Shown here piece after piece: positions 1 to 64,000 of a DNA stretch of 64,000 bases (positions are counted from its first letter, which is position 1; the number at the start of each line of letters is the position of its first letter). Source of the stretch: Candidatus Omnitrophota bacterium. Lineage in GTDB: Bacteria; Omnitrophota; Gorgyraeia; 2-01-FULL-45-10. The translations under genes and the position numbers were made by a program. Where the stretch lies: NCBI GenBank assembly GCA_017993955.1, contig JAGOLR010000002.1, positions 26-64,025 on the forward strand, in the 5' to 3' direction. The notes beneath the pieces are model-generated. The model was not told the origin of the DNA and searched no databases. It worked only from the letters and a program-made list of their open reading frames with translations.

Positions 1-3000
1 TGTATTAAAGATACGTCGATAGGCTGACCCTGTACAAAGTTAAGGTCGGGCCAGAAGAGGCCATCGGCTTCATCGACAGCAAAAGGCAATGCCGCGCGGG
101 CCTCTTTTTCGGTCAATTTTACATTACCGCCCCTCATGGATCTGGCTATCTCTTCTTCGTTAAACTTACCGGCCAGATTGTCCGAGTCGCCCTCGAAGAA
201 TACAAAATCTTTTCCTTGTTGTAATCCGTTCGCTTTAAATTCCGCGGGCGTTGTGATATAGCCGTTCAATTCCTTTACCGCGGTGACCATGAGAAGGTGT
301 CCCAAGGCCAGCATATCGTCGAGCTCTTCTCTTGTATACCCTTCGCCTGAAATGGTAAAGCTCGAGCCTGTGTTGGAGAACCTGACTAGGGTCATGGCCC
401 CGGTCTTTGCATTAGTTATATGAACACCACTTACAAGTTTTACCTTAGGATCTCCGAAATTTATGACGAATTTATGCTGTGTATCCGGGAACCATTTAGC
501 CGCGATCTCTTTCATCTTGTCGGCGATCGCATACTTATATTTGTCCTGCTCGGTAGGCAGCGACGGTTTTCTCTCATCTACCACCGTATCGCGCAGGTTA
601 TATTCAGACTGTATCCACGCAAGCTGCTCGGCCGGGTTCCTGCCGTTCCACTGGTGTTTCATGCAACCGAGCAGATACACCAAGAATAGCGCCGCGTTGT
701 CACCGCCCTGATAACCGGGATAGTTATGCTCGGCCGGAGCGCCCCAGTTTGCGTTGGTAAGCGGATTGGTAAATGCATGGCAAGTATTCTCCACTGCAAG
801 GTCTGCCGGAAGAGACGCCATACCCCTCATGAAGAAAGGATATCCGGCCTCGTGAGGCACTACCTTTACCGGCAGTCCTCTGTCGTTAAGAGCGCGCTCC
901 AGGTCCTTCGCGGCTACGCCGGTCCTCATGTCGGATATTACTGTAGGAACTCCCAGGCCCTTCTCTTTGTAGCTTACGGCCATATTCTCTATTGCGAGAA
1001 GAAGCAACTGCGAGCCGGTCATCGATATGACCTGCCCTTGCGGCGTTATCGCCACTATAGAACCCCTGTCACCGTCCGGATCGACGGCAAGCCAGGTACG
1101 ATTGGTATCCTGGGCCCTCTGCTTTATCCTGGCTATCGCCGCGGACTTATGCTCATTCGGGTCTATGATATGTTTTGTATCGTAATTCGCGTCGAGCTTT
1201 TCGTTATCTACGACGAGGTCTGTTACTCCGAGCCCTTTCAGTATGGTCACAAGGTTCTGGCCTATGGGGCTACCGCCCATGTCGACTCCGAGCTTAAGAC
1301 CCGACAATAACTCGTCCTCTTTTGTATTAACCGGCGCGGCCGTCGCTCTCAACATATCGGCGGCTACCTGTATATTATTCTTTGTGGTATCGCTTACCGT
1401 GATGACATTCATGCCTTTCGAGTCGGTCTTCTTTATAGGAGCGAAATCTTTGGAAGTTATGGAGTCATACAGGGTGCCGGATTCTACGCCCTCACAGTGG
1501 CGGACTTCGGGCCCGCAGTAAACTTCAGCGCCTATACCAAGCTTGGAACCGAGGAAATCCTCAGGCCTGTGGCTCATGGTAAAGTAGACCCAGTTGCCGC
1601 CCTCTCCGTTAAGCGCTTCGTAGAGTTGGCCGTAGTTACGTATATCGCCGCCGTTCATGACTCCCCAATAATAGATCCCGCCGCCGTTATCGAATATACC
1701 GGTCCTGAGTATGGCGTCTGCGAAAATCTGAGCGGCCTCGAAATGTTTCTGATACGCGTCAACCGCTATATGCAGGATGATGCCATCCTGTTTTCCGGTC
1801 TTCTCCTGAAGCTTCTTGGCGAATGCTAAAGCAAAAGCGACCGTAAATGCCGGGTTCTCCCTCCAGAACTTGGAGCGAATATCGTAGTACATGATACCGG
1901 CTTCTATTATCTCCTGGACAGATTTATCGGAGAGGCTATTTATAAAATCGCGCAGTTCATCTGTATAGTCACCGTTATTTTTAAAGAACCTTCCGTCCGG
2001 AGTGAAAATCCTGCCGTGTATGTCGGGAAGATTTACGCCCGCAACGATACCATCCTGTACCCTGGAAAGGGCGGTGGCCCTTGCGATATTAAGATCATCG
2101 CCGGTCTTGCCGGGGAATGAAAGCCTGGGAGCGCCGGTTCTTACGGCACCTACATCTATATCGGCAGACTTTGCGGCAAGCTCTTTCTCGATAGCTTCGC
2201 CGAGGGTTTTGTAACCCTTTCTCTCATGATAAACCTCGATTACCGTATCCGGATTTTCTGTCTGGCCAACTAACCCCAATGCTTTTAACCGATCAACTGC
2301 TACTGCCGCAGCAGGCTTAAAATAATCTTCCGAAAGATCGCTGAGCATAACTGCATCAGGGGCCAGTATAACGAAGATGGAAGCAAGAAGATTGACTGTA
2401 CTTGCGGCTTCTTTATCTTTTCTAAAATCTACCTCTCTGCCGCCAACGACACCGTAAAAATTGCCTCTATTCACAAGTAAGTTCGCCGCCGTAGGGAACT
2501 CTTGCAGGTTAACATTCTGGTAAATAGTGGAAGCCTGCTGTAAAGCTGATCTACCATATGCCAGATAGCCAAGGGCATCGGCCGGGATTATCTCTGCTGC
2601 AGGTGTAGCCAGAAGAAACCAGCCGACATCCTGTCTAAGCGCGTCTTCGTTAAAGCCCGGAGGCAATGCACCCAGCTTACCTTTGATAAAATCCTCTTTC
2701 AAGAAAACGGTCGTCATACCCCTGATAAGATCGACCCGCGAACTTATATATACGTAAGGATATTTCTTGTCTTTCAAGGCCGGATTATCTTTGAACGTTT
2801 CGGCAATGGGATTATCGTCGACTTGAGCCACTGTCATGGCCATAATAAGATCTGCAAGGGTCTTGATCCCGTACTTTTCCGGTAATCCCTTAAGCTGCCT
2901 TGTGGTCTCGTTATCGGCAAATGCGTCTTTTGTATCGGCCATTTCACTGACAGAGACCTTATCCAGGTTATTATCTAAAGCAAGAAGCGCAAGCCGCAGC

Positions 3001-5603
3001 TCTTTAGTTGGAGCGATAGCCTCTACCTCGATTTCGCTGGCTTCAGGATTTTCTATATGCGCTATCTCGTGCCTGAACGCCTGCGCTAACAGCGCGGTAC
3101 CGTTATATAAAGATAATATACTTGCCAGGTCGATCTCATCTATATATACCTGATTACGGGTAACGCCATAATGGAATATGACGTCTTTTAGGCCTGCGGG
3201 CAGCTTCTCCTTCAAACCGCGGACCACGACGAATTTATAAGGCGATTGGCCGAATATATTGTTCAACTCGGCCAGTTGGGAACTCACCCTCGCTTTGTCA
3301 CCAAGACGCGAGATGTCTTCATCCGTAGCCGCGTTTATCGTCCTCTCGCCAAAAAGTTTAGCCGTCCAGGCTGTATCGAGAATAGAGTAAGCCATCCCGT
3401 CATCTATGCTCTCCCCTATGGCGCCGTTTAAAGTACCTGCTATGCGGACCATAGACTGCGCGCCCACCCTGTAATACCTGAGCCCGTGGCCGTCCGCGGT
3501 AACTCCGGTAACGCCTTTACCGCGTATAGCGCCAACCTCATCACTACCGGATGCTGTCTGCGGAGCAATGCCGGCGTAGCGAGCTTCTACCCTTCTATAT
3601 ATCTTTTCGAAAGCGGTATTTAACTGCGCGGTACTCCATATATCTTCCAGTTTTTTCCTTATAGTAGTCTTTTCCGCATAAGAGAGAGTAGTAGCTCCGT
3701 TGGCCTCTTCCTGTAATTTAACCAGGGCATTTGTCATACCCAGAAGATAGGCCTCTTTGACGGTATTCTGGTCACGCACCAGTTGGTGGGTATCCGCCAT
3801 AGCAAAGACCTTCTGCATCCACCTCGAGACCATTATCATGGCATAAGAGACTTTTACCTGTTCTGTTCTGTCGATGATGGAGTCTATTAGGCTATCGAGC
3901 GAACCTCCGTCTATACCCTTAATGGCGCCGAAAGCGGCCCTTATCTCTTTTTCACTGAGTGGCACAAGCTCTGAGAGTATTATAGGAGCGAGCATCTCCG
4001 CCCGGGCAGCGCCGGTATCCGTAAGAAGGTCCTCGAATGAAGTGCGCTGGTTGGTGAGTATCTGTATATAAGGACTGGGTTCGTTCTTGGTTATGTTCGG
4101 GCAGATCACTATATAGGACATGCCCTCTTTTTCCAGCAATTTGGATATACCTTCGGAATGGAAGCCGCCGGTAACTAGTACGGCTATCCTCTCGCTATCC
4201 TTATTCATCGCGTTGATGGTATTGTCAACAAGGGCCTTGTCGCGCTTTATGGCTATAGCGTAGAAATCCTCGAGTTTTGGTATGCTTTTTGATACAGCCT
4301 CTGTAGGCGGCTCGAGTTCGTAATTGAAACCGAATTGTATCGATTTATTCTTGATGAAATCGGCAAAGACCTCCGGGGCGAATTCGCTCTTATGGGCCTT
4401 GTAATAGTCGTAATCGCCGTTCAATAATTTTATGTTGATGAGTCCTATTATCGTATCTACGTGGCGGGATAGCTTCTCAAGAGTGCGCTGGTCGTCGTTC
4501 TGGAAGAGCTTCTCCTTTATGGCGGTTTCGACAAGCTTTATCTCGTGGAAGAGTTTCTCGTTCTCTATCCTGGAGTAGACTGCGTTATATATCATGTAGT
4601 TAAAGAGGTTCGGGTAGTCTTTGGCAAGGTCCACTTCGTTCTGCTGGGTAAGGGCTTTTAAGTAAGTGTAAAATTCTACGGATGATATCTTGCCGACTTT
4701 GAAGGCAAGAGACTGGGTGACTAGCTTGGCTATCTGCTCTTTGGACATCTTTTTGGTAAGGACATCTATGACATTGGAGCGTTCTTTGTCAACGACATTG
4801 AAATTTATCTTCTTCTCGTAAATAAGAACGCTTACCAGCTTGAAGAAATTATCGTAAGCCCTGGCGTTTATCTTGTACTTCTCGCACATATCCTGGAGAT
4901 ACCGGATGTAGTCATTGAACTGGATCTTTTTGGACTCATAATCATCCATCTTGGAGTCCATGGTCTTCAAACCTTCGTTATATATATAACCTTTCAGCCG
5001 GTTCAATATGCTCTTAACCTGGTTATAATACTTCTCGGTCTCGTCTTTCAGTGGGTAGCTTGACGTGAAGGCATTAAGGTTCTGTATATAATATTCCCTG
5101 GTCTCCGCTCCGAAAAGCTTTATGGGGTAATCAGTAGTAATGGAGAGGAATTCCGGTCCGGTTATCTCGCCCTTCTTCATGAAATAGGTAGCGACTTCTT
5201 TGCGGATCTCTTCGTCCGGGAAGGCCTTGAACCAGGAGGTGTCTACTATGCCGTCGGCTCCTTCAACCGATACCAGCTTCAGCCCGTCGTTCTTCACAAA
5301 GCTCTCTACCATCTTGGCAATATTGGTCTGGGCTTCGTAGTTGCAGTGCGCATCCTGTATATGGATGACGAGCTTATCCTGGGAGCCTTTGTATTTGGAT
5401 TTCAATATCCCGGTGTCTTTAGGTATGACTATCTTTTCGGGGTCGGTGACTACTTCCGTCTTTGCCGCGGGTTCTGCAGCGGCAGTCTTGATGTCGGTCG
5501 GGGCTGCAAAAGCTATCGAGGATGCCATAAATGCTTGCGCTATAAAAACGGATACAGTCTTAATAAAGATAGTCCTGCCTGTGGTCATTCTTGCGAATAA
5601 CAT
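1..5603 (-). CDS. giant secreted multidomain protein, 3'-truncated by window edge (at least 1867 codons in window): signal peptide, conserved N-terminal module, HExxH module, alpha-D-phosphohexomutase (PGM/PMM-like) domain
   Basis: ATG at 5603-5601 with GGGAGG Shine-Dalgarno 6 nt upstream (5609-5614). The ORF track reports no complete minus-strand ORF in 1-5951, so this frame stays open to position 3. N-terminus MLFARMTTGRTIFIKTVSVFIAQAFMASSIAFA/AP is signal-peptide-like with an AxA site. Motifs read directly in frame: FTMSHRP (1560-1580), LAVDPDGDR (1065-1091), LLAQAFRHEIAHIE (3051-3092). Confidence 0.85.
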   Translation of the reverse strand, partial: MLFARMTTGRTIFIKTVSVFIAQAFMASSIAFAAPTDIKTAAAEPAAKTEVVTDPEKIVIPKDTGILKSKYKGSQDKLVIHIQDAHCNYEAQTNIAKMVESFVKNDGLKLVSVEGADGIVDTSWFKAFPDEEIRKEVATYFMKKGEITGPEFLSITTDYPIKLFGAETREYYIQNLNAFTSSYPLKDETEKYYNQVKSILNRLKGYIYNEGLKTMDSKMDDYESKKIQFNDYIRYLQDMCEKYKINARAYDNFFKLVSVLIYEKKINFNVVDKERSNVIDVLTKKMSKEQIAKLVTQSLAFKVGKISSVEFYTYLKALTQQNEVDLAKDYPNLFNYMIYNAVYSRIENEKLFHEIKLVETAIKEKLFQNDDQRTLEKLSRHVDTIIGLINIKLLNGDYDYYKAHKSEFAPEVFADFIKNKSIQFGFNYELEPPTEAVSKSIPKLEDFYAIAIKRDKALVDNTINAMNKDSERIAVLVTGGFHSEGISKLLEKEGMSYIVICPNITKNEPSPYIQILTNQRTSFEDLLTDTGAARAEMLAPIILSELVPLSEKEIRAAFGAIKGIDGGSLDSLIDSIIDRTEQVKVSYAMIMVSRWMQKVFAMADTHQLVRDQNTVKEAYLLGMTNALVKLQEEANGATTLSYAEKTTIRKKLEDIWSTAQLNTAFEKIYRRVEARYAGIAPQTASGSDEVGAIRGKGVTGVTADGHGLRYYRVGAQSMVRIAGTLNGAIGESIDDGMAYSILDTAWTAKLFGERTINAATDEDISRLGDKARVSSQLAELNNIFGQSPYKFVVVRGLKEKLPAGLKDVIFHYGVTRNQVYIDEIDLASILSLYNGTALLAQAFRHEIAHIENPEASEIEVEAIAPTKELRLALLALDNNLDKVSVSEMADTKDAFADNETTRQLKGLPEKYGIKTLADLIMAMTVAQVDDNPIAETFKDNPALKDKKYPYVYISSRVDLIRGMTTVFLKEDFIKGKLGALPPGFNEDALRQDVGWFLLATPAAEIIPADALGYLAYGRSALQQASTIYQNVNLQEFPTAANLLVNRGNFYGVVGGREVDFRKDKEAASTVNLLASIFVILAPDAVMLSDLSEDYFKPAAAVAVDRLKALGLVGQTENPDTVIEVYHERKGYKTLGEAIEKELAAKSADIDVGAVRTGAPRLSFPGKTGDDLNIARATALSRVQDGIVAGVNLPDIHGRIFTPDGRFFKNNGDYTDELRDFINSLSDKSVQEIIEAGIMYYDIRSKFWRENPAFTVAFALAFAKKLQEKTGKQDGIILHIAVDAYQKHFEAAQIFADAILRTGIFDNGGGIYYWGVMNGGDIRNYGQLYEALNGEGGNWVYFTMSHRPEDFLGSKLGIGAEVYCGPEVRHCEGVESGTLYDSITSKDFAPIKKTDSKGMNVITVSDTTKNNIQVAADMLRATAAPVNTKEDELLSGLKLGVDMGGSPIGQNLVTILKGLGVTDLVVDNEKLDANYDTKHIIDPNEHKSAAIARIKQRAQDTNRTWLAVDPDGDRGSIVAITPQGQVISMTGSQLLLLAIENMAVSYKEKGLGVPTVISDMRTGVAAKDLERALNDRGLPVKVVPHEAGYPFFMRGMASLPADLAVENTCHAFTNPLTNANWGAPAEHNYPGYQGGDNAALFLVYLLGCMKHQWNGRNPAEQLAWIQSEYNLRDTVVDERKPSLPTEQDKYKYAIADKMKEIAAKWFPDTQHKFVINFGDPKVKLVSGVHITNAKTGAMTLVRFSNTGSSFTISGEGYTREELDDMLALGHLLMVTAVKELNGYITTPAEFKANGLQQGKDFVFFEGDSDNLAGKFNEEEIARSMRGGNVKLTEKEARAALPFAVDEADGLFWPDLNFVQGQPIDVSLI
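350..1940 (-). other. alpha-D-phosphohexomutase (phosphoglucomutase/phosphomannomutase-like) domain within gene 1
   Basis: Catalytic-serine loop TxSHxP (FTMSHRP), Mg-binding loop DxDGDR (AVDPDGDR), a downstream ENTCHAFT loop (compare GEESGH) and RFSNTGSS (compare RPSGTEP phosphate-binding loop), all in the canonical order. Domain boundaries are approximate. Confidence 0.55.
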
Positions 5604-5684
5604 ATTTTTCCTCCCGGGATTTTTTGGAAATCTTTCCATATGCATTCTTTATTGGATAACTTTTTTATCGTTTTATATATATTA

Positions 5685-5712
5685 AGTTTATCATTTTTAA
5701 TAGTAATGTCAA
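5685..5712 (-). promoter_or_regulatory. putative sigma70-like promoter for gene 1 (-35 TTGACA at 5707-5712, 16-nt spacer, -10 TAAACT at 5685-5690, minus-strand reading)
   Basis: Hexamers read on the minus strand. They are embedded in a block conserved with the region upstream of gene 2 (GTCAATC..TGACTTTTTTA). Lies about 80 nt upstream of the ATG. Confidence 0.3.
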
Positions 5713-5778
5713 TCCATATAAACTGACTTTTTTAACACTCAACAAATATGGTGTTATTGCTAGGAGCTAGCACTTTTT

Positions 5779-5893
5779 CGTCAGGCGACGAAGCAATCTC
5801 TCTTTCGTCATTGCGAGGAATTATCGCTAAACTCATACGACGAAGCAATCTCTTTTTTAGATTGCTTCGGGCACTTCGTGCCCTCGCAATGAC
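5779..5893. repeat. nested-palindromic intergenic repeat element, copy 1 (a half-unit plus a full unit)
   Basis: cgtcaggcgacgaagcaatctctc + cgtcattgcgagga ... cgacgaagcaatct-cttttttt-agattgcttcg-ggcacttcgtgcc-ctcgcaatgac. Outer arms GTCATTGCGAGG/CCTCGCAATGAC; inner arms GACGAAGCAATCT/AGATTGCTTCG; central palindrome GGCAC-TTC-GTGCC. Confidence 0.85.
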
Positions 5894-5951
5894 AAACGAA
5901 AAATCCGGCTTTACAATAACAGGTTAAAATAGCACCCGGTACAAGAAGATG

Positions 5952-8900
5952 CTATGCCGCCCTAAGTATAAGTTTCACAAATTCTCTGTGCATCCTTATC
6001 TCTTCTTCGTAGTTTTTCGGGAGATTTTCCGGGAGATATTTAAATATATTCTTCTCTTCGTCTTTGGTAAGGTATGGAATGTTCCTCCAATAACCGCTCT
6101 GCGCGAAGAGTTCCAGTAATACTTCATAGCTATTCGTATCTACCGGACCGGCGAGCTCCAATTTTACCGCGTCGATCGACACTTCTTTCAATATCTCTTC
6201 GTAATCTTCTATCTCGCCTTCCCGCGCCCGGATACCGATATGCTTTATCCCTGATGCGCGCAATCCCGAAACTACCCCGTGCAGCTCTTCTTTTGTAACA
6301 GCGGTCACGTAAGGAGTAAGCCCCAGGGTATCTATATATCTTGCCACCTTGGCCTTATCGCTAGCCAGTTCCGGATCGGTGATAAGGACTATCTCTTTTA
6401 CCGGGTCATCATCTTTTGAAGAGACACCCTGCCTCTTCTGCCTTCCGGCTATCTTATCTCGCAGGGCATACATCATCTCGGCATCGAGGACTCCCTGCGT
6501 TGTGATAGAGACCGCTTTAGTCCTATCGCCGATTATGAAAGAATTAAGAAAAGCGCTTTCCGTATGGGCAAATTCTCTTGTATTGGCTATAGTCCTGGCA
6601 GCGATGGCCGGCTTAAGAGCTTCCAAGGAAGCCCTTACCGATTCTATATCCGCTGGAGAGACCGCAGGTATGGTCGCCGCGAGAGACTTTACTATATCTA
6701 CCATGCCCTCGACTGTCATGTATCTGAGACTTGAAGGATCCATGCTGTAAATATAGCCTTCATCGGGTGGATTGACATCTCTCTCTGTAGACATAAGATA
6801 TTCGCGCAAAGCCGGTATCGCCAACCCATACGGCAGATCGAGAACTACGCCGCGTCTTGCCCTCATCTTATATGCAAGATCCGAAAGCTTCGGATCTTCC
6901 GGGCTGTTGGTCTCTATCTCTACCAGGCTCACCCTTAATAACGGGAATGTGCTGTCTATGAAATTCCTTATGCCGTCCATGCCTTCGCCCGCTATGGTCC
7001 CGGAGGCTATACCGATTACTATATCGGCCCGCCCCGGCATCTTTCTCTGTATCTCTTCAAGGGCTTTTTGGGCCATCTCTCTTGACCGGGGTAGTTGAGC
7101 CTCTTCTTCTATATGCTCCAGGAGTCTATCTGCCAATCCGGATAATGTATATCTGGTATCATGGAAAGTTAATTCCCGCCCAAGAGACAGAGGATTCAAT
7201 GCGACATCTTGCAGAAAAGGGATAAAATATTTGGCTAGGTTTATTCTCTCGGCATCTACAATCTGATTGGATATATAGGACAAGGTAAGACCGGATATGG
7301 AGTTTTGCTCGCCGTTATACCGGACTTTTGTAGAGGAGGCTTCTTTGTCGTACACTATCTCCTTTAACATCTCGATAGAGCCCTGGGGGGAAAGATCCAT
7401 ATGCTGATACGTGGCAAATAATGCATAGACATTTACCGGCAATCTCGAAGTCTTGGATTGCATTATCCGGCCGGGCCTTGCGTGCAGTATTATATCCTTT
7501 ATAACTGGTAGCGAATACTTGTGAGGTATGCGATGTGGGTCTGAGAGGGCTGTTATTATATCTGCCGTGCGGGAGCGGCCGGTCTTTGGGTTAAAGGCAA
7601 GATCGTTGTATTCATTCATCACCTCCGCCCTCAGACTCTCGACCTTATGTGAATAATACAAATTCCTGAATATTACGAAGCTCGCCCATACAAAAAAGGC
7701 TACGCTTAAAAATGCCAGGATAGCTTCCGGCGCTATGATAAGCTTATCTGCGCCCCCGTGCAAAGGCATGATAAATATCCCGTGCGAAAGAGCGTTCTTT
7801 ATGGCCTTGCGCCAGGTCGGAAGACTCCCGGCTGCCTCCTCGAGTATCATCTCTGCTTTACGCCCCTCCACGTCTCTAGCCAACCTTATCTGGGCGCCGA
7901 CCCCGTCTGAGATCATAGAAAGGCCGTCATTTATCTCCCCCGACATAACCTCATCGGCGCATTCTCTCAGGGTAGTATATCTCAAATATTCTTTAAGCTC
8001 GCCGACCTTGTGGCTTTTTACCACCATGCTGACTTCGACCAATTTAAAGGTATCAAGTAGTGATATTATATAGAACAGGAACTTCCTGGAGTTTGCCCAT
8101 TCGCCGCATATACATACCTCTGCGCGGCTTGCCGGCGGCGCATGCCGGTTATAATCGTTAACACCATTAAAGGCATTGCGCACATTTCTCACAAATGCCG
8201 GGAAGAGGACATGGTATATCTTTTCAAGCCGCTCGTCGTCTCTTTCGTAGGCATCAGAAAAGCTCCTCTTTGACAGGTCGTTTGTGCCGATACTTATATA
8301 AGAGAATAGTCCTTCGCGCAATATCTCAGGTACGGCAGCGCACGCCGCGGGTGTTTCTATCATAGCCCCGAAACGGACCTTGTCGAGGTCGCTCTTGGCC
8401 AATCCTTCATCGACAAGTTCGGACTTGATTTTTGAGACCAGGTCTTTTAACATAGATGCCTGATCTTCATTCTCCACCATCGGGATAGTTATTCTTATAT
8501 TCTTTTTTTTGCTGGAGGCCGAGGCGCGCAAAAGAGCTCGTAGCTGGATCCTTATTATCTCCCGGCCCTTGATGTCCTCAAAATAGAACGGCACGCCGTA
8601 CAGAACCGGCCTTTCAGAAGTGACGTAACTGCGTCTTCCGCCTTCACCATCCACGGTGAACCCTACGGCGTCTGCTATGGAGACCATGTCTTTAAGCTTG
8701 TCCTTCTCCATGTCGAGAGTCCTGAAGGTGACCGGGCCCTCCACCGAATCTGCGGCCTTTAGGGCCTGAGCGTATATCTCGTCCTCGGTGGGTTCCACCT
8801 TCCGCATGTACATATTCTCCATCCTGATAAGCCCCACGCCTGCAGCCCCATAACCTTTAACCAGCGCAGCATCGGGCTCAATACGGGGTATGTCGGAGAG

Positions 8901-11900
8901 AAACGTTATCTTTTCGCCATCCAGCGTCTTGGACTCCTCAGAGCTGTGTTCGCGGTATATCTCTTTTAATATCTCCCTCTCCCTGCGCCGCTCTTCATAA
9001 TAGCGCATGACCGCAGGGTTAGATTGAGGATTGCGCACAATCCTGCGCCTGGACGCGTCTATAACTATAAGATCGCCCGTCTCGAGGTTTCGCAGATCCG
9101 GCACCCCCGGTATGACCATGATAGGCTCGCGCATATCCTCCATCAGCATGTCCTCTAAAGTTATCACCCAATGCGATCTTGAGTTGCCGGTCTCGGTGGC
9201 GATGGCGGCTATATCGGGATTCTTGTCGACGAATTTGAAGGCGTGTATCTGGTCCATGGCATCGGTAACATATATGGTGGTAGCCTCGTCTTCCTGATCT
9301 ATAGATGAAACCATACGGCCATCCATAGCTATGGCAAATAGCGCTGCAAACTTATTCAAGGTCCCGGCAAGAGAAGGGTCCGCCGCGGAATACTCTTGGG
9401 CGAACCGATAGACCAGCTCGCTCGCATTCGGCCCTCCGTAAGCTAGCGACAATACGATCTTTTCCGGAAGGCCGTCGATAAAGTCCTTTATAGAATCTCT
9501 TTCGTTCCTTCCCAGATACACCAACGCATCGGAAAAAGCTTCCTCGGCCTGACTTATTTCTATATCCATCACGCCATCGAGCTCAGGAAGCGGTCGGTCT
9601 GCATTATGCATGTGACGCACCAATTCCATCAAGGCCATGTAGGCATCCACGAGCCCCTCATAGACTTTCAACTTTACAGACTTCTCCGCCTCCGATATCC
9701 TCTCTTTCTTTATATCCGCTATATTTCCCATGAATGTCTGTACAATAGGCCACATCTCTCTGGCCTTATCAAGGAGCTTCACGTAGGAGCGGCGCTTTTC
9801 GCTTCTCACAAAACCCCTGACTTCGTCGAGCAATATCGGATCCGAAAGAAAGCTAATGGTATTTAAAGCAACCGACTTGGCCTCTTCGGTATTAGCCTCA
9901 TCTACAAGCCGCGCGGCGTTTATCTTCATGGCCTGTATCGTCCTGTCCAAAACGGCTATCTCTCTTTCGACCCTGTCGTCGGTAAGCCCCGAAGCCGCGT
10001 CTTCTATGTCACGCAGACTCGCCAGAAGCCCTTCGATCTTTCCCGCATCTTTATTCTTGCGATTTTTCCGAAGCCTGTCCAGATAAGGCTTGATAGAGAT
10101 ATCGAACGTGAATATAAAATTTTTACCTCTCTCCTCTAACGCTTTGAACGCCTTTTCGGTCGATTCTCCCAATTCGCGCAGGGAATCGCCGCTTAGGCCC
10201 AGACCTGGTACTATATTATCGATAGCCCTCCTCATCCTTTCCGATTGCTCGGCGATTTTGGTCTTACGCTGGCGGATGGTGTCATGCTCGGTCCACATGT
10301 CCTCATCGGCCATCTTTGTGCAATCAAGAAAGGAGACGGAACGTTGGACGGTTAGGAATAGAACCTCGTCGCCCTTTACGGAAGGTATCTCTATCTCCTC
10401 GGGCGTAAGACTTTCGAGATGGGACGCAAGCCTGTCAAGCTCCGCGAGCATAGACGGATCTGAATTTAATAATTCTTCGGAATCTATGTACCTATTCTTA
10501 TCCGGATAAAGGCTGCGGCAGAGGTCCTTCAACATCTCCGTCTGGCTCTCGTTTAGAGCGACGCCTCTGGCCTTATCGTCTTCCGGACCTAAAGATGATA
10601 TATTCTTTAGCTCAAAGACTGTTATACCCATCCCACCCGCGGCATACGACCAATTCGATATCGGATGCACCAATACCCCTTCATCGGCCATCCGGTTTAA
10701 AACCTCTGTAGTATCGTGTATAAGACGCGAGGACTCTTTACCGAATATCATCACTTCCGTGTGGTCAGCGTCCGGCGGGTTATACACCGTAAATATATGA
10801 TCGTTTTCTAAGGCCTCCACCATAAATTGTCTCGACATGCGGTAAGCCAGGCCGCATTCGCGCACTAATCTTTTCGGCGCCGCCGCCAATATATGTTCGC
10901 CCGGCATGCTCTTTATAAAATCCCCTACAAAGTTGCGCGGCACTTTCCTGAATAGGCGCCTCAACTCTGTGGTCATGATATCGCGCCTTTGGTCGGCCAG
11001 CATCTGTTTGAAATCGCTCTGGACTATCGCTTCTCTTTGCCATATATCCTGTATTGGGATGGCCATGAGATTGTTCTGTATATCACTTCCGTCATAAAAA
11101 CGATTTACGAACCATTCGGCCGCGGCCTTTGCCTTATCCGGGGGAAGGCTTGCCAGGTGCCCCAGGACGGCCTTCTCGGACCTGGAATAATATCTGCCGG
11201 AATGGAACATCTCCCTGCCTTCCGCCTGGAGCGATCTTTTAGCTTCCGAGAAGAATCTGTCAATGCGAGATTGCAGTTCTTTATTGGCCAGGGTCTTGCG
11301 GTGCAGAGGCAAGTCCACCTCTAATATTATCCGCGCTTCTTCGGCCTTCAACTCTTCCCTTGTAAGAGCAGCGTTGGAATGGGCAAGCTCGTGAGCCAGC
11401 CTTTCCGCCAATATGTGCAGGACGACTTCGCGATGGTCATATTCGTGCTCAGACAAGGTCTCCACAAAGTCTCTGTCGAATACAATATAGACATTGCCGT
11501 TATCGTCTATGTACTTTACGCAGTTGGTCCCCAGATTATTTACTACTTCTATCTGGACAGGCTTATCGCGTAATAACGGTATAAAATTAGCAAGAAATGC
11601 GCGGATCCTTTGAACTATGCTTTTAGGAAGAAGAACCTCGGTGCCCTTAAGCAGACCGTAAAAAGCTGTTGGGACAGCTTGCTCTCTCTTATAGAAGATG
11701 CCGTTACTATAACTATAGTCCCCCTCATATCTTTTAATAAAATCTTCCTTGGATATCCTTCTCGGGCTGCCGATAGGAACGGCCATAGTAGCGGCTTTCG
11801 TCTGATAAGCCTCGATCGACGGCACATACGCCTTCTCTTCGTATTCTCTGATAAAGCGCTCCATTGTGAAATGGGCCATTACGTCGTATATCACATTCTT

Positions 11901-14900
11901 GGATCTGGAAGTCCACTTGTCCTTGTCGCCCGCGAACTCTTTCATTAGACCCAGAAGCGCGGAGTACATATTCTCCCTGGTCTGATCATCCCTTTCCTTT
12001 GTGTCGCCTATATCGCTCTCTTTAAATATAACTGCCGCTCCCGGCGCGCTCAACGGTTCGCCTCCTTCAAGCGCTTCTACCGCTCCTTCCGATTCCAGGA
12101 CCCAGCCGTCCGGAGTGGAAAGGCTAACCACGCCGTTCAAACCGGCCTTCATGCCGCTGGTACCGCTTGCCTCCAAAGGAGGTATGGGGTTATTGAGCCA
12201 TACCGAGGCTATCCTGGTAAGATCCCTTGCCACAGAGATATTATAATTCTCCACGAAGAATGCCGTACCGGGATAACGGGAGATGAATTCGTTTATCTGC
12301 CTTATGATAAGCTGGCCCCGATCATCGGCAGGATGGGCCTTCCCTGCGAATACCACCTGGACCTTTACGCCCAGACGTTTAGCCTCTTCCATAAGGGCGT
12401 CGAGTTTAGGCAATATGAGATCGGAACGTTTGTAAGGAGCTGCCCTGCGGGCTATCACCACCACGAATGCGTCTTTGTCGAGTTCTACGCCGCGCGATTC
12501 TTTCAAGTGTTCCACGGCGCGCTCCCTAGATCTGTCAAGGACCTGCCGCAATGCCTCGTTATCGATACTGCCCAAAAGCGTCTTAAGCTCAGCCTCTGAT
12601 AATTCTGACAGGCGTCTATCTTGCGGTATCGCTCCGTCGCGCTTTGTTCTCGTCAGGCTTTCGGCAAGGATACTTTGCAATTCCGGGGATTGCCAGAACC
12701 GCCTGTGAACAGCATTCGTTATATAATCTATCGTATCGTCCTTATAAAGCCTTCTAGAAACCTCACCGTGTTTTTCGCTTACCCCGTTGGCATAACGGGA
12801 AAGGTTCAGAGCTAGCTTCGACAGATTTACCATATACTTGCCGTAAACTTCGCTTTCATAACTGCTGATGCCGAGTATATCTTCTATATCCATGCCGTTC
12901 ATGCCGGAGTAATTTTCAAAGAACCGTCTGAACATGCCTATGTCAAACTCCTCGTTACCATCCGGTATTGGGGTGTGTGAAGTAAAGGCCATCCTCTCCT
13001 TTACCGCTTCACGGGCTGCAGTAAAGGTAATGCCGGCTTCCATCAATACTTTTCTTTCGACCTTGCCTTCCCTTATCTGAACGTTGAGATCTTCTAAACC
13101 CAAACCTATCTTGGCGGCTCGCGCCTCCAGCTCCTGTCGTATAAGTTCTATGCCGGAAAGCGCGCTGTGGCCTTCATTCATGTGAAGAACCGCTATCTTA
13201 TGCCCCATAGCCTGGAGAGCCCGCACACCTCCGACTCCCAATAACAACTCCTGCATAAAACGCCAGTAATCCAGGTCCTTAGGCAGTATATTGCCCATAT
13301 GGTCCCTGCCTCTTGCGTAAAGATTGTGCGTCAGCTTTCGGGCATTAGGCTCTGGATTCAATGACTGATCGTCGTTTTCCGGAATATCTGTATCGAGAAG
13401 ATAGAGATCGACTCTGCCTACCCTTATATGCCATATCTTGGCGTATATGAATTTGCCCGGAGTAGACTCGACTTTTATTACTATATCTTTTCCGTTTTTA
13501 TCCTTGGCAATGTCACCGTATTTTTCGAAAGGTATATCCCTGTAATACTGGACCTGGCTTCCTACGGGAAGATCCGCATATTGCCCGCTCAGATGGTCCT
13601 CTTCCGTAACTATATGCTGTTCAAAAAATCCCGTCCTGTAAGCAAGCCCCATCGCCACAAAAGTGTTTTTTGGGTATCTGTCGTTGGCGGCCCAGAGGGT
13701 ATCGCCGGAAAGTATGCCGAGACCGCCGCTATAGATATTGAGCCACTGGGAAAGGCCGTACTCTAGGCTGAAGTACGCTATGCGTTCGCTCTTACCCAAT
13801 CCGAGAGACCTCCTTACCATCTTCTGCCTTTCATCGCCGTCCATGTACTTGTAATATCTGGACATAAGGGCAAGATAAGTGTTTATCTTTATTTCGGCAG
13901 AATCCGCCAGGGCGGCATCGAGCTCTTTCTTGAATGCGGCAAGTTCCGGGTCCTCTATCACGGCTATGTTCTTTGCTATCCTGCGCAATCGCGCCAGCAT
14001 CTCTTCGGAGTTAGCCACGACATTGGAAGAACCTTTTATAACAGCCGCCGGTTCGGCTATACCTATACTATCGGCAGTGGCCCCTGTGACTCGCCTGAGA
14101 CCTCTCATAAATAATCCGTTTTCTTTTACGACTCTTTCGAGAGCGGATACGGCGGGCTGTATATCTATGGTCTTTCTGGAAGCGCAGGCGAGTACCAGGT
14201 CGATGTCTTTTCTGGTAATGGCCCCTTCGTGCATATCGCCTACTTCGTGGGAGAGCTCGTGAGTTATACCCGCGGAGAGTATGATAGCGAATAGCTCTTT
14301 AGGCATATTGGGGGCTACTTCTTCGAAGAGTATTCTATTTATTCCTATAAAATTATTTTTTATGTGGTCTTCAAAAATGGATTGGGATCTTTCCACGAGG
14401 GCTATAGAGATGGTGCGTCCTTCAAGGGCTCTAAGGTCATCCGGGCCTCTCGTCTTTATCGCCTCTTCTATAAGCTTCTCCAGATCTATCCTGTATTGGT
14501 CGGAACCCAAAATATCGAGGATCTCTTGGTCCACTTCCGCCTTGAAGCGAACCGGGACGTCTTTGTCTGTACGGCTAAAACCTATATCGAGCGTTCTCAT
14601 GCCTCGGGCTGTTTTTATATAATCTATAGCAGCGGCGATATCGCTGGAAGAGTAATATAGCTCGCCCTGATCGGCCTTTATGTAAAATCCGTTTTGGCAA
14701 TGGTATTTTCCGCCAATCTTTGCCTCGTCAATCAAAGCCTGGAAATGCGCCGTCTCCGGAGCGTACAAATTTGCCGGCTGATAAGGATTTACTTCTACCT
14801 TCATGCCGGCCATATTGATCGTCCCGGAAACAAGACGCGCAGTCTTGTTATCAGGATCAAGCCTCGAGAGCCTGTCCTCAAGCTCCTTCTTCTTGCCTTC

Positions 14901-17900
14901 TTTAGCGATAAAGAGCGCAAACCCTCCGCCTCCGGCGCCGCAAAGCTTGCCGCCTGCCGCCAGATCGCTTACACTCTGAAATATACCTTCTATATAGCTA
15001 TTACTTGCTTCGGGGTTTAATATCTTCCATTCTTTCCAGAATTCGCCGACAAGCCTGCCCAGCTTATCTATATCTCCCGACCTGATCGCTTCGGATACGG
15101 CATCGTCCATACCGACAAGCCTTTCGCGCGATTCGGATTCTACGCGGTTATGGGTAATGTAATCTATAACGATCTTCCGCAGAATATCGCCTGCGAAATG
15201 GCTCTTACCAACGTAGTACAGAACTACCCTTTCCTGGAGCTTTCTTACGAACTCATCCGACACCGCGATAGGCTCTACTACCGGATGAGGCGCTCCCGGC
15301 TTTGAGGACACAAGCTTGACTCCGCCGAATATCCCGCCCACGGGATCCTGCCACCCTCCGCCTATATTCAGAATGTGCTCAAGAAAGAGAGTCGCGTTCA
15401 AGACCTCGTCTTTTGATTTGTTCTGCCCCGATATCCTATAAAGGCCTTCGAGAACGCAAGCGTCGAGAATACTTGAGACGCCGAGGCCGCTCCCCCGGGG
15501 CACATTCACTTCCACTTCAAGCTCTATCCCGCCTCCGAGAGATTCAAGTATTTCCGAAAGCGGCCTGGTTTCCGACATATCTATAATACCGGAGACTATA
15601 AATGCCGCCTTAAAAAGCCGCAGGGGATCTTTTTTGTCCTCATAATCGAATATCTCCTGGACAGAATCGACGACGTGTTTTATATCCAGGTCTTTAGAGG
15701 TTATACTTATAACGCGTTCTTCCAACCTCCGCACCTTGACCTTTATGGGCGTTTCCCCGTCCAGGTCGAAAGCCATATTCACGGCCCTCCCGCCCCTGTC
15801 AAATGTTATGGCGAAAAGATCGGAAGCTCCTCCGTGAGATAGATCTATCCTGACAGGCGAGGAGACGATGACCTCTTTATCTTTAAGGTCTTCCGGTATC
15901 TTTAACGCCTCGCGCGAAATCCCGATATTGCGCTTAATGGCGCTCTTTATAGTATTTATGGCAAGGTCTGTGTAATTATTCTCTATCCTTGCCCCGACGC
16001 CAAACCAGCTATATCTGGAGTATATGTGGCCTATCAACAGATAGGCCCTTGCCTTTGTAATTACGCTCGGGAATTCGCCTATGCTCTGCTTCAACCTTTC
16101 GGCAAGAGCAAATAATCTCCTTCTATCGCTTTCGGCTTTTGCCAGAAGTTCCAGGTTCGACATAGGGCTACCGGTATATAGGGCCTGCATGACTTCACCT
16201 ATGAATTCATCGCTCTTGGCTCTGAATACTGCGCCAGATCCTATCCCCGGCATATAATAAGCCGCCGGTTCCCTGTAACCAGCGGCATGCGATACTTCGT
16301 GCCTTTCTATGAAGTAACGCGCAATCCGTCCGGAGAGAGAGTTGTGGGGTATATTATCGTAAACCCTCCGGTAGGCTTCCGGTTTAGCTGAAGGATCGTA
16401 TGTAACGTCGCTGGAATCTGATATGTTGTACCATAGATACTCTATTTTCTCCGACGTACCGTTATACCGGGCAATATCGCGCTCATTACCGTTTGGACCA
16501 AACGTACTTACATGCGAAGATGCGAAGGCCCGCTTTATTTCTAGGGCTGTTATAAAATGTATGGCTGTATAGGCAAGGCCTAATCCGGAGATAAAGCCAA
16601 ACAAGAGATGCCAGTATCCGGGAAGTTGGACGGCAAATGTTATAAGTCCTGATCCGGTCACAAAGGATTCTGCAATAACTAACCATTTTATTACGGATAT
16701 ATTTATCGGACTGGGTTGCTCCTCGCTTTCGGAAGACACAGACCCTGCCTGCAGGAAATCGAATTCATCCGGTCGAACCGCATCGGAAGAGCCGTCGGGA
16801 CGCCCCTCTTTTATTATAGATATAACACCCGGATCTCTTTTTGCAAGTAGCGCCTTCATGGCGCTAAGAGGCCTATCATCGAGACCTTTGCCACCAAAGA
16901 AAGTACCGAATAACTCTAAAGTCCTTGATATAGGCTGGTAGTCTATGTTCCTTAGGGCGAGTAGACGGCCTGCGTTATTACCGTTCTCGAATACGTCGCA
17001 TAATATCAATATGTCAAGAAGGAGCTTCATCTCCCCTGTAGACATGCCCGATGTAGCAGCTATACTATCAAGCGCGGCAAAACTTTTTGGATAGAAGAAG
17101 TGGTTGTCTATTATGAACTTCTCGGCAGGCGTAAGGCTTATTCCTAGCTTGGCAAGCCTGTCTACAGAGTATCTTTCGTGGCTCAATTCGCTTACCAGCT
17201 CTTCGGCTTTCCCCGGAGGAAGGGGCTTGCCGTCCAGTGCGTAGGCGGCGGCTACTAACCTGCCGGCGCTTATATAGTACTTTTCGAAATCCGGATCGGC
17301 CGGCAATAAATATCTTTCCAATTCTGGGCGGTTCGCCAAAAGGCTCTTCATGTCGGCTACCATCTCTTCTTTCGGCGTGTGTACACGTATACCATATTTT
17401 TCTATCATTGCAATATTACCTTTGACCGCTCCAGACGCAACTTCTTCCACGGTAGCGGCAAGTCCGCCCAGATCGTGTATTGCGGATACCCTTCCGATAA
17501 GATCTACAAGCTCTTCTCTTATTCCAAGTTCGCGCGCTACGGATACGGCAAGTCTGGCCACCCTCCGGTTGTGAGATTTGTTTATATTCTCACCTCCGGA
17601 TAACGGCGATGGAGAAAATAGCTCCAGAAGCGCTTCGATGGGATATTCGCTTATGTGCCTTAAGGCGCTCGACTTTTCGGCAGATGGAAGAGAATCCATA
17701 TCTACTATATGGGTCTTTGCCTTATCGAATCCGGGATAAGGGCCTAAAATGATCTCTATGACTTTTGAGTCACTCGGGAACTCTATGGAATGGCCGGCGA
17801 GATTCAATATCATATCGCCCGCTTCCAGAACGACATCCCTGACAAGGACTCCCTCTTTCGTGTAGACCTTGCATTTCACAAGCCCTTCCTGTACTACGAA

Positions 17901-20900
17901 TAGTTCGGGAAGCGGATTTTCGATGGGCGAGTTCACATGAGGAGTAGCCGCAGGAGCCCCGCTTTTCGGAGATTTAAAACCTATGCCTATCGGGAAACCC
18001 GGGTTCGTAATGAGCGCGTATTTCTCGGAATTTATCTTAGCCTTCAATACAAGGGCAAGCTGGTTCCCGCTTTCGCCATTTACGACCTTAGGTACGCTTT
18101 CTCCCTGTATATTTAATGGAACCACGGAATCATCCGGGGATCTGACAACGTCGAGATCAGGCTTCTGAATTACCCTGCAGATCTTCGAGTCAGTGTTGGC
18201 TATGACATGATATTTTCCGAAAATGGTAGCGGTGTCTCCTTTGCCAAGGGTGATGGTCTCTTGCTTCTTGCCATTTTCGTATATGTCTATTTTTAGAAAA
18301 CCTTCTTTTACAAGAATAACTTCCTGAAGGGGGGCGTCTCCGGTTGTCTCGAACTCCTCGCCTTCCTTTAATATCCTGACCTCCAATCCTATCCTGGGGT
18401 CCGGAGTACCTTCGTAAAAGTTGTCGCTTTTTATCAGAAGCGCCAATCTCTCTCCATTCGCGGATATCTCCTGGGCCGGCCTTTCGCCATGGTAAGACCG
18501 GGGCTTCAAAAATTCCATCTCTCCAGGCCGTAACGCGTCGGATGACCTTTTAGGCCTTGATTCCAACATGAGTTCCATCATCCTGCGTTCTTCTCCTGCC
18601 AAAATAGCCCTGAGCGCGCTTATGGCTCTGGGGTCTAGCCCTTCTTTGGACTTAATATAGTTAAACGTAGACATTAAAGACTGATATTCTATGCCTCTCT
18701 GATAATGAAGCCTCTCAGCGTTGTTGCCGTTCTCAAATACATCGCATACTATGAGCACGGAGAGCATAAGCTTCGCCTCTTCCGGCGTTATGCCGCTCTT
18801 CGACGCTGCTTCTTCGTATTCTTCCATCCCCGCGGGATAGAATAGATGGTTTGAAATTAGAAATTCCTCTAAAGGATTTATTTCAAACCCCAGGTTCTTG
18901 AGGACATCCAAGCTATGCCGCTCGTGGCTTATGTCGCTGGTAATCCATTCGATCTGCCATGCATCAAGGGTCTCTCCGTCCATGGCTGAAGCCGCGGCGA
19001 CGACCCGGGCTATACTTACATAGTATTTATCATCGTCGGGGACGACATATCTTGAAAGTTCAGGCCTTTCCGCTATAAAGGCGCGCAGTTGTTCCAATGC
19101 ATCTTCTTTTCTTGGCTGGGAGGCAAAACCGTATCTTCTCAATATGGACTGGTTTAGCTCTTTGTCTTCTCTTGCTGTAAGCATCGCCTCGTTGGCGCAG
19201 CTTACATCGTGGACTATCCCCACCCTGCCCAGGATATCCACAAGCTCTTTCTTAAGACCGAGATCTTCCGCTACCATAACAGCGTAGGCGCTTACCCTCT
19301 TCACGTGCTCCCTGTTCAGTCCACCGCCTTTTATGTTGGGATAAAGGGCGCAAAGTTCTTCTATCGAATATTCAGCGAGCTTAGTCCTCGGTCTCTTCGC
19401 TATCTTAGAAGACTTGCGGTATAACTCCTCGTATCTATTACCGGCCTCTCGCCATGTCGAATCGAATAACATGCAGTTGGATACCAGCTTGCCCCATACA
19501 CCTCTATTCCTTTTAAATAACATGTAAGCAGAAGCTATAGCGTCATACATAGCCTCGGGGCTGTATTCATCAAAATTAAATCCGTTACCTTCTCCGGTCA
19601 TGGGATTAAAAGGAGTTATGACATCGCTAAGACCGCCGGTTTTGAATACTATTGGCACGGCCCCGTACCTCATCGCCTCCATCTGCACCAAATTGCAAGG
19701 CTCCGTACCGTAGCGCGAAGGTATTATAACCGCATCCGATGCCGCAAATACCGTCCTGGGTTCACCAAATTCAGTCCGTATGTGTATCCTGCCGGCGTAT
19801 TTCATCGAAAGCTCTCCCAGGCGCTGTCCGTATCCGCCTACGTCAGGACCCAGCATCACAAGCTCTACGTCTTGGCCAAGCTCGCTCATCATGCGGTCGA
19901 TATCGGATATTATGAGATCGATGCCTTTTATATAATCGTACCTTCCCACAAAACCTATGACAAATTTGTCATTGCCTTCCGCTAGGCCGCTGGCTCTTTG
20001 ATACCGCAGTTTGTTATTTCTTTTGCCTGCTGCGGACGTACCGGCGCCGAAGACATCCTTGGCGTCTATCCCTGCCGGGACCGCGGGATCCCATTCCGAA
20101 TGGCTTATACCGTTCAATATAGAAAAGTAAGAGCCGGCCTGGAAACGTTCCCGTAGGATATCCGCAAAATCGCCGGCCACTTTCGCATCCAATGTCTCCA
20201 TAAGGTAACTGTGCCCTACGGTATTTACGGTATCCGAAAATATTACGCCTGCCTTTAAAAGCGATACCCCGCCTTCATACCTGAAGGCGTCGCTGTGGCT
20301 TGTAATGATATCCGGACGGCCTGCGGCAAAGGTATTTGTCTTATCGGTGCCGAAAAGGCCTTTATATGTCAGATTATGGATTGTCAGATTCGCGGCTACA
20401 TCATGAAAATATTCGGCATACTCAGGGAGATTCCTCATGTAGAAAGGCACCAGTGCCGTATGCCAGTCGTTGGCGTTGACTACATCCGGTTTTATCTCGA
20501 GCGATTTGATAAGCTCTAGAGCCCCTGCCGATAACAGGGTGAACCTGTCAAGCATCGCATCGTCTCCGCCGCCATATGGGCCGCTCTCATTGAAATATTT
20601 CGGGTTTGTGAGCAGATAAGCCCACGTGCCGTTCAGGTAAGTCCTCCGGACTCCGAGCGTCACAGACTCGCCGCGCAACCAAACTTCCAAATTTATATTA
20701 AGGTCCTCGCCGGCTTTTACGTCGTATCCGGGGGTTATGACGGCGACTTCGTTACCGTTACTATTAAGGTACTCCGGAAGCTCCAGCGAGACATCCCCCA
20801 AACCGCCTGCCTGGGCCACCCGTCTCATCTCTGCGGTAACGTATATTACCCGCGATTTTCCGGGAGCTATAGGTTTGACGCCGAACTGCTCTTTCCTGAA

Positions 20901-22859
20901 CTGGGGCCATATCTTCTCCGTGGAGCGGGAGTAAGCTAAAAGCGACCGCAAAGCGCGGTCCACAAATGCCGGGCTCTTAGGCGTAAAACCTTCTACGGGG
21001 CGGTTACCGTGTTCTTCCTTGAAGGCCTTATAGAACTCGCGGTAATTTTTGGACCACAGCCCGACAAGCCTGTTAAGCTCTTCCGCTTTCGCCTTCTCGT
21101 CGCGTATATCCTTTGCCGCCTCATACAAGGCCCTGGTAAAATCCCCGGAGTAAGAGTCGAACTTCTCTTCTTCGGTCTTTGACGGATCCTGGGCGAAATA
21201 CGCCCTTGTAGCTATATGGTACTGCCCGGTCTTGAGGAGTTTTTCGTAAGGCTTCTTCTTGTTTGTCAATATAGCTATGTAAGGACGCTCGCCCTTAGAG
21301 GGGTCGAACTTCGGCAGCATAACAAGATAGGAGCATCTCCTGTCGCGCAATAGACCGGTAAGTCCGCTCGTATGGTATCCGCCGGTTATAAGACATGCGG
21401 CCCGGGCTCCTTCAGAGTTCATCCGGCGTATAGTATTCTCGACCATGACCCTATTGCGCTCTTCGGCTGTAGTGTAGAAACTTATGGCCGCGGGAAGGGC
21501 GTCAAATATATTCTTTATAGATGCCGGATCTTCTATGCCAAGACCTGTTTTGCGGGAAACCTTTTCTAAAATGGCCGTAAACGCCGCGGGGTTTAGGGAT
21601 CGGCTGATTTTTATAAGTTCGGAAAATTCGTCATTACCCAATTGGAGACTGAAGAGACCGCCGGCGTATTCCATAAAACGCATGCATAGATCCAGCGCCT
21701 TCTCATCGTCATTCCTATAGAGCTTATTCTTTATCGCCGCGGAATAGTCCCGCAATTGGTTTGGTATGGAAGGGATGTCTATCTTTTCGTATTCCGAGAT
21801 ATACTCCGCATACTTGCAGAAAGAGGAGAATCTGTAAGGGTCGACGCCGTTCTTCTCGGCGGTGGACTTAAGATATGCGTGAAAATCTCCCGATGATATC
21901 CCGCCCTTCTTGAATTCCATGATGGACGAGACAAAAACCTCGAGCTCATTTTTAGTAAGTCTATCTGTTATGGCCGATATTATCGCCTTACGTTCGTCGT
22001 TTGCTTTTTCGAAATCTATAGACTTTTCCTGGTGGGTCAGAAAGGCGAGTTTTTTCAGATCCTTGTAAGGTTCGAGATCCATCCCTGCCTTGGCCGCTAT
22101 CGGACTTAATACGGACCATAGATGCTTGAACGGGATCTTACCGTCTTTATAGAGCGAGACATTCCCGTCCAATGCCTTGAGATCCTCCGAGTAAAGCCTA
22201 GCTGCCATATTCTTCAGAAGTCTCGTCGTACCTTCTATGTCGGCTCCTACCGTCTCAGCCTTTTCGCATACGCTACGGAGTTCCTCGACATTCCTTTTAT
22301 AAAGCTCGTCCTCTTCTATGCCGTAAAGCGCTATGGGTTTTTCGGAAGTTATGGAGAAGAACTCGCCAGCGGACATCCTGCCCTCTTTCATAAGGTTCCG
22401 GGCGGTGTTATCGCGGACTTTGGCGTCTGGGAATGTTTTAAGTAGAGACGTATCGATATAACCGCTCGTCCCTTCTACGGCCACTACCTTGATGTCGTAG
22501 TTTTTGACGAGCGTATCCAGGATAGACGATATAGATTCCTGGGCGCCTAGATAGGCGTGGGCGTCTTGGATGTTTATGATCGTTTTTCGTTCATCGTTTA
22601 TCGTTGATCGTTCATCGTGAGACCAGGATTCGCGGATATCGGCAAGACTCTTTGGAATGTTAATGGAAGCGTTTACATTATTGGGTCTAAAAAAGGCTTT
22701 GTTATCTATACTTTGAGGATTTTCCGACGAGCTTGTGGGTTTTGAGACAGGCGTAACGGCGTCCTGCGCCCAAAGGATATCCTGGTTCACAAAAGTCACG
22801 ACGAGAATAGCCGCGACTATTTTGACCCAGATATGATTTTTAAAACTAAGTATGCTCAT
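5952..22859 (-). CDS. giant (5635 aa) signal-peptide-bearing multi-enzyme fusion protein: conserved N-terminal module, glycogen synthase (GT5), 2x HD-like, 2x cupin-like, GHMP kinase, alpha-glucan phosphorylase (GT35), PEP-utilising enzyme domains, HExxH motifs, 2 internal TM segments
   Basis: Uninterrupted 16.9-kb ORF from ATG 22859-22857 to TAG 5954-5952. N-terminus [33 protein letters not shown] is signal-like. Domain motifs were read in frame; coordinates were checked by back-translating EASGTSGMK at 12147-12173. Confidence 0.9.
   Translation of the reverse strand: [5635 protein letters not shown]
8160..9197 (-). other. PEP-utilising enzyme domains (phospho-histidine swivel domain plus PEP/pyruvate-binding TIM barrel; PPDK/PEP synthase/EI-like)
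   Basis: GNSRSHWVI (compare GGRTSHAAI); [12 protein letters not shown] (compare GIGLxRTEhmF); [12 protein letters not shown] (compare MIEvP); [13 protein letters not shown] (compare FFSIGTNDLTQ). Confidence 0.7.
11790..13802 (-). other. alpha-glucan (glycogen/maltodextrin) phosphorylase domain, GT35
   Basis: [10 protein letters not shown]...[47 protein letters not shown]; PLP-lysine motif [14 protein letters not shown], back-translated at 12147-12173. Confidence 0.85.
14760..15722 (-). other. GHMP sugar kinase domain
   Basis: ATP-binding motif [15 protein letters not shown] (compare PxGSGLGSSAA) and motif 3 [13 protein letters not shown] (compare KLxGAGGGG). Confidence 0.7.
16770..17627 (-). 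other. HD-domain-like module, copy 2
   Basis: [20 protein letters not shown]...[12 protein letters not shown]. Shares [11 protein letters not shown](E/G)RL and RPELxRY blocks with copy 1. Confidence 0.45.
18540..19367 (-). other. HD-domain-like module, copy 1 (H...HD metal-dependent phosphohydrolase signature)
   Basis: [22 protein letters not shown]...[11 protein letters not shown]. The module is internally duplicated; see copy 2. Confidence 0.45.
19410..20858 (-). other. glycogen/starch synthase domain (GlgA-like, GT5)
   Basis: N-terminal motif [20 protein letters not shown] (compare E/KTGGLxDV). C-terminal motif [36 protein letters not shown] (compare PSRFEPCGLxQ...GxxP.V.xTGGLxDTV). Confidence 0.85.
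22260..22577 (-). other. conserved N-terminal module shared with gene 1 (unassigned fold)
   Basis: [16 protein letters not shown]...[22 protein letters not shown]...[15 protein letters not shown] aligns with gene 1 IHIQDAHCNYEAQTNI...KLVSVEGADGIVDTSWFKAFPD...EFLSITTDYPIKLFG (nt about 5049-5381). Confidence 0.55.
22580..22621. repeat. imperfect heptanucleotide tandem repeat (TCGTTNN x6) inside the 5' end of gene 2
   Basis: tcgtttt tcgttca tcgttta tcgttga tcgttca tcgtgag. Encodes [15 protein letters not shown] on the minus strand. Confidence 0.6.
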
Positions 22860-22895
22860 TTATTCTGGCTTTTTGTTTTCCTATATAATGAATAA

Positions 22896-22923
22896 ATAAT
22901 ACACTATAAAAACTGTAAGTCAA
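22896..22923 (-). promoter_or_regulatory. putative sigma70-like promoter for gene 2 (-35 TTGACT at 22918-22923, -10 TATTAT at 22896-22901, minus-strand reading)
   Basis: Same conserved block as upstream of gene 1: gtcaatcttaaaaatatgacttttttat versus gtcaatccatataaactgacttttttaa. Confidence 0.3.
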
Positions 22924-22972
22924 TCTTAAAAATATGACTTTTTTATATCTTAATTCACACCTCGTCATTGCG

Positions 22973-23108
22973 AGGAGCCGGTGCGTTTTTCGCTCTGTGA
23001 TATCTACTTACGTCATTGCGAGGAGCCATCGTTTTTTCGTCAGGCGATATCCCCCCGTCATTGCGAGGAGGCTGACTATCTCGCGTTGGCCGACGAAGCA
23101 ATCTCTCT
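22973..23108. repeat. repeat element cluster, copy 2: three CGTCATTGCGAGGAG half-sites plus one CGACGAAGCAATCTCTC half-site, abutting the stop codon of gene 3
   Basis: cgtcattgcgaggag at 22973, 23021 and 23057; cgacgaagcaatctctc at 23090-23106, 3 nt before the TAA (23110-23112). Confidence 0.8.
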
Positions 23109-23109
23109 T

Positions 23110-26100
23110 TTACGCTGACGCCAGAGTCGTCTTCCTGCCCTCATTGATCTTCTTCAGGTCGTCGTACTTCTCCACTATCGCCGACGGAGTCACGATGAGT
23201 ATCCTGCGGACTGCGTCCGATCTATCGTTATCCACCATCGGTATATTAGGAAGCTCCCCGCTCGCCGCGAAGTCCACCGCCGTCAAAAGCAGATGCGTGA
23301 TATCCACGTCTATTTGGCTGTCGAGAGACTCGCCGTATTTCTCATAAGCCGCAAGGAGTCGAGACGGATTTATACCTATAAGATACGCCCTGGCCTCGCT
23401 GTCTGTACTGCGTAATGGAGCGAACGCGGAGGACTTCTCGATAGATTCCTGAGACGCTATCGCAACGACATTCGAAAGGCTCGTTCCGGTTACGTCCACT
23501 CTGAGCTTCAGCTCGCGCGCCACATCATTATCGCTCCCCGTTATTATCTCCACATCCCCGAGGCCCCAAGATGTCATCTTTCTATATATGATCGACTTCA
23601 TCTCGTTAAGGAATCGGTTCGTCATATTACGCTGTAGAGACCCCATCTCATCATAGGCCGGTATCCAGCCGGTGCCTATACCGACCAGGAACTTCTCTTT
23701 CCGTTGTTTAGCGTTTCTGGTTTGAGCTATCAAAGATGAGAAGACACCGTTTGCCTCTATTTCATCCAGGCCTTCCATCAATTCCTCCATAGCACGCGCT
23801 GCGTCCTCGGATAGGCCTGCCTTGGCTTTCTGGCTGGCGCCGGTTATTACCTCGCTTATCCTATGCATTACCTCGGCCGTGGAACCGGTACTTTCTATCT
23901 TTCCGGATGTCACATCCCCGCCCTGCCCCATGGCGTTAACAACGTCGGCCAAACCATTTGCCTTCTTTACCATTTTGGCACGGACATTATTCACGTATGA
24001 TTCTATCTCCGCAAAAAGACCGGAATTGTCCTGACTTAACGGCTCGGATTCTCCGGTAGCTCTTTTTTGATTTTGAATGTTTCGAAGAATTTCGGCAGGA
24101 TCTCCGGACTTTGCGCTATTACTGCCCCCGTCAGTCCAGCTAAACGTTTCTATCGCGGGGAAAGAATCCATAGAGGCGAAGTAACTCAACTCTATATCCT
24201 GCATGACAAATTCATCCTCCGGGATGTCGGCGCGCTCTCTTACTATCCTGTCAAGCTCTTCGGTCATGGCAACATAACTGTCGAACGCCTCGCGACTTTC
24301 AGATATAGGATTTACAAGATACCCCAAAGTAACATGAGCTTTATACCCTCCCGGCTCGCTTATCCCTGTAGCTTCCTCTATTAGAGACCGCAGCCTATTA
24401 ACAATAGCCAGATCTTTCTCGGTCTTTGGCTTCATCCTTACTATGAGAGGGCGCGTCATGCCTGATGGCCTGAAAGCTACCACGCTTTCCGGAACAAATA
24501 CCGGAGCCTTATCCGCAACAAACCCGCGAAGCGCCTCGTAAACACGCTCGGTTACTACTTCGTATGCGGCCTGTTCCCTGGCTTTCTCTTCAGAACGGAA
24601 ACCGCCTTTTTGTATAAGCTCAACAGCGCGTTTATTAATGGCATCTTTAGTCTCTTGATTAAGTTTCTCCCTATACTTACCCGCCCAATCTGACATGCAT
24701 ATTAGGTCGCTTAACGTAATATGTTCAGAACCTGAAGCCACCGTAGCTATGAATCCTCTTCCGTTTTCTTTAGGCCAATTATTAATTACACCTGTAAGTT
24801 CTCTGAAAAGCGGATAGTTTCTTTTAGGGTGGCTTGATATTACCGTAACTCCCTCGAAAAATACAGGTTTACCGTCAGGGCTGTATTTTTTATGCGCCTT
24901 TTGTATATCGCCACGAAAAGGACCCTTGGCCTCTTCAGCTTCGGGATATACGGGTCTCATAGAGATATTTTTCTCCTGCGACGATACACCATTTACCGCC
25001 TGCGTCATCATCCCGTCTTCCGCTCTTCTTATCTCTGTGGATTGTTCCGAATTACTCCTGTGATGCAGGAATACATAGACTATCATACCGGCTACGATCA
25101 ATGCCATCGCTGCGGGAAACCAATATGAATATAGGAAGTCGAACATAGCGCTGTTAAATTCGAACTGTGCTTTTTCTATAGGGAAAGAAAACCCTTCCGT
25201 AAATGCCGGCCCGGCGAGGGTCATGGCTAGAATCAATATACCCAAGACACCTTTAAGCGTACTCTGTTTGGGCGCCGTTATGGGCCTATATAGATTGCGC
25301 CAACCCTCGGGAGACGCAGCCCTCAAGCCAAGCTCCGATTGACTACTGCCCGGCTGGGATCCCACCCCTATTTCGGTCGCATCTACATACCCGGATATAT
25401 CACCCTTCTCGCCCGGCGCTGCGGCAAGATCCCTCGTAACAACAGGCAGTCTCGGACGATGTGGAGTCCTGTTAAATATATCGCGGGCAAATACGTCTTT
25501 TTCCTGCAATTTATCGAAATATCTCCTGATCCTCTCTGCGCACTCCGTATCCACACCGTCTCCCGGGACCGGACCCAATATTGCAGATAATCCCGCCTTT
25601 AACTCGCCTACGACGCGCTGTCTTGAACCGAAAGAAACCGCTTCCGCCAAGGACCTCCATTCTTCGTCGCCGTACCAACGCACCCGGCGGTCCACTCCAG
25701 GCACATCCATGGGATGCCCGGACACGTTCAACAGATATACAAGATCCCTCAAAAGCATAGGCGCCTTGAATAAATCCTCCCATTCGACATTAGCGCCCTT
25801 ATAATACATGAGGTCGCGAAGGTTGATGAGCGAAAGAAGGTTATCGCGCGCATTCTCGGAGCCGTCGCGGGCTATATATTTACCTTCTTTATCTTTCAGT
25901 ATATCCGCCACCTTTACCAAAGAGACCTTCTTTACGGCTCCGTCGTCCCCGATTATAACGGCACCGCCGCGTTCTGTCGATTCCAGCGCTCCGCTCACGC
26001 CTGCCTTGTTAGTGGACCCGGGATCGGCCTTGACTATCAAGCCTCCCGCGAAACTATCTATGACCTCTTCTTCGGTACTGCTCTTATGCCCTACGATTAT

Positions 26101-29100
26101 CCTGTCGACATCGAATATACTGCACAGAAGCGCGGCAAGTCTCGCCTGGTCTTCTTCTGTTCCGCTGTATTTGCTCTTCTTTATACCCAAAAAATCGTAA
26201 GTGACATTGTCAGGCTCCGAGGTGTTCTTTACGTAACTATTGTAAAATCTGGCCTGTCTTCGGGCAAAGGTAGGTGAATATTGCCCGTCCGATATCATGA
26301 TAAACCATCTGTACGCGTCCCTTATCCTGCCGGACGCAAGATCCGCAAAAAGTTCATCGGATCTTCCTGTCGCTATGAAACGGTCATAGCGCCTTGCGAA
26401 CTCTTCCAGGTTGGCGTTTACCTCTTCGTAATAACGAAGGACCGATCTCTTTTCGTCTTCGGTCACATCGCCGCGCCATCCGCCGTCTTCGCCCTTCAGA
26501 CGTACAAGCGGCATGCCTTCCAGATCCACAAGCCACCCGTCCTCGTTCATCGCAGGTATCGCGTGGACCAGAAGCGCCCTTTGGGGCTTATTTAAAGCCC
26601 TCCAGAATGAAAGCCCTCTGACCCATTTCTGGGTCTCTTCATTCTTGTCCGCGCGCAGTTCGGGCAGGGCCGATACGATATCCCACGCCTTGCCGTGCCA
26701 TAATGTCCTGGCCCAGTTCCTAACTCCTTGCGCATTCAAGAACTGCCTCTTGAGGTCACTCAGTATATCCTCTTCTTCCTTGGTGAGTTCGCCGGACAAA
26801 TCCCTTATATACTCATCCACTCCGAGGGCCCTCAGGTCCTCTCCTTTTAAAACGCCTCTCTTTACGGCTACCTTAACCCATATATTGAATATCGCCTGCT
26901 CGGAGACCGAACTCATCCCTCTGTAGCCGACCGATTTTTTAACATCCTTTTCAACGGCGGATTCCTTTTCCAGTTTTTTCAATTTACCCAGAACGCTTTC
27001 GATTAGAGCGGTATTCAGATCCCTGTAAGATCTTGACAGGGCTTCTATAGCCTCTTTCTCTTCGGGCGCGAACTTATCGAGCTCCCCTAATGAGGCGTAA
27101 AACCTCTCCCAGTCACCGCCAAGTTTTTCGTTTACATATGCCGAAAGCCCCTTTAACCGCATATGGAGTTCCATGTTGCGCAATTTGCCGAGTTCGTAAC
27201 GGCCCTGGGCAAAATTCTCCAGTCGCTTCAGGTCTATGCCCATTGACTTCAGCGCTCTCTTCTGCCCGGGATAGCGCTCGAGCATCCATACATGCAGGGC
27301 TATCGAGTATTCATCCCCAAGCGAAGCTCCTAAGAACCACAGATCGTGATCGCCTAGTGTGAAGCGGTCCACAAGACTCATCATCTCTTCGAACTGACTG
27401 CCGCGGTCGAGTAGATCGCCGACGACCCATACATCGATGCCGGGATTACTCTTTGTAAGCCTGTCGAGAGAATCGGGTGAACCGTGAGTATCCGCGGATA
27501 TGAGCTTGCCGAAACCCGTACGTGATCTCGCCTTCTGCTCTTCCATGTCGTGCGCAAATAGCTCAAAGAGCTTCGTAAACCTGCCGCCGTCGTAAGTAGC
27601 GCGCCTCTCCGGAGTGACTCCCCCGTCTCTCCTGGTCATAAACTCGCCCGATACTATCACCGGGGCCTTGGTTCGGGACGCGATGAAGCTTTTGAACCCA
27701 TCGAGTTCCCCGGGCGTACCTATAGGACCGTAACGCCTGTTCCTTACATTCTCTTTATCGGAGCGTCCTTTTACAGGAGGGAATACGGTCATAGCATCAA
27801 GAACCTCTTTCGCGGTCTGGGCGGTGTCATTTACTATACAGTAAGTGAAGAGGTCCCCAAAATCACATCCAGTATGCTTCTCTATCTGTTCGTATATGTA
27901 TATGTAAGGGTTTATGCCGTTCTTCGCCCTCATGAAATCGGTTTCGTTATCATACATGGGATTGAATACGAATACGGCTATGGCGCCTCGCTCCCGCGCC
28001 CTTATTATGGCGTCGGTTATTCCTACGGGTAGCAGATCTACCAGGATACTGGTATAGAAACTCCCAGGACCTAGGACATAGAAATCTCCTTCGCCGAGGC
28101 TGTCTATCTCCTCTATGCATCTTTCATACGCCATAGGATATTCGCGGCGGTTCCCGAATGAAAGCTCAGATATCACCTTTTCATGGCGGGTATTAGTTAT
28201 TTCATCCTGGCCCACGATACTGGGGCTGCCGTCGGCAAAAGAGATAGACATCTCGCTGTCATTGAGATCTATGCTTGTGGGGAGCGCGACCATTACGTCC
28301 TCCACACCGGCTATATCGCGGCAAAACCTGTCTAGCCCGCGCTGGATACCTTCGGCCGAGAATATGCCTTTGCCGTATCCCTTCTCGAGGAGTATAGAGC
28401 CTAAAAGCGCCAGGTTCTGCACGGTATGATTGGCGAGAGGCATCCTGGGGAATAACCTGTCAACGGCCTGGGCGGATTCAAGGAGGTTTCTGGAGAAGTC
28501 GGACCAGCCCAAATCGCTTCTTAGCGTAGGGTCTTTCTCCCCTCTCTTCTGCTGATCTATCAATAGGCCCTCTACTATATCTGAGAACTTTCTACCCTTA
28601 CCGGCCAGTTCGTCTTTGCTGAACCTGTGGCCAAGTATCTCTTTTCTTTTACGGGGCCCGCGGTTTACAATAGCCTTGGCGATATCGCCTAAAGCCAGCG
28701 AATCTATATCGAGCTTATCCTTTAATAACCTCCGTATCTTCCCGGTACTCCTTCCCGCGTCGAAAGGCGTGATAGCCTTTCTGACAGACCAGCCGTATCC
28801 TCCGAAAGTATCGTCGAAGAACTGTATCCCCGCCCCTCCTCCGGATATAAGCACCTTCCTCTTCCTGGATGTACTGCCCCCCGTTATAGCGGGTAGGCTT
28901 GGGGGGGTCGCGGCTTCGGACTGACGCAGTATGGCGTTCCATATCTCTTCCGGGCTTTGCGCGGATTCTGATATATCTAAAGGCAGCGTCTCTTCCTTTT
29001 GAACCCCATCATCGTAAATAATAGCGGTCTTCTCCCCGGTCAAAATGGCCTGGCCGTAAGATATAGTCGCCCCGAGATCCACAGCCGAAGCTATACCTAA

Positions 29101-32100
29101 AAATAACGCTATGGCGGCAAGCCATCGGCCTAGATAAGACCTCTTCTCGATACGGCGCGGAGAGGCGCTACCGGGTCGTGCCTCTTCCATACCCGCAAGA
29201 AGCACATTATGCGCTTCCTCCAACTGCGGGGCCTCCATCATGCCATCCCTGAAGAATGACGACCCCGCCACAAATATATTGGCACCCGCAGTCAGCGCAC
29301 TCTTTATGGTATCGCCATTTATGCCTCCGTCTATTTCTATAGGCCCATCATAACCGTAATAGAACCTGAGGCGTCTTATATTGGACAAGGCTGAAGGTAT
29401 GAACTTTTGATTGCCAAGTCCCGGATGGACGCTCATCTGCAGGACGATATCTATATCCTGGCGGTGCTCCATTATAAATCTCCCGGCCGAGTCTATTTTT
29501 GTATTCGGATTAAGGGCAATACCCGCCATGGCTCCTCGGCTTTTTATATAACGTAAAAGCCTTAAAAGCTTGCCTTTGTCCTCGAAACCCTCCCAGTGGA
29601 GCGTCACTATACCGGCGCAATTATCAAGATATTTGGCTATGTAGCTTTTTGTAACGTTCTCGTCGGTATCCATAATGTGGAGATCAAAAAGAGGCGTGAC
29701 GCCGAGCTCGCGCCTGTGGCACTCGTCCAGAACATCTTTTAAGAACCGCGGCGTTATTTTGTCGGTCGTATCTTTGCCGCCTTTTTGCACTATCGCGTTA
29801 CCTCTGCCCCCGCTGTTATTTATGCGGTCAAGATGCACGATGGGCCTGCGGCCTTCTCCGGCGAAGATCTCTATGGCATCAACGGTACTTTTGACGCGCT
29901 CTCCGTCGGGTACATTCAATACCGAAGGCGATATCACGAATTCGTCTGCTACAAGCGACGCATGTAAAGGCAACACGTACAGATAATATACTACTGCCAA
30001 GAGCGGTATAAATATGAGCCAGATAGGATGTAAGAATACGCTGCTTAAGATCCCATCAGAAAATATATCCTGAGCGGCATCCTGTGCAAACGCCCGGCCC
30101 GGGAAAAGCATCGCGGCAGTTAATACTCCTATAGTCCCGAGAATATTACGTCTGTCAGTACCCCGTCCGGCTGGACGATATTGGGCCTGGACGTTTCCGG
30201 CCGGCCCCTCATCATCGAATGAGGCAGGCGAGCTACTTTTAACCTTTATCTCGCCATTCCTGTATTCGACATCGAATAGATTCATTATGCCGGCCCTATT
30301 GGGATCAAGTCTCATGTTATCCCAAGAGCTTACTATACGGGCTACCCCATTTTTACCGGCTACAGCGTTCTCCACGTCCTGCCATCGCCGCAGCACAAGC
30401 GATCTTGCCTTATGCGCCGGCAGTCCGGCCAACCTCAAAGCCTCCATGGCTTTTTTAGCGACCAGTATCTTCGCCGCATCCGAGTGGGAAAAGACGACGG
30501 GCAAGCGTTCAGGGCTAAAGCGATTATTTTCCGCAAACCACATCATCCCCCTGATATAGTTAGACCTGCTTCCGCTTCCTTGAGAGTTAAGGATAGATTT
30601 ATAATATGAGGAGCGGAATAAGGGCCATTTCCAGAAGTTCGTGTTCCACATTATTAGAAATGCCGTCAACGCTAGAGCCGCGATGGCAAGTTGCGGGTGG
30701 GTGGATACCTGCTCCCATATGGCGGATAATACGCCTTCGCCACTCTCTACAACAGCCCCCCTTGTCACATCTTCCGCAAAGACCGGTCCTGATGTAAAGA
30801 TAGCGGCAAGTAGCGCAAATATTAAGATCCGCATATGTGCGGCATAGCCATTTTGGCCTATTTGACGATCGTATCCGGACTTTGACACAGAATCGCTTCT
30901 TCTGCCGTAGTCTGGATCGAGATCCAGGTCCACAAGTGCCTCCGCTATGGCCTCGCCTCCTTCGACATGGGAAGGCGTATTATTTATATCCTCAGCCAGA
31001 GCCCCTTCTCCCTTAATGGCTATCATAGACCATGAGCCGTTATATTGAAGTCCGCGTATCATCGTGCTTCCCATGGATTCGAGAAGTTGACGGGCCTCCT
31101 CTACAACGGGATCAGTGAATTGCGTATTGCCCCAGCCGGCGAACCCGCCCTCGTCAGCTACCGCCAAAAGCACTATCTCGCCGTCGGGAATGCTATTCAT
31201 ATAATCGATGAACTCTATGAAACTCTCAACGTTGGCGCGATCGCCGCCGTAAGTATCGAAGTTCCTGGTCTCTTTCATTCTTATGCCGGTATTTCTATCA
31301 AGGATGGCTACATTGATACCGCGTCCGCCGGTGCCGCCACCGCCCCTAAAATATACCGTTTTTTCTCCTATGCCGAATGAGGCGTCGCCATGCGAAGTCG
31401 CCGTAAGTAACGGCCTGCTGTTAAGCGCCACGGCGGCTTGGCCTTTCGTAAATCTGTCCTTCAAAGCATTAAAAGCCTCTTTAGGATTGCCGTCTATATC
31501 GGCAACCCCGAAATATTCTTCGTCGTTACGACCATCGGGTTGTCCGGAGTTGTTCTCACCGCTGGTATCCTGATGGTTCGGGAACCCCAGCTTCCACCAT
31601 TCATCACGCAATTCAAAGACAAGCCCTCCTATGGCTGTGCCGGCGGTCCTCTCGGCGGAAAGCTCGAAAAATATCTCGTCCCAGAGCCATCCGTTCACCT
31701 CTGCCTGCATGGCCTCATTTTCGTCTGGTATCCTGTGGTCAAAGGAGTCTGCCCCGAATTCAGATATAAAGATCGGCTTGTCCGATATGGAGCGCCATTG
31801 TTGGAACACGTCTTCCATGCTTGTACCCCGGTATATACTAAGACCCCAGACATCTACGCTCGGAACGAGCGTATTTACAATATCGGTGGTATATGCGTAA
31901 CCGTTCATCTCTAACGGGAATTCTTCCGGGCTTAATACGTGGTAACCCGGCACATGCGGGTCTGCGAATACAGTAGATACCGGGTGGTTATTATCTATCG
32001 ACTTTATAAGTTGCGCGGCCCTCTCGGTGAAATCGGCAGCATCGAGGCCGGATGCGAATTTTCCGTAGTAGTAATTGATATCCCATTCATTTCCTATAGC

Positions 32101-35100
32101 CCACATAAGAATGGCCGGATGGTCCTTGTAAGCCTCCACTACCCTTCTAACATTATCCATATCGGCCACTACCCCGTATCGGGGAGAATCTACGGCCATG
32201 ATGAGCTTTATGCCCATCCTGTAGAAAGCGTCCAGTATCTCGAAGGCCTCGGGACCGGTCCCAAAATCGTAATAAACTCTCGCGACATTTACGCCCATCC
32301 TCGACATGAGCGAAAGGTCGGCTTTGTACCATTTATAAAATTCCTGGGTTATTGTCGATACGGGCGCGCCCTTGGTGTGAGGCGACCAGTTGACCCCGCG
32401 CGCGACAAATGAATATTCCCCGCCCAGAGTGCCGTCCGGGAGCCTCTCCCGCACGAATAAACGCCTGTCATGCTCTTCTGCGTAAGCCAGGCTCGGAGAC
32501 CTTGGCACCGGCGGCAGCGTCTCGAGCATTATATATCCCGCGAATTGCGATACAAGGCCTGCCCTGTCTTTCGCCTGACACAATATCTCCTTTATACCGT
32601 CACCTTCTGAAAGGGTCATCGCCTTTGAAGTAACGGGTGTCTCCCATGATGTCCAGTTCTCCCCGCCATCCAGAGAGAACCTCAAAGCGCTCAAACCCGA
32701 ACCGGAATCCCGAGCGTTTATATTGACGGTGACACTCCTTGAATCGGTGGTCTCTTCACCGCCGTTTATCGTCAAAACGCCGGTGGGCGGTATCGTATCC
32801 AGGCGTATATCAAAGCTGTATTCTGCCCTCCCGCCCGAGGAATTGGTCTCGACTATAACGCGGGTATTGAGCCCTTCCGAAAGCTGGAAAACAGTCTGTC
32901 TGGGCTCTCCGTCTACCGTATAATCCACAGTAAGCACAGGCGAAGTCGTTATCTCCGGTATCTGGCTCATGATAGCTATGACGGGGTTTATCACGTTAGG
33001 TTTATTACAACCTGTCTGCCCGAGCAGGGCTGGCAAACCCAGGGATGCCAACATAATATTTACAAATGTCCTGCGTGAAGTAAGGCCGCTATCAGAGACG
33101 CTACCGGCTTTACCGATCTCTACAAAAAGTCCGGGCCATATGACTTTCTCTATCGTCCGTCTTACCTTATTCAATATGGCCGCATCTTTAGACGGAGCGT
33201 TTTGAGGCTCCGCGATACCGGCCGCCTCGGCAACCTCATCCAATATGATGACAGTCTTATCTTTAAGCTCTCCCGGGAATCTCGCTTCCAGGGTGGCTTG
33301 CAATCCTTTGTTTACGAATATTATTACGGCAGCCTCTCGCACCTCTTCCAGCGTAGCGGGCCTTGAATCTACTTTCACCGGCTCCTCGCCGAACTCTTGA
33401 CGGAACGCCTCCGCAAGAGGAGCATTTGTAGCCCCCCAACCGAGCTCGCTTTGATCGCCGGCCGCGCCGGAGCTCACCTTCATATATCTAGACAGTTCAT
33501 TTTTATTTATGAGATGGTTAAGGACCATCTGCATGGCGGGACTTCTGTTGTAATTAGAATTACAAACGCATAGTATGGGACCGGCCGGTCTAACCCACTT
33601 GGACTCGGTTTCGGCTACATAGCCCACTCTATCTGTAATACCGTTATTCTCTTCTACAGAAAAAGTATGCTCGTCAATAAAAGCCTTCTCCTCACCGGAT
33701 CCGGCGAGCGCCCAGATGTCAGCCGTTTCGATCTCAGGCGACATGGGCTTTATGCCTTCGGCGACCTCCCACGCGGTATTAGAAAAGGTGGCTTCCTTGG
33801 CTACAAGGTGGCGCATCCTAAGCGACAACTCTATGAGACCGTAACCTTTAGAGGCAGATCTGGACGAACTCGAGGCGTCTGCAATATATTGATAGATAAT
33901 AACCCCGATCAGAACCGCCAGAAAGACGCTAACCCCGAAGATGACATAATGATTAAATGTAAAATTTTTGAGTGCCGCAAATGAAAGATTTAAGATCACC
34001 GGCTGGACGGATTCCGTAAACGGTCCCGCGGCTTGCGCTGAAGCCGAGCCGGCGATAAATACCGCGGTTAAGAACGCGATCATTGGAGCAAGGCCTCGTA
34101 AATTACCCGAACTTCCGGCATCTTTTCTTTCCGCCGGGGCGTTGGCGATGGCTTTGAAGCCTTTCAACGCATCATCAACCATAGGTCTTAGTCTCGGATC
34201 CAGCTTGGCCGCATGCCTAAGATCTCTTTCGCCCTCGTCTTCCATATTAATAGCAAAATATAAAAGTCCCCTGTTATAATATGCGTTTGCAAAGTTAGGA
34301 TCGATCTTTATGGCTTTATTAAAATCATACAGCGCGAGACCTAGTAGGCCTGGCCCTTGCACGTAACTAAAACCACGGTTATTATAAGTAGATGCTTCGA
34401 TCTCATTCTCGGGGCTCAACTCAATAACCTTCGTCAGATCCTGAATAGCCCTAGGATAATCCCTTAATATGTCAAAGTATATACTACCCCTCATCTTGTA
34501 CGCATTAACATAACCTGGGTCTATGCTTATAGCGCGGGAAAAGTCTCGTAATGACTCCGGATACCTGCCCGCCACAAAATAACATGTCCCCCTATTATTG
34601 TAAGCATCGGGATTGTTGGGATTAAATTCTATAATTTTGGTAAAGTTATATATAGCTTTTGGATGATCCAGACCTAAGATGCCGCATGCAGCCACAAGAT
34701 TTTTATAAGCGGTATCGTTCCGGCCATTGAGTTCTAATGACTTGATAAAGTCTGATATCGCTCCAGGCACTCTGCCCAGCGCTAAATGGCATATTCCTCG
34801 TAAATTGTACGCTAGATCAAAATCCGGATTATGTTCTATGGCTTTATTAAGCGCGGTTAAAGCGTCATTATATCTATCTTGCTCGAAAGCCCTTTCTCCC
34901 TGCGTATAATATTTTGTGGCTTCGCTGATCCGGGCCGCGATATCACCTGCGTTCTCTTTGACATCCACATCGCCCGCTCGATGGCTGGGCAATATGCTGA
35001 ATAAACCGGATATTGCAAGAAATATAACCGCTAACCGCATCATAACTTTCATGGCAATCTTCTTTGATCTTGTGGCGCGATCTTCCTGATATACCACCCC

Positions 35101-38100
35101 GGAATTGTCAGCCAAGATATAACTTAATATTCGCCATGTTATGTAAGATGGTACCAATGCGGCAATTACTAATAAAAACGTTCTGGGAGTCACTGAAAAC
35201 CACGAGAAGTTGAATGCTTCTGACCCGCTTTGCGCAAATGCCGAGCCGGAGGCGAGCATGGCGGCGAGGAAGATGCCGAGCGTGCCTGTTATACCCGGGC
35301 TTTTTCCTTGCGGAGATTCGGGTTTCTCCGCAGTAGCCGTTTCCTCTTGGGGAGCATCCTTGATCTCTTCTTCGGCTCCTTCGGCCGGAACCCAATATCC
35401 CGCAGAACTTCCTCCGCCACTATAAGCGTCAAAGTACCCAGAATCGCTGTAGTCAGAATATCCGGTGTCGTTGTTGTTATCTTCGTACGAATTCCGTACT
35501 AGATCTTCATGATGAAGCCAATTTTTCCCACCGGTAATGCCGGCCATTAAGAAAAAGGTGGCGATGACAGGAAGCATCATTAAACAAGCGCTAAGAAAAC
35601 CGGGGAAGATTCCGATTATGTAGCTGAAAACTACCTCGAATCCGCTATGCGAAGTTTGAAGAGACGTGGCGCAGGCGATTGTGAAGTTAATTACCAAAAA
35701 TAATAGCGATGGCAACAATCCCAGACACATAGCAAGATCATTGCGTTCCGAGTCATGCGGCCTGCGTGAATATAGGCCAGCGATTACCCCTGTTATGGCC
35801 GGTACAACAAACATGAAAGTTATAAACGGATGCGATGATATCGCAAAATAAAAAGTTGATAATATTTTAGTTGCGCCGATATTTGTCGCGATACCGTCTG
35901 CCCATGCGCCGCTGGAGGCGAGCATGGCGACGAGGAGTATGTCGAGTTTGCCGGCCGTGCCCGGCCCATTCTTAGTCGTCCCTCGTCCTTCGTCCCTCAT
36001 CCCTCGATCTTCCATACCGTTCTGGGGAACGTCCCCGGCCTTGTTTCGCTTTTGCCCTTTCACTACATTAAGAACGGCGGGGGCATCTGTTATCGTTACA
36101 GTAGTTGAACCATATGAATTACCATAAGCGTCATACTCTTCCTGTTCTTCTTCGTGAGTTTTTGCCGGTACATATTCTACAGTAAAATCATACCCATTCT
36201 TCAAGCATTCCTTAATAACGTCCATCTGAGATGACGTAATATTCGCATCGTTGCCATCAAGAACATTAAGGGTATTCAGAATGCTTTTTACCAAGCCCGG
36301 GTCCGAAACCCTTTTAACGGCTTCCGCTATACGTTCTTTCTCGTACCCAACCCCCCATTGATTATGAACCTTATCGCTTTCTATCCTCTCCAATGCTCCT
36401 ACAACATAATCCGGCATTGTGCTGTCTATAAGCTCCTGCAGATCATGTCCCATAGATACGAGAATAGAAGCGCACACATCGCTTTCAAGAGCTTTAATCG
36501 CAGCGGCGCGAAAACTGGTTCTAAGATGAATGATGCATTTTTCAGTAATGCGTGTACGTAATTCGACTAATAAGCCATCATCGGCTCCAAGTTTTTTTGC
36601 CGCATCTATGATTGGTTTTTCCACATCACTATATAACCCATTAGCAAAGTTACCATGATCTATATACTGCTCCAGTAATGAGATAGCTCGCGGATCGCCG
36701 AAATTACCGAGCTCTACGACTACCTCCTCAGCAACATATCCGGAGGTGTAGTATTTCAACAATACATCCTTATGAAGCTGGAACAATTCTTCCCGCGTGG
36801 CGCCAAGATCTTGATACGCCCTTATCAATGCCCTGTACACAAAACTGCTCCCGGATTCGGCAAGCGGAGACAAAAGTTTCATGACAGACTTATCACCAGA
36901 TTGCCCCAAAACCTCTACTGAAGCTGCTAGTCTATCTCCCTCAACTGAACGCCAATTTTTAACAAGCCTAAGCGCCTGAGGATGGGATATTTTTTCGCCT
37001 GACCTTGGCATCCCGATATCTTTACGTGCAGTTTTATTCGCAAGTCCGGGTTTTTCGCCAGAAGATGCCTCCGATACAGGCTTTTCCATTCGAGAAACTT
37101 CTCCTACGCTTCTTTTAAAAGCGTTTCCCATAACGATATTTAACAAAGAAAGTCCCGCCAGAGGTAGCCAGAAGCCCGAACAGTAAGAAAAATATTCGGT
37201 CGCGAGAACTGTTAGGAATAGATATGCGGTCAGGCCCAAAAACTTATGATCTCTGAAATAGGAGACGGCTTTAAGCATTACCCTGGAAAGAGTCGGACGG
37301 TAATTATCTAGATATCCATACGCAAAGCTCGCTACGATTACCCCGAAGCTGACCGGATGAAAAGGCGCCATTAAAAATACAACTGCCGGGACGCCAACTT
37401 TGGCAGGATTTATATCGCGCTTAAATACCTTCTTTGCTATGAGCCATATAATGGCGCTCGCCAAAAAGACTATGGCTGTAACGATTATGCCATCTATGAA
37501 AAGCTGTCCTAAACTTAAAAGTGGCGCACCGTAAGGTGTGACCTGTATCGGGAGCGTGCCGGTAGGACCTGCCGGAAGAGGCATATGCCCTCCCATGGAA
37601 GGACCTCCGAAATACGACGGTTGCGCAGCTGCCAATCCGGACGCGAGCATGGCGGCGAGGCCGCCTAACAGGAAAGGAATAAAAGAATGCGCCCGCAAGG
37701 ATGGTGTGGACCGGCGACCTCTGGTCTCGAGCCATTTTTTGAGTGCTTCTATCTCTGAGAGACGCCATCTCTTCTTAGCCTCAACCTTAGCTGCGTCGCC
37801 TTTTATCTCTTCCCATCTGGCGAATTGGGCATCTACAAAAAGGTCCTCGCCTAAAACCCTGTAGTTATCTAAAGGCGGCAACGTACGCCTGAATATATCC
37901 ACGCCTGAAATAGGAATCGCTCCCGAATATGCGGTAAGTTTTCTCCTTATGACCTGGGCCATCGGTAGTTTCTCGCCCCTCGCCGCCTTTTTCAGTGTTT
38001 CAAGCCCCACCACTTCGTAATTGGCCTCAAGCCCCGGAGCGATCTCTTTGGCGGTTACCTTAAGCTTGGATGATGCAATGCGGGTGAACTCCTTTTCCCC

Positions 38101-41100
38101 ATCCACGACTACTACTATATCTATATCGTTAGGGCTATCGGACCATGCGTAACTACCCATCAGATATATAGAAACCAGGGGCTTATCCGCGGAAATCATC
38201 CCATTCTCGTATAGGGTAGCGACGACGGCCGGGATCTTGGATCGGATAATTTGTATTTTTGAAACGGCCTTATCGGTCTTATCTTTGCTGTCGGCAATAC
38301 TATGCCACATCCAGCTCCTGGTCTTAAGGATATCGGCAATGGACCTGATGCTCCGTATTACCATTCCTTCGCGCGACAGGTCTAAAGTCCCCGCGTCCAG
38401 TTCCCAAGGAGCTACATCCGGTGCGTATTCGGGAGCGAGCCTTCCCGTACGTATGGCTTCGGCCACACGGTCATGCACTGCCTCAGGCAGCGAAGACGCT
38501 CCGCCCAACCTGAGCACAAGCTGCGCAGGTTTATCAAGCACAGTATTGCTATACTGCATTGGGCTACCGTACACATCATAATATTCCTCTTCCTCCTCAT
38601 GTGTACTGGGCGGGATATATTCGGCCCTGACAGCCTGGGCCGCCTCTATGAAAGATGTTACGAGCTCTATTTGCTGCAAGGTCATAACCGCATAATCGTC
38701 ACTATAACCGTATGTGCGCGAACCTTCCTTGACATGCGAAAGATACGGGACCATAGAAGCAAGGAGCGGGTTGCTTATGGCAATAAGAGACCCGGCACTC
38801 GCAGACCTGACCCTGCTATCGGTGTCGCCCACCCCACTTAACAATGGTATGACCGAACGCTCATCTTTTATCTTTCCTAAAGACGCCGCGGCGGCGGCGC
38901 GGTCTAACCGGGAGGATTTATCGGCCAATATGGCTATAAGCGGCTCCGCAGCGCGGATGTCGCCGGATTCGCCTAGCGCCGTTACGGCTGCGTTGGCTAC
39001 ACCTTTATCGGGGTCGGTAAGCGCGTCATTGATAAGCTCAAACGCGGATCGATCCTTTATCGCGCCTAAAGTCTGCACAGCTGATTTACGTGTATTGGCA
39101 TCCTCATCAGAGAGTAGAGTCTTTAATGCCGGTATAGCCGGTGCCCCCACTTCACCCAGCTTATTCCAGTCACCGGTAGCGACCGCATACGCTATCTCTT
39201 CACCTTTATTTACGGGTTTCCATTCCAATTTTTTCAGCGAATCCGCCGCTATCCTGCGGTTAACGGTATCCGAATCTGACAGGGCTACTACTAGGGCAGG
39301 GGCGGCTTTCTTGTCCCCTATGGCGCCTAATGCCTCTGCAGTTTTACCGCGGACCGCCTTTGACGGGTCCTGGATTAAAGGCTCTAACGCCTTAACTGCT
39401 GTGGAAGCTTTTACCCTGCCGAGTATGGTCGCCGCGCCGGCGCGTATATGCTCATCCGCGTTCTTCAAAGCGGCAATAAGGAGCGTCTCCCTGCGAGGAT
39501 CCTGAATATTGATTATCGCGGTGACAACCGTCTGATGTAATTCAACCTCTGCCAATAAACCGATAAGGCTTTCCAGGGCGCGCGGATCCTTTATCTTCCC
39601 AAGCGCCTCCGCGGCCGATTTCCTTACGCCCTCTGCCGGATCTTTCAGTAATCCTACGAGGGGGATAACAGCCCGCGAATCGCCTATCTCGCCCAGCGAC
39701 CATGCCGCGAGCTGCCTCTTATACTCGTTCTGCGCCGCAAAACATTTTATGAGGTCCTGGACAGCCGGCACATCTATATTGGCCAGAGCTTCGGCAGAAG
39801 CCCGCCTTATCGCGTGTTCCCGGGAATCAAGATTCGATATCAATGCGGCAATAGCCCTCACTTCTTTGATCTTACCTAAAACACGCGAAGATGAAACTAC
39901 AACCTCTTTATTCCGGCTTGAGAGCCCGGCCAATAAACGCGGGGTAGCGCGCGTTCCGAGTAATACAAGCGCCTCTTCCGCCCTCGCAGGAACTCCGTAT
40001 TCATAACTCCCAAGCCGCCACATATGCCAGCGCACAGGGAAAAATAAACGCCATATGATAAAGAACGCGGCGGTACCCAGCGCCAACCCTGCCATCGACG
40101 CGACAACCACGAATCCCAAAGGATGCGCTGCAAAAAGCTCATGGATGATTGATGATAATGTCTTTGTGCCAAAATTTGATGTGCTTTCGCCTGCAAACGC
40201 CGAAGCTGAGGCGAGCATGGCGGCGGTCGTGGCGATAAGAAGAACAGGAAGTTTCGTCGTTCGCGATTTGCCATCGACTTCTTCAGCAAATCGTCCCGAG
40301 CGAAGCGAGGGATCTTGTTCGTAGTTCGTATTTCGGATAATATTAGAAGTATCCTCAAAAAGCCGGTCGATTCCGGAATCTATAGTTCTAATTTCATCGA
40401 TCGCTTTCTCCATATCGCCTTCCCCACCCTGCATTATCCGAGTAAGGTTTTCGACGGCCGTTTTCCGCGCTCCATCTAATCTATCCAGTTCGGTTCCGTC
40501 TATCAAGGCAGGCATATTCTCATACGTTCTATCAAGCAGCGGGACCTGATCAATAACCGCTTCAGCAGGCACTGTGGTATTCGGTGGATAGGTGTCTAGT
40601 CCTGTTTTTTCCGAGTTGGGGACCGCAGAGCCTTCGCCTTTTTTAAGAAACGGCTTAACATTAATAGATAAAACTGACTGTACAAGCCAGTCGCTTCGGT
40701 AAGGATATGACGCATACTCTTTCCTGTCCGGATCCCAAACATAGATCACGGCGCGGCGCCCATCTACGGTCGCAATAAGACTGCCATCGCCGATAGGATA
40801 CGAATTCTGGAGCCAGTCAACTACATAATTATCTCCGTTGACAAACGGCAATCCCGAGAAATCATATATCTTCGCCACTTTATAATCTTTATCCAGGAGA
40901 ATTACGCGGCCGTTCTGGCTATCGGACAGGATATATCCTCCGTTATAATAGATCGCCCCATGCGGTTTATTAAGGTCTTTCAATACAATGCGCGTCCGAC
41001 CCGTAGCCTTCTCTATCTCGATAAGCTGGCCCGGATCAAAAAGAGTGGCCATTATAGTATTCCCATCACGGCCGTAATCGGCCCAGTTCGGACCTGCGCC

Positions 41101-42948
41101 ATAGAAAGCTCTTTCCAGGCCGACCGGCGAATCGACCTTACTTATATCTATGACAACACGGTAGTCCTGCCCGGGCTTTAGATCTTCTCTGACCTTATTC
41201 TCAAATCTCCTAATATATTCTTCCCTTGATAGCACTGTAGTATCCGAAAAACCCGCGATAGGCCGGTCTTTTTCGGTAAGCGTCATGCCGAATTTATTCT
41301 TGCCATACCCGTTCTCCCATGCCAGCCATTCGTAAACTACATTTCCTGATACGATATCTACTTCGAGAATACGGTCCAAGCCGGTGCTAGCAACCAATAT
41401 TAATCCTGGATCGGCAGGATGAAACTTAACCGTGTGTAACAGTTTAAATTCCGGGTTCCTGATGCGTTTTTTAATCTCTTTTGTAGATGTATCGATAATG
41501 ATTATCTCTTCCGAAAAGACTACGGCTATGACGTCATCGCGTACGGCGATATCCCTCGGCTCAACGCCGGATATCTCCCATAGACTTCTGGAGGTCTCCG
41601 CGATATCGTTTACAGTCATAATAAATAAAGAGGTGGGCTCGCTTATCGGCCTTGCTGGCTCGTAAAGCTTACCCGTATCTTTATGTATCCCGATCCTTCT
41701 TGCCTTAAGTTCCGGCGAATTAACGCCTTTCACGACAAAAGCTACCGGAATATTACCGCCAAGGCCACTGACTTCCTTAAAGTCATCGGCAATGCGGACC
41801 ACGGTAGGCTGCGCGGTGGATACGCTGTCGTCCGTTTTTATCTGAGAAAATGAACGCGACGCCATAAGCGGTAGCCCCAAGAATAAGAAAGCCAAAAGAC
41901 CACCTATACCTGCCCCTAAAAATACGCTTATAACTAAGGTCATCACAAATTTGACCGACCACATATCTATACCGGTTACCCCCTCAGCAAATGCCGGCAA
42001 GGCCACGAGCATCATAATTAAAGAGGAAGCGATTATCTTCCGAATACTTATAGTCTTTTCTGGAGCTAATTGGTGGCTTACTTGGGCTATGGGTTCGGAG
42101 ATTGTGACTTGCTTATCGTCTGTTAGATTGCTTCGTCGTTCCGCCTCCGGCGGAACTCCTCGCAATGACGGACTAGACGTCTCGCGTCTTACGTCTAACG
42201 TCTCACCTCTTACGTCTTGCGTCTTGCGATCTTCAACAGTCGTCTCTCTCGATTTGCCATCGGCTTCTTCAGCAAACCGTCCCGAGTGAAGCGAGGGATC
42301 TCCTTCATCCCCCATCTCTCGTTCTTCCACAGACGTCTCACGTCTTACGTCTAACGTCTCACGTTCTTCCACGGACCCCGCCACAGACGTCTTACGTCTT
42401 GCGTCTTGCGTCTCACGTTCGTCATAATCCTCCGGCAGGACCTTCACTGCGTACTTGTCCCCGATCACCCAGTCGTATCCTGCAAGCTCCCTTATAGCGA
42501 GATTATCTTTCTCGGAGATATATATGAGAGACTTCTTGCCATCCGGCGGGTTGTAAAGCATGGTGATAACGCCGTCTTTAAACCTTACATGGGAAAGGTC
42601 GATGCCGTATAGCGCCCTGTATGTCTTAAGGCGCCTAAAAAGAGCTCCTTCGATATGCTGTTCCGGGAGCTGCCCTATCTTGTGAAGATCGTCGCCCATC
42701 AGGTATTTGGCGATGTCGTATATAGCTACTACAAGCCCCCTCTCCGCGAGCACCGATGCCTGAAGTTCAGCGGCGAATTCGTTGACCGGCTGAGTCTGGC
42801 CTACCGATGGAAGCGCCAAGGTCGAGGCGGAAGGCTGGCGCGGCGTGCCGTCTTCCGGATGCGCCCAACTGATATCAAGAGAGAGAAAAGCGGCGATGAG
42901 AATGATGGAGATGACTTTAATAGCGAAGTGGGAACGGAAATTGATCAT
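23110..42948 (-). CDS. giant (6612 aa) signal-peptide-bearing modular protein; enzyme and scaffold modules separated by TM hairpins with internal signal-peptide-like segments: beta-propeller-like region, HEAT, nucleotidyltransferase-like, TPR, LMW-PTP-like, Ig-like plus clan GH-A glycosidase, ILEI/PANDER-like, ribulose-phosphate 3-epimerase, CofD/YvcK, class III FBPase-like metallophosphatase, 2H phosphoesterase
   Basis: Uninterrupted 19.8-kb ORF from ATG 42948-42946, with AAGGGGG SD 6 nt upstream, to TAA 23112-23110. N-terminus [31 protein letters not shown]. Domain coordinates were checked by back-translating [10 protein letters not shown] at 29413-29442. Confidence 0.9.
   Translation of the reverse strand: [6612 protein letters not shown]
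24304..24741 (-). other. 2H phosphoesterase (LigT-like) domain
   Basis: Two HxT/Sx motifs about 130 aa apart: SEHITLSDL and KAHVTLGYL. Confidence 0.45.
27049..27576 (-). other. metallophosphoesterase of the class III fructose-1,6-bisphosphatase (Bacillus Fbp-like) type
   Basis: [49 protein letters not shown] compared with Fbp [45 protein letters not shown] (GDxxDRG ... GNHD/GDHD ... LWxGA). Confidence 0.55.
27934..28866 (-). other. CofD/YvcK (UPF0052, LPPG:FO 2-phospho-L-lactate transferase / gluconeogenesis-factor family) domain
   Basis: [14 protein letters not shown] (compare vvlGGGtGlsxLLrGL); [15 protein letters not shown] (compare vtvaDDGGSsGrLRr); [26 protein letters not shown] (compare iiGPGSlyTSilPnLlvpgi.eAl). 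Confidence 0.65.
29239..29931 (-). other. ribulose-phosphate 3-epimerase domain
   Basis: DLHIMD (compare DVHLMV); [28 protein letters not shown] (compare VLVMSVNPGFGGQKFIPSxLxKIRxLR); [30 protein letters not shown] (compare IEVDGGIN...AGANxxVAGSAIF). Confidence 0.8.
31114..31356 (-). other. ILEI/PANDER (FAM3)-like GG domain
   Basis: [67 protein letters not shown] matches the GRGINV...FDTY...SIPDG.IVL.AV.DE pattern of the ILEI domain. Confidence 0.4.
31459..32826 (-). other. Ig-like (Big-type) domain followed by a clan GH-A (GH5/GH2-like) glycoside hydrolase TIM barrel
   Basis: Ig-like: [58 protein letters not shown]. GH-A: acid/base [10 protein letters not shown] (NE) and nucleophile IFISEFG (xSEFG). 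Confidence 0.5.
33229..33591 (-). other. low-molecular-weight protein-tyrosine-phosphatase / ArsC-like module (CX5R P-loop)
   Basis: [19 protein letters not shown] compared with the LMW-PTP signature V-C-L-G-N-I-C-R-S-P-M-A-E (C-X5-R-S-P). Confidence 0.4.
34174..34926 (-). other. TPR repeat array
   Basis: Repeated 34-aa units with AY.N.G......G....A..D..KA....P consensus ([14 protein letters not shown]..., [14 protein letters not shown]..., [14 protein letters not shown]...). Confidence 0.75.
38749..39861 (-). other. HEAT repeats (PBS-lyase type)
   Basis: Repeated AxALGxIGDxRAxxPLIxLLxDxxxxVRxxAAxAL units, e.g. [44 protein letters not shown]. Confidence 0.7.
42125..42171. repeat. copy of the intergenic palindromic repeat element embedded in frame in the coding sequence of gene 3 (encodes [17 protein letters not shown], aa 259-275)
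   Basis: agattgcttcg-tcg-ttccgcctccggcggaa-ctcctcgcaatgacgg: the same arms as the intergenic copies, with central palindrome TTCCGCC-TCC-GGCGGAA. Confidence 0.8.
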
Positions 42949-43015
42949 TATAGACCCCTTGGTTTTGTTAAATCCAAATTACAAATTTCAAAATCCAAAT
43001 AAATGAAAATCTTCT

Positions 43016-43104
43016 CTTCGTCATTGCGAGGAGCTATTGCTAGACTCAGGCGACGAAGCAATCTATTTTTTAGATTGCTTCGGCCCTTCGGGCCTCGCAA
43101 TGAC
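43016..43104. repeat. nested-palindromic repeat element, copy 3 (full unit)
   Basis: cgtcattgcgaggag-ctattgctagactcagg-cgacgaagcaatct-attttttt-agattgcttcg-gcccttcgggc-ctcgcaatgac. Confidence 0.85.
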
Positions 43105-43134
43105 AAATAAGAAATCGTATTACTCAATAACAAT

Positions 43135-43428
43135 TCAGAGTATAGTATTGTAAAGATCTTTGAAGTCCGGATTCGACTTCTTAATCAATGCTAACTTATC
43201 GGCCCGTGAACCGCCCTTTATTTTCTTCTCCCGCTCTATAGCATCTTTAATGCTATCAAATATCTCATAATGAATAAGCTTCGTAATGTTGTATTTCTTG
43301 GTGAAGCCTTCTACTGATTTTTCCTTATGTTCGTAAACACGTTTTACCAAATCACTCGTTACCCCTGCATAGATAGCTCTGTTCGTTTTATTGGTCATCA
43401 GATATACATATCCGCGCTTATCTTGCAC
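43135..43428 (-). CDS. GIY-YIG nuclease superfamily protein (small URI-domain endonuclease, COG2827-like), 97 aa
   Basis: MQDKRGYVYLMTNKTNRAIYAGVTSDLVKRVYEHKEK...KLIHYEIF...AIEREKKIKGGSRADKLALI shows the GIY/YIG, R, E and hYxE signature blocks typical of the family. GTG start at 43428-43426 (an internal ATG at residue 11 is an alternative); TGA stop at 43137-43135. Confidence 0.85.
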   Translation of the reverse strand: MQDKRGYVYLMTNKTNRAIYAGVTSDLVKRVYEHKEKSVEGFTKKYNITKLIHYEIFDSIKDAIEREKKIKGGSRADKLALIKKSNPDFKDLYNTIL

Positions 43429-43444
43429 TTTAATTCTTTCTTTT

Positions 43445-43489
43445 AGATTGCTTCGTCCTTCTCACTTCGCTCGAAGTCCTCGCAATGAC
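43445..43489. repeat. partial repeat element, copy 4 (right half), 17 nt upstream of the GIY-YIG start
   Basis: agattgcttcg-tccttctcacttcgctcgaagtc-ctcgcaatgac; the central cttcgctcgaag is itself palindromic. Confidence 0.75.
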
Positions 43490-43568
43490 AGGCTGAATTT
43501 TGTCATTTGTCATTGTTAACCCCGCTTTGCGCATTACGTTTTACGCTTCCGCTAGTCTTTATAAATCT

Positions 43569-43613
43569 ATAAACAAAACCGCCAGACCGATTTTCGAGCC
43601 ATTCAGTCTGGCG
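43569..43613 (-). terminator. rho-independent terminator downstream of gene 4 (minus strand)
   Basis: Minus-strand CCGCCAGAC-(17-nt loop)-GTCTGGCGG followed by TTTTGTTTAT. An adjacent second hairpin GAGTAG-n12-CTACTC followed by TGACGTTTT on the plus strand suggests a bidirectional terminator. Confidence 0.5.
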
Positions 43614-43760
43614 GAGTAGATACAATTTTTGCTACTCTGACGTTTTAGCTTACACCTATGCATATTAGTTTCATTTTTTATCAAATTCTACTATATAATT
43701 TATCACAGCTACTGCTTTAAATCAATGCAAGTCCTTCTGTCTTTTTTCTCCCTAACCTGT

Positions 43761-43849
43761 TGTCATTACGAGGAGCTATCGCCAAACTCAGGCGACGAAG
43801 CAATCTCTTTTTTTAGATTGCTTCGGGCACTTCGTGCCCTCGCAATGAC
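43761..43849. repeat. nested-palindromic repeat element, copy 5 (full unit)
   Basis: tgtcattacgaggag-ctatcgccaaactcagg-cgacgaagcaatct-cttttttt-agattgcttcg-ggcacttcgtgcc-ctcgcaatgac. Confidence 0.85.
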
Positions 43850-44150
43850 GCAGATGCGATTCTTTCGAACCTCTCACTTTACGCTTTTCGCTTTATCCCA
43901 CCGCGACATCCAGAAGAATGGGGCGGGATTCCACCTCGCCCTTAAAAGATTGTGATAGCGGAAAAAGCCCGTCCTCGCTCCTAAGGGAGCCGCTTGGCAG
44001 AGCCCCCAAAGAAGCGAAGACGGATACCCTCGCTTACGCTTTACAATGGCGGAAGCGGGGTGGGGTAATATCGTCGTTCATAGATCGTAGTTCGTTAAAG
44101 AACGGATAATTTCATTAATTGTCTATCGTTAAAGAACAGCTAATACCGTC

Positions 44151-44270
44151 CGTCATTGCGAGGAACCATCTTTTTATTTCATGTGACGAAGCAATCTCTT
44201 TTTTTAGATTGCTTCGGGCACTTCGTGCCCTCGCAATGACGAAAGAATAATTTCGTGCCCTCGCAATGAC
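44151..44270. repeat. nested-palindromic repeat element, copy 6 (full unit with a duplicated right arm), ending 13 nt from the stop of gene 4
   Basis: cgtcattgcgaggaa...gtgacgaagcaatct-cttttttt-agattgcttcg-ggcacttcgtgcc-ctcgcaatgac-gaaagaataattt-cgtgccctcgcaatgac. Confidence 0.85.
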
Positions 44271-44282
44271 AAATAACGATGA

Positions 44283-47200
44283 TTACGCCGCGGACGATAT
44301 GAGCTCGATCATCGTCTTATACGCTTCGTAGTCGCCGGTTATATCTCTGGGTTCAGCGGGCGGCAGATAGATGAATCTGTTACCTTCTATCTTAAGCCCC
44401 GGTATGCCGAACTCTTCCGCGCTCGATGCTCCGGGCTTACTGACTATAGCCAAGAGCACTTGATATGTATTCATCGTAAGGAGCACTTCTGTCCCGTCCC
44501 TGTCCCTCATCCTTACCGGCTGACCGTCTTTTTTGTAAGCCTGCACCTCGAGGAACTTACTGTCGCCCGAAGGCATGCCGATCTCGTTCGCGGCGGCCCT
44601 TATCCCTATATTGGCTATAGCTGCCTTTGTCTCATCGGCCGCGAGGGCAACTATATCCTGATATGTGCGGCCTCTCTTATCTATGAAGACTATATCGGAG
44701 ACGTCTCCGTAACCCGACGCCCTCACAAAGGCCTTCGCCCTTTCAAGCGAGGCGATCTTATCGCCGTATATGAATACGTTCTTCACGCCAAGGTCCTTCG
44801 CCTTCTTCATATTATCGGCAAAGAACGGATCCTGCTCCGCCACCTTCTCTGTCGTAGCGATAACGGAGCCTTGAGCCACTACCTTCGGCATAGCCATGCC
44901 GTTATATGTAGAGCGTATTACGCTCTTACGCTCTTCCATCTGAATCTTGGCCCTCATAATTATAGGCGACACTTTGGCGGCTATGATAGACCCGTATTCG
45001 GGACCCATCTGATCTCTGTAGGCCTGGTCAAGATTATACCTGTCGATATCCTCAAGGGTATATTTTAACTCCGCCAATATATTCTGCAATTCCTCCAGGG
45101 TAGTATTGCTCACCAATATCTCACCGGCGTCAATGCTTATATTGTCTATGAGATCTTTCATATCAGTGCTCTCGTCTTCGAACAAGCTCTTGTCTATAAA
45201 TACGCCATTGCACCCGTCTTCCGCTATCGTTTTATTAAAGCCCTCCACCCCTTCTGTAAATACCGTAATGGTAGCCATGCCACTTCTTAGATATTGGCCG
45301 AAAATAGGATTATCCTTCATGGCTTCCTCTACGACTATCCTATCCCCTCCCCTGGATACGCCTATAACGAACTTCCCGCCTTTAAGCCGTGCAACCTCGG
45401 TAACTCCGGCTTCCGGCTTGCGCGGTAATTTTATGGAGGTGATCTGCCCATAACGGCCGAGGCTCGCGAGATAGGTATTTAAGTTTGGTATTGCAGTATC
45501 ATAAGGAGTATCAACTATGACTCCTTTTTTGGCCTTTCTCGCATGCATGACCTTCGAAAGCGCATCAACGCTATTCTCCTGTATGTCGCAGAAGCCTATA
45601 TCTAGGCCCGGATGGCCGCTTGTGATTATAGCCTTTAGGTCCTCTATCTCCTCATCTGTCATCACACCCGTAGGTATACCTACCAAGACATCCTGGTTCA
45701 TCACCCTGTTCTGAAAATTGACCACTGCGTTATAATTCAAAAGAGCTCTCATATACGCGCCTATAAGAACCTCGTAGCTTTCTACCTCTATCGGAACCTC
45801 CGGTCTCAGTATCGGCAGAGCGACCTGAGCGGCTCGTAGTGAATGCGGGACATTGTCGGCTGTTTCGGATACGCTGTCGATTATCGACAGGGCGCGCTCT
45901 CTGGTAAGACCGAAATCTCTCATCAGGTCTCCGACACTTAATGACGGGAAATCGTTTACCGCAAGGACATCGGGACTCCTGGCCTGCCCTACGAAGAACC
46001 GCACCTTTATGGGCCTGCCTTCTTCGGCCGTCTTCTTCTCTATGATGAACTTCGCCGTAAAGAGGAAAGATCCGTCGGCCAACTCATCCACAAGACACAG
46101 CTCGTCGCCCGATCTCAATCCGTCGAGCACTCCGGCGTTCTTAGCCTGCTCATAGATAGCATCCAATACATTGGCGGTAGTCCCGCCCTTTGCGTATTCC
46201 CCGGCAAGATACTCCATCATAAGGCGTTCGAGGTTTTCATAGTTTTTCGGTATATTTTCGTAATCCGGATTGTCGGGATCTTCCAATAGCCCGGCCAAGC
46301 GGTTGATCTGCATATTTATCTTGCCCTTGAAAGATTCGCTCACCGTATCTCTGGATATGAAGAACATATAACCGTTCACATCCCTGTTATTCAACTGGCG
46401 GGTCAGGTAGAAAGACTGGAATACGCTGCCCGCACCCCTGGCTATGAACAGATACCTGTCGGTGCTCTCTTTATCGAAATACGGCACGAAGTAGGAATTG
46501 CCCTCGGCGAGTGTCTGGGCGCCGTTATATGAACAACGCGCCTCCCGCCTACGGCCGGGATAAGATTCGACTTTGATGGCCCATGCATCTCCGTATCTTT
46601 CCGGATCCCTTACTATATTAAGAAGACCGGGATACTGCTCGGTGCCGTCACCGTAGAAATATCTTGAGAAATCGTTGTATTCCGCGGAATATTTGACCAT
46701 GCCGTTCATATAGGCCCTGGCCTTTTCCTGAAGTTTTCTCAATATCTCTTCCTTTGTAAATTCCCTGTACTTGCCATCAGGGCCCATCTTCAGATCGGCC
46801 GTGCTGAGCCCGACCCAGAAGTTGGTCAGATTCGCTATATCCATGGCAAATGTTATTCTTATGGCCTTCAACTCGTCATTTATCCTGACTGGCTCGGCGA
46901 CAGCCCTGTCACCTTCCATATTGAGCGCCTGGGATATCCTGTTAAGTATCTGCAGCATTTTCAGGCGTATCTCATAAGGACAATCATCTACCACATCGAG
47001 CATAAGCCTGTAAGATGGCTTCAATTTTGCCGCCAGCCTGAAATATGCGTTCCTGGTCTTTTCCACGTCGTTATCGATGATAAGGCCTGGGTGGGTCCCT
47101 CTAAGTTCGGCGAGTTCCGAATCGACCGCTTCCCATATTATACCGGTTATACTCTTCTTCATAACCGGTGATTGAAGCGCCGGGGGCGGGAGGGTCATGC

Positions 47201-50200
47201 CTATAATGTCTCTTTGGAGCGCGTCGATATCCTCCTGGCTTAAAGGTTTGCCGTCTTTATTGATCTCATATATTATGACGCTGACCCCGTTAAAGATGGT
47301 ATGATTCGGGGTATATACTATGCTTGCGCCGTTACGCCTTATTACTTCCCCAAGACTGGCTATCAGGCCCGTCCTTTCTTCCGATACCAGCATAACGTCT
47401 GTTCGTTCCACTTCTGGCGGGTTTGATATCTTTATGCTTGGGATGCCGGTCTTCTTTACTTCTTTATAAGAATCCACTACTTCGGTAAGCTGCTTTGTGA
47501 ATCTCTCCGGCTGGTCATTGACGATATTCCTGTGGCCTATAGGCATGGAGTTGACCACCGTATTCAGGAATAGCGATATGTCTTCGTCTCCATCCGACAA
47601 TGTATCTATAGCTTTCCCTATCTTCATGTAAGTAACTATGTGCTTGATGCCTCCCCATACAGAGGTGATAGCTACGTCGGTGGGGATTCCGTTTATAACG
47701 CAGACGGCGAATATCACGATAGGCGACAAGATAAGAAATGCCGGTATTATCCACATACCGGTAGGAACGAGGCTTCCCAGCATGACAGATGCCGGCACGA
47801 TCGAGACGAAGGCGTAACGATCCGATCTCATGGAAGAAGGTAATATTATTTCTGACGCGTATGAGTAGAGGGCGGCAAGCGAAGTCAGGGCGAGAGTAAA
47901 TACCATGGTAGCGTTGGCAAATATCTCGTGGATCTGGCCGATCAGGTCGGATCTACCGGGTTCTATGCCAAGTTTTGTATGCAGGAACCAGTGCGCATTC
48001 TCGTGCGCGGATATTAGAGATTTGGTAAAGCCGGAAAGCGATTCGTATTCCCTGGACACCAGAGGGTCTATCTCCACATTATTGGTGGCTGGGTTGTATC
48101 TTACCGGAGGCGCCCTCTCGCCTGGAGTCACGGCTTCCAATCTCGATTGTTTAGAGGCGAGGACATCTTCCAGATTCCGTATAGCGCGATAAGTAACGAA
48201 TAAGAATACAGGCGATGCCAGTAATGCATAACCAGCCAGAACTAGAAGTAGCGGTGACCCCGAGAGATAAGCGCCGCCCATACCCATAAGCCCCGCGGCG
48301 CTTGTCAGCCCGGCAGTCTTTAGTTGACCCTTGGAGGTTATGGCGGCTCTTCTTGCATACCGGATAAGGCCGAGATAGTCATCCCTATCCTGCGCCATAG
48401 CCACTTTGTGAGCATCGTCGAAATTTGCGTATGTCTTGAAGTCGTGTATTATGGCACCGGTACCGTCATATATGGGGACAGGATTACCATGGAGATCGAT
48501 AGTCGAATTAGGCAGAATGCCTTCTCTTATCAGGATATCATTTCTTCTGAGGGCTGCGTAGGCTTTCATCCCCTTTAACCATGTAAGGTCTCCCGTAGGT
48601 ATCTCGGGCGCTACCATACCTGGTATATCCCTATCCTGCGACAAAGGCAACGTCATCTCTTCTGATATAAGAGCATCCAGGGTATCTTTTATGTCGTAAT
48701 ACCCGTATAACCTGTTATAAGGCACTCCCCTTCTGCCGCCTGTGGCCTGCTCTTCCTTTTTACTAAGCCTCTCTATCACGGCCTTCAGCACAGGGTGCTT
48801 TGCGGCAAGGCCTTCCCATAACGTAAGATGCTTCTTATCGCGGCTCAATGCAAGTCCGCCCTTTGTCTTGGTGGGATTGGCCATCATCTCAAATAATGCG
48901 TTTATACCTTCTCTCTGCCGCAGATTAAGATAAGAACCGAACATCTGGACATCCAGCGCTCCCGCAGGATGCAGCAATATAAGATCGTTTATCCTGTGTA
49001 TGCAACCTGTACGGCCGCCTCTCGAATATATATATTTCATAGCCGGAAGCTCCAGTCCAACCTTTTCCGCGACAGGCTGGCCGGCCGGACCTTCGGTTAC
49101 CTTAAGCGTATAGGCATTTGGCCCCTTTATCCAGAAGAGTTCGGCAAACGCGAAACCGTGATTCCATGTAACTTTCTGTTTGTCCGGATTCTCTGTGGGG
49201 ACGAGCTCTCCCTTGTCGTTGAACTCGTATGCGACCCCATATCCGCCATCGACGAATACCACATTCTCAGGGTTGAGCCCGAAGAAAGGCCTGCCGGAGA
49301 GCTTGCTTGGCGACATGAACATTTCGTGTATCTGGGAGGCGATATCATCCGATAGATTAACGACAAGCTTCAGGTTGGCGAATATCTTATTTACGTCGTC
49401 ATCCGATAGATTATGGGTCCTCGCCAGATTGAATATCCCTTGCTCAAGCGCCAGCATCGCTCTCTCGCCTACATTTATCCTCTGAGCATAGGGTGGTATC
49501 TCAGATATAAGACCGGTCCTTAAAGCTATATCCCATATATCTATATTGGCTATCCTGGATTCGTCGGGGCTTATCTCGAAATCTTTTTCGTTTATAGGCA
49601 CCCCCGCCGCCTCGAGAGCATCCCTTCTTTCTTTGAGAGCCTTCTTAAGCGAGTCATACATGCGGCTTGCCTGGCCGGCAAAAGGCATCTGGAGGCATAA
49701 CTCGCCGGATAAAAGCGCGTCTATGGCCTTTCCGTTATCCTGGAAGTCTTCCACTATGGCAAGCGGGGCAACGTCGATCTCTTTCTCCATAGTAAGGGTC
49801 TCTCGCGAATTCAGCTCGTCTATGATAGCATCTACGTTTTGTCTGGATGACCTATCGCTGAACATATCGCCTCTTCGGGACCCGACAAAACTATTTATCC
49901 TCTTACCCATCACTTCCGGCCTATAGCTATATTCCAGATATTTCTCCTGCGCCGCGCGGACACGCATATCTATCTCATCCTGCCCTACTCCGGACGGGAT
50001 AGACGCTTCAATCGCAAGCTTTATAAGAGTGGGGACGAAGAGCCTGTTATTCTCGGATAGCAGGTCTTCATGCAGGAATATTGTGTTTGTGCGTTCGTTG
50101 AAAGTACCCGCAGCCTCTTTTAACTTGGCGCGCAGGCCGTAATTATTGCTCAATAGCGCGAATGGAGGCGCCCTTATAGACTGCGTGCTCAATAATTGAT

Positions 50201-53200
50201 CGAGCACATCCCTGGCGCTGGGCTCATCTATATCGCCGAGGATGTCTATCACAGGCTCTACCACATAACGATTGACTGGCTTTGCCATATCAGGCGTAAG
50301 ATCCTCTAATCTCGATATCTTACCCAGATCCGATTCGAACCTTATGGAGAACTCCATGGCCAAATCTCTTACTTCGTCTTCTTCAAGGACTTCGCCGTTA
50401 CGCGTGACCTCCAGTATGGTTATATTTATATCCCCGAAACGCGTAGATATGGAAGACTGTACTCCCAGCATCTTATCCTCAAGTATCCTGCCCACATCGC
50501 CTATTATGCTCGGTCTTTCCGGAGTTATCTTGGATACAAGCATGATATCGGTGTGGCCTACCGGGACCATCACAGGCCCGCCGGCTGCGTCTTTTACGGT
50601 AACGGTAGGATTTAATACCTTCGAACTCACTCCTTCGCTAGACTTGGTCTTTTTATAAAGATCCAATATATCGTTAAGCTGTTCTCGGAAACGCGCCCTT
50701 TCGGTTACCGATAAGCCTTTCTGGCCGGCTATTTCATGACGCCGGACTATATTCTTATGAGTCTGAGGCATGGCGTGCACTACCGCGTTAAGAAGATTGC
50801 GGGCCTCATCTTTAGATATATCATTTTCACCGGATACTATATAACGTATCTCACTCTTTATTATCCTGTCCGCTGCCGCAATACGGTACGTCTTCCAGAG
50901 AGTGTAAGGCACTATAAATACCGGAGCGATGATCATAGCTATCGCGGCTATTATAGGCGACAGCGCCATAACCGTATTCGCGGCTATCTCGTGCAGATAA
51001 GAATGGTCGCTGTAATTGATCCCTAAGACGGCATGTAAGAACCAGTGCGTGTTCTCATGGACCCATATCATTATCCTGGTGAAACGGGCCATCTTATTGT
51101 ATTCATCTATAAGCATAGGATTTATGTCGACACGGCCGTTCAAAGGATTATAACTGATAGGCAGCTTATCTTTTTCTCCCGCGTCGGCCAGCGTCTGCTC
51201 GAACCTCTTTATCTTAGGATACGTAATAAGGAGGAATGCCGTAGATACTGTCACGCCGTAGTATACACAGAGAAATAGCGGAATACTCGATGATGCTCTA
51301 AGAGATATATAAATACCTACGTAAGCTGACAAAGCCAAAACTGCTATGCCTGTCCAGAATTGCCCTCTGGAAGTTATGGGAGCGGGGCTTTCGACTACGA
51401 ACAAGCCCGGGTCTTGCAGTTTAACACTGGCCGATATCTCACCTCTGTCGATCAGCATGGTAACTATATTGTAAACGGCAAAACGCGCATCTTTATTGCT
51501 AGCCGAAATTACTGGCGTATTATTATCGTCTCTTAGAAGCGTGTGGCCCATTATCTGCGATATGTCGAATTCTGTCCCGGGCTTAAAGTTACCCACTATC
51601 TCTTTTATGATAGGATACAGACCCGCGATCTTATGTAGTTTGGCATCACGTGCCCTTTCGGCCTTAAGATTGGTCTCCTGCTGCCAGGCGTCGAAATTCT
51701 TTCCGGTATCGGCTATTTTCCTGTGCTCAAGATCGTTGACTTTTGTCCCGTCTGGAAGCGCTTTCTCATCCTTTACATTGCCTCTTAGACGATATATGTC
51801 GTCTACTTGTTGCCCTGCTTGATCAATCAAGGATACGTGCGTATAAGCCTCGTCAAAATTGAGCACCCTATTCGGGAAATACCCCACAAGAAGCCCTTCG
51901 CCGCCTTCGAATGAACCGGCATATTTGAATTCGCTCGATTCTACGTAGTAATCTTCTCCGAAGGCCAAAACCTCTCCCTTATCCAGCTCTATGACTGTAT
52001 TAGATAGTATAGTATGCTTACCTATTCTGACAACTCCTTTACCTATGATATTAGTCCTGTATATGAAGAGATCGGCGCCGTTATTTTTAAGTTGCTTTAA
52101 ACGGTTATTCATAAACCGCAGTACCTTGTCCCTGTCTGCCAGATCGCGCGGGTTTGTCATGCCGGGAAGAGCCACAACTCTCCCATCCTTATACATGACT
52201 TCAAGGGTCGTCCTGGGATCTATATAAGACTCCATGACATTCTCGTCTACAGGCGTCAAACCGGCATTCTTTCTATTTTCCGGATCGAAGGCCCTCTTCT
52301 GCGCGGTCTCCAGATAAGTCCATGGATATCCGGCGTCGTTCCATATATAACCCTCACCCAGATTCACTACATATATAGGATATTTAGCGACGTAAGATGA
52401 GGCCAGGTCGTATACTCTCTGGAGGTCCTCGTCTGAAGCTATCTTCTTCCACGTGGCTGGTATCTTGGTCCTGTCTACCTTGCCTGTATCGTCCACGGGT
52501 CTTCTCATCATGGCCTGGCCCAGGGTGTCGAATAAACCGAACCCGTAAGCCTCAAGAAGAGTCAACTTCCTCTTACCGTCCGGGCTATCTACAGCGCTTG
52601 GAACGTTGAATAGATCCTCCAGGTCATCAAGGGCCCCGTTCTCTCCGTCCTTACCTTCTTCCCTGGCCGTAAAGGCAAGTTGGAATGTGTTTATTAGCAA
52701 GGTACCGTCTGTTTTAAGGGCCGTGTCGATTATTTCTTCTATTTTGCCTTTTTCCAGGAAGTCGATGAGACGGCCGGTTTGGGGGTCGGCCGCGAGTATG
52801 CCGAGTTGGGTAAGATTCGCGTCATCTATGCGTTCAAGGATGGGACCAAAATTGGCGGACTCGAATAACGCCCTTATTTTGCTTTCGTCTGCGCCTTGCG
52901 CCCTCAGGTTCCTGGCGTCTTCTACTATCTCGCGGAGATTGTCGGCGCGCGACATGTCATCTTTACCCAGGACCAGCGCCGGCGCACCGAAGAATAATGC
53001 CTTGGCATCGGCTGGTATAGCGGAAATGTGCTTACCTCCTACTGTCATGTAGGATGGCGCTATGTCGTTGTCACTGCCACCCATAGTCTTCCAATTCTTG
53101 CCCCTGCCCGGTAACTGTGCAAGGATCGCAAGCTGGGCCTCGAACTGCATCTCCATGAAAGATTTATTCAATACCCTGAGGCGCCCCTGGAATATCTTAA

Positions 53201-56200
53201 GCAGCGTCAATAGATAGTTCCTTGTCTTCATACCCGCGTCGGTGACAAAGATATGAGACCATTGCTTATTCTGGCGTGCCTTCCTCAGCCCAAGCACTAC
53301 TCCGGTCAGGTCGCTCTTGCCTTCGTCTATATCAAGCTCCACCGGCAACATGCCTACACTGCTGTTACTGAACTTCCTTAGATCGGATCCTATGCTGTCT
53401 TCATAGATCTCTTTCGAAGCCGGCTGTATGCGCCTGAATAGCCCTATGAATGTCCTGTAGCGAAGCGGCAGGCGGCCTTCCTGCGCTAGCTCAAGGAACG
53501 CGCGCTTTAGCAGTATATAGTCCTCCGGAGTCCTGCATAAGATAGGCCTCATCTTCCCTGTCTTTGGATCCGGGGTCTTGTCGAGGATCTGCTTCTTGTA
53601 TTCCAGGACTATACTGGAAGGGTCTTCAGGCCTTGAGGATAATAACCTTAAAATAGTCCTAACAGTCGATATAAGGGCCTGATTTGAATCCAGATTAGCT
53701 GCCAGGAGCGATACCTTATTTATCTCGTTCATGTATATCTGGAGTAATAGCACCCTTGCGCGGGCAGACGGGGCTCTTGAATTTATAAAGCTCTCAGGTT
53801 GCGAAGGCATACCGGCGGATTCGAGCTCTATGTGCATGGCCTCGTGTCTGAAGGCCTCGAGAAGTATATCTATCATAGCCTTCTTCAAATTCTCATCCTT
53901 GAGACTCGCATAAACCGTATTCAGAGCTTGTATATAAATGTCGCTTATATAGGCCTGTTTCCTGCCTCGGCCGGCATGGAGAAGTATATCGGGATGTATA
54001 GTAGAGCCTGAGGCTTCTCTGAATATGACCACGTCAAACTCCTGCTCATCGGCAGGGTTTATCTTAAAAGGAAGTTCACTGCGGCGCTGTCTTATAGCAT
54101 CGAGCAATGGGAGATTCCTTGAGTCCACTTCTATATCTATATCGCCTTCTAAAGGCTTTATAGCCTGGCGCCTATTGAATAACATGGTAGGCGGATTGGC
54201 CTTGTCCTTTATGCGGAAGGCAAGATACTTCGTGTAATAAAGATTCTGGTCTGGAGATATTGGTTCGCCCCTAAGCGTGATACCGCCGCCCTGTACAGGC
54301 GCTTCTGGTGCCGGCGCCAACTCGCCGGCCTTGGGTAAGGCAAATACCAGAGCTGATGTAGACCAGGTCCTTGCCATAGACCTGCCGGTACCGGTCCTGC
54401 CTGCGGCTGAGGCGGTGACGAGCTCGTCATTAAACCTTATATTGGCATCACCGCCGTTAGATAATAGTATGGCATTTATAGCGCCTTTCTCGCGGATCAG
54501 CCTAGCCATCTCCCAAGGCATCCTGCCTTGCCCCTTCTCTCTGTCTCCGGCGACTGTAAGCAATATAAGTTCGCCGTTAGCGCCTATACCCAGGATATTG
54601 TACTGATACTGGAATTGGAGATGCAGGTTATCGTCGAATTCGTCCCGCATAGCCAATGTCTCGTCTTCGGTCTTGACTCGGCCATCTTTCACCAACTGCT
54701 GGCCATAGACTGTTACTGAGACCTTATCGGTTATATCTTCTCCGGAATCGGCTAATATGACTTTATCTTTCGCGCCTTTTACGCCTTTGATAAATAATAA
54801 TCTTTCTATAGTGATTCTACCGTATGGCGTCTTCCAGGCGACCAACGATGTATATTCCCTGGTCTTAAGCCTGCCGCTTGAGTCCGGATGCATGCTGAGT
54901 CCTCTAGAATTAAACTCACCATCAGCATGATATATGACACCGTCTTTAAACATCACGAAGTGGCCGTTAAAATATATATTTGAATGCGGTATTACAATAT
55001 AGTCTCTCCCGGCGATCTCAGGCCTTAATGCATCTATGTGGTCATCAATAGGCTCTAGCGGTACCACCCCTTCCTGAGCTTGGTCGTCTATGCGCATCTT
55101 ATGAGGCAACTCGGAGCGGTCGAAACGCATCCTGCCGTTTATCTCTCTACCATCACTAAGGCGGTCCTGCACATTCAGCAACATTACCGATCCGGATGGT
55201 ATGACCATGCTGAATTCCTGTATCTTGCCTTCCTGCATATGACGCAAGATATCTATGGTTTTAGCGGTAGCGCCTATAAGGTGCATGTTGGACTGGTTCA
55301 GCAATCTGAGCGCGGCATCGAGTATTTCGGGATTTTTATTGAGGTACTCTACGACTTCCTGCTGGGCCGTGGCTTTGCCGGCCTTGGGGTGAGCGGTAAC
55401 GAATTCTTTGTAGTAAGCTATTGCGTTCGAGAATTTGTCTAGATCCCGGAAAAACCTTGAAGCGACGGCGGCGAGTGATGCGGGCGTCGCGCCTGCTGAT
55501 AGATAAGCGCGGCGTATTAAGGTAAATAAAGCCCTGGCCCTGTATGACGGGGCTTGAGAGTCGATGGCAGATTCGTCCTGAGGCGGCGCCTGGGCTCTCT
55601 CAGTTCTTATATGCTCTATCTCATGCCTGAAAGCCTCAAGGACTATTTCTACAAGAGTCTGCCTGTCTTCGTAATCTTCCAGGCTTGTATATATGGCGTT
55701 GAGGGAGTTTATATAGTAGTCATTGATATACGCCTGCCTTCTACCGCGGCCCGGATGCAATATAACATCGGGATGCAGGTTACCGCCTTTTAATATCACT
55801 ACGTCAAAACCGTCATCGCCAAGCTCTCCCCTCTTGGCCCTCAGCATATTCATAATCGGCAGTTCTCTCTTATCCATATACAGCTTTATATCGCCTTCCA
55901 TATCGGATACGCGGTCGCTGAATAAGGTGGTCGCCGCCCCCGGAGTCAATATGATATTTTTTATATCCTCGACGTTAAATCTCTCATGATCGGGTATCTG
56001 TTCGCCGGATATCATTATAGCGCCGCCAGCAGTTTCAGCAGGCAAAGTCCCCGGCTCTGGCAACGCATATTTTGAAAGTACCGTTATGCTATCAGTCAGA
56101 CCTTCGTAATAATAAAGTACGGCCTCGTCTGATTTACATTCACCCCAATCTTTAGCGCGCAACTTGCCAAGCGTATTGGATAAAATCTCTGCTTCGTTGT

Positions 56201-59200
56201 CGGTAAGCTCATCTATGAGATAACCTATAGTAGTATGAGGGATATAATCCTGGTACGGCATTGTCTCGCCTGGCATGCGCGCTTGGCACAACCTATATAC
56301 CTCCTCGATAGTCGTGATATCTGCCGCGCCAAGAGTCATCGGTACATACAATGCTCCATTCGGCATAATATCGACGCCCTGACCCTTTAAAATCATCGAA
56401 TGCAACCTGGTAGATAACACTTCATCGGCCACGGCCTTCCTCCGCTCTATGTCGTTTTCACTAAAGGCACGGGCGGATGTCTTAAACCCTACTATAGTTA
56501 CATGAGCGGTCTCGGGATTATTCCATGATATCTTATCCAATATGCTCTGAGGCAGCTCAGCCTTCATGGATTCCTGCGCGCTTTGCATCAATCCAGGCGC
56601 TACAGGGAAAGCTGAATATATGCTATACGCTTCCTCGATTACCCTTTCCCGGCTTACCTCGAGTCTATCGCGAACTGATATCTCTTCGCCTGGTACAACC
56701 TCTCCCGGACTCTTAGGTAGCCCCATTACCTGGGCATCATATGTAATAAAGTTGCCTTTTGCATCGTAGGTCTCTTTGAGAGGCATAATGGCTTCTTTAT
56801 TTACCGCGGGAACCTGTTTCCAGATAAATTGATTTACCCATGCGGCTATCTCATCCCTAAGCTTGCCCTGGCGGCCGGTGACATCCGGCAGATCCAGATC
56901 TTTACGCGATAGATCATTCAGAGTGCCGTTGATAACGGCACCGGGATCGCTGAGGAACGCGTTAATATCCAGGAACTTTTTCTTCTCTAGATCTGTCAAT
57001 TCCATCTCTCTGCTCGTCATCAAAGGATTTCTCTGGACGGCAAGCTTCTCTATGAACTCCCGCCACTCTTCCGGGTGTGTTCTGATAATATGTTCGAGCA
57101 CCGACTCATTGAATCCAAGATCACGAGGTAATGATAGGGAGTTCCTTACATTCATAGCTTCAGTCTCTACAAGACTTCTAAGGAATTTTTCAAATTCTTT
57201 CAATGCATTATCCCTATCCGTATCCGTCTTATAAGTCCTCCTTATAAGACTACTTATTTCATCCACGTTCTTGCCGGCAAATGCTCCTTCTTCGGCGTCT
57301 GTCAACTTCTGGGTAATATCTTTGCTATCCTTTAGTGCCTTCAAGAAGTTCTTAAGCGCGGCGTCTTTCGGCGCAGAACTCCCCAATGCATTCACTATAT
57401 CCGCGTCTGACGCGCCACTTATAACCAGACTACTCACTTTTTTAGCTGTCTTATCGTCCATATCAAAACTGAAACGCTTAATAAACCCGCTCCCATCCGG
57501 GTTTTCGGCAAGCATGTTAAAATCGAAATAGTATCCGCCGCGCAGGAACTTCATATGCGGATAATGCGTATACAACGTCAGCGCATTTCTAAGGGCCCTG
57601 CGTTCTCTTACAGACATCGTCTGACCGGCTTTGATATAACCTATATCTTCCGCTATCTGTTCCTCTGTAAATATTCTATACTCCGCAGCCTTCGCAGATT
57701 TCAGATAGTCATCTATTTTCTTGCGCATTTCCCGGCTCTTCCAGCCATAGTATTTTTCTGTTACAAATCCCTTAAGAATAAACGGAACCAGCAACAAAGC
57801 AAATCCTGACGCTGTCCAGTTTAGACTCGCCGCCCATATGCCATACAAGATAACCCCGGCGAAAGGAATGAAAGCAAATGATATGAACCTGTATGGTTTC
57901 CATATCTTGTCCTTCATGATAGACTGCCAGGACCAAACTATAGACGACAACCCGCCTTTTATTATAGCCTTTGCCATCTCTCTCTTATTGCTATCGACCA
58001 ATATCCATACTATAGCCGGGGCAGCCATTATGAAAGGCGCTAACGTAGAACTTGAGACAGCCATTGAAGCCAGTAATAGGTTAACAAATACAGCTATATT
58101 GCTTATGGCTTTCTTATGTAGAGGTTCGGGTCTGTCTTTAGGGAATATTAAACCTTCTAAGGTCACTAATAATTGCATAGCCGCTATAATACCTAAGGCT
58201 ATAAGGTAAGTAGCCGGCACAGCGGTAAGTCCTACCATGATCCCGTCTGCGGCCGGGAATATTGAATGGACCAAGGCCCGCAGGGCCGGCAAACCAAAGT
58301 ATACAGCGCCTCCCGCTCCGATAGTTGTTGCAAATCCGGCTAAACTGCCCAACCAACGCGTTTTCAAATTATCGAATATACGTTTATTGTTGAACATATA
58401 TCCAGAAACCAGATATGAGGTTACAAGCATAGAATAAAGCATAGCTGTGCCAAATGCGGTTCCCGGGAAGAAAGGTGCGGCCACTATAAGAAGAGGTATC
58501 ATTATGGCCCCTATCATAGCGCCTCTCTTGTTTACCTCATGTATGAAACGAAGCGTCAAAATTACCGAAGGCGTCATACGTTTAGTAGCGGGGAATACGT
58601 CTTTACCGCCTAAAGTATCCTGAATGATCGCGTCAAAATAGTGAGGATGTTCGGAAGTGGCGCCGAAAGATATGCCGGGCCTGAAGAATGCCGCATACAT
58701 AAATCTTATGAATCCGAAAGGCGAGCCATAAAGGCTATTCATGAGTATTATCGATGTAAGAGTTATCGAAAGCGCCAGCGTAAGGCCAAGCCCCACAAAT
58801 ACAATACCGAACGGGAAGGCCAAGGCGGGATCGATATTAAGTATTGCGCTAAATAGCAGGAATGAGATACCTGTCAGCACTACCAATACCTTAAGGCTCC
58901 AGAAAGCCGCGATATTGAACATATGGGTCCACTTCCAGTGCAAGGGCGCCTTGGAACTGTAAGCGAATAGTATGCCCAGGGCATCCTGTACCATTTCATA
59001 ATGGTCGGCCGCGTATTTTTTATCCGGGGCCAGGTCCGCAAGCCATGTGGTGGTCTTACCCCATCCTATCAGCATGCCATGGTTGTAGGCTATTCTGAGG
59101 CCGTTTGCGAAACCGAAGAATGTCAGCGTAAGGTCTTCTGCGTTCCTTATTATGGGAGCTATGCCGTACATCTGCTCCATAACCTCTTTATGCATGTACT

Positions 59201-62200
59201 TGCCGTACTCGCCTACTACGCCCGTCTCTTCCATAAATAGCTGTGTCATCATGCACCACGAGCGCTCTATGCTGGCTTTGATATCCGCGAACGGGCTAAG
59301 AGCCGCATCGGCTCCGTAAAGCGGATAGCTTAACCCCATTATGTTCGGACGCGACAGCTCATCCACGTTATTGGGTAGCCACAGCGTCTCTTCCGGCCTC
59401 GGGTTCATATTAGCATCCAGGCGCATCGATACCCCGTGCCTGTATCTTCCGAAATTAGATATTATGGCCGCCTTGACACCTACCGCCACCTCCGGTATCT
59501 GCACAACTCCGTTAAGCCACTTGGTGGCAGGACCTGGAGGACCTCTCACACCTGTATTGGCAAGGCGGGATATGTAGAAATTATTCTCCGGACGGTCGAA
59601 TATGAATTTATCCGAAAGCATAGGATCCTTGCCAGGCGGAGCGCCTTGTACAACAGTATATACATGAAACTTCTCCTTCACGAGATTGTCGTAATAGAGA
59701 TCAAATTTAATGAATTCCATCTCATCCTTGTCCAGATAGGTTGAGCCCAAAACCAGTCCTTGCTCGGCATCAGTCAATATAACAATTGGCAGCCACCCGG
59801 TTCTTGTAATAACGCCTTTAAGACTTTCGATACGGTCTGCCGGCATGCCACTCTTGGCAAGAATATCTAAAACTTTACCCGCAAGCGACTTTCTTTCAGA
59901 GCCGCCTGCCTCCGGGCCGTATTTATTCTTGAGCGTAATATATCGACCGTTATAGAAGCTATTTTCAGCCAAGTCTCGGAATGACCTGTACATCGTCTTA
60001 TAACCTTCCAGGGTCCTCCGCACTCCGGGCAGGCGCATATTAGCCCAGTCGACTATTCTTTCCTTTATGACCTCAAAATCATCTTTAGTATAGCCAATGG
60101 CCGACATCTCCGATTCCAATTTAGCGGCATCGGTATCCCGGCTGAAATTTATGACCCTCAAAAGCTTCTTGACGTCTTCTTTTGCATCCATGTTATCGAC
60201 GAAGTTGCGCCATTCATCCGGGTAACTTTCCGCCACCAGGTGGTAGAGTTCGGTGGGATACGCGCTCTGATCGAAATCCCATATCTTAGTGCCGGATTTG
60301 TCTTGTTTACTAGCCACATAAGATGTGAGGTCTTCCCAAGTCTTCGCGAACTCTTCTTCGTAAGCAGAATTATAACCTACCGTGAAAGGCCTCTCTGTCC
60401 ATTGCCTGAAGATGGGCGGGGTATCCTTCCTGTAGAATGTATTGAGTATCCTCTTTAACCTCTCGAGCCCTCTTGCAGTGCTTATCTCTACATGTTCGAA
60501 TTGAAGCAATTTGTCGCGCTCGGCGGTACCGATATGCCCTTCATTCCATAAGCAGTATATCTGGTATTTATAAGAAGAAAGCGCCCTAGAAGCGACCTCT
60601 TCGTCATTTTGGAACCTATCGACCCTGTAATTATCGAAATTCGCATTATGGTAGAAATCTTTTATTCTCGCATCTTTCCAGAAGAGATAACCGGTCAATA
60701 ACGCGGAAGTCAGCATAGCCAAAGGCAGTACATAAAGCCCGGCCGAACCTAAGGCGGCTCCTATAGCCGAATAAGCGCCTGTACCTACACCGTATATATT
60801 CGCTGCGATGCTTAAGCCTCCGAAGGCCGCAAGCCCTGCACCGGATATAACACTTACCATGCCGGCTATGCTTCCTGATATTCCTCTTGGCTCACTACCC
60901 TTGCCCGTAAGTTTAAATTTAACCGCATCTAGGGCCGCGTTGACATCGAGCCTTCCGTATCTTACATCGAACATGTGCCTTTCTTTGATGGCCTTAAGTA
61001 TCACCGGCACCTGTCCCGAATACATGGAGCCCCTAAGCATGAATATGAAGAATAGCCCTAATAATAAATGGACAGGCAGTCCTATGAATAGAGCGAACTT
61101 CAATCCCGTAAGTCCGAACATTCCAGAAAGCATCGGAAGCGCAAATATCCATGAGAATATGGGCAGGGACAGGTTCAATAACCCCGGTATAGAGAATGTG
61201 AGATGTTCGAGATGGCGCGGTTTACCGCTTATCTCTCGTACCTTCAATATCGATTTCTGCCATATCAAAAGCGATCCGGCGGCGGTAAGAGACGATAACC
61301 ATACCGGCAGGCCTATGCTATTTGCGCCAAAGGCTATGCCTATGCCGGCAGCTATTGCTACAAACTCCCTGAATCCTGGTATTATCCTGCCCCATCTTTC
61401 AAAATGAGAGATGCTCCGGATGGCCTTATTCTGCTCTTCCTCGGAAAGCTTATTCCATTCGTCTTCTGCCATAAATGCATGTTCTGGTCTGCCCTGAGAC
61501 CTCATCTTCTTGAATATACCTATCTGGCTGTCCATAAGCCCGGTTGGAGCCACCGCAAGGCTGTCTATGAATCTGTCCCATCCGCCTTCGCTCAGCCTGT
61601 CAAACCCTACCTGCGCAAGTTTAAGAGTCAAGAGAAGCAGGGTAGCAACGACAGGCGTTACAGTAGTGATGGATGAGAAATAACCGTATAAGAAATGGCT
61701 TCCGGCAATTGCCAATATCGACATAGCGGAAATAAAATAGCCGTCTAGAAATGTTATAGCTTTAAGGGTCCTTATGGGCGATATGTAAACTGTAGGCCTT
61801 GTAAATATGGGCATCTGGGCTTCTTTCATGCTCTCGAAAGCCGGCGGAAGCATAAGCCTGTCTACTATCTCCTGCATGATGTAGCCGTGCATCGGTTCGT
61901 TTTTAGTTCGTGACCATTCAAATACCTTCCTCATGGTCTTATAGGGCACGACTTTGTTATCATCAAGAGCATTAACTTCTGTGGCTATATTCTGAGGCAG
62001 AGACGCTACGTTGTTTAATATTTTCTTGAATATGCTGCCGGTCAATTGATAACCCTGGAACGGATCCTCGTAATCTTTGGTCGCCATCATCCTGGAGAGA
62101 TAAACTTCCTCAAAATACGAGCGCCATATCCAGTTCTCGATTCCCTTTCTCAATTTGTGGTTTACCTTGAAGTACTGGTCGCCTAATAGATACAGTACGC

Positions 62201-64000
62201 AGGCGGCCCTGTCAGAAGCTTCTGGTATCAGCATATCCGGCTTACCGGCCTTGTCCAGTGACTCTGTCAATTTCAGAAGATGCCTGGTCCACACTATCTG
62301 GTCCTGGAGATTGCCCGACATAAATTGATACAGTTCCGTAAGGAACGCCTGTTCAAGCGGCACCTCATACCAGCCCATATACGCCTTAACGTCACCGGCC
62401 TCTTCTTTTATCCTGTCGATCTCATCTTGTATATCTTTTCTCATTTCCGGATCGGCGGTACGGGCAAGTTTCTGCCTTAAAGCATCTAACCTGTTGCCGA
62501 GCCTGGCTTGTTCGGGAGTGGCCATAGAACGCGCCCGTTCTGTCTTGAACCATGGGTTACGGTCAAAATCTTTCTTATCGGTAAGCCACGGACAACTGGC
62601 CAATTGATCTGAATCATGGTATCCCCATATCCTCTTAACCGCGAGGTTCCTGTCAGCGAGGCTGCTTATAAGCTGATCTACCATCTTGTCATACAGATAT
62701 TCCAGGAAGTTCGGGTTCTTTTCACCGCGCAACGAGGTAAGACATGGGTCGTTCACCAGTACCTTTTGCCCGTTGATGGTCCAGAAATTGCCGCTCTTAT
62801 CTAGATTAGCGGCATTCAATCCCCGTTTTTCAGCGTACTTTATCAATTGAGGTTTATAGACATTCTTAACCATAGCCCTGTAAAGACGGTCTGCCGCTGA
62901 ATTGGCTTTCAAAGCCTGCGGCAATTTAGCCAGATCCGATTGGACTTCTTTTATGGAAGCTGCAAGGACTGAAAGACCTTTGCCTGGCCCATACAGATTA
63001 TCGCCCATATCTATAAGATCGTTCATGGCCGCGGCAAGATTTCCGACATCCTCAGGGAATAATTCGGATATCTTTTGTTTGGCGGATAGTCCATCCTTAG
63101 CCTTTAATATGTCATCCAGAATGCCTGCTCCGCGGTCGGGACCGCCACCCTTACCCTTACCGCCTTTAGCCACCGGCAATGAAGCCTTCTTCTTAGTCTC
63201 CATGTGAGACCTGGCCATCCTGAAGACCTTGAAAATTATGACTAAGCCGATAATGACTGGAATAGCTGACATCACAGTCACGCCTGTCTTCCTGACTCGA
63301 TCACCGAATCCCTCTCTCATCTCCCGAAGTATGGCATATTGCTCATCCGAAATTATCGGTACATTATGTTTCGGGCTCAATATCTGAGCTAATAGACTGT
63401 TAACTATGAACCTGTCATAGAAACCAGGGCTCAAATTTGCCATTGTGCGACCTGTGGTCTGGTCATAAAGCCAGCCGTACTTGTCGTATGTCCATCCGAT
63501 AGCTTGAGGATCTCTCATCTCGGCCCGGAATTTATTATGGTGTATAACCATAAGCTTGCCGTTGTAAAAATGTCTGTTGGGTATGCTGGGAGCAAAAATC
63601 TCTTCCGGATTTTTTTCCATCCATTCTGATATAAAGCCGGCCCGGTCAGCGTCGAATTCAAAGTTCCATACCTCGCCCTGGCGTCTTGCATCATACGCCC
63701 GTACGAATATCTTATACGGTATTCCGTCTCCCAGACTAATACCGAACTCATTTTTCATTTTTACTGAATAGCTAGGTGCCTCGAATATATCGTAGTACTG
63801 GATTATCTCTTTAGGGGCAAATTCCGTAGGCTCGTAGAACTCTGAATGCAATCTGCCGTCAGCTCGCAGAGTAACGCCTTTCAATGCTTTCTCGCGGTCA
63901 TCTATGATCTCGAACTTTACAAATATGCCACCGGAAGCGTCTTTATATAAACTGAGATGATTTGCTCTGGCCACTTTGCTGATCGAAACATAAGTATCGC
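44283..64000 (-). CDS. giant (at least 6563 aa in window) polytopic membrane multidomain protein: several multi-TM blocks, 2H phosphoesterase, 2x HExxH module (shared with genes 1 and 2), 2x TM/HENxHWFLH module, 2x ACT-like, UDP-sugar pyrophosphorylase-like region; 5' end probably outside the window
   Basis: Open frame from the window end to TAA 44285-44283. The first in-window start candidate is GTG 63974-63972 (ORF track), but the frame is open through 64000, there is no SD before the GTG, and there is no N-terminal signal peptide, unlike the other three genes. The HENTH motif was back-translated at 51045-51059. Confidence 0.85.
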   Translation of the reverse strand, partial: DTYVSISKVARANHLSLYKDASGGIFVKFEIIDDREKALKGVTLRADGRLHSEFYEPTEFAPKEIIQYYDIFEAPSYSVKMKNEFGISLGDGIPYKIFVRAYDARRQGEVWNFEFDADRAGFISEWMEKNPEEIFAPSIPNRHFYNGKLMVIHHNKFRAEMRDPQAIGWTYDKYGWLYDQTTGRTMANLSPGFYDRFIVNSLLAQILSPKHNVPIISDEQYAILREMREGFGDRVRKTGVTVMSAIPVIIGLVIIFKVFRMARSHMETKKKASLPVAKGGKGKGGGPDRGAGILDDILKAKDGLSAKQKISELFPEDVGNLAAAMNDLIDMGDNLYGPGKGLSVLAASIKEVQSDLAKLPQALKANSAADRLYRAMVKNVYKPQLIKYAEKRGLNAANLDKSGNFWTINGQKVLVNDPCLTSLRGEKNPNFLEYLYDKMVDQLISSLADRNLAVKRIWGYHDSDQLASCPWLTDKKDFDRNPWFKTERARSMATPEQARLGNRLDALRQKLARTADPEMRKDIQDEIDRIKEEAGDVKAYMGWYEVPLEQAFLTELYQFMSGNLQDQIVWTRHLLKLTESLDKAGKPDMLIPEASDRAACVLYLLGDQYFKVNHKLRKGIENWIWRSYFEEVYLSRMMATKDYEDPFQGYQLTGSIFKKILNNVASLPQNIATEVNALDDNKVVPYKTMRKVFEWSRTKNEPMHGYIMQEIVDRLMLPPAFESMKEAQMPIFTRPTVYISPIRTLKAITFLDGYFISAMSILAIAGSHFLYGYFSSITTVTPVVATLLLLTLKLAQVGFDRLSEGGWDRFIDSLAVAPTGLMDSQIGIFKKMRSQGRPEHAFMAEDEWNKLSEEEQNKAIRSISHFERWGRIIPGFREFVAIAAGIGIAFGANSIGLPVWLSSLTAAGSLLIWQKSILKVREISGKPRHLEHLTFSIPGLLNLSLPIFSWIFALPMLSGMFGLTGLKFALFIGLPVHLLLGLFFIFMLRGSMYSGQVPVILKAIKERHMFDVRYGRLDVNAALDAVKFKLTGKGSEPRGISGSIAGMVSVISGAGLAAFGGLSIAANIYGVGTGAYSAIGAALGSAGLYVLPLAMLTSALLTGYLFWKDARIKDFYHNANFDNYRVDRFQNDEEVASRALSSYKYQIYCLWNEGHIGTAERDKLLQFEHVEISTARGLERLKRILNTFYRKDTPPIFRQWTERPFTVGYNSAYEEEFAKTWEDLTSYVASKQDKSGTKIWDFDQSAYPTELYHLVAESYPDEWRNFVDNMDAKEDVKKLLRVINFSRDTDAAKLESEMSAIGYTKDDFEVIKERIVDWANMRLPGVRRTLEGYKTMYRSFRDLAENSFYNGRYITLKNKYGPEAGGSERKSLAGKVLDILAKSGMPADRIESLKGVITRTGWLPIVILTDAEQGLVLGSTYLDKDEMEFIKFDLYYDNLVKEKFHVYTVVQGAPPGKDPMLSDKFIFDRPENNFYISRLANTGVRGPPGPATKWLNGVVQIPEVAVGVKAAIISNFGRYRHGVSMRLDANMNPRPEETLWLPNNVDELSRPNIMGLSYPLYGADAALSPFADIKASIERSWCMMTQLFMEETGVVGEYGKYMHKEVMEQMYGIAPIIRNAEDLTLTFFGFANGLRIAYNHGMLIGWGKTTTWLADLAPDKKYAADHYEMVQDALGILFAYSSKAPLHWKWTHMFNIAAFWSLKVLVVLTGISFLLFSAILNIDPALAFPFGIVFVGLGLTLALSITLTSIILMNSLYGSPFGFIRFMYAAFFRPGISFGATSEHPHYFDAIIQDTLGGKDVFPATKRMTPSVILTLRFIHEVNKRGAMIGAIMIPLLIVAAPFFPGTAFGTAMLYSMLVTSYLVSGYMFNNKRIFDNLKTRWLGSLAGFATTIGAGGAVYFGLPALRALVHSIFPAADGIMVGLTAVPATYLIALGIIAAMQLLVTLEGLIFPKDRPEPLHKKAISNIAVFVNLLLASMAVSSSTLAPFIMAAPAIVWILVDSNKREMAKAIIKGGLSSIVWSWQSIMKDKIWKPYRFISFAFIPFAGVILYGIWAASLNWTASGFALLLVPFILKGFVTEKYYGWKSREMRKKIDDYLKSAKAAEYRIFTEEQIAEDIGYIKAGQTMSVRERRALRNALTLYTHYPHMKFLRGGYYFDFNMLAENPDGSGFIKRFSFDMDDKTAKKVSSLVISGASDADIVNALGSSAPKDAALKNFLKALKDSKDITQKLTDAEEGAFAGKNVDEISSLIRRTYKTDTDRDNALKEFEKFLRSLVETEAMNVRNSLSLPRDLGFNESVLEHIIRTHPEEWREFIEKLAVQRNPLMTSREMELTDLEKKKFLDINAFLSDPGAVINGTLNDLSRKDLDLPDVTGRQGKLRDEIAAWVNQFIWKQVPAVNKEAIMPLKETYDAKGNFITYDAQVMGLPKSPGEVVPGEEISVRDRLEVSRERVIEEAYSIYSAFPVAPGLMQSAQESMKAELPQSILDKISWNNPETAHVTIVGFKTSARAFSENDIERRKAVADEVLSTRLHSMILKGQGVDIMPNGALYVPMTLGAADITTIEEVYRLCQARMPGETMPYQDYIPHTTIGYLIDELTDNEAEILSNTLGKLRAKDWGECKSDEAVLYYYEGLTDSITVLSKYALPEPGTLPAETAGGAIMISGEQIPDHERFNVEDIKNIILTPGAATTLFSDRVSDMEGDIKLYMDKRELPIMNMLRAKRGELGDDGFDVVILKGGNLHPDVILHPGRGRRQAYINDYYINSLNAIYTSLEDYEDRQTLVEIVLEAFRHEIEHIRTERAQAPPQDESAIDSQAPSYRARALFTLIRRAYLSAGATPASLAAVASRFFRDLDKFSNAIAYYKEFVTAHPKAGKATAQQEVVEYLNKNPEILDAALRLLNQSNMHLIGATAKTIDILRHMQEGKIQEFSMVIPSGSVMLLNVQDRLSDGREINGRMRFDRSELPHKMRIDDQAQEGVVPLEPIDDHIDALRPEIAGRDYIVIPHSNIYFNGHFVMFKDGVIYHADGEFNSRGLSMHPDSSGRLKTREYTSLVAWKTPYGRITIERLLFIKGVKGAKDKVILADSGEDITDKVSVTVYGQQLVKDGRVKTEDETLAMRDEFDDNLHLQFQYQYNILGIGANGELILLTVAGDREKGQGRMPWEMARLIREKGAINAILLSNGGDANIRFNDELVTASAAGRTGTGRSMARTWSTSALVFALPKAGELAPAPEAPVQGGGITLRGEPISPDQNLYYTKYLAFRIKDKANPPTMLFNRRQAIKPLEGDIDIEVDSRNLPLLDAIRQRRSELPFKINPADEQEFDVVIFREASGSTIHPDILLHAGRGRKQAYISDIYIQALNTVYASLKDENLKKAMIDILLEAFRHEAMHIELESAGMPSQPESFINSRAPSARARVLLLQIYMNEINKVSLLAANLDSNQALISTVRTILRLLSSRPEDPSSIVLEYKKQILDKTPDPKTGKMRPILCRTPEDYILLKRAFLELAQEGRLPLRYRTFIGLFRRIQPASKEIYEDSIGSDLRKFSNSSVGMLPVELDIDEGKSDLTGVVLGLRKARQNKQWSHIFVTDAGMKTRNYLLTLLKIFQGRLRVLNKSFMEMQFEAQLAILAQLPGRGKNWKTMGGSDNDIAPSYMTVGGKHISAIPADAKALFFGAPALVLGKDDMSRADNLREIVEDARNLRAQGADESKIRALFESANFGPILERIDDANLTQLGILAADPQTGRLIDFLEKGKIEEIIDTALKTDGTLLINTFQLAFTAREEGKDGENGALDDLEDLFNVPSAVDSPDGKRKLTLLEAYGFGLFDTLGQAMMRRPVDDTGKVDRTKIPATWKKIASDEDLQRVYDLASSYVAKYPIYVVNLGEGYIWNDAGYPWTYLETAQKRAFDPENRKNAGLTPVDENVMESYIDPRTTLEVMYKDGRVVALPGMTNPRDLADRDKVLRFMNNRLKQLKNNGADLFIYRTNIIGKGVVRIGKHTILSNTVIELDKGEVLAFGEDYYVESSEFKYAGSFEGGEGLLVGYFPNRVLNFDEAYTHVSLIDQAGQQVDDIYRLRGNVKDEKALPDGTKVNDLEHRKIADTGKNFDAWQQETNLKAERARDAKLHKIAGLYPIIKEIVGNFKPGTEFDISQIMGHTLLRDDNNTPVISASNKDARFAVYNIVTMLIDRGEISASVKLQDPGLFVVESPAPITSRGQFWTGIAVLALSAYVGIYISLRASSSIPLFLCVYYGVTVSTAFLLITYPKIKRFEQTLADAGEKDKLPISYNPLNGRVDINPMLIDEYNKMARFTRIMIWVHENTHWFLHAVLGINYSDHSYLHEIAANTVMALSPIIAAIAMIIAPVFIVPYTLWKTYRIAAADRIIKSEIRYIVSGENDISKDEARNLLNAVVHAMPQTHKNIVRRHEIAGQKGLSVTERARFREQLNDILDLYKKTKSSEGVSSKVLNPTVTVKDAAGGPVMVPVGHTDIMLVSKITPERPSIIGDVGRILEDKMLGVQSSISTRFGDINITILEVTRNGEVLEEDEVRDLAMEFSIRFESDLGKISRLEDLTPDMAKPVNRYVVEPVIDILGDIDEPSARDVLDQLLSTQSIRAPPFALLSNNYGLRAKLKEAAGTFNERTNTIFLHEDLLSENNRLFVPTLIKLAIEASIPSGVGQDEIDMRVRAAQEKYLEYSYRPEVMGKRINSFVGSRRGDMFSDRSSRQNVDAIIDELNSRETLTMEKEIDVAPLAIVEDFQDNGKAIDALLSGELCLQMPFAGQASRMYDSLKKALKERRDALEAAGVPINEKDFEISPDESRIANIDIWDIALRTGLISEIPPYAQRINVGERAMLALEQGIFNLARTHNLSDDDVNKIFANLKLVVNLSDDIASQIHEMFMSPSKLSGRPFFGLNPENVVFVDGGYGVAYEFNDKGELVPTENPDKQKVTWNHGFAFAELFWIKGPNAYTLKVTEGPAGQPVAEKVGLELPAMKYIYSRGGRTGCIHRINDLILLHPAGALDVQMFGSYLNLRQREGINALFEMMANPTKTKGGLALSRDKKHLTLWEGLAAKHPVLKAVIERLSKKEEQATGGRRGVPYNRLYGYYDIKDTLDALISEEMTLPLSQDRDIPGMVAPEIPTGDLTWLKGMKAYAALRRNDILIREGILPNSTIDLHGNPVPIYDGTGAIIHDFKTYANFDDAHKVAMAQDRDDYLGLIRYARRAAITSKGQLKTAGLTSAAGLMGMGGAYLSGSPLLLVLAGYALLASPVFLFVTYRAIRNLEDVLASKQSRLEAVTPGERAPPVRYNPATNNVEIDPLVSREYESLSGFTKSLISAHENAHWFLHTKLGIEPGRSDLIGQIHEIFANATMVFTLALTSLAALYSYASEIILPSSMRSDRYAFVSIVPASVMLGSLVPTGMWIIPAFLILSPIVIFAVCVINGIPTDVAITSVWGGIKHIVTYMKIGKAIDTLSDGDEDISLFLNTVVNSMPIGHRNIVNDQPERFTKQLTEVVDSYKEVKKTGIPSIKISNPPEVERTDVMLVSEERTGLIASLGEVIRRNGASIVYTPNHTIFNGVSVIIYEINKDGKPLSQEDIDALQRDIIGMTLPPPALQSPVMKKSITGIIWEAVDSELAELRGTHPGLIIDNDVEKTRNAYFRLAAKLKPSYRLMLDVVDDCPYEIRLKMLQILNRISQALNMEGDRAVAEPVRINDELKAIRITFAMDIANLTNFWVGLSTADLKMGPDGKYREFTKEEILRKLQEKARAYMNGMVKYSAEYNDFSRYFYGDGTEQYPGLLNIVRDPERYGDAWAIKVESYPGRRREARCSYNGAQTLAEGNSYFVPYFDKESTDRYLFIARGAGSVFQSFYLTRQLNNRDVNGYMFFISRDTVSESFKGKINMQINRLAGLLEDPDNPDYENIPKNYENLERLMMEYLAGEYAKGGTTANVLDAIYEQAKNAGVLDGLRSGDELCLVDELADGSFLFTAKFIIEKKTAEEGRPIKVRFFVGQARSPDVLAVNDFPSLSVGDLMRDFGLTRERALSIIDSVSETADNVPHSLRAAQVALPILRPEVPIEVESYEVLIGAYMRALLNYNAVVNFQNRVMNQDVLVGIPTGVMTDEEIEDLKAIITSGHPGLDIGFCDIQENSVDALSKVMHARKAKKGVIVDTPYDTAIPNLNTYLASLGRYGQITSIKLPRKPEAGVTEVARLKGGKFVIGVSRGGDRIVVEEAMKDNPIFGQYLRSGMATITVFTEGVEGFNKTIAEDGCNGVFIDKSLFEDESTDMKDLIDNISIDAGEILVSNTTLEELQNILAELKYTLEDIDRYNLDQAYRDQMGPEYGSIIAAKVSPIIMRAKIQMEERKSVIRSTYNGMAMPKVVAQGSVIATTEKVAEQDPFFADNMKKAKDLGVKNVFIYGDKIASLERAKAFVRASGYGDVSDIVFIDKRGRTYQDIVALAADETKAAIANIGIRAAANEIGMPSGDSKFLEVQAYKKDGQPVRMRDRDGTEVLLTMNTYQVLLAIVSKPGASSAEEFGIPGLKIEGNRFIYLPPAEPRDITGDYEAYKTMIELISSAA
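47505..48287 (-). other. TM plus HENAHWFLH module, copy 2 (paralogue of 50715-51377)
   Basis: RYNPATNNVEIDPLVSREYESLSGFTKSLISAHENAHWFLHTKLGI followed by four TM helices. Confidence 0.45.
48435..49757 (-). other. UDP-sugar pyrophosphorylase (UDPGP/UAP1-like) region, tentative
   Basis: LQMPFAGQASRMYDSL compared with the LAGGQGTRLG nucleotide-binding loop; overall size fits the UDPGP family. Weak call. Confidence 0.3.
50715..51377 (-). other. TM hairpin plus HENTHWFLH module, copy 1
   Basis: YNPLNGRVDINPMLIDEYNKMARFTRIMIWVHENTHWFLHAVLGI flanked by TM helices. HENTH was verified at 51045-51059. Confidence 0.45.
53829..54041 (-). other. conserved HExxH module, copy 2 in gene 4
   Basis: DVVIFREASGSTIHPDILLHAGRGRKQAYISDIYIQALNTVYASLKDENLKKAMIDILLEAFRHEAMHIELE. 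The gene 1 homologue reads DVIFHYGVTRNQVYIDEIDLASILSLYNGTALLAQAFRHEIAHIE. Confidence 0.5.
55605..55811 (-). other. conserved HExxH module, copy 1 in gene 4 (family also present in gene 1 at about 3051-3250 and, in divergent form, in gene 2 at about 11370-11477)
   Basis: DVVILKGGNLHPDVILHPGRGRRQAYINDYYINSLNAIYTSLEDYEDRQTLVEIVLEAFRHEIEHIRTE. Confidence 0.5.
56175..56522 (-). other. 2H phosphoesterase (LigT-like) domain in gene 4
   Basis: HxT/Sx pair: ETAHVTIVGF and IPHTTIGYL. Confidence 0.45.
57750..59777 (-). other. large polytopic membrane-embedded module of gene 4 (at least 12 predicted TM helices; function unassigned)
   Basis: Hydrophobic stretches such as VLVVLTGISFLLFSAILNI, FGIVFVGLGLTLALSITLTSIILM, AMIGAIMIPLLIVAAPFF, IMVGLTAVPATYLIALGIIAAMQLLV and FISFAFIPFAGVILYGIWAASL. 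No diagnostic glycosyltransferase motif was found. Confidence 0.4.

Follow-up and report, generated by a model that had tools for sequence, protein, structure and literature searches.

A repeated signal-peptide-like hairpin cassette between the modules of a 6,612-residue Omnitrophota protein, with candidate signal peptidase I sites

M13 (Ff phage) procoat, the product of gene VIII, enters the membrane as a helical hairpin, after which leader peptidase cleaves it; its signal ends in SFA/AEG (slashes mark cleavage sites) and is followed by an acidic periplasmic loop of about 20 aa. The protein encoded by gene 3 (g3) of the window, i.e., the whole 64-kb stretch of Omnitrophota DNA analysed here, contains a unit of the same layout, with a basic n-region, a small-x-small Sec signal, an acidic loop, a transmembrane (TM) helix and a basic flank. 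The likeness is one of layout and no sequence homology is claimed; procoat is a 73-aa stand-alone precursor with an N-terminal signal, whereas the g3 unit is internal and present in ten copies between large enzyme modules. The second comparable case is FbcH, the cytochrome b-c1 precursor of Bradyrhizobium japonicum, in which one ORF reportedly gives rise to two membrane proteins that are separated at an internal signal peptide. It differs from g3 in having one site, two products, an exported downstream domain and no repeated cassette. To our knowledge, there is no precedent for a bacterial multi-site signal-peptidase polyprotein beyond this single-site example.

In PMC9360617, M13 procoat is named as a signal-peptide-bearing preprotein, and papers on procoat insertion and on leader peptidase are among the references. 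Multi-site processing is described for the polyproteins of Flaviviridae, of pestiviruses and of the bunyavirus M segment, where (see, for example, PMC3437442 and PMC8002126) internal signals alternate with stop-transfer helices as they do in g3, so that a single long precursor crosses the membrane repeatedly, and host signal peptidase cleaves behind every internal signal, which becomes the C-terminal anchor of the preceding product. These viral polyproteins belong to the eukaryotic ER, their cleavage has been demonstrated and their large domains are lumenal, whereas g3 is a cellular bacterial gene, its signals are copies of one repeat, its domains are predicted to be cytoplasmic and its cleavage is putative.

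Giant proteins encoded by tandem giant genes and carrying many TM helices have been reported from the same phylum as g3 (West-Roberts et al. 2023, bioRxiv 10.1101/2023.11.21.568195; Nielsen and Lui 2026, bioRxiv 10.64898/2026.06.07.730766; Seymour et al. 2023, PMC10066038). They share with the g3 locus sugar-metabolism modules (a starch synthase in the neighbouring gene g2) and a conflict between predicted topology and enzyme content, and post-translational cleavage has already been suggested for them. Those papers treat proteins of at least 10,000 aa and attribute the proposed cleavage to C39/S8 peptidase domains; the Archaeovorin/Dockerin-type giants (West-Roberts 2023) exceed 30,000 aa and carry SecA_DEAD, C39/S8, and TSP3 or dockerin repeats, while g3, with 6,612 aa, has none of these Pfam families. 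A repeated signal-peptide-plus-TM hairpin like that of g3 is not mentioned in these papers, and term searches of them found no text on conserved N- and C-terminal caps or on signal peptidase I (SPase I) sites.

Gene 3, its modules and its capped family

The gene is one intact ORF with no interruption, and its features are collected in Table 1. The initial annotation had described distinct modules between signal-like segments, and Pfam/NCBIfam bear this out for HEAT, TPR, low-molecular-weight phosphotyrosine phosphatase-like (LMWPc), GH2_C-like, ILEI, ribulose-phosphate 3-epimerase (RPE), CofD/YvcK-like and FBPase_2/Metallophos modules. The 2H module that it also named is weak, with a Pfam E-value of 0.036 that falls under the cut-off and two HxTx motifs spotted by eye. 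The RPE module matches solved RPEs at the His of DLHIM and the Asp of EIDGG and keeps the conserved residues in its aligned part. After the HEAT module comes a weak nucleotidyltransferase-like region (aa about 1540-1745), and the Ig-like repeats share 30-47% identity with the adhesin-like giants P0001/P0003. A word-index search with aa 1-5000 of g3 returned three weak partial matches, to the HEAT and Ig-like regions, with ILEI also matched in P0003; the same search with the hairpin and C-cap alignments returned none, though true relatives exist, which reflects the limits of the tool. No NCBIfam model matches the caps or the hairpin of g3, no Rfam family was found within the 64-kb window, and the AF2 model of the N-cap domain is poor (pLDDT 60).

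Table 1. Features of gene 3, in order along the protein (coordinates are those of the window; slashes mark predicted cleavage sites)
Feature	Residues (aa)	Nucleotides	Strand	Remarks
Gene 3 (g3)		23110..42948	-	Single ORF of 6,612 aa
N-cap helix	8-29	42862..42927	-	FAIKVISIILIAAFLSLDISWA/HP; itself signal-peptide-like; family-conserved as F(R/K)xISLxLIxTFIxLDISWAYPPE
N-cap domain	30-175	42424..42861	-	Conserved in P0006, P0008 and L001 gene 2
Hairpin h1	299-364	41857..42054	-	Predicted site AFA321/E
Hairpin h2	897-972	40033..40260	-	Predicted site AFA919/G
HEAT-repeat module	about 985-1420	38689..39996	-	Pfam/NCBIfam
Hairpin h3	1752-1843	37420..37695	-	Predicted site AAA1775/Q; 44-aa Pro/Gly-rich loop; more TM helices after
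Hairpin h4	2333-2394	35767..35952	-	Predicted site AWA2350/D; then small polytopic TM block
Hairpin h5	2553-2609	35122..35292	-	Predicted site AFA2572/Q; reference copy of DNA repeat D1
TPR module		34174..34926	-	Pfam/NCBIfam
Hairpin h6	2950-3027	33868..34101	-	Predicted site ASA2971/Q
LMWPc module		33145..33576	-	Borderline Pfam score
Internal Tat-like (SRRTF) and lipobox-like (LLGQTG/C) signal	3287-3313	33010..33090	-	Sequence reading
Exported-type modules: Ig-like repeats, GH2_C-like TIM barrel, ILEI		31009..32871	-	
Hairpin h7	4037-4105	30634..30840	-	Predicted site VFA4058/E
Module S7		30154..30633	-	No assigned function; 2 copies in P0008, 1 in P0010
Hairpin h8	4267-4334	29947..30150	-	Predicted site AFA4288/Q
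RPE module		29239..29931	-	Pfam/NCBIfam
h9	4605-4635	29044..29136	-	Signal-like helix, ASA4622/V; no second TM helix
CofD/YvcK-like and FBPase_2/metallophosphatase-like module		25549..28881	-	Pfam/NCBIfam
Hairpin h10	5897-5963	25060..25260	-	Predicted site AFT5917/E
2H-phosphoesterase-like module		24073..24948	-	Weak; 61% identity to the same P0006 module
C-cap	6300-6612	23113..24051	-	Helical bundle and alpha/beta domain; family-defining; 34 Omnitrophota loci

The modules of g3 lie between two caps that define a wider protein family, namely an N-terminal helix with the motif F(R/K)xISLxLIxTFIxLDISWA(Y/H)P and a C-terminal domain of about 310 aa with GxGTGWxPGY and LRST(D/E). Both caps are found in g3, P0006, P0008, L001 gene 2 and most loci in which the start of the ORF is on the contig. 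All 34 family loci come from Omnitrophota MAGs, and the family with its conserved N- and C-terminal caps is Omnitrophota-specific. Comparison by hhalign gave no support for a C-cap shared with the neighbouring genes g2 (E = 0.023, 48 columns) or g4 (E = 0.71).

The cassette itself is very rare. When 1.84 billion representative proteins were searched exhaustively with a profile, it turned up in seven only, two of which are fragments of g3 itself, and the hairpin HMM had no match in the neighbouring giant ORFs or in other reading frames of the 64-kb window; this occurrence pattern is far beyond chance. The same HMM detected no cassette in 34 distant family loci, so that it is not family-wide. 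Distant members join their modules by other kinds of TM segment or by none (L033, with 2,222 aa, has no internal TM segment), which means that module separation is not required for the family. At L001, the CofD/YvcK and FBPase-type module is encoded by a separate gene of 2,122 aa.

The internal cassettes and their predicted cleavage sites

Ten internal signal-peptide-like segments were identified in g3, lying 299-5,897 residues from the N-terminus. At least nine, with AxA motifs, had been listed in the initial annotation, and all nine are present where it placed them, give or take a few bases; the count itself was one short, since the segment at aa 299-321 was missed (the first helix of h1, IRKIIASSLIMMLVALPAFA/EGV, nt about 41986-42054). 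A second hydrophobic helix, said there to follow 20-30 aa later, is indeed found after nine of the ten segments, the exception being h9, as that listing had implied, but the loop is shorter in several cases (10-44 aa in the g3 hairpins, and 8-44 aa as the overall range of the cassette). The elements follow each other in the order basic n-region, short h-region, S-G-x-A-x-A, acidic loop, second TM helix (15-36 residues) and basic flank. When the ten g3 segments are aligned, the two Ala residues of AxA are the only nearly invariant columns, and the segments are copies of one homologous cassette and not independent signals. No prepilin, sortase or exosortase-type motif was seen on reading the cassettes, and signals of these kinds were dropped.

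An artefact, in which mis-assembly or fused pseudogenes would have joined separate genes with the internal signals as their N-termini, is very improbable. The gene is indeed split in further assemblies that represent this organism or one very close to it (P0004, 812 aa; P0007, 851 aa; locus L040), but these split calls stem from a contig of 2.3x coverage and leave the g3 frame abruptly, as expected of sequencing errors. Likewise, a Met lies within the n-region of two of the ten first helices (h6 and h7), whereas the other eight cassettes have no start codon at the right place, for which reason internal translation starts were also rejected. Furthermore, 19.8 kb without a stop codon cannot arise by chance in a sequence of 49% GC, and in the independent relatives P0006 (3,332 aa, on two contigs) and P0008 (1,321 aa) a single ORF, bounded by the same caps at its two ends, likewise holds several cassettes.

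The -3/-1 rule of SPase I (PMC9360617) was compared with 26 cassettes from g3, P0005, P0006, P0008 and L001 gene 2. Position -3 is occupied by Ala in 22, Val in three and Ser in one, and position -1 by Ala in 22, Thr in two, Ser in one and Gly in one; with 0.74 and 0.85 bits, these two columns have the lowest entropy over -16 to +5, whereas position -2 is variable (2.14 bits). Gly is found at -5 in 19 of the 26 cassettes and Ser, Gly or Pro at -4 in 18, while +1 is Glu, Gln or Asp in 21 and Pro in none. Only 3 of 130 residues at +1 to +5 are Lys or Arg, compared to 11.3% across the whole protein. In nine of the ten g3 copies, the uncharged run up to -1 spans 14-23 residues, including a c-region of about 6; the run of h8, which the Arg in PGRAFA broke in the scripted count, was counted by eye as 16 residues ahead of that Arg. 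Every sequence requirement of an SPase I site is present and conserved. The segments also have the basic n-region, the short h-region, the polar c-region with a helix breaker, the small -3/-1 residues and the absence of Pro at +1 that are typical of Sec-type signal peptides, whose h-regions comprise about 7-15 residues, although all ten are internal and not N-terminal in the precursor. Each is preceded in the chain by hundreds to thousands of residues that have probably folded, which speaks against cleavage.

Matches from a metagenome DNA-pattern scan, filtered with the hairpin HMM, point to the same resemblance. Among those listed, which are mostly unrelated GC-rich sequences with no added family member, are ordinary N-terminal Sec signal peptides of unrelated proteins, such as MRTLILGVAAAMLAAGPAFA/QAQT and that of a TolC-like precursor, which match the first-helix part only. 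Within the family, h6 of g3 and the P0005c cassette have the loop and second TM helix in common, whereas their first helices differ (MIAFLTAVFIAGSASA versus ILLAAMLASGSVVA); orthologous cassettes bear non-orthologous first helices, all of which retain signal-like features. Part of the AxA conservation could stem from recent duplication or gene conversion instead of selection, h2 to h5 sharing GCCGCCATGCTCGCCTCC.

Membrane topology and the fate of the chain

Charges were summed over 22 hairpins, taking the 15 residues before the first helix as the upstream flank. The upstream flanks contain 58 Lys/Arg versus 31 Asp/Glu and the downstream flanks 54 versus 43, while the loops are acidic, with 19 versus 56. 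Because of this charge distribution, the loops are predicted to be periplasmic and the modules to lie on the cytoplasmic face, a placement that fits the RPE module with its conserved His and Asp as well as the CofD, FBPase and LMW-PTP modules. The procoat-like arrangement of signal, non-basic loop, TM helix and basic flank is seen throughout g3, except at h9. The initial annotation had left open a polyprotein or a hairpin tether; the hairpin geometry is supported by the charge asymmetry, which also names the side.

Two regions conflict with this topology. The N-terminal helix looks N-in/C-out, which would place aa 30-298 outside and invert h1. Furthermore, a Tat/lipobox-like signal precedes the exported-type modules and would invert h7. 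Set against the twin-arginine consensus S/T-R-R-x-F-L-K and the lipobox consensus L-[AS]-[GA]-C, it has an h-region and the sole [ST]RRxF motif (SRRTF) in the three complete giant proteins g2, g3 and g4, but its lipobox is non-canonical at -3 and its position is internal, not N-terminal. This embedded Tat/lipobox-type precursor may hint at a second kind of internal signal.

We give an even chance to the following account, which is read from the sequence: g3 is a member of the Omnitrophota-specific capped family, in which a narrow clade joins its modules by a procoat-like cassette that would insert as a hairpin and probably be cut by SPase I. Each cassette, on leaving the ribosome, would insert via YidC/SecYEG like M13 procoat; the loop alone would be translocated, and the enzyme modules would remain cytoplasmic and tied to the membrane. 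The A-x-A would then face the periplasm in an SPase I context, and most of the ten sites would probably be cut. Were all of them used, about 11 membrane-anchored products of 321, 598, 856, 575, 222, 399, 1087, 230, 334, 1295 and 695 aa would result. Every product would start with a brief periplasmic stretch that leads into a TM helix, and its last segment would be the next signal-like helix. In h9, which has no second helix, and in P0010, whose h7-type cassette has a degenerate first helix, the cassette departs from this account. As a more specific proposal, g3 would encode a cellular bacterial polyprotein in which SPase I cuts about ten internal repeat-derived signal peptides and frees membrane-anchored enzymes that are plugged in or removed by recombination at a DNA repeat, a bacterial counterpart of the flavivirus strategy; this we hold tentatively, at somewhat less than even probability.

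The main rival is that the hairpins insert and are never cut, so that about 20 helices would hold the cytoplasmic modules of a 6,612-aa chain at the inner membrane as a tethered metabolic or regulatory array, with the small residues that close helix 1 serving a tight turn or helix packing. The hairpin geometry and charge asymmetry agree with an intact chain too, function as a single chain is the simplest explanation of one ORF, and in distant members of the family the modules stay fused although such cassettes are absent. In surveys of long Omnitrophota proteins, moreover, the 'TM-only' class of membrane-anchored cytoplasmic domains is the commonest (46%). A role in turns or packing does not, however, predict small-x-small residues at -3/-1 with a variable -2, Gly at -5, no Pro at +1 and few Lys/Arg at +1 to +5, and the uncharged runs, at 14-23 residues with the polar c-region counted in, are on the short side for a stable TM helix. 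SPase I discriminates little among N-in/C-out helices that end in this way, so that a special reason would be needed for escape from cutting. The sequence features moderately favour SPase I cleavage, and we regard an uncut chain as possible but doubtful.

The DNA repeat and module shuffling

A family of 40-nt direct DNA repeats (D1), found independently of the protein analysis, coincides with eight of the ten segments at an identity of 63-88%, its copies starting at 25195, 30082, 30772, 34033, 35230, 35896, 37621 and 40189; h1 and h9 are outside D1. Identical codons are used in h2 to h5, among them CTC, a minority choice for Leu (16% of all Leu codons in g3). The comparison of module order across homologues that the initial annotation had proposed shows that relatives have the modules of g3 arranged differently, the breakpoints falling at the signal-like helix, and the 40-nt repeat appears to be where crossovers occur when cassettes are gained, lost or reordered.

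The coincidence of D1 with eight sites, the codon identity of h2 to h5 and the mosaic order with junctions at the first helix are also what would be expected if the repeat were a recombination substrate and the likeness to signals incidental. We consider this unlikely, since diverged copies (63-65% identity, and h1 and h9, which are not in D1) keep the n-h-c layout and AxA, and since the repeat does not cover the basic flanks, the acidic loop or the second helix, which nonetheless form with it a complete, coherent insertion unit. A role at the DNA level is compatible with either fate of the protein and would be an addition to it, not a replacement.

Compared with the initial annotation, g3 thus presents one homologous cassette in ten copies, an additional Tat/lipobox-like internal signal and an Omnitrophota-specific family with shuffled cassettes. 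The giant genes of Omnitrophota are a recognised puzzle, as to whether they act as a single chain or as cut products, and the predicted topologies often put cytoplasmic-type enzymes outside. In this respect g3 is a small, tractable case, with ten precisely placed and conserved SPase I-type sites, predicted fragment sizes, a procoat-like insertion unit and an explicit hypothesis of cleavage. If the chain is not cut, the cassette would be a modular way to staple an enzyme array to the membrane, and the question would be how canonical SPase sites escape. If it is cut, g3 would be a bacterial polyprotein that signal peptidase processes at multiple sites, supplying stoichiometric sets of membrane-anchored enzymes from one gene in very small cells. 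Whether or not it is cut, repeat-mediated shuffling of cassettes between fixed N- and C-caps would offer a concrete mechanism for the growth of long genes.

Giant genes and repeated hairpins in g3

The window carries four tandem giant genes on the minus strand, with a GC content of ~49% throughout and uniform skews; g1 is absent from the ORF list because it runs past the left window edge. In its N-terminal part, g1 shares 31.5% identity with g2 aa 90-542; this part also has a close match in the third gene of a relative locus, L001, which indicates a conserved gene order of g3-like genes followed by a g1-like one. The C-termini of g2, g3, and g4 end in small residues, as do those of relatives (..ATLAAA, ..ALQSA, and ..QALAAA), reminiscent of C-terminal degron or tail-specific-protease motifs. 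In public assemblies of low coverage that come from this organism or a very close one (P0004, P0007, and locus L040), g3 and g4 are broken into shorter gene calls by apparent frameshifts; since such assemblies split giant genes, database searches see fragments only.

Coordinates of genes and sequence features (window positions unless a locus is named)
Feature	Position (nt)	Strand	Length or protein position	Remark
g1	~5645 to left window edge	-	at least 1,881 aa	
g2	5952-22859	-	5,635 aa	C-terminus ..LILRAA (nt 5955)
g3	23110-42948	-	6,612 aa	hairpin cassettes; C-terminus ..TTLASA (nt 23113)
g4	44283-63974	-	6,563 aa	C-terminus ..LISSAA (nt 44286)
Tenth g3 segment			aa 299-321	
h9			aa 4605-4635	no second helix
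Tat-like segment of g3	33010-33090	-	aa 3287-3313	TSRRTFVNIMLASLGLPALLGQTGC
Family regions of g3			aa 1-175 and 6300-6612	
Repeat D2 in g3	42166-42426	-	aa ~175-260	ERETLDVRRETS-like units
Repeat D3 in g3	40254-40320, 42240-42306		67 nt	88% identity
Region between g4 and g3	42948-43428	-		
ORF in this region	43135-43428	-	97 aa	
CofD-FBPase gene	L001:10659-17027		2,122 aa	

All nine signal-like segments that the initial annotation had reported in g3 are present in their places, and a tenth had been missed. In each, K/R-containing residues lead into an uncharged stretch of 14 to 23 residues that has small-x-small at its end, and an acidic or polar residue comes next. A second TM helix had been proposed 20 to 30 residues after most of them; nine of the ten are indeed followed by a longer hydrophobic helix (TM2) and then K/R, h9 being the exception, but the spacing is 10 to 44 residues. 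The ten segments, which align with one another, are homologs, the two Ala of AxA being the only nearly invariant columns. A DNA-only repeat finder placed 8 of the 10 in one 40-nt family, and an HMM built from all ten gave zero matches in g2, g4, or other reading frames.

Predicted topology and module content

Summed over 22 hairpins, the 15 aa upstream contain 58 K/R and 31 D/E, the loops 19 and 56, and the 15 aa downstream 54 and 43. Positive residues flanking TM helices tend to stay inside (the positive-inside rule), so these counts place the loops in the periplasm and both hairpin ends in the cytoplasm, which would keep every module on the cytoplasmic face. This predicted placement agrees with the module content. 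The RPE module scores 98 bits in Pfam and E = 2e-24 against a solved RPE, and its DLHIM His and EIDGG Asp align with that enzyme; the other modules include CofD/YvcK-like, FBPase_2/metallophosphatase, LMW-PTP, HEAT, and TPR. M13 procoat has the same layout as the cassette unit, a likeness that we regard as functional rather than as homology.

g1, g2, and g3 each have a signal-like N-terminal helix that appears N-in/C-out, an orientation which in g3 would invert h1. g2 is a single ORF with only about three hydrophobic segments, in which a starch/glycogen synthase (GT5 plus GT1) follows the signal-like N-terminus (..DILWA/QDAV) with no TM helix between; beyond the synthase come a GHMP kinase, a glycogen phosphorylase-like region, and a PEP-utilising domain. 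Cytoplasmic-type enzymes thus sit behind an apparent export signal. Published surveys of giant Omnitrophota proteins describe a conflict between predicted topology and enzyme content of the same kind. Furthermore, g3 harbors a Tat-like segment with twin-arginine SRRTF, an h-region, and a lipobox-like Cys; [ST]RRxF occurs nowhere else in the three giant proteins that are complete. Directly downstream are exported-type modules, namely, Ig-like repeats (30 to 47% identity to adhesin-like giants), a GH2_C-like TIM barrel, and ILEI. Export of the segment it leads would keep h7 from inserting as drawn, unless the second helix of h7 alone acts, as a stop-transfer sequence. At the h9-equivalent position, L001 gene 2 has two tandem signal-like helices.

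Cassette shuffling and the cap family

Seven cassette-bearing proteins emerged when 1.84 billion representative proteins were searched with a profile: near-identical g3 fragments from other assemblies (P0004 and P0007), contig-edge fragments (P0005, P0009, and P0010), and the full-length P0006 (3,332 aa, at least seven cassettes) and P0008 (1,321 aa, four to five cassettes). When g3 and its relatives were mapped to one another by BLAST, mosaic module orders became apparent. In P0006, the h8-RPE cassette (63% identity) lies ahead of that protein's HEAT module, and the 2H module (61%) is followed by an extra Nudix-containing insert and the C-terminal cap. P0008 carries the cassette of S7, the module after h7, twice between caps, and in P0010 the end of g3 module 2 (aa 1590-1778) is followed immediately by the h7 loop/TM2-S7 unit (aa 4021-4286). 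P0005 is missing the beta-propeller-like module and has an h5-like first helix fused to the h1 loop/TM2. The CofD-FBPase cassette, internal in g3, is in L001 a separate gene with its own caps, adjoining P0006; this gene also has a GT2-like region (by eye) and, before CofD, tandem signal-like helices (..SSAAFA/DSV.. and ..SSAASA/SDV..) with no ordinary second TM helix. The breakpoints lie in or adjoin the first helix, which is the DNA repeat. Orthologous loop/TM2/module units have differing first helices that all retain signal-like features, which points to a constraint on helix function rather than on exact sequence.

Repeats also occur in linkers. L040, a near-identical locus, has an 87-aa GIY-YIG gene call at the 97-aa ORF between g4 and g3, and the adjoining repeat element translates as SLRGPKGRSNL...IAPRNDE; similar peptides are encoded in frame by linkers of g3 (SSPSLRGVPPEAERRSNL) and by P0005 (MSLRGPEGRSNLKEIASSPDDKTIAPRNDEG). 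The linker peptide DPSL(H/R)SGRFAEE.DGKSR, encoded by D3, occurs twice in g3. It looks as though coding linkers have taken up a small repeat element. The stretch from the N-cap domain to the first hairpin contains D2, a coding repeat that is low in complexity and highly charged.

g3 and its full-length relatives have two terminal caps in common. The N-terminal one comprises MI(N/R)FRxHxxIK...LD(I/V)(A/S)WA(H/N)P and ~150 further aa; the C-terminal one spans ~310 aa. Scanning one genome per GTDB species for the C-cap returned 34 loci at 23 to 35% identity, all in Omnitrophota MAGs, some of which carry the label Planctomycetia. Their ORFs span ~700 to >3,300 aa, and most of those whose start is on the contig begin with the N-terminal motif (LDISWAYPPE helix); between the family caps lie ~400 to >6,000 aa of variable modules. 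The cassette was not found in these distant members, some of which have other TM segments and others none. The family is therefore phylum-wide and the cassette an innovation of a narrow clade, which has no close representative among GTDB species genomes. No Pfam or NCBIfam model covers the family, and the C-cap fold gave no informative structural neighbor. The end of the C-cap (its final ~50 residues) has a marginal match in g2 (E = 0.023) and none in g4 (E = 0.71).

Signal-peptide likeness and processing

We anchored 26 cassettes from g3, P0005, P0006, P0008, and L001 gene 2 at the predicted cleavage site. Positions -3 (A22/V3/S1; entropy, 0.74 bits) and -1 (A22/T2/S1/G1; 0.85 bits) are the most conserved columns between -16 and +5, with F12/W5/others at -2 (2.14 bits). 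Gly occupies -5 in 19 of 26 cassettes and E/Q/D occupies +1 in 21, Pro never, while K/R account for 3 of 130 residues at +1 to +5, versus 11.3% over the entire protein. A scan of metagenomes for the coding pattern, with an HMM filter, also matched ordinary N-terminal signal peptides of unrelated proteins, over the first-helix part of the cassette only; by sequence, the internal helices are indistinguishable from real Gram-negative signal peptides. The pattern at these predicted sites matches the SPase I -3/-1 rule (PMC9360617).

We see an even chance that the segments insert as hairpins and are cleaved at most sites: all sequence determinants of an SPase I site are present, forming the most conserved part of the cassette, and the h-regions fall short of the length usual for stable TM helices. 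In procoat, the enzyme is not hindered by a TM helix that comes after a short loop. Several points speak against cleavage: the signals are internal, modules of distant relatives stay fused without signal cassettes, degenerate copies exist (h9 and P0010a), and part of the site conservation may reflect recent duplication or conversion. That the same hairpins act as uncleaved staples is deemed somewhat less likely than cleavage, though a serious possibility.

Giant, TM-rich, multienzyme Omnitrophota proteins are already described, with cleavage suggested via C39/S8 peptidase domains. g3 lacks every domain that defines the named giant types, and the catalogued proteins are longer. Two preprints (bioRxiv 10.1101/2023.11.21.568195 and bioRxiv 10.64898/2026.06.07.730766) and a Nature Microbiology paper (PMC10066038) do not describe a repeated signal-peptide-plus-TM cassette, and a search of them by term found nothing on SPase I sites or N/C caps. 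If cleavage were shown, it would represent a processing strategy new for bacteria.

Follow-up and report, generated by a model that had tools for sequence, protein, structure and literature searches.

Described giant proteins of Omnitrophota and the locus analysed

Multi-enzyme giant membrane proteins have already been published for Omnitrophota (10.1101/2023.11.21.568195; 10.64898/2026.06.07.730766). West-Roberts et al. (2023; 10.1101/2023.11.21.568195) treat proteins of the "Archaeovorin" type and list FBPase, PGM/PMM, GPI and TIM domains, and a "multi-enzyme metabolic cluster" class is described in a bioRxiv preprint (10.64898/2026.06.07.730766). Term searches of the main texts of both papers found neither RPE nor CofD, and no CofD-to-FBPase_2 didomain or hairpin linkers bearing AxA sites emerged from the text covered. 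GlmR/YvcK binds UDP-GlcNAc, stimulates GlmS and is required for gluconeogenic growth (PMC6171935; PMC7525490; PMC10128056).

A sequence-only reading of the window (the whole 64-kb stretch of DNA analysed) had proposed that three normally cytosolic enzymes, RPE, CofD/YvcK and a class III FBPase-like phosphatase, lie consecutively on one chain and are functionally coupled. The gene concerned (gC) belongs to an uncultured Omnitrophota bacterium, and its membrane-tethered multi-enzyme product is a further example of the giants already described for that phylum. Of its three domains, only the CofD/YvcK-like and FBPase-III-like ones form a conserved unit.

Architecture of the giant gene and its neighbourhood

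The three domains share one frame of a single ORF on the minus strand (Table 1), in the order RPE-like, CofD/YvcK-like and FBPase-III-like, and the four signature motifs quoted in the sequence-only reading were all found in this frame. The coding run extends for 19.8 kb without a stop codon, and the plus strand opposite the three-domain region holds no competing ORF of at least 150 aa. The chain opens with a signal peptide/anchor, followed by a "head" domain, more than ten modules and a conserved C-terminal "tail" ending in ...TTLASA; head and tail are common to the relatives P0001, P0004 and P0006. TM hairpins that resemble signal peptides and carry AxA sites recur between the modules, and a whole-ORF Pfam scan detected HEAT, TPR, LMWPc, GH2_C-like, ILEI, RPE, CofD and FBPase_2. 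REP/MITE-like repeats are present inside and around the gene. The closest named relatives are MAG proteins of Omnitrophota.

At least four co-oriented huge genes occupy the window; HEAT, TPR, GlgA, GlgP, GHMP-kinase and PEP-utiliser are among the domains that they encode. The neighbouring giant gene (gB) carries GT5 and GT1, GHMP kinase, GlgP and PEP-utiliser domains. Pfam thus recovered the GlgA, GlgP and PEP-utiliser domains that had been predicted next door. A UDP-sugar PPase-like domain claimed for gene 4 gave no Pfam match at E<=0.001, and the PGM claimed for gene 1 matched below threshold.

Table 1. Features of the three-domain region and of the gene that contains it (window positions).
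Feature	Residues and details	Position (nt)	Strand	Evidence
Giant gene gC	complete, 6,612 aa	23110..42948	-	ORF call
TM hairpin ahead of RPE module	TM1 aa 4269-4289 (...AAMLFPGRAFA↓QD), acidic loop, TM2 aa 4300-4328	29965..30144	-	
RPE-like (beta/alpha)8 barrel	aa 4335-4575	29224..29946	-	Pfam, PDB, AF2, Foldseek
Lone hydrophobic, signal-peptide-like segment in the RPE-CofD linker	aa 4609-4629 (RRIEKRSYLGR-WLAAIALFLGIASAVDLGATI-SYGQA↓ILT)	29062..29124	-	
CofD/YvcK-like domain	aa ~4693-5125	27574..28872	-	Pfam CofD, NCBIfam, PDB matches
FBPase_2-like metallophosphoesterase module	aa 5126-5890 (~750 aa)	25279..27573	-	Pfam, hhalign, motif census
TM hairpin closing didomain module	TM1 aa 5898-5918 (...LAMTLAGPAFT↓E), loop, TM2 aa 5941-5961	25066..25257	-	

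Identity of the three modules

When the excised pieces were searched against Pfam, all three scored above the gathering score, with matches far beyond chance: 103.4 bits (E=1.4e-29) to Ribul_P_3_epim, 56.1 bits (E=4.2e-15) to CofD, and 35.5 bits (E=4.8e-9) to FBPase_2, the last confined to positions 188-277 of the 639-position profile. The metal-binding residues, whose loss had been named as counter-evidence, are retained. The assignments to RPE, CofD/YvcK and an FBPase-like phosphatase hold on profile, PDB and alignment evidence and, for RPE, on structure as well.

RPEs in the PDB match the first module at E values down to 2e-24. Its AF2 model (pLDDT 81, 8 strands) is a complete barrel whose best 37 Foldseek matches are all RPE or allulose-6-P epimerase. 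The alignment shows the metal and catalytic residues H4372, D4374, H4424 (with M4426) and D4540 to be kept. PGLGNQ and VAGSS are present, and the LQMSVHPGLGNQKFIPS motif spans aa 4503-4519 (nt 29392-29442, minus strand). Since the metal and acid/base machinery is complete and the module is under purifying selection (dN/dS 0.13 against an 80 %-identical relative), it is probably active, most likely as a ketose-phosphate 3-epimerase. The substrate loop is remodelled, with RINNSGGRGNAIVQKGGKDTTDKITP standing where the canonical VMDGxFVPN would be, so its exact specificity may differ from that of canonical RPEs.

The CofD-like domain contains VLISGGGAG, FDAGRSTG and GPGSFYTSIL (aa 4960-4969; nt 28042-28071, minus strand) and matches the UPF0052/YvcK-type PDB chains 2ppv, 2o2z and 2hzb; its dN/dS is 0.10 against the 80 %-identical relative. 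Its score to the YvcK subfamily model (NCBIfam TIGR01826) is 62.9 bits, far below the cut-off of 196.

The phosphatase module matches Pfam Metallophos (25.1 bits), and hhalign relates it to the Fbp-like protein P0024 at 97.9 %, collinear over 2-488/128-528; its AF2 model has a pLDDT of 35. The metallophosphoesterase motifs I (D5153-x-H5155), II (G5177-D-LL-D-R-G), III (G5199-D-H-D, with Asn replaced by Asp, then LWFLGASLG), IV (LLVH5462AIPAMNEDG) and V (G5620-H5621) were located, together with SPTFAR. VVGDLLDRGSQ (aa 5175-5185; nt 27394-27426) and LGDHDLWFLGA (aa 5198-5208; nt 27325-27357) lie on the minus strand. The limit previously set at 27049 (aa 5300) cuts through the module, whose true end, beyond a conserved C-terminal extension of ~250 aa, is at about aa 5890 (nt 25279) according to the continuous 53 % alignment with P0001. 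The relationship to FBPase_2 is sustained, and by its motifs the module is a distinct, divergent subfamily distantly related to class III FBPase. FBPase specificity itself can only be inferred, because of the Asn-to-Asp change in motif III and the loss of the N-terminal ~190 profile positions.

A conserved CofD-phosphatase didomain with RPE as a neighbour

The present analysis adds, from sequence comparison, that CofD followed by the FBPase_2-like module is a conserved didomain. It is 53 % identical over 1,235 aa to P0001 (2,060 aa), unbroken across the domain junction. Exhaustive HMMER searches found only 27 relatives of the phosphatase module among 1.84 billion representatives. CofD abuts the phosphatase in at least 10 of these 27, always on its N-terminal side, and Pfam matches to FBPase_2 and CofD were obtained in 19 and 10 of 26, respectively. 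The didomain occurs in P0001 and P0008, and the phosphatase module alone in P0009. The partner domains that the relatives carry belong to enzymes of sugar-phosphate or nucleotide-sugar metabolism (PGM/PMM, NTP_transf_3, GT2, LMWPc, DUF218).

RPE, by contrast, stands next to this family in just one relative, P0002 (80 % identical), and is missing from all 26 other relatives scanned. In gC it is not fused directly to CofD: a gap of about 115 residues, including the lone signal-peptide-like segment, lies between them, and this linker has a dN/dS of 0.6 against 0.13 (RPE) and 0.10 (CofD). RPE is therefore not a conserved partner of the didomain, and is probably a neighbour by modular shuffling rather than an obligate one. 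The functional coupling previously proposed for all three is plausible for CofD and the FBPase-like module, which form a conserved didomain, abut in at least ten relatives and have no TM segment between them in gC; RPE falls outside the unit.

Proposed function and alternative explanations

We give an even chance to a membrane-tethered multi-enzyme chain with an RPE-like epimerase module and a CofD/FBPase-III-like didomain coupling its phosphatase to a YvcK/GlmR-like step. Two-helix hairpins, recurring along the chain, would hold the modules in a row at the membrane. The CofD/YvcK-type part would be a nucleotide-sugar-binding or phosphotransfer domain fused directly to a compact, divergent class III FBPase-family Mn-dependent phosphoesterase. 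The didomain may hydrolyse a sugar (bis)phosphate to fructose-6-P or a related hexose-P, coupled to a YvcK/GlmR-like step in which UDP-sugars would be sensed or made, and products could flow to nucleotide-sugar and glycan/glycogen enzymes carried by this chain and its neighbours (PGM/PMM, nucleotidyltransferase, GT2, GT5/GT1, GlgP). We infer a cytoplasmic location of the modules. At nine hairpins, K+R number 25 and 21 in the flanks against 6 in the loops, a distribution that assigns the flanks of the modules to the cytoplasmic (positive) side. Nevertheless, "cytosolic" is an uncertain label for modules of a multi-pass membrane chain with ambiguous sidedness. The segment at aa 4609-4629 has no partner TM downstream (K+R 5 before, 1 after), and P0001 and P0008 (didomain) and P0009 (phosphatase alone) have a single N-terminal signal peptide (SWA↓xP-type site) as their only TM segment, so that standard rules put the didomain outside the cytoplasm, where neither FBP nor UDP-sugars would be expected. 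An exported phosphoester/glycan-processing module is accordingly an alternative, though a less likely one; the didomain would then be periplasmic or surface-located and, instead of serving gluconeogenesis, would act on nucleotide-sugars, phosphorylated glycans or sugar phosphates derived from prey. Under this reading the family names would denote fold, not function. The phosphoester theme of DUF218 (P0001), 2H-phosphoesterase (P0004), LMWPc and NAGPA matches agrees with it, as does an internal Tat-lipobox signal (aa 3291-3314) followed by extracellular-type GH2_C-like and ILEI domains, which may also lie outside. On the other side, ATP, PEP, NDP-sugars and sugar phosphates, which RPE, GlgA, GHMP kinase, PEP-utiliser and FBPase would be expected to use, are found in the cytoplasm, and at the hairpin behind the didomain the flanks are positive and the loop acidic, contrary to an outside location. 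FBPase, TIM, GPI and PGM domains were also predicted to be extracellular by West-Roberts et al. (10.1101/2023.11.21.568195), who themselves suspect topology errors.

The repeated signal-peptide-like segments could make the chain a polyprotein cut at its AxA sites and internal Tat-lipobox by signal peptidases I and II, so that the enzymes would be anchored or exported separately and the three domains would no longer be fused after maturation. The nine hairpin TM1 segments and aa 4609-4629 do have a K/R n-region, an h-region and then an acidic loop, with small residues at -3/-1 (AFA, AWA, AAA, ASA, VFA, AFT, GQA); a twin-arginine motif precedes the lipobox LLGQTG-C, the giant gene adjoining P0001 contains similar segments, and the segment at aa 4609-4629, with its cleavage motif, is kept in P0002. 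However, eight TM1 copies are alike in DNA (repeat family D1, including the hairpin ahead of RPE, dN/dS 0.16 against L004, and a copy at 25195 in the hairpin closing the didomain), so the shared AxA may reflect linker duplication rather than selection for cleavage. The CofD/phosphatase junction lacks such a site, so those two would stay fused anyway. We consider processing unlikely. Either recombination or mis-assembly occurs within the family, since the contig of P0002 changes over to TSP3-like repeats rich in Asp beyond the GPGS motif, and the REP/MITE-like repeats could be read likewise. Even so, a chimeric assembly or a series of decayed domains without function is highly improbable: the RPE-TM-CofD junction recurs in P0002, from an independent sample, and the CofD-phosphatase junction in at least ten proteins, dN/dS is low in RPE and CofD, the RPE and phosphatase catalytic residues are intact, and the stop-free run is bounded by conserved head and tail.

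Comparison with known systems

Like ribulose-phosphate 3-epimerase (PF00834; TIGR01163), the RPE-like module has the complete (beta/alpha)8 barrel and the H-x-D, D-x-H-x-M, M-S-V-x-P-G-x-G-x-Q, D-G-G and G-S motifs, and it is ~45 % identical to free-standing RPEs over beta3-beta8. It differs in the loop behind H-x-D, which is swapped and longer, in scoring 109.6 against an equivalog cut-off of 212.6, and in being tethered between TM segments. The CofD-like domain shares GGGxG, DxGxSxG and GPGSxYTS with the YvcK/GlmR (UPF0052) branch, and YvcK-type proteins rather than F420 CofD give its best matches in PDB and NCBIfam. Unlike YvcK/GlmR, it is joined to a phosphatase within a membrane protein and has an insertion of about 90-120 aa that is conserved in its family; UDP-sugar binding is putative. 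With class III FBPase (FBPase_2, PF06874; B. subtilis Fbp/YydE type), the phosphatase module shares motifs II to V and the same order of GDxxDRG, G-x-HD-LW-x-GA-x-G, LL-H-x-x-IP-x-NEDG, SP-x-F-(A/G)-(R/K) and GH. Its subfamily has GDH[D/E] instead of GNHD as motif III; moreover, motif I lies ~24 aa before motif II, the ~140-aa insert between these two being missing, and large helical insertions are present.

Compared with the published Omnitrophota giants, the window's proteins are much shorter (5.6-6.6 kAA against study cut-offs of >=10 kAA or >30 kAA), and gC is without SecA-DEAD or dockerin/TSP3 domains. By contrast with these differences, gC comes from the same phylum by its nearest relatives and shares with those giants an N-terminal signal, many TM helices, HEAT and TPR scaffolds, clustered and co-oriented genes, GT5/GT1 and PEP-utiliser (PPDK-like) domains, here on gB, and divergent central sugar-phosphate enzymes together on one chain.

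Gene content of the window

At least four huge genes, all co-oriented, were found on the minus strand of the window (gene A, gB, gC and gD; see table), the last of which runs past the window end, so that its length is a minimum. In a whole-ORF Pfam scan of gC, the giant ORF that carries the modules studied here, the order was HEAT, TPR, LMWPc, a GH2_C-like barrel and ILEI, followed by Ribul_P_3_epim, CofD and FBPase_2. The sequence-only reading had described the last three as consecutive modules, and had quoted four motifs for them. All four motifs lie where they had been placed, in a single frame of gC, and the three Pfam families exceed their gathering scores on the excised pieces, which confirms the observation. 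Indeed, the modules share one chain, but RPE and CofD are separated by approximately 115 residues, including a signal-peptide-like hydrophobic segment. The interval 27049-29931 assigned to the trio was also too short, as alignment with the relative P0001 extends the phosphatase module to approximately aa 5890 (nt 25279), well past nt 27049.

Regarding the sugar-related domains proposed for the neighboring genes, those of gB were recovered (Glyco_transf_5 plus GT1, Phosphorylase, and PEP-utilizers_C, together with a GHMP kinase). The PGM domain proposed for gene A corresponded to a weak PGM_PMM_II match of 27.5 bits, below the Pfam threshold, and no Pfam match at E<=0.001 accounted for the "UDP-sugar PPase-like" domain of gD, a nearly Pfam-dark gene with a weak NAGPA match alone (22.9 bits). 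Many TM clusters, of a type unlike that of gC, were detected in gD. Scanned for Rfam families and tRNAs, the window yielded none. The intergenic gaps between the giant genes are filled with REP/MITE-like elements of approximately 90 nt, built of terminal inverted repeats (CGTCATTGCGAGG ... CCTCGCAATGACG) and an inner hairpin (CGAAGCAATCT-N5-AGATTGCTTCG), and one partial copy is translated in-frame within gC.

Features of the window and of the giant ORF gC (nt, positions in the window; aa, residues of gC)
Feature	Position (nt)	Strand	gC residues (aa)	Length or remark
Gene A	start near 5600, continues past window start	-		at least 1,880 aa
gB	5952-22859	-		5,635 aa
gB head	22400-22859			
gB tail	5955-6700			
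gC	23110-42948	-		6,612 aa
gC head	42439-42948			
D2/D6 repeats of gC	42171-42423, 40254-40320, 42240-42306, 35970-36012		~170-290, ~880-905, ~2310-2330	
Partial REP/MITE-like copy in gC	42119-42174			in-frame
D1 copies in gC	25195, 30082, 30772, 34033, 35230, 35896, 37621, 40189	-		span 25195-40228
Multi-TM clusters of gC			1755-1950, 2335-2474	hydropathy scan
Internal Tat-lipobox of gC	33007-33078		3291-3314	mid-ORF
RPE-like module			4335-4575	
Hydrophobic segment between RPE and CofD			4609-4629	
CofD-like domain			~4693-5125	
Phosphatase module			5126-5890	
Last cargo module of gC	23962-25056		~5965-6329	
gC tail	23113-23961			
gD	44283 to beyond 64000	-		>6,563 aa
REP/MITE-like elements	5753-5921, 23012-23119, 43008-43132, 43439-43494, 43750-43850, 44151-44241			intergenic

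The RPE-like module

On the excised piece, Ribul_P_3_epim (PF00834) scored 103.4 bits (E=1.4e-29; cut-off 21.1) over profile positions 59-198 only, and HMMs and PDB sequences (E down to 2e-24, for 4nu7) cover just beta3-beta8, a region approximately 45% identical to free-standing RPEs. The N-terminal third was also placed by A3, a MAFFT alignment of the module with 22 RPEs and P0002, a relative of gC. The invariant motifs of A3 are kept, namely His-x-Asp (H4372, D4374), Asp-x-His-x-Met (D4422, H4424, M4426), and Asp-Gly-Gly (D4540), and likewise Pro-Ser, M-S-V-x-P-G-x-G-x-Q, and Gly-Ser, so that the metal/catalytic tetrad (H4372, D4374, H4424, D4540) and the Met cushion (M4426) are complete; the phosphate-binding glycines (PGLGNQ and VAGSS) also fall in invariant columns. 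In the same alignment, the near-invariant substrate loop VMDGxFVPN is absent from gC, where the longer segment RINNSGGRGNAIVQKGGKDTTDKITP is found instead, and the TIGR01163 equivalog cut-off is not reached (109.6 bits vs. 212.6). The AF2 model built on A3 (pLDDT 81, pTM 0.83) consists of eight strands alternating with helices, with low confidence solely in the remodelled loop, and a Foldseek search against the PDB returned RPE or allulose-6-P 3-epimerase at ranks 1-37 (TM(target) ~0.8). This structural support is partly circular because the MSA was made of RPEs. In our reading, the module is predicted to be an intact metal-dependent ketose-phosphate 3-epimerase of uncertain substrate range.

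The CofD-like domain and the phosphatase module

In Firmicutes, growth under gluconeogenic conditions depends on YvcK/GlmR, the mechanism of which is a matter of continuing debate. In gC, CofD (PF01933) scored 56.1 bits on the excised piece (E=4.2e-15; gathering cut-off 30), and the signature motifs GGGxG, DxGxSxG, and GPGSxYTS were located at aa 4699-4709, 4728-4739, and 4960-4969, respectively. Profile positions 2-260 are spread over 352 residues, which implies an insertion of approximately 90-120 aa. The best NCBIfam model was that of the YvcK subfamily (TIGR01826; 62.9 bits, below its cut-off of 196), followed by the GAK CofD-like model (44.8 bits vs. 340), with no other CofD-type NCBIfam model matching at E<=1, and the PDB matches were all YvcK-type UPF0052 proteins (2ppv, 2o2z, 2hzb, 2q7x, 2p0y). 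Together with the motifs, these scores and matches place the domain in the CofD family, toward its YvcK side, but not among YvcK equivalogs. Besides its role in gluconeogenic growth, GlmR binds UDP-GlcNAc and stimulates GlmS, and it is reported to be an accessory uridyltransferase (PMC6171935, PMC7525490, PMC10128056).

The phosphatase module matched FBPase_2 (PF06874) with 35.5 bits (E=4.8e-9; cut-off 27), only at profile positions 188-277 of 639, overlapping a Metallophos match of 25.1 bits. Nothing in the module matches positions 1-187, and the N-terminal ~190 residues of class III FBPases are absent from it. A PDB sequence search gave no meaningful match and no solved homologue, and the AF2 model of the 770-aa module (MSA n=2; pLDDT 35) was unusable. 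Among 1.84 billion representatives, only 27 proteins (E<=1e-3) were retrieved by exhaustive HMMER with a profile built from two sequences, those of gC and P0001. In the 26 relatives other than P0001, Pfam detected FBPase_2 in 19 (best E=1.4e-260), CofD in 10, PGM/PMM in 3, and RPE in none.

An 11-sequence family alignment was matched by hhalign to P0024, a Firmicute-type Fbp fragment, with 97.9% probability. Once the alignment threshold was relaxed, positions 2-488 of the family were collinear with 128-528 of P0024, pairing GDLLDRG with GDIYDRG, LGDHDLWFLGASLGDE with WGNHDILWMGASLGDE, LTKEEEDILSDLKRQF with LSEEEKKIIKGLKRSF, LLVHAIPAMNEDG with LLFHACIPLNEDG, and SPTFAR with SPLFGK; motifs paired in this extended alignment include LTKEEE..LKRQF, LLVHAIPxxNEDG, and SPxFxR. 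The relative P0008 also matched FBPase_2 profile positions 506-559 independently. A motif census of the didomain proteins found motif I (DxH[A/G]) approximately 24 aa before motif II wherever it was detected (11/12), and motif III in the form GDH[D/E] wherever it was detected (9/12). In contrast, motif I of Firmicute-type FBPases lies far upstream of motif II, owing to an insert that the didomain phosphatases do not have, and motif III of canonical class III FBPases is GNHD. The collinear pairs, the P0008 match and the census support homology to class III FBPases, and the census indicates that the module represents a distinct subfamily. As for the metal-binding residues, whose loss would have spoken against the sequence-only reading, the RPE tetrad is kept, and the expected ligands of the phosphatase (DxH, GDxxDRG, His, and GH) are plausibly all present, but motif III of gC reads GDHD (Asn to Asp). 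On these sequence comparisons, FBPase substrate specificity cannot be transferred to the module with confidence.

The CofD-phosphatase didomain as the conserved unit

The CofD-like and phosphatase parts of gC align with P0001 as one unbroken block, with 53% identity over 1,235 aa. P0001, which is encoded in an Omnitrophota genome from groundwater, is 2,060 aa long and comprises a signal peptide, head, CofD, FBPase_2-like, DUF218, and tail. Local HMMs applied to all retrieved relatives showed CofD adjoining the phosphatase N-terminally in P0001, P0004-P0008, P0010, P0012, P0013, and P0015. The named relatives with this didomain come from Candidatus Omnitrophota MAGs, in which they carry the annotation "CofD family" or "YvcK family", with one binned as Deltaproteobacteria. 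The partner domains on these chains are variable: DUF218 in P0001, HEAT and 2H phosphoesterase in P0004, PGM/PMM in P0005, GT2 in P0006, and LMWPc and NTP_transf_3 in P0007. Scans of genome contigs found no relative, and those of metagenomes found only one contig, L005, encoding a protein identical to P0001.

RPE precedes CofD in P0002 alone among the relatives, a 796-aa fragment 80% identical to gC in which the hydrophobic segment between both domains is also kept. RPE was considered as a member of the conserved unit and rejected, as PF00834 was found in none of the 26 scanned relatives and no RPE is encoded in the gene upstream of P0001. The unbroken block and the adjoining position of CofD, with RPE limited to P0002, thus indicate that the conserved unit is the didomain and that the RPE-CofD-phosphatase trio is lineage-specific. 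The earlier interpretation of a metabolic trio is therefore partly supported: CofD and phosphatase stand as a unit, but RPE falls outside it.

The contig of P0002 (L004) diverges abruptly from gC at approximately nt 2110, after ...LLPVGITDA and shortly past GPGSFYTSIL, and continues with Asp-rich TSP3-like repeats (DIDDDNDGIPD...), reflecting either domain recombination in this family or a chimeric short contig. On the contig of P0001 (L001), two large genes flank the didomain gene (1-9715 and 16280-24490). One encodes a 7,021-aa protein with Sigma70_r4 and HATPase_c matches and AxA-type hairpins similar to those of gC, and the other a 2,736-aa protein in which a gB-like head is combined with a GPI domain of cupin type.

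Chain architecture, sidedness, and alternative readings

At its N-terminus, gC has a signal-peptide-like segment (MINFRSHFAIKVISIILIAAFLSLDISWA before HP) and then a head domain in common with P0001, P0006, and P0008, and its tail domain is shared with gB, gD, P0001, P0004, and P0006, ending in ...A(A/S)A in every case. More generally, a signal peptide (..DISWA before HP) and a head stand in front in giant and large proteins (gC, gB, P0001, P0004, P0006, P0008), and variable enzyme cargo precedes a C-terminal tail of approximately 250 aa ending in LRAA, LASA, SSAA, or LAAA, which resembles an ssrA-like LAA terminus. Neither the head nor the tail matched any Pfam family, and the same holds for the C-terminal extension of the didomain. 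Between head and tail, the modules of gC are delimited by nine hairpins, each built of a signal-like TM1 (..L..AMLASGSAFA before Q, E, D, or G), a loop of 10-40 aa, and a TM2. Eight of the TM1 copies are encoded by the DNA repeat family D1, a 40-nt element with 63-88% identity among copies; in each, the residues at -3/-1 are small, as in signal peptidase I sites, and an acidic loop leads on to the second TM. Low-complexity coding repeats (ERETQDARRKTS... and DPSL(H/R)SGRFAEE(A/V)DGKSR; DNA families D2 and D6) precede several hairpins. An internal twin-arginine and lipobox signal (SRRTFVNIMLASLGLPALLGQTGC) sits between the cytoplasmic-type LMWPc domain and the extracellular-type GH2_C-like and ILEI domains, and this region looks like a fused former lipoprotein gene. 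The last cargo module carries two H-x-T/S-x motifs (HITLS and HVTLG) and a weak match to 2H-phosphodiesterases (DUF1868; E=0.042), which is clear in P0004 downstream of the didomain.

Summed over the nine hairpins, K+R vs. D+E amount to 25 vs. 11 in the 15 residues before TM1, 6 vs. 18 in the loops, and 21 vs. 13 in the 15 residues after TM2, a bias that, by the positive-inside rule, would put the loops outside and keep the modules cytoplasmic. The hydrophobic segment between RPE and CofD has five K+R before it and one after it, so that by the same rule the didomain would flip outside; in the didomain proteins P0001 and P0008, and in P0009, which has the phosphatase module alone, only an N-terminal signal peptide lies in front. 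The hairpin that follows the didomain in gC argues against an outside location, and export of the didomain, with activity on extracytoplasmic phosphoesters, is in our judgement rather unlikely. A global argument based on TM parity was dropped, as a hydropathy scan cannot settle how many helices the multi-TM clusters contain.

The AxA sites encoded by D1 raise the possibility of polyprotein processing. Cleavage of the chain at its internal signal-like sites, which would be compatible with the other readings, is considered quite improbable. In its fullest form, signal peptidases would cut the AxA sites and the internal Tat-lipobox of a bacterial polyprotein to release separately anchored or exported enzymes, including an exported CofD/YvcK-FBPase-III didomain whose action on phosphorylated sugars would be extracytoplasmic, in a bacterium that is ultrasmall and predatory. 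We give this version, too, little chance of being correct; if it were, the didomain would also serve as a Rosetta stone that ties YvcK/GlmR, a family long enigmatic, to FBPase. Finally, an artefactual ORF, or one made up of relics, is hardly credible. Codon comparison of gC with L004 (Nei-Gojobori) yielded dN/dS values, approximate because dS is ~1, of 0.13 for RPE, 0.10 for the CofD part, 0.16 for the TM2 before RPE, and 0.6 for the RPE-CofD linker, and the low values indicate that purifying selection acts on the RPE and CofD domains, which are thus no relics.

The reading that we favor, with about an even chance of being right, is that gC is a membrane-tethered multi-enzyme protein in which a predicted-active RPE-like module would have been placed beside the didomain through modular shuffling. 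The didomain would act as a single unit at the hexose-phosphate/nucleotide-sugar node, and its output may feed the glycan and glycogen enzymes on gC and neighboring chains. The recurrent CofD/YvcK-FBPase_2 didomain is isolated here, and its fusion is an independent indication, open to testing, that the two families are linked at the fructose-6-P node. Moreover, with gC the giant proteins of Omnitrophota, which are poorly understood, gain a case dissected in detail. It shows that catalytic residues are preserved, and purifying selection operates, in at least some of their "metabolic" domains. Its AxA-bearing hairpin linkers and internal Tat-lipobox are specific places where the processing and topology of giants can be probed.

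Comparison with the giant proteins of Omnitrophota

In the main-text sections of West-Roberts et al. (10.1101/2023.11.21.568195), Omnitrophota "Archaeovorins" are described with HEAT, GT5, GT1, and TPR domains and, at lower frequency, with TIM, GPI, FBPase, PGM/PMM, FBA, and PPDK-type domains. Numerous TM helices occur in them, and prediction places their enzyme domains outside the cell, a result that the authors themselves doubt. The corresponding sections of a 2026 preprint (10.64898/2026.06.07.730766) define a "multi-enzyme metabolic cluster" class and a co-occurrence module of sugar-metabolism Pfams, and report TM helices or a signal peptide in 94% of long proteins. Uncertainty about sidedness, as in gC, is also reported in both texts. 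In the two main texts, term searches turned up neither CofD nor RPE on giant proteins, and the sections covered mention neither the CofD-FBPase_2 didomain nor AxA hairpin linkers. The length cut-offs of these studies are >=10,000 aa (10.64898/2026.06.07.730766) or >30,000 aa (10.1101/2023.11.21.568195), and most of the giants contain SecA-DEAD. In contrast, the proteins of the window are shorter than these thresholds (gB, 5,635 aa; gC, 6,612 aa; gD, >6,563 aa), and Pfam gave no SecA-DEAD match in gB, gC, or gD. Nevertheless, like the Omnitrophota giants, gC has a signal peptide, many TM helices, many enzyme Pfams, and HEAT/TPR scaffolds, and its closest relatives are named Candidatus Omnitrophota MAG proteins, which points to an Omnitrophota origin for the window, so that gC and its neighbors fit the published class of Omnitrophota multi-enzyme giants.

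Follow-up and report, generated by a model that had tools for sequence, protein, structure and literature searches.

The 45-nt segment at 42125-42169 of the window, the 64,000-nt stretch of Candidatus Omnitrophota DNA analysed here, is a solo copy of a GTCATTGCGAGG-[variable hairpin]-CGACGAAGCAATCT repeat, read in frame on the minus strand of a 6,612-codon ORF (23110..42948, minus strand). It is best explained as a single end-hairpin of a REPIN-like, GIY-YIG-associated element that is tolerated much as the Rickettsia palindromic elements are, and taken as a whole this explanation is quite probably correct. Fifteen amino acids were thus added to a 6,612-residue protein, with the gene left unbroken. 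The copy has exact arms, AGATTGCTTCG (42125-42135) and CCTCGCAATGAC (42158-42169). The minus strand reads GTCATTGCGAGGAGTTCCGCCGGAGGCGGAACGACGAAGCAATCT, a copy of the "long" class, whose 15 codons contribute 14 residues of an 18-residue stretch. RNA folding of the copy yields -21.4 kcal/mol (z -3.2). Its central palindrome, TTCCGCC-TCC-GGCGGAA at 42139..42155, with an 8-bp stem when the neighbouring G/C pair is included, recurred, among all sequences retrieved, only in L003, a contig of the same species. The first-pass annotation had singled out this palindrome as new, a distinction that falls away because every copy of the repeat has a hypervariable centre.

The match within the ORF is not due to chance, since the arm motifs exceed the expectation from shuffled sequences: CTCGCAATGAC occurs 17 times with at most one mismatch (0.85 expected) and GATTGCTTCGTC 15 times with at most two (5.4 expected). 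An nhmmer profile built from the copies in the window returned the ORF copy with E = 2e-9 and no further coding position at E < 0.5. This value, together with the exact arms, bears out the earlier claim of a genuine in-frame copy of the intergenic repeat; the sequence then quoted for 42125-42171 is present, but the conserved unit ends at 42169 and the last two bases are flank. Complete copies number one in the ~62 kb of coding DNA of the window versus 11, plus three partial ones, in ~2 kb of intergenic DNA. An assembly artefact was rejected because the identical copy recurs in L003 (ERZ2648158), which was assembled independently from the same species.

The host protein is a mosaic of enzyme-like modules with hydrophobic, signal-peptide-like segments between them. 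It begins with a conserved domain of 175 residues (42424..42948, minus strand) for which 128 homologues but no Pfam match were found and which is 89% identical in a sister species. The repeat lies in the charged, low-complexity, fast-evolving linker between this domain and the first membrane segment; it had been placed correctly in a low-complexity linker, but the linker follows the conserved domain and not directly a signal region. The copy is flanked by low-complexity sequence of an 11-residue type, encoded by imperfect heptanucleotide repeats, (ACGTCTN)n, that form three arrays (42177-42233, 42333-42364 and 42387-42418). All 11 matches to the heptamer (0.18 expected) fall within this linker, and among the loci compared the arrays recur only in L003. 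The near-exact repeat noticed earlier in the neighbourhood is real but belongs to a second, distinct 57-nt element, GATCCCTCGCTTCACTCGGGACGGTTTGCTGAAGAAGCCGATGGCAAATCG (family D2), which encodes 18 residues in frame at 42240..42306 (minus strand) and again, 88% identical and in the same frame, with 18 residues, in a different linker of the same gene at 40254..40320 (minus strand). Its arms are laid out as in the 45-nt repeat, with the stem TCCC/GGGA instead.

Comparison with homologues indicates that the insertion in the giant gene is derived and not ancestral, because six distant homologues of the N-terminal domain have a short linker, 'PEDYxEP...V.ISEPIAEV...IRAII', that lacks the element. 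No element-type peptide was found in the ~125 homologues other than the three closest proteins. The sister-species orthologue contains three coding copies. In L001, a degenerate arm, CCGTTATTGAGAGGA, lies at the orthologous point, a complete copy occupies the same linker in a different reading frame (VIARRPEADEAIS), and a second copy is located where the window has an outgroup-like empty site of 11 residues. L002, from the same sister species, carries a whole doublet in frame in a third linker (SLRGPEGRSNLKEIASS...PRNDE). These comparisons of empty and filled sites involve only two species, ~20-28% diverged, with ambiguous junctions, and no mobility event was observed in them. In-frame copies also occur in the interdomain linker of PurL in a Bacteroidales genome (L073), and a Curtissbacteria genome (L077) has one in an ATP-dependent DNA ligase, where it splits the adenylation domain. 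The first-pass annotation had named an ancestral peptide segment and a lack of other coding insertions as grounds against its reading; since the insertion is derived and further coding copies exist, an insertion into coding sequence stands.

Tolerance of the copy follows from its length of exactly 15 codons, from arms that are free of stop codons in all but one of the six frames, from a site in a charged linker that already holds the heptamer arrays and the second repeat, and from an ORF that remains open over 6,612 codons. The whole copy is open in five of the six frames, and 121 distinct copies, oriented as in the giant gene, are open in 85-91% of cases in each of the three frames. The peptide is presumably translated, as judged from the open frame.

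The repeat, which is usually intergenic, is not lineage-specific: the matches listed, in which all 22 fixed bases of GTCATTGCGAGG N8-38 CGAAGCAATC are exact, come from at least 120 contigs and over 15 phyla, and most of them are inverted doublets. Where lineages have altered arms, paired changes (TTCT/AGAA, TCCC/GGGA) preserve the stem. In the window, the doublet at 43762..43849 (43762-43806, plus; 43815-43849, minus) is missing at the corresponding sister-species site. The doublet beginning at 44152 (44152-44197, plus; 44206-44240, minus), which together with a partly duplicated terminal arm (44257-44270) spans 44152..44270, has an orthologue at L001 971-1060, the hairpins differing by a compensatory change. 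At 22964..23104 (plus strand) two partial copies with only the 5' arm (22964-22979, 23012-23047) precede a complete copy (23057-23104) in a terminal-arm "stutter", and at 5753..5893 a degenerate copy (5753-5799, plus) is followed by a doublet (5807-5851, plus; 5859-5893, minus). The MITE-like or REPIN-like form of the repeat is the inverted doublet, not the single hairpin; of the MITE-like insertion proposed earlier, the tolerated coding copy holds, but not a whole MITE, the copy being a single hairpin unit equivalent to one terminal repeat. The suggested search for flanking direct repeats found none at 42125-42169, nor were target-site duplications found for the family.

A gene for a minimal, Slx1/UPF0213-like GIY-YIG nuclease of 97 residues (43135..43428, minus strand; Pfam PF01541, E 1.4e-16) is flanked by copies on both sides. 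A long-class copy 17 nt upstream of its start codon (43445..43489, minus strand) forms the left end of the unit, and an inverted doublet lies downstream (43020..43104), composed of a long copy (43020-43064, plus), a T-run and a short copy (43072-43104, minus). The closest solved structures, weakly matched, are the UPF0213 proteins 1zg2 and 1ywl; minimal prokaryotic GIY-YIG proteins have been grouped with the structure-specific Slx1 (PMC1564403). The gene is likewise bracketed in L092 and L033. Among 80 metagenomic loci with a homologue, 61 have a GIY-YIG gene of ~95 codons placed between GTCATTGCGAG and CTCGCAATGAC, with 342-560 nt separating the two motifs. In bacteria of many phyla the repeat makes up both ends, in inverted orientation, of a compact ~370-nt unit carrying such a gene. 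Far more frequently it occurs as inverted doublets or single hairpins that lack the gene. The gene could instead be a passenger that homes into palindromes and not the enzyme that spreads them, which is favoured by the detection of a GIY-YIG gene at only two of 120 listed loci found through the arms alone.

New copies are probably made in trans and without target-site duplication, the most likely route being cleavage of hairpins or cruciforms by a structure-selective GIY-YIG nuclease, followed by repair or copying. Copies probably entered the N-terminal linker in the common lineage of the window species and the sister species; in the solo copy a hypervariable hairpin is enclosed by the conserved arms GTCATTGCGAGG and CGAAGCAATCT. 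At the orthologous site the arms are exact in both species despite the diverged surrounding linker, which could reflect selection on the element instead of recent re-insertion or gene conversion; under the preferred reading of a tolerated end-hairpin, the encoded peptide would be a passenger and not an adaptation. In-frame recombination mediated by the elements, also proposed earlier, found no support: module content differs between the giant-gene orthologues, and no rearrangement junction among them is tied to an element.

Copying driven by the GIY-YIG nuclease would have its analogue in the mobilisation of REP/REPIN sequences by RAYT. The toleration of in-frame copies within genes resembles that of the palindromic elements known in Rickettsia (PMC10969869).

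The element copy at 42125-42169 lies within gene 3, a giant open reading frame on the minus strand (23110-42948, 6,612 codons), and its presence there in the reading frame is confirmed. The sequence quoted in the first-pass annotation extended from 42125 to 42171, of which the conserved unit occupies 45 nt, exactly 15 codons. Both arms, AGATTGCTTCG and CCTCGCAATGAC, are exact over their 11-12 nt and are separated by the spacing normal for the family; between them lies the central palindrome TTCCGCC-TCC-GGCGGAA. The giant ORF translates the copy in frame as an 18-residue segment, the frame continues uninterrupted on either side, and five of the six frames through the copy are free of stop codons. 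A search with a profile built from the twelve complete copies of the window retrieved it with E = 2e-9, and no further coding position of the window scored better than E = 0.5. One arm motif matched the window 17 times versus 0.85 times expected from shuffled sequences, the other 15 times versus 5.4. The copy in gene 3 is the only one in approximately 62 kb of coding DNA, compared with 11 complete and 3 partial copies in approximately 2 kb of non-coding DNA. The exact arms, the E value and the open frame bear out the original claim that a copy of the intergenic repeat is read in frame in gene 3. It is not an assembly artefact, because an independently assembled contig of the same species (L003, ERZ2648158), 99.65% identical to the window over 17 kb, contains it base for base. 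That contig, assembled at about 2x coverage, differs from 35772-52968 of the window by some twenty indels of 1-5 nt, and its giant ORFs are split into several called genes. The indels are probably assembly errors rather than biology, and none of them touches the element copy.

Once brought into a common orientation, all copies in the window show GTCATTGCGAGG followed by a variable centre and CGAAGCAATCT, and the ATTGC and GCAAT of the arms are able to pair. They fall into two size classes, long copies of 45-48 nt, which include that of gene 3, and short copies of 33-35 nt. Four inverted doublets (5807-5893, 43020-43104, 43762-43849 and 44152-44240) each consist of a long copy facing a short one across a T/A run. 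Solitary repeats of the terminal arm, forming a "stutter", occur at 22964, 23012 and 44257. In the Omnitrophota genome the centre usually forms a GC-rich hairpin of its own with a sequence that differs from copy to copy, such as GGGCAC-GAAG-GTGCCC, GGCCC-GAAG-GGCC or GTTCCGCC-GGA-GGCGGAAC. The centre of the gene 3 copy was unique among all sequences compared. It had been singled out as a new central palindrome; because each copy has a different centre, it is the normal hypervariable part of the element and nothing special. Across phyla, a test for central hairpins gave a modest signal (mean MFE -3.8 versus -2.0 kcal/mol in shuffled sequences), with a perfect stem of at least 4 bp in 36% of the centres, so that the central hairpin is common, not universal. 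The most frequent centre among the loci from other phyla (L004-L123), GAGCGAAGCGAC, contains GCGAAGC, which we take to be an unusually stable DNA mini-hairpin motif and which would fit a role in single-stranded DNA.

The element is neither a terminator nor a canonical homing endonuclease gene, and it does not belong to an Rfam family. Downstream of the gene 3 copy, in the orientation of the gene, the sequence reads AACAGACG, not the T-run that follows the GC-rich hairpin of a Rho-independent terminator, and a terminator and promoter scan of 41900-44400 called no element copy. Rfam yielded no match in the whole window at gathering thresholds and, at E values up to 10, only two chance-level matches in 42000-44400, neither of them on the element; a tRNA/tmRNA scan found none. 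Upstream of gene 3, the non-coding blocks 43490-43761 and 43850-44151 are approximately 71-72% identical to positions 1061-1465 of L001, a sister-species contig, an identity that equals that of the adjacent coding DNA. On the minus strand at about 43612-43570 there is a hairpin followed by a T-run (CCGCCAGAC...GTCTGGCGG TTTTG), in place of which L001 has a different hairpin with T-run (CCAGGCTA...TAGCCTGG TTTTTTT). The conserved blocks with their hairpin and T-run suggest a small transcript; they had no match in Rfam. In the intergenic slot that in the window holds a GIY-YIG nuclease gene, L001 has a PF05635 gene (1513-1863) for a 23S rRNA intervening-sequence protein, a four-helix bundle, flanked at 1466-1512 and 1864-1961 by heptamer arrays in inverted orientation, with (GTGNAAA)n on the upstream and (TTTNCAC)n on the downstream side.

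Gene 3 is one of four very long ORFs in the window, all on the minus strand. One of the others, of at least 1,867 codons, has its start at 5603 and is truncated by the left window end; the remaining two extend over 5952-22859 and 44283-63974. The first 800 residues of the gene 3 protein matched only three database proteins, one from the same species and two, P0002 and P0003, from one other Candidatus Omnitrophota MAG (sample ERZ795059). The N-terminal domain (residues 1-175) is conserved in 128 homologues, mostly at the start of proteins of 1,000-5,500 residues, and residues 1-1,000 gave no match to a Pfam domain. Gene 3 consists of enzyme-like modules in series, and a signal-peptide-like segment precedes each of them (e.g. 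at residues about 902, 1759, 2559 and 4275); these segments have stretches of 18-24 nt in common. In the sister-species contig L002 the counterpart of 40552-41825 is missing, as are about 6 kb between 40321 and 34029, and one module is duplicated there.

The linker that holds the element, between the N-terminal domain and the first hydrophobic segment, has a high content of Glu, Arg, Ser, Asp and Thr. Over 300 nt (42125-42420) this linker is a mosaic of repeats composed of the element, heptamer arrays and a 57-nt element. The three imperfect heptamer arrays, (ACGTCTN)n, extend over 42177-42418 and occur nowhere else in the window. They are situated in the 5' part of the giant ORF, and their unit length is not divisible by three, an arrangement classically seen in slipped-strand on/off switches; their length did not differ between the window and the second assembly of the species. 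The 57-nt element, GATCCCTCGCTTCACTCGGGACGG...GGCAAATCG, encodes an 18-residue peptide and has another copy, 88% identical and in the same frame, in a further linker of gene 3 (40254-40320). A third, degenerate copy, considered at about 37700 for the peptide STPSLRAHS, was not supported by the DNA. The corresponding linker of the sister species contains about one and a half heptamers and no 57-nt element. Since the linker contents differ between the sister species, the linker is a sink for repeats that changes quickly, under constraint only on its length modulo three.

Judged from the homologues, the insertion in gene 3 is derived. Six distant homologues have a short linker, in which PEDYxEP is followed by 10-25 residues, V.ISEPIAEV, IRAII and the membrane segment, with nothing at the position of the approximately 90-residue block of the window. 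Six element-type peptide signatures, sought in the 128 homologues of the N-terminal domain, were found only in the three closest proteins and in none of the approximately 125 others. The peptide is thus not ancestral, contrary to one of the two outcomes that the first-pass annotation had named as refuting the insertion. Directly following the same GAGACGTCT motif, the CCGTCATTGCGAGGA (SLRG) of the window is replaced in the sister species by a degenerate arm, CCGTTATTGAGAGGA (LLRG); 21 nt further on, the sister species has a complete copy with a different centre in another frame (SVIARRPEADEAIS). The sister species has a second complete copy, SVIARRAKPDEAIS; at the corresponding place the window, like the outgroup protein P0004 (PEKKITIRAII), has the empty site. 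A whole doublet, short plus long, is read in frame in another linker of the sister orthologue (SLRGPEGRSNL-KEIASSPDDKTIAPRNDE). The first-pass annotation had offered two readings, an insertion tolerated in coding sequence and an element that mediates in-frame recombination. Support was obtained for the former, as the copy is derived, the frame is kept at 15 codons and the ORF is open.

The family extends far beyond Omnitrophota. A scan of one genome per species with the pattern GTCATTGCGAGG N8-38 CGAAGCAATC matched at least 120 contigs from more than 15 phyla, among them Alpha-, Gamma- and Deltaproteobacteria, Bacteroidota, Chloroflexota, Patescibacteria, Planctomycetota, Zixibacteria, Ignavibacteriota, Armatimonadota, Gemmatimonadota, Verrucomicrobiota, Omnitrophota and others. 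Twenty-two arm bases are identical across these more than 15 phyla. The cultured genera Bradyrhizobium, Pedobacter, Mucilaginibacter and Chryseobacterium are among the matches listed, the majority of which are inverted doublets with a 10-30 nt spacer. For 121 distinct copies found in other genomes and read in the orientation of gene 3, the open fraction is 85-91% in each of the three frames. In PurL of a Bacteroidales contig (L073, 5290-5320) a copy is read in frame in the linker that leads to the glutaminase domain. Another is read in frame inside the adenylation domain of an ATP-dependent DNA ligase of Curtissbacteria (L077, 2015-2050), with Pfam domains matched on both sides. With these and the further copies of the sister orthologue, coding insertions are not restricted to gene 3, so that the second refuting outcome named at first, a lack of other coding insertions, fails as well. 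Other repeat-derived peptides occur near the two copies, LRQAQ in PurL and LRLRSGQA in the ligase. At L119 (1500-2300) at least eight element copies form a tandem array with two alternating spacer types of about 55-100 nt; the array is not CRISPR-like because the spacers themselves repeat. Literature matches to the arm sequences consisted of primers and unrelated sequences only.

The arms are exact at the orthologous point in both species despite a highly diverged linker. This would be best explained by repeated insertion or gene conversion at the same spot, although selection on the hairpin may also preserve the arms. According to the latter scenario the element is kept since its hairpin, in DNA or mRNA, serves the host, for example as a hotspot of in-frame module shuffling, as an RNase or processing site or as a site of translational pausing. 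The predicted fold of the gene 3 copy is stable (-21 kcal/mol, z about -3.2), module content is very different among the orthologues, and the doublet of L002 lies in a linker between two paralogous modules, all of which would suit such a function. We nevertheless consider it improbable: the two species have the element in different frames, with different centre sequences and in different copy number, approximately 125 distant homologues do without the element, the same family occurs in unrelated genes of other phyla, and re-insertion or gene conversion from the many intergenic copies explains the exact arms equally well. No rearrangement junction coincides with an element, and the proposal that the elements mediate in-frame recombination in the linkers was thus not established.

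That nothing was inserted, the linker being former intergenic DNA whose repeats became coding through gene fusion, is very unlikely and largely refuted. Such a relic could account for the mosaic of three repeat types and for the modules of the giant ORF that start with signal-peptide-like segments, like fused genes, but homologues in which the repeats are absent have the N-terminal domain, the short linker, SEPIAEV and the IRAII membrane segment in common, so that any fusion is older than the arrival of the repeat. Scarcely credible is a chance resemblance or an assembly chimera at the repeat. Repeats are classic sites of mis-assembly in metagenomes; yet an independent assembly has the identical sequence, a third assembly, that of the sister species, has a copy at the orthologous site, and the reading frame is unbroken on both sides. 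Exact arms at normal spacing with an E value of 2e-9 are not expected by chance where shuffled sequences yield approximately 0.85 arm matches per window.

The GIY-YIG gene of the window (43135-43428, minus strand; PF01541, E 1.4e-16) is situated between element copies: its start is preceded at 17 nt by a long copy, and a doublet follows directly after the gene. Among the 120 matches listed, two loci had a homologue of the nuclease, in both cases exactly between a left and a right copy. For the converse test, 80 metagenomic loci were chosen only for a nuclease homologue (52-71% identity). GTCATTGCGAG and CTCGCAATGAC, with at most one mismatch each and 342-560 nt apart, enclosed the gene in 61 of the 80; when both halves of the arm were required, the left element was present in 51 of 73 loci and the right one in 51 of 76. 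The stop codon of the nuclease gene often overlaps the right arm (TGAGATTGC), and in 43 of approximately 60 units the repeat extends outward by one base, T...A. The failing loci mostly have a 4-bp stem that is changed on both sides, to GTCATTCTGAG...GAAGAATC or GATCCC...GGGATGAC, with cultured examples on a Planktothrix and a Rhizobium plasmid. The Rhizobium-type TCCC/GGGA stem is that of the 57-nt element of the window, and the rhizobial variant may overlap repeats known by names such as RIME or Bru-RS. On the Planktothrix agardhii plasmid (L204, NZ_LR882964.1, 18450-19513) the GIY-YIG gene, whose arms are of the TTCT/AGAA type, is placed between an MmeI-type restriction-modification gene and the DISARM gene drmA. 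Three repeats of its terminal arm GTCATTCTGAG, spaced 23 nt apart, form a stutter like that at 22964-23104 of the window. In a planctomycetal locus (L033, about 4850-5520, minus strand) the GIY-YIG unit is preceded by a copy, at least about 85 nt long, of the 5' end of the following gene, which is pheT-like as read from its translation; the interrupted gene is thereby restored downstream of the element. At another locus (L203) one GIY-YIG unit is nested in the spacer of another doublet.

The GIY-YIG protein comprises 97 residues with the catalytic domain only and no additional DNA-binding domain. It scored 22 bits with TIGR01453 (group I intron endonuclease), below the cut-off of 56 bits, and its closest solved relatives are the UPF0213 minimal proteins 1zg2 and 1ywl of the PDB. 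An exact-sequence look-up of the protein returned no record, and a phage collection contained no homologue. In the literature covered, which omits most subscription journals, no description was found that ties GIY-YIG proteins, those of the UPF0213/COG2827/YhbQ type included, to REP, REPIN, MITE, palindromic or selfish repeats, and two papers on Omnitrophota giant genes mention neither linkers nor palindromes nor repeats between genes. Slx1 cuts DNA in a structure-selective manner. Prokaryotic minimal GIY-YIG proteins are classed with Slx1 (PMC1564403), and in view of this relationship the most economical mechanism would be cleavage of extruded hairpins or cruciforms by the GIY-YIG nuclease, followed by repair or copying that spreads the element. 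The gene-less hairpins and doublets would then be non-autonomous relatives of the GIY-YIG unit, copied in trans. Such a mechanism would resemble REP/REPIN-RAYT rather than cut-and-paste transposition.

We tentatively propose that the GTCATTGCGAG...CTCGCAATGAC hairpins and the approximately 95-residue Slx1-like GIY-YIG gene form an undescribed pan-bacterial mobile element, the GIY-YIG counterpart of REPIN-RAYT, whose hairpins are copied without target duplication, routinely seed in-frame peptides and, in Omnitrophota, supply raw material for building and remodelling the linkers of giant genes. The shared arms and the GIY-YIG gene point to a very widespread selfish element that was not found described in the literature searched. 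The giant-gene linkers are a dumping ground for repeat DNA (the element, the 57-nt element and the heptamer arrays), which turns over between sister species while the ORF stays open, and this uptake is a concrete way for the linkers of very long proteins to grow. The element would account for many "hypothetical protein" calls with VIAR..DEAIS, SLRG..RSNL or RLLR..PRND peptides, and the arm hairpins are a testable candidate substrate of the uncharacterized UPF0213/Slx1-like bacterial nucleases.

Nuclease genes with selfish spread and palindromes in coding sequence have precedents in the free-standing GIY-YIG homing endonuclease genes and in the mobile GC-cluster palindromes of yeast mitochondria, some of which lie in coding sequence. 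The element shares the GIY-YIG domain with homing endonuclease genes; unlike these, its protein of about 95 residues has no extra DNA-binding domain and does not reside in an intron or intein. Homing enzymes moreover recognize the empty target, not their own ends. With MITEs the element has in common that its doublets are small, have terminal inverted repeats, carry no coding gene and resemble gene-free derivatives of a unit that has one. The gene 3 copy, however, represents one end only, not a whole element. Flanking direct repeats, proposed as a check in the first-pass annotation, were looked for and are absent between its flanks, TAGTCC on one side and AACAGA on the other. At the junctions of 57 GIY-YIG units the direct repeat averaged 0.18 nt versus 0.16 nt in permuted pairs, and a possible AGGTT duplication at 43762-43849 has ambiguous borders. 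To our knowledge, GIY-YIG nucleases are not a recognized transposase family of bacteria. Because neither a target-site duplication nor a known transposase was found, the element is not a classical MITE, and the MITE-like label given to it initially was not established.

The in-frame selfish palindrome in gene 3 is a new case of a known phenomenon. Rickettsia palindromic elements (RPEs) are palindromic repeats that lie in frame in unrelated genes (Ogata et al. 2000; reviewed in PMC10969869), and Cod-2, a small repeat of Corynebacterium diphtheriae, is found within coding sequences in different frames (PMC2267715). As in these systems, an intergenic palindrome also occurs in frame in unrelated intact genes, in different frames and with the addition of a peptide; for the element this holds in gene 3, in three sister copies, in PurL and in DNA ligase. 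RPEs differ in their size of about 100-150 bp, their restriction to Rickettsia and the lack of a known associated enzyme, whereas the element measures 33-48 nt, or about 85 nt as a doublet, is found with identical arms in more than 15 phyla and flanks a GIY-YIG gene. In view of their size and taxon, RPEs are treated as an analogue of the element and not as its class.

The family as a whole appears to be a new variant of the REPIN idea, very widely distributed and centred on a GIY-YIG nuclease. In REP/REPIN-RAYT systems, short imperfect palindromes, mainly extragenic, form inverted doublets and flank the gene of a small single-domain nuclease (PMC3116915, PMC3337134). The element likewise consists of short hairpins (33-48 nt, compared with the 20-40 nt of the REP definition) that are over-represented and overwhelmingly extragenic. 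It forms inverted doublets with a short spacer, four in the window and predominant in other phyla, shows no target-site duplication and flanks a small nuclease gene on both sides. It differs in its head, which is (T/C)GTCATTGCGAG in all copies and not the GTAG of REP, and in the flanked gene, which is a GIY-YIG (Slx1-like) gene, with no Y1/HUH (IS200-like) RAYT among the flanked genes. Finally, REP families are lineage-specific and mostly inherited vertically, whereas the arms of the element are identical across phyla.

Follow-up and report, generated by a model that had tools for sequence, protein, structure and literature searches.

The window analysed here, a 64-kb stretch of DNA from an uncultured Omnitrophota bacterium, carries three complete giant open reading frames (ORFs) on its minus strand, and the region to the left of ~5.7 kb apparently holds the beginning of a fourth, which would extend beyond the window edge. 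From left to right we number these genes 1 to 4 (Table 1). The 1.33-kb spacer between ORFs 23110-42948 and 44283-63974 contains one ORF only, to which we refer as ssn. The original prediction, made from the letters alone, had described it as the only small gene in 64 kb, and this is essentially right: besides the three giant ORFs, the only other frame of at least 250 aa is a 263-aa ORF on the opposite strand inside giant gene 3 (38714-39505, +). We also found oriented hairpin repeats around ssn and in the other spacers, and we call them SRMs (Ssn-related motifs), a term taken from the published Ssn family discussed below.

Table 1. Positions of genes, repeats and hairpins in the 64-kb window.
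Feature	Position	Strand	Description
Giant gene 2	5952-22859	-	Complete giant ORF
Giant gene 3	23110-42948	-	Complete giant ORF
Giant gene 4	44283-63974	-	Complete giant ORF
ssn	43135-43428	-	97-aa ORF, GTG start, single-domain GIY-YIG (ORF call and translation)
Degenerate SRM	about 5753-5800		Just upstream of composite copy 4
Composite copy 4	5807-5893		SRM 5807-5850(+), SRM 5860-5893(-); spacer of giant genes 1/2
Three tandem SRMs, same orientation	22964-23103	+	Spacer of giant genes 2/3
Intact SRM	42126-42169	-	Within giant gene 3 coding sequence, in frame as SLRGVPPEAERRSNL
SRM, long inner segment	43020-43063	+ (inverted)	With 43073-43104 forms composite copy 1
SRM, short G+C inner stem	43073-43104	- (gene orientation)	Downstream of ssn stop codon
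SRM	43446-43489	- (gene orientation)	GTCATTGCGAGG-N22-CGAAGCAATC, ending 17 nt upstream of ssn start codon
Terminator-like hairpin	43567-43614	-	Arms 43579-43590 and 43603-43614, then TTTTGTTT; between giant gene 4 and ssn
Composite copy 2	43762-43849		SRM 43762-43805(+), T-run, SRM 43816-43849(-)
Composite copy 3	44152-44240		SRM 44152-44196(+), T-run, SRM 44207-44240(-)
Partial SRM	44252-44270	-	5' half only

The GIY-YIG signature that had been read from the ssn translation was borne out by Pfam, in which PF01541 (GIY-YIG) covered residues 6-76 of the ssn protein (E = 1.4e-16; 61 bits against a cutoff of 22.6). The same search of the 97-aa protein returned no family beyond GIY-YIG and no accessory domain. 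In an alignment of the ssn protein with its homologues (26-27 sequences), residues Y9, Y20, R30, H34 and E67 were invariant. The nearest database entry was a 100%-identical 'GIY-YIG nuclease family protein' encoded on a 73.8-kb contig of a Candidatus Omnitrophica MAG, and in the public gene calls of this entry and of a 99% relative the protein begins at Met11, is 87 aa long and has lost the GIY motif. Since 26 homologues of 94-110 aa could be aligned over their whole length with the protein read from the GTG, the 97-aa reading is the correct one, and it repairs a truncated public gene call from which the catalytic GIY motif had been removed. An AlphaFold2 (AF2) model of the ssn protein displayed a compact minimal GIY-YIG fold (pLDDT 92, pTM 0.82), and the PDB structures most similar to it were UPF0213 BH0048 (1ZG2), Slx1 and the N-terminal domain of UvrC (UvrC-N). 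By sequence, a phmmer search of the ssn protein against all PDB sequences (1ZG2 included) gave nothing at E ≤ 0.01, and the PADLOC defence models gave no match. No 294-nt window within the giant genes, whose overall G+C contents are 48-50%, was as low as the ssn ORF (37.8%), in keeping with an origin of the gene elsewhere.

Each repeat is an oriented half-element, 32-47 nt long (GTC-ATTGC-GAGG-variable segment-CGAA-GCAAT-C), and GTC-ATTGC...GCAAT-C is the reading of every intact SRM in the window. We counted ~17 SRMs, full or partial; those nearest to the ssn ORF are 17 nt away on its upstream side and 30 nt away on its downstream side. The repeats that had been announced around the gene were all present: a full copy at 43016-43104 resolves into two inverted half-elements (composite copy 1), the half copy upstream of the start codon is a single SRM on the gene strand, and the three further copies and terminator beyond it correspond to composite copies 2 and 3, the partial SRM and the hairpin at 43579-43614. 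The 12-mer CCTCGCAATGAC, allowing up to one mismatch, occurred 14 times in the window against 0.30 expected, a count that none of 100 shuffles reached, and 13 of these 14 core matches fall in the three inter-giant-gene spacers. A generic hairpin of the form GTC-X5-N-rcX5-C was unspecific (28 matches in the window vs 26 in shuffles); only the ATTGC class is enriched, and the window statistics therefore rest on the 12-mer. Departures from the intact form include an ATTAC arm that leaves a single stem mismatch in the SRM at 43762-43805, and the first two SRMs of the 22964-23103 tandem, which are degenerate on their 3' side (the third, 23057-23103, is intact).

We then folded the repeats as ssDNA. 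The SRM at 43073-43104 adopted a structure (-8.1 kcal/mol, z = -2.5) in which a GA/GAA internal loop separates an outer 5-bp stem from an inner hairpin, and the SRMs with short G+C inner stems in general folded as predicted (z about -2.2 to -2.7). The intragenic SRM in giant gene 3 also folded (-11.1 kcal/mol, z = -2.2), and halves with a long inner segment, folded alone, were unconvincing (z -1.2 to +1.2). A covariation test anchored on the unpaired bases recovered 10 perfect stems other than ATTGC, where 0.5 were expected, half of them ACTGC/GCAGT and probably mostly from one locus; this support is modest, and the SRM structure is therefore not based on covariation. An Rfam search of the whole window at gathering thresholds returned no match, and permissive E-values added only a chance match to NrrF. 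A hammerhead-like core, considered for the GA...GAA around the inner stem, was rejected on reading the sequence, which lacks the CUGANGA box and shows stem-like covariation at the equivalent positions. The hairpin at 43579-43614, followed by TTTTGTTT, is terminator-like; a simple terminator scan did not pick it up, its 12-nt loop being the probable reason.

A family of ~94-aa single-domain GIY-YIG proteins, Ssn (CDD cd10448, GIY-YIG_unchar_3), has recently been described (Chenal et al., Nat Commun 2025, PMC11893778). Ssn enzymes bind a hairpin repeat, named NTS in Neisseria (CGTCATTCCCGCGMAVGCGGGAATCYRG) and SRM generally, solely as ssDNA and cleave a few nucleotides 5' of the hairpin, leaving dsDNA, RNA and the reverse strand uncut; the three nucleotides before the palindrome control cutting, and the C directly after it controls binding (PMC11893778). 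In that work, an SRM was found near 71% of Ssn homologues (on both sides in 42%), homology was defined as tblastn E < 1e-10, the catalytic residues tested in SsnA were Y6, Y17 and E64, and SsnA of N. meningitidis was reported to reduce transformation by NTS-bearing DNA (PMC11893778).

As a reference for comparison we used the gonococcal SsnA orthologue, taken from two N. gonorrhoeae chromosomes that are labelled as plasmids in PLSDB. A tblastn search with the ssn protein hit one place in each chromosome (E = 5e-20 and 1e-19). The gonococcal locus (L090:1525-1809) holds a 94-aa ORF with Y6, Y17 and E64 exactly as in published SsnA and lies among NTS repeats. The ssn protein and this orthologue are 44% identical over 90 aa (E = 4e-32), with Y9, Y20 and E67 of the ssn protein aligned to Y6, Y17 and E64, so that two ~95-aa single-domain GIY-YIG proteins share the same catalytic Tyr/Tyr/Glu. 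In both systems the gene is flanked on both sides by oriented hairpins that are also scattered intergenically and bracket large genes, and both repeats read CGTCATT...AATC(Y), including the essential GTC and the 3' C. Since every Ssn feature that we examined is found here (size, homology, catalytic residues, flanking SRMs and the GTC/C bases), we assign the product of ORF 43135-43428 to the Ssn family, and by analogy it is probably a site-specific ssDNA endonuclease with the surrounding repeats as its cognate SRMs. From the characterized homologues we infer ssDNA cleavage by the window protein, the position of the cut and a role in the cell; their published biochemistry (PMC11893778) likewise lends backing to the original proposal that the protein would act on the repeats. 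Systems of the Ssn/SRM kind have thus been known since 2025, and what is new is the variant of the repeat, its composite form and the host, an Omnitrophota bacterium with giant genes.

To place the window among its relatives, we searched databases with the ssn protein and obtained 2,742 homologue matches, the best of which (60-78% identical) came from Omnitrophota, Elusimicrobia, Thermodesulfovibrio, lineages of the candidate phyla radiation (CPR) and a MAG labelled Nanoarchaeota. A scan of species-representative genomes yielded at least 590 ssn relatives; 80 loci from many phyla were kept and 84 gene copies analysed, with CPR, Planctomycetota, Dehalococcoidia, Cyanobacteria and others represented. 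Counting SRMs within 150 nt of the gene, we found a hairpin on at least one side in 78/84 loci, compared with 2% of shuffled upstream flanks, and the six negative loci mostly had slightly imperfect copies that were visible by eye. The association between nuclease and repeats that had been suggested from the window is hence real and general. It is also oriented: a strictly defined forward hairpin on the gene strand lies upstream in 57/84 loci, as at 43446-43489, and a reverse hairpin lies downstream in 58/84 (both together in 43/84), whereas the opposite orientations are rarer (23 upstream, 22 downstream). In a Thermodesulfovibrio polysaccharide locus, for instance, the forward hairpin sits just 5' of the start codon and the reverse hairpin runs across the stop codon; similarly, an ssn homologue in an integrative element beside a serine recombinase has a forward hairpin upstream and a reverse hairpin over its stop codon.

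When loci from different phyla were compared, their nucleotide similarity (67-77%) ended no more than ~60 nt from the gene. Longer matches were found within Nostoc and Anabaena only, or were artefacts of premature stops. In two Anabaena species the module is 90% identical over 426 nt (the gene with 8 nt before it and 124 nt after it), and no similarity was detectable between these two loci outside the shared 426 nt; in Nostoc, synteny around ssn is stable. Five of the 84 copies are pseudogenes. The layout of the module varies, being forward-gene-forward-reverse in the window and following other orders elsewhere. Given hairpins in 78/84 loci and similarity confined to the gene ±60 nt, the conserved unit is hairpin-gene-hairpin. 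SRM-ssn-SRM is, in our reading, a compact, horizontally spread module, and the comparative data fit such a discrete module without demonstrating transposition of the repeats. The Ssn/SRM system is hereby extended to Omnitrophota and, via the 84 loci, to CPR, Planctomycetota, Dehalococcoidia, Cyanobacteria and others.

The repeats at these loci differ from NTS in architecture. In the window hairpin, a 5-bp ATTGC/GCAAT outer stem is followed inwards by an internal loop, GA(G)/(C)GAA, that is conserved, and then by an inner hairpin that is hypervariable, whereas NTS has an uninterrupted ATTCCCGC stem. The degenerate pattern published for SRMs is HGTCWYN(0-2)YYVSBRHN(0-5)WNVSBRGN(0-2)RNCYNB (PMC11893778). 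Our own implementation of it found 9 NTS in 3.3 kb of gonococcal DNA; run on the window, it matched no SRM and gave a single, unrelated match at 3666. Among the 84 related loci it detected an SRM in 1, compared with 71 that carry ATTGCGA/GAAGCAATC (ATTGCGAG-type). The published pattern is a search pattern and not a definition of the family, so this mismatch marks a variant class of repeat rather than exclusion from it. We computed conservation on 88 gene-flanking ATTGC-type elements, at bases outside the selection criterion. On the 5' side, G9 was conserved in 88/88, A10 in 87/88 and G11 in 72/88; on the 3' side, the C was present in 71, the G in 86 and the first A in 67, and the last position was A in 67 and G in 21. 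Inner segments were 10-55 nt long and came in 79 distinct sequences; the 5' flank was variable save for a pyrimidine at -1, variability beyond -1 being as in NTS. The general form is thus 5'-(Y)GTC-ATTGC-GA(G)-(hypervariable inner hairpin, 10-55 nt)-(C)GAA-GCAAT-C-3'. This defines a distinct and very widespread class of hairpin that goes undetected by the published SRM pattern. As the ATTGCGAG-type class is largely invisible to that search, the reach of Ssn in uncultured lineages has probably been underestimated. For enzyme engineering, the class offers a candidate new ssDNA recognition specificity with a loop tolerant of 10-55 nt.

A second difference from NTS is that the repeats in this Omnitrophota genome have been propagated as a MITE-like inverted pair of ~86 nt. 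Each composite consists of a forward long-loop SRM, a T-run and a reverse short-loop SRM, and its four copies can be aligned along the full ~86 nt, including the inner parts that are otherwise hypervariable. The composites terminate in 12-nt perfect terminal inverted repeats (GTCATTGCGAGG/CCTCGCAATGAC), exactly where similarity between copies ends. Composite copy 1 folded into a 93-nt hairpin (-29.2 kcal/mol, z = -8.5); the two halves of a composite can pair into a long duplex-like structure which, by the published data on Ssn specificity, should not be a substrate. A third difference is the SRM inside giant gene 3, which lies in coding sequence whose start is supported by an N-terminal signal-like segment common to giant gene 2. 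We compared the giant-gene N-termini as paralogues to prove an insertion there, and their identity (~24%) was too low for this. On the contig of a near-identical strain (L089, 99.65% identity) the SRM layout was unchanged, with no presence/absence polymorphism.

By analogy with the characterized Ssn enzymes, we propose that the system would act when the region turns single-stranded, as may happen in replication, in recombination intermediates, or on DNA uptake or conjugation. The strand with the forward motif could then fold into its hairpin and be bound by the protein, the C right after the stem presumably being critical for binding and the GTC before it for cutting. The strand would be hydrolysed a few nucleotides 5' of the motif, and dsDNA, RNA and the complementary strand would be spared. 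SRMs occur in both orientations in every giant-gene spacer, so single-stranded copies of the region would be cut into gene-sized pieces. In Neisseria, Ssn cutting limits recombination of incoming SRM-bearing DNA (PMC11893778). Counting against the reading as a whole are the failure of the published SRM pattern on the window repeats, an outer stem of only 5 bp that a GA/GAA loop interrupts, the poor folding of single long-loop halves, and the duplex-like pairing open to the composites.

A housekeeping role, in which ssn would encode a repair nuclease like UPF0213/YhbQ or Slx1 and the repeats, with no link to it, would serve the giant genes as REP-like transcript or terminator elements, is in our judgement very improbable. 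Its structural matches are the top ones (1ZG2, Slx1 and UvrC-N), the minimal GIY-YIG fold and the size are about equal, and the plus strand of the composites has a T-run after the forward SRM. The likeness to UPF0213 and Slx1 is one of fold alone, however, with no sequence match in the PDB even to 1ZG2; the composite T-runs lie on the strand opposite the giant genes, no Rfam family was matched, and repeats that accompany the gene across phyla are unexpected for host-specific transcript elements. Conserved synteny elsewhere and placement with UPF0213-like proteins had been named at the outset as outcomes that would count against a link to the repeats. Synteny was found only within single genera (Nostoc-type loci and the two Anabaena loci), and the protein had no sequence match to UPF0213 structures. 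Slx1 requires Slx4 and acts on branched duplex DNA, and to our knowledge no cognate flanking repeats have been reported for UPF0213 or Slx1 proteins. The original prediction had also called GIY-YIG enzymes classic homing nucleases, but a conventional homing endonuclease of the phage Seg/I-TevI type, making dsDNA breaks at a specific site, is an extremely improbable identity for the ssn product. Such enzymes share its catalytic motif and an association with selfish spread, the gene is compositionally foreign, and two homing-related models gave weak matches (TIGR01453, E = 1.4e-4; phrog_314, E = 2.8e-6). The TIGR01453 match nonetheless scored 22 bits against a cutoff of 56 and covered residues 6-44 only, which is the catalytic motif, and a search of 50,697 phage records with the ssn protein gave zero homologues. 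The separate DNA-binding domain and the phage or intron home of these enzymes do not apply to the 97-aa protein, nor should their cutting of duplex DNA, given that close homologues were shown not to cut dsDNA (PMC11893778).

Assignment to the Ssn family leaves room for a further reading, which adds to it and does not replace it: SRM-ssn-SRM may be an autonomous, IS-like mobile element and a selfish insertion in the spacer, whose nuclease also spreads the non-autonomous SRMs and the ~86-nt composite in a RAYT-like manner. We consider this possible but hold it tentatively. The confinement of cross-phylum similarity to the module amid unrelated flanks and contexts argues for it, as do an orientation bias like that of terminal inverted repeats, the sharply bounded composites, the SRM within coding sequence, the low G+C content of ssn, the pseudogenes and the Anabaena pair. 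The authors of the Ssn study had themselves remarked on the IS-like NTS-ssnA-NTS layout and compared it with REP/RAYT systems in their Discussion, as a hypothesis (PMC11893778); the original prediction had drawn the same analogy. Against it stand the stable synteny of the Nostoc loci, the variable layout around the gene and the chemistry. GIY-YIG enzymes hydrolyse DNA, and we know of no covalent intermediate or strand rejoining by them; a move would thus have to rely on the host's repair or recombination. We saw no target-site duplication, and the search for a pair of filled and empty sites yielded one near-identical strain, with the same SRM layout. A more specific form of this proposal, that SRMs of the ATTGCGAG type, with their Ssn subclade, make up a hairpin-bounded mobile module spreading both within and between genomes across more than 10 phyla, with the composite as a MITE-like derivative that can enter coding sequence, is likewise doubtful at present, though conceivable.

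Repeats of the REP/BIME type with their RAYT proteins are a close parallel to such a module, being short oriented hairpins, often in inverted pairs and dispersed intergenically, together with a gene for a nuclease of ssDNA hairpins that is itself flanked by repeats in inverted orientation. RAYTs are IS200/IS605-like HUH Y1 transposases that form a covalent tyrosine intermediate. Fold and chemistry of the two are unrelated, the only Pfam match of the window protein being GIY-YIG and not HUH Y1 (IS200/IS605). Literature searches with the repeat sequence returned unrelated primer matches only, and those for GIY-YIG together with REP, or for COG2827, nothing relevant. If movement of the module were true, it would be the first of the REP/RAYT-like systems to rely on a hydrolytic GIY-YIG ssDNA nuclease together with host repair. 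The window, in which every giant gene is bracketed by SRMs, 86-nt inverted pairs recur and one copy lies in frame within coding sequence, sharpens the question whether SRMs are spread by the Ssn enzymes themselves. As to the bracketed genes themselves, giant gene 3 encodes HEAT and TPR repeats and giant gene 2 glycosyltransferase and GHMP-kinase domains.

We examined the start and composition of the ssn gene, which encodes a GIY-YIG protein of the Ssn family of site-specific ssDNA nucleases. In the NCBI and ENA annotations of this gene and of its 99% relative (P0001 and P0002), the protein begins at Met11 and is 87 aa long, and the GIY motif is lost (43399-43428). Translation from the GTG at 43428 yields a 97-aa protein that is colinear with all homologues. 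The ORF is also compositionally distinct, with a GC content of 37.8% (GC3 42.9%) against 48-50% (GC3 52-55%) in the giant genes, inside which no 294-nt window is as low in GC.

Coordinates of ssn, the giant genes and the repeat elements
Feature	Position	Strand	Description
Composite repeat	5807-5893		~86 nt; forward SRM, T-run, reverse SRM
Giant gene 2	5952-22859	-	multidomain
Giant gene 3	23110-42948	-	multidomain
SRM	42126-42169	-	intact hairpin within giant gene 3 CDS
Composite repeat	43020-43104		as first copy
ssn	43135-43428	-	97-aa ORF
Composite repeat	43762-43849		as first copy
Composite repeat	44152-44240		as first copy
Giant gene 4	44283-63974	-	multidomain

The SRM, the oriented hairpin repeat cognate to Ssn, forms the arms of a composite with perfect 12-nt terminal inverted repeats. 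Similarity among the four copies stops exactly at these termini, a likeness to MITEs. A 34-nt tandem duplication (76% identity) lies in the spacer at 44077-44144, just upstream of composite copy 3.

The single SRM within giant gene 3 falls ~260 codons after the start, in a low-complexity acidic/Arg-rich stretch, and its in-frame translation is SLRGVPPEAERRSNL. In-frame insertions of palindromic elements are known from Rickettsia, and this SRM resembles them. The three giant proteins span 5,635-6,612 aa, and a signal-peptide-like N-terminus is common to those of genes 2 and 3. Within the first 3,300 aa of each, giant gene 3 carries HEAT and TPR repeats with a weak LMW phosphatase match, giant gene 2 carries starch-synthase-like, GT1 glycosyltransferase and GHMP kinase domains, and giant gene 4 is nearly devoid of Pfam matches.

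Premature stop codons interrupt 5 of the 84 ssn homologues compared (L031, L035, L058, L080 and the second copy in L077), and coding similarity is still recognisable downstream of each stop; these copies are decaying. Another homologue, P0070 (loci L003-L008), is accompanied by ATCCT/AGGAT-type hairpins and located in an integrative element, with a gene for a D5-like primase-helicase on one side and one for a large serine recombinase on the other, an arrangement found on 19 contigs. In Thermodesulfovibrio hydrogeniphilus (L001), a small PF05635 gene (23S rRNA intervening-sequence protein; locus positions 4951-5352) lies two genes from ssn, both within a polysaccharide cluster with many hairpins of the same type. 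An ssnA orthologue and NTS repeats, the Neisseria version of the SRM, are present in N. gonorrhoeae NZ_CP119140.1 (L090) and NZ_CP119142.1, barely annotated 2.17-Mb chromosomes that PLSDB lists as plasmids.
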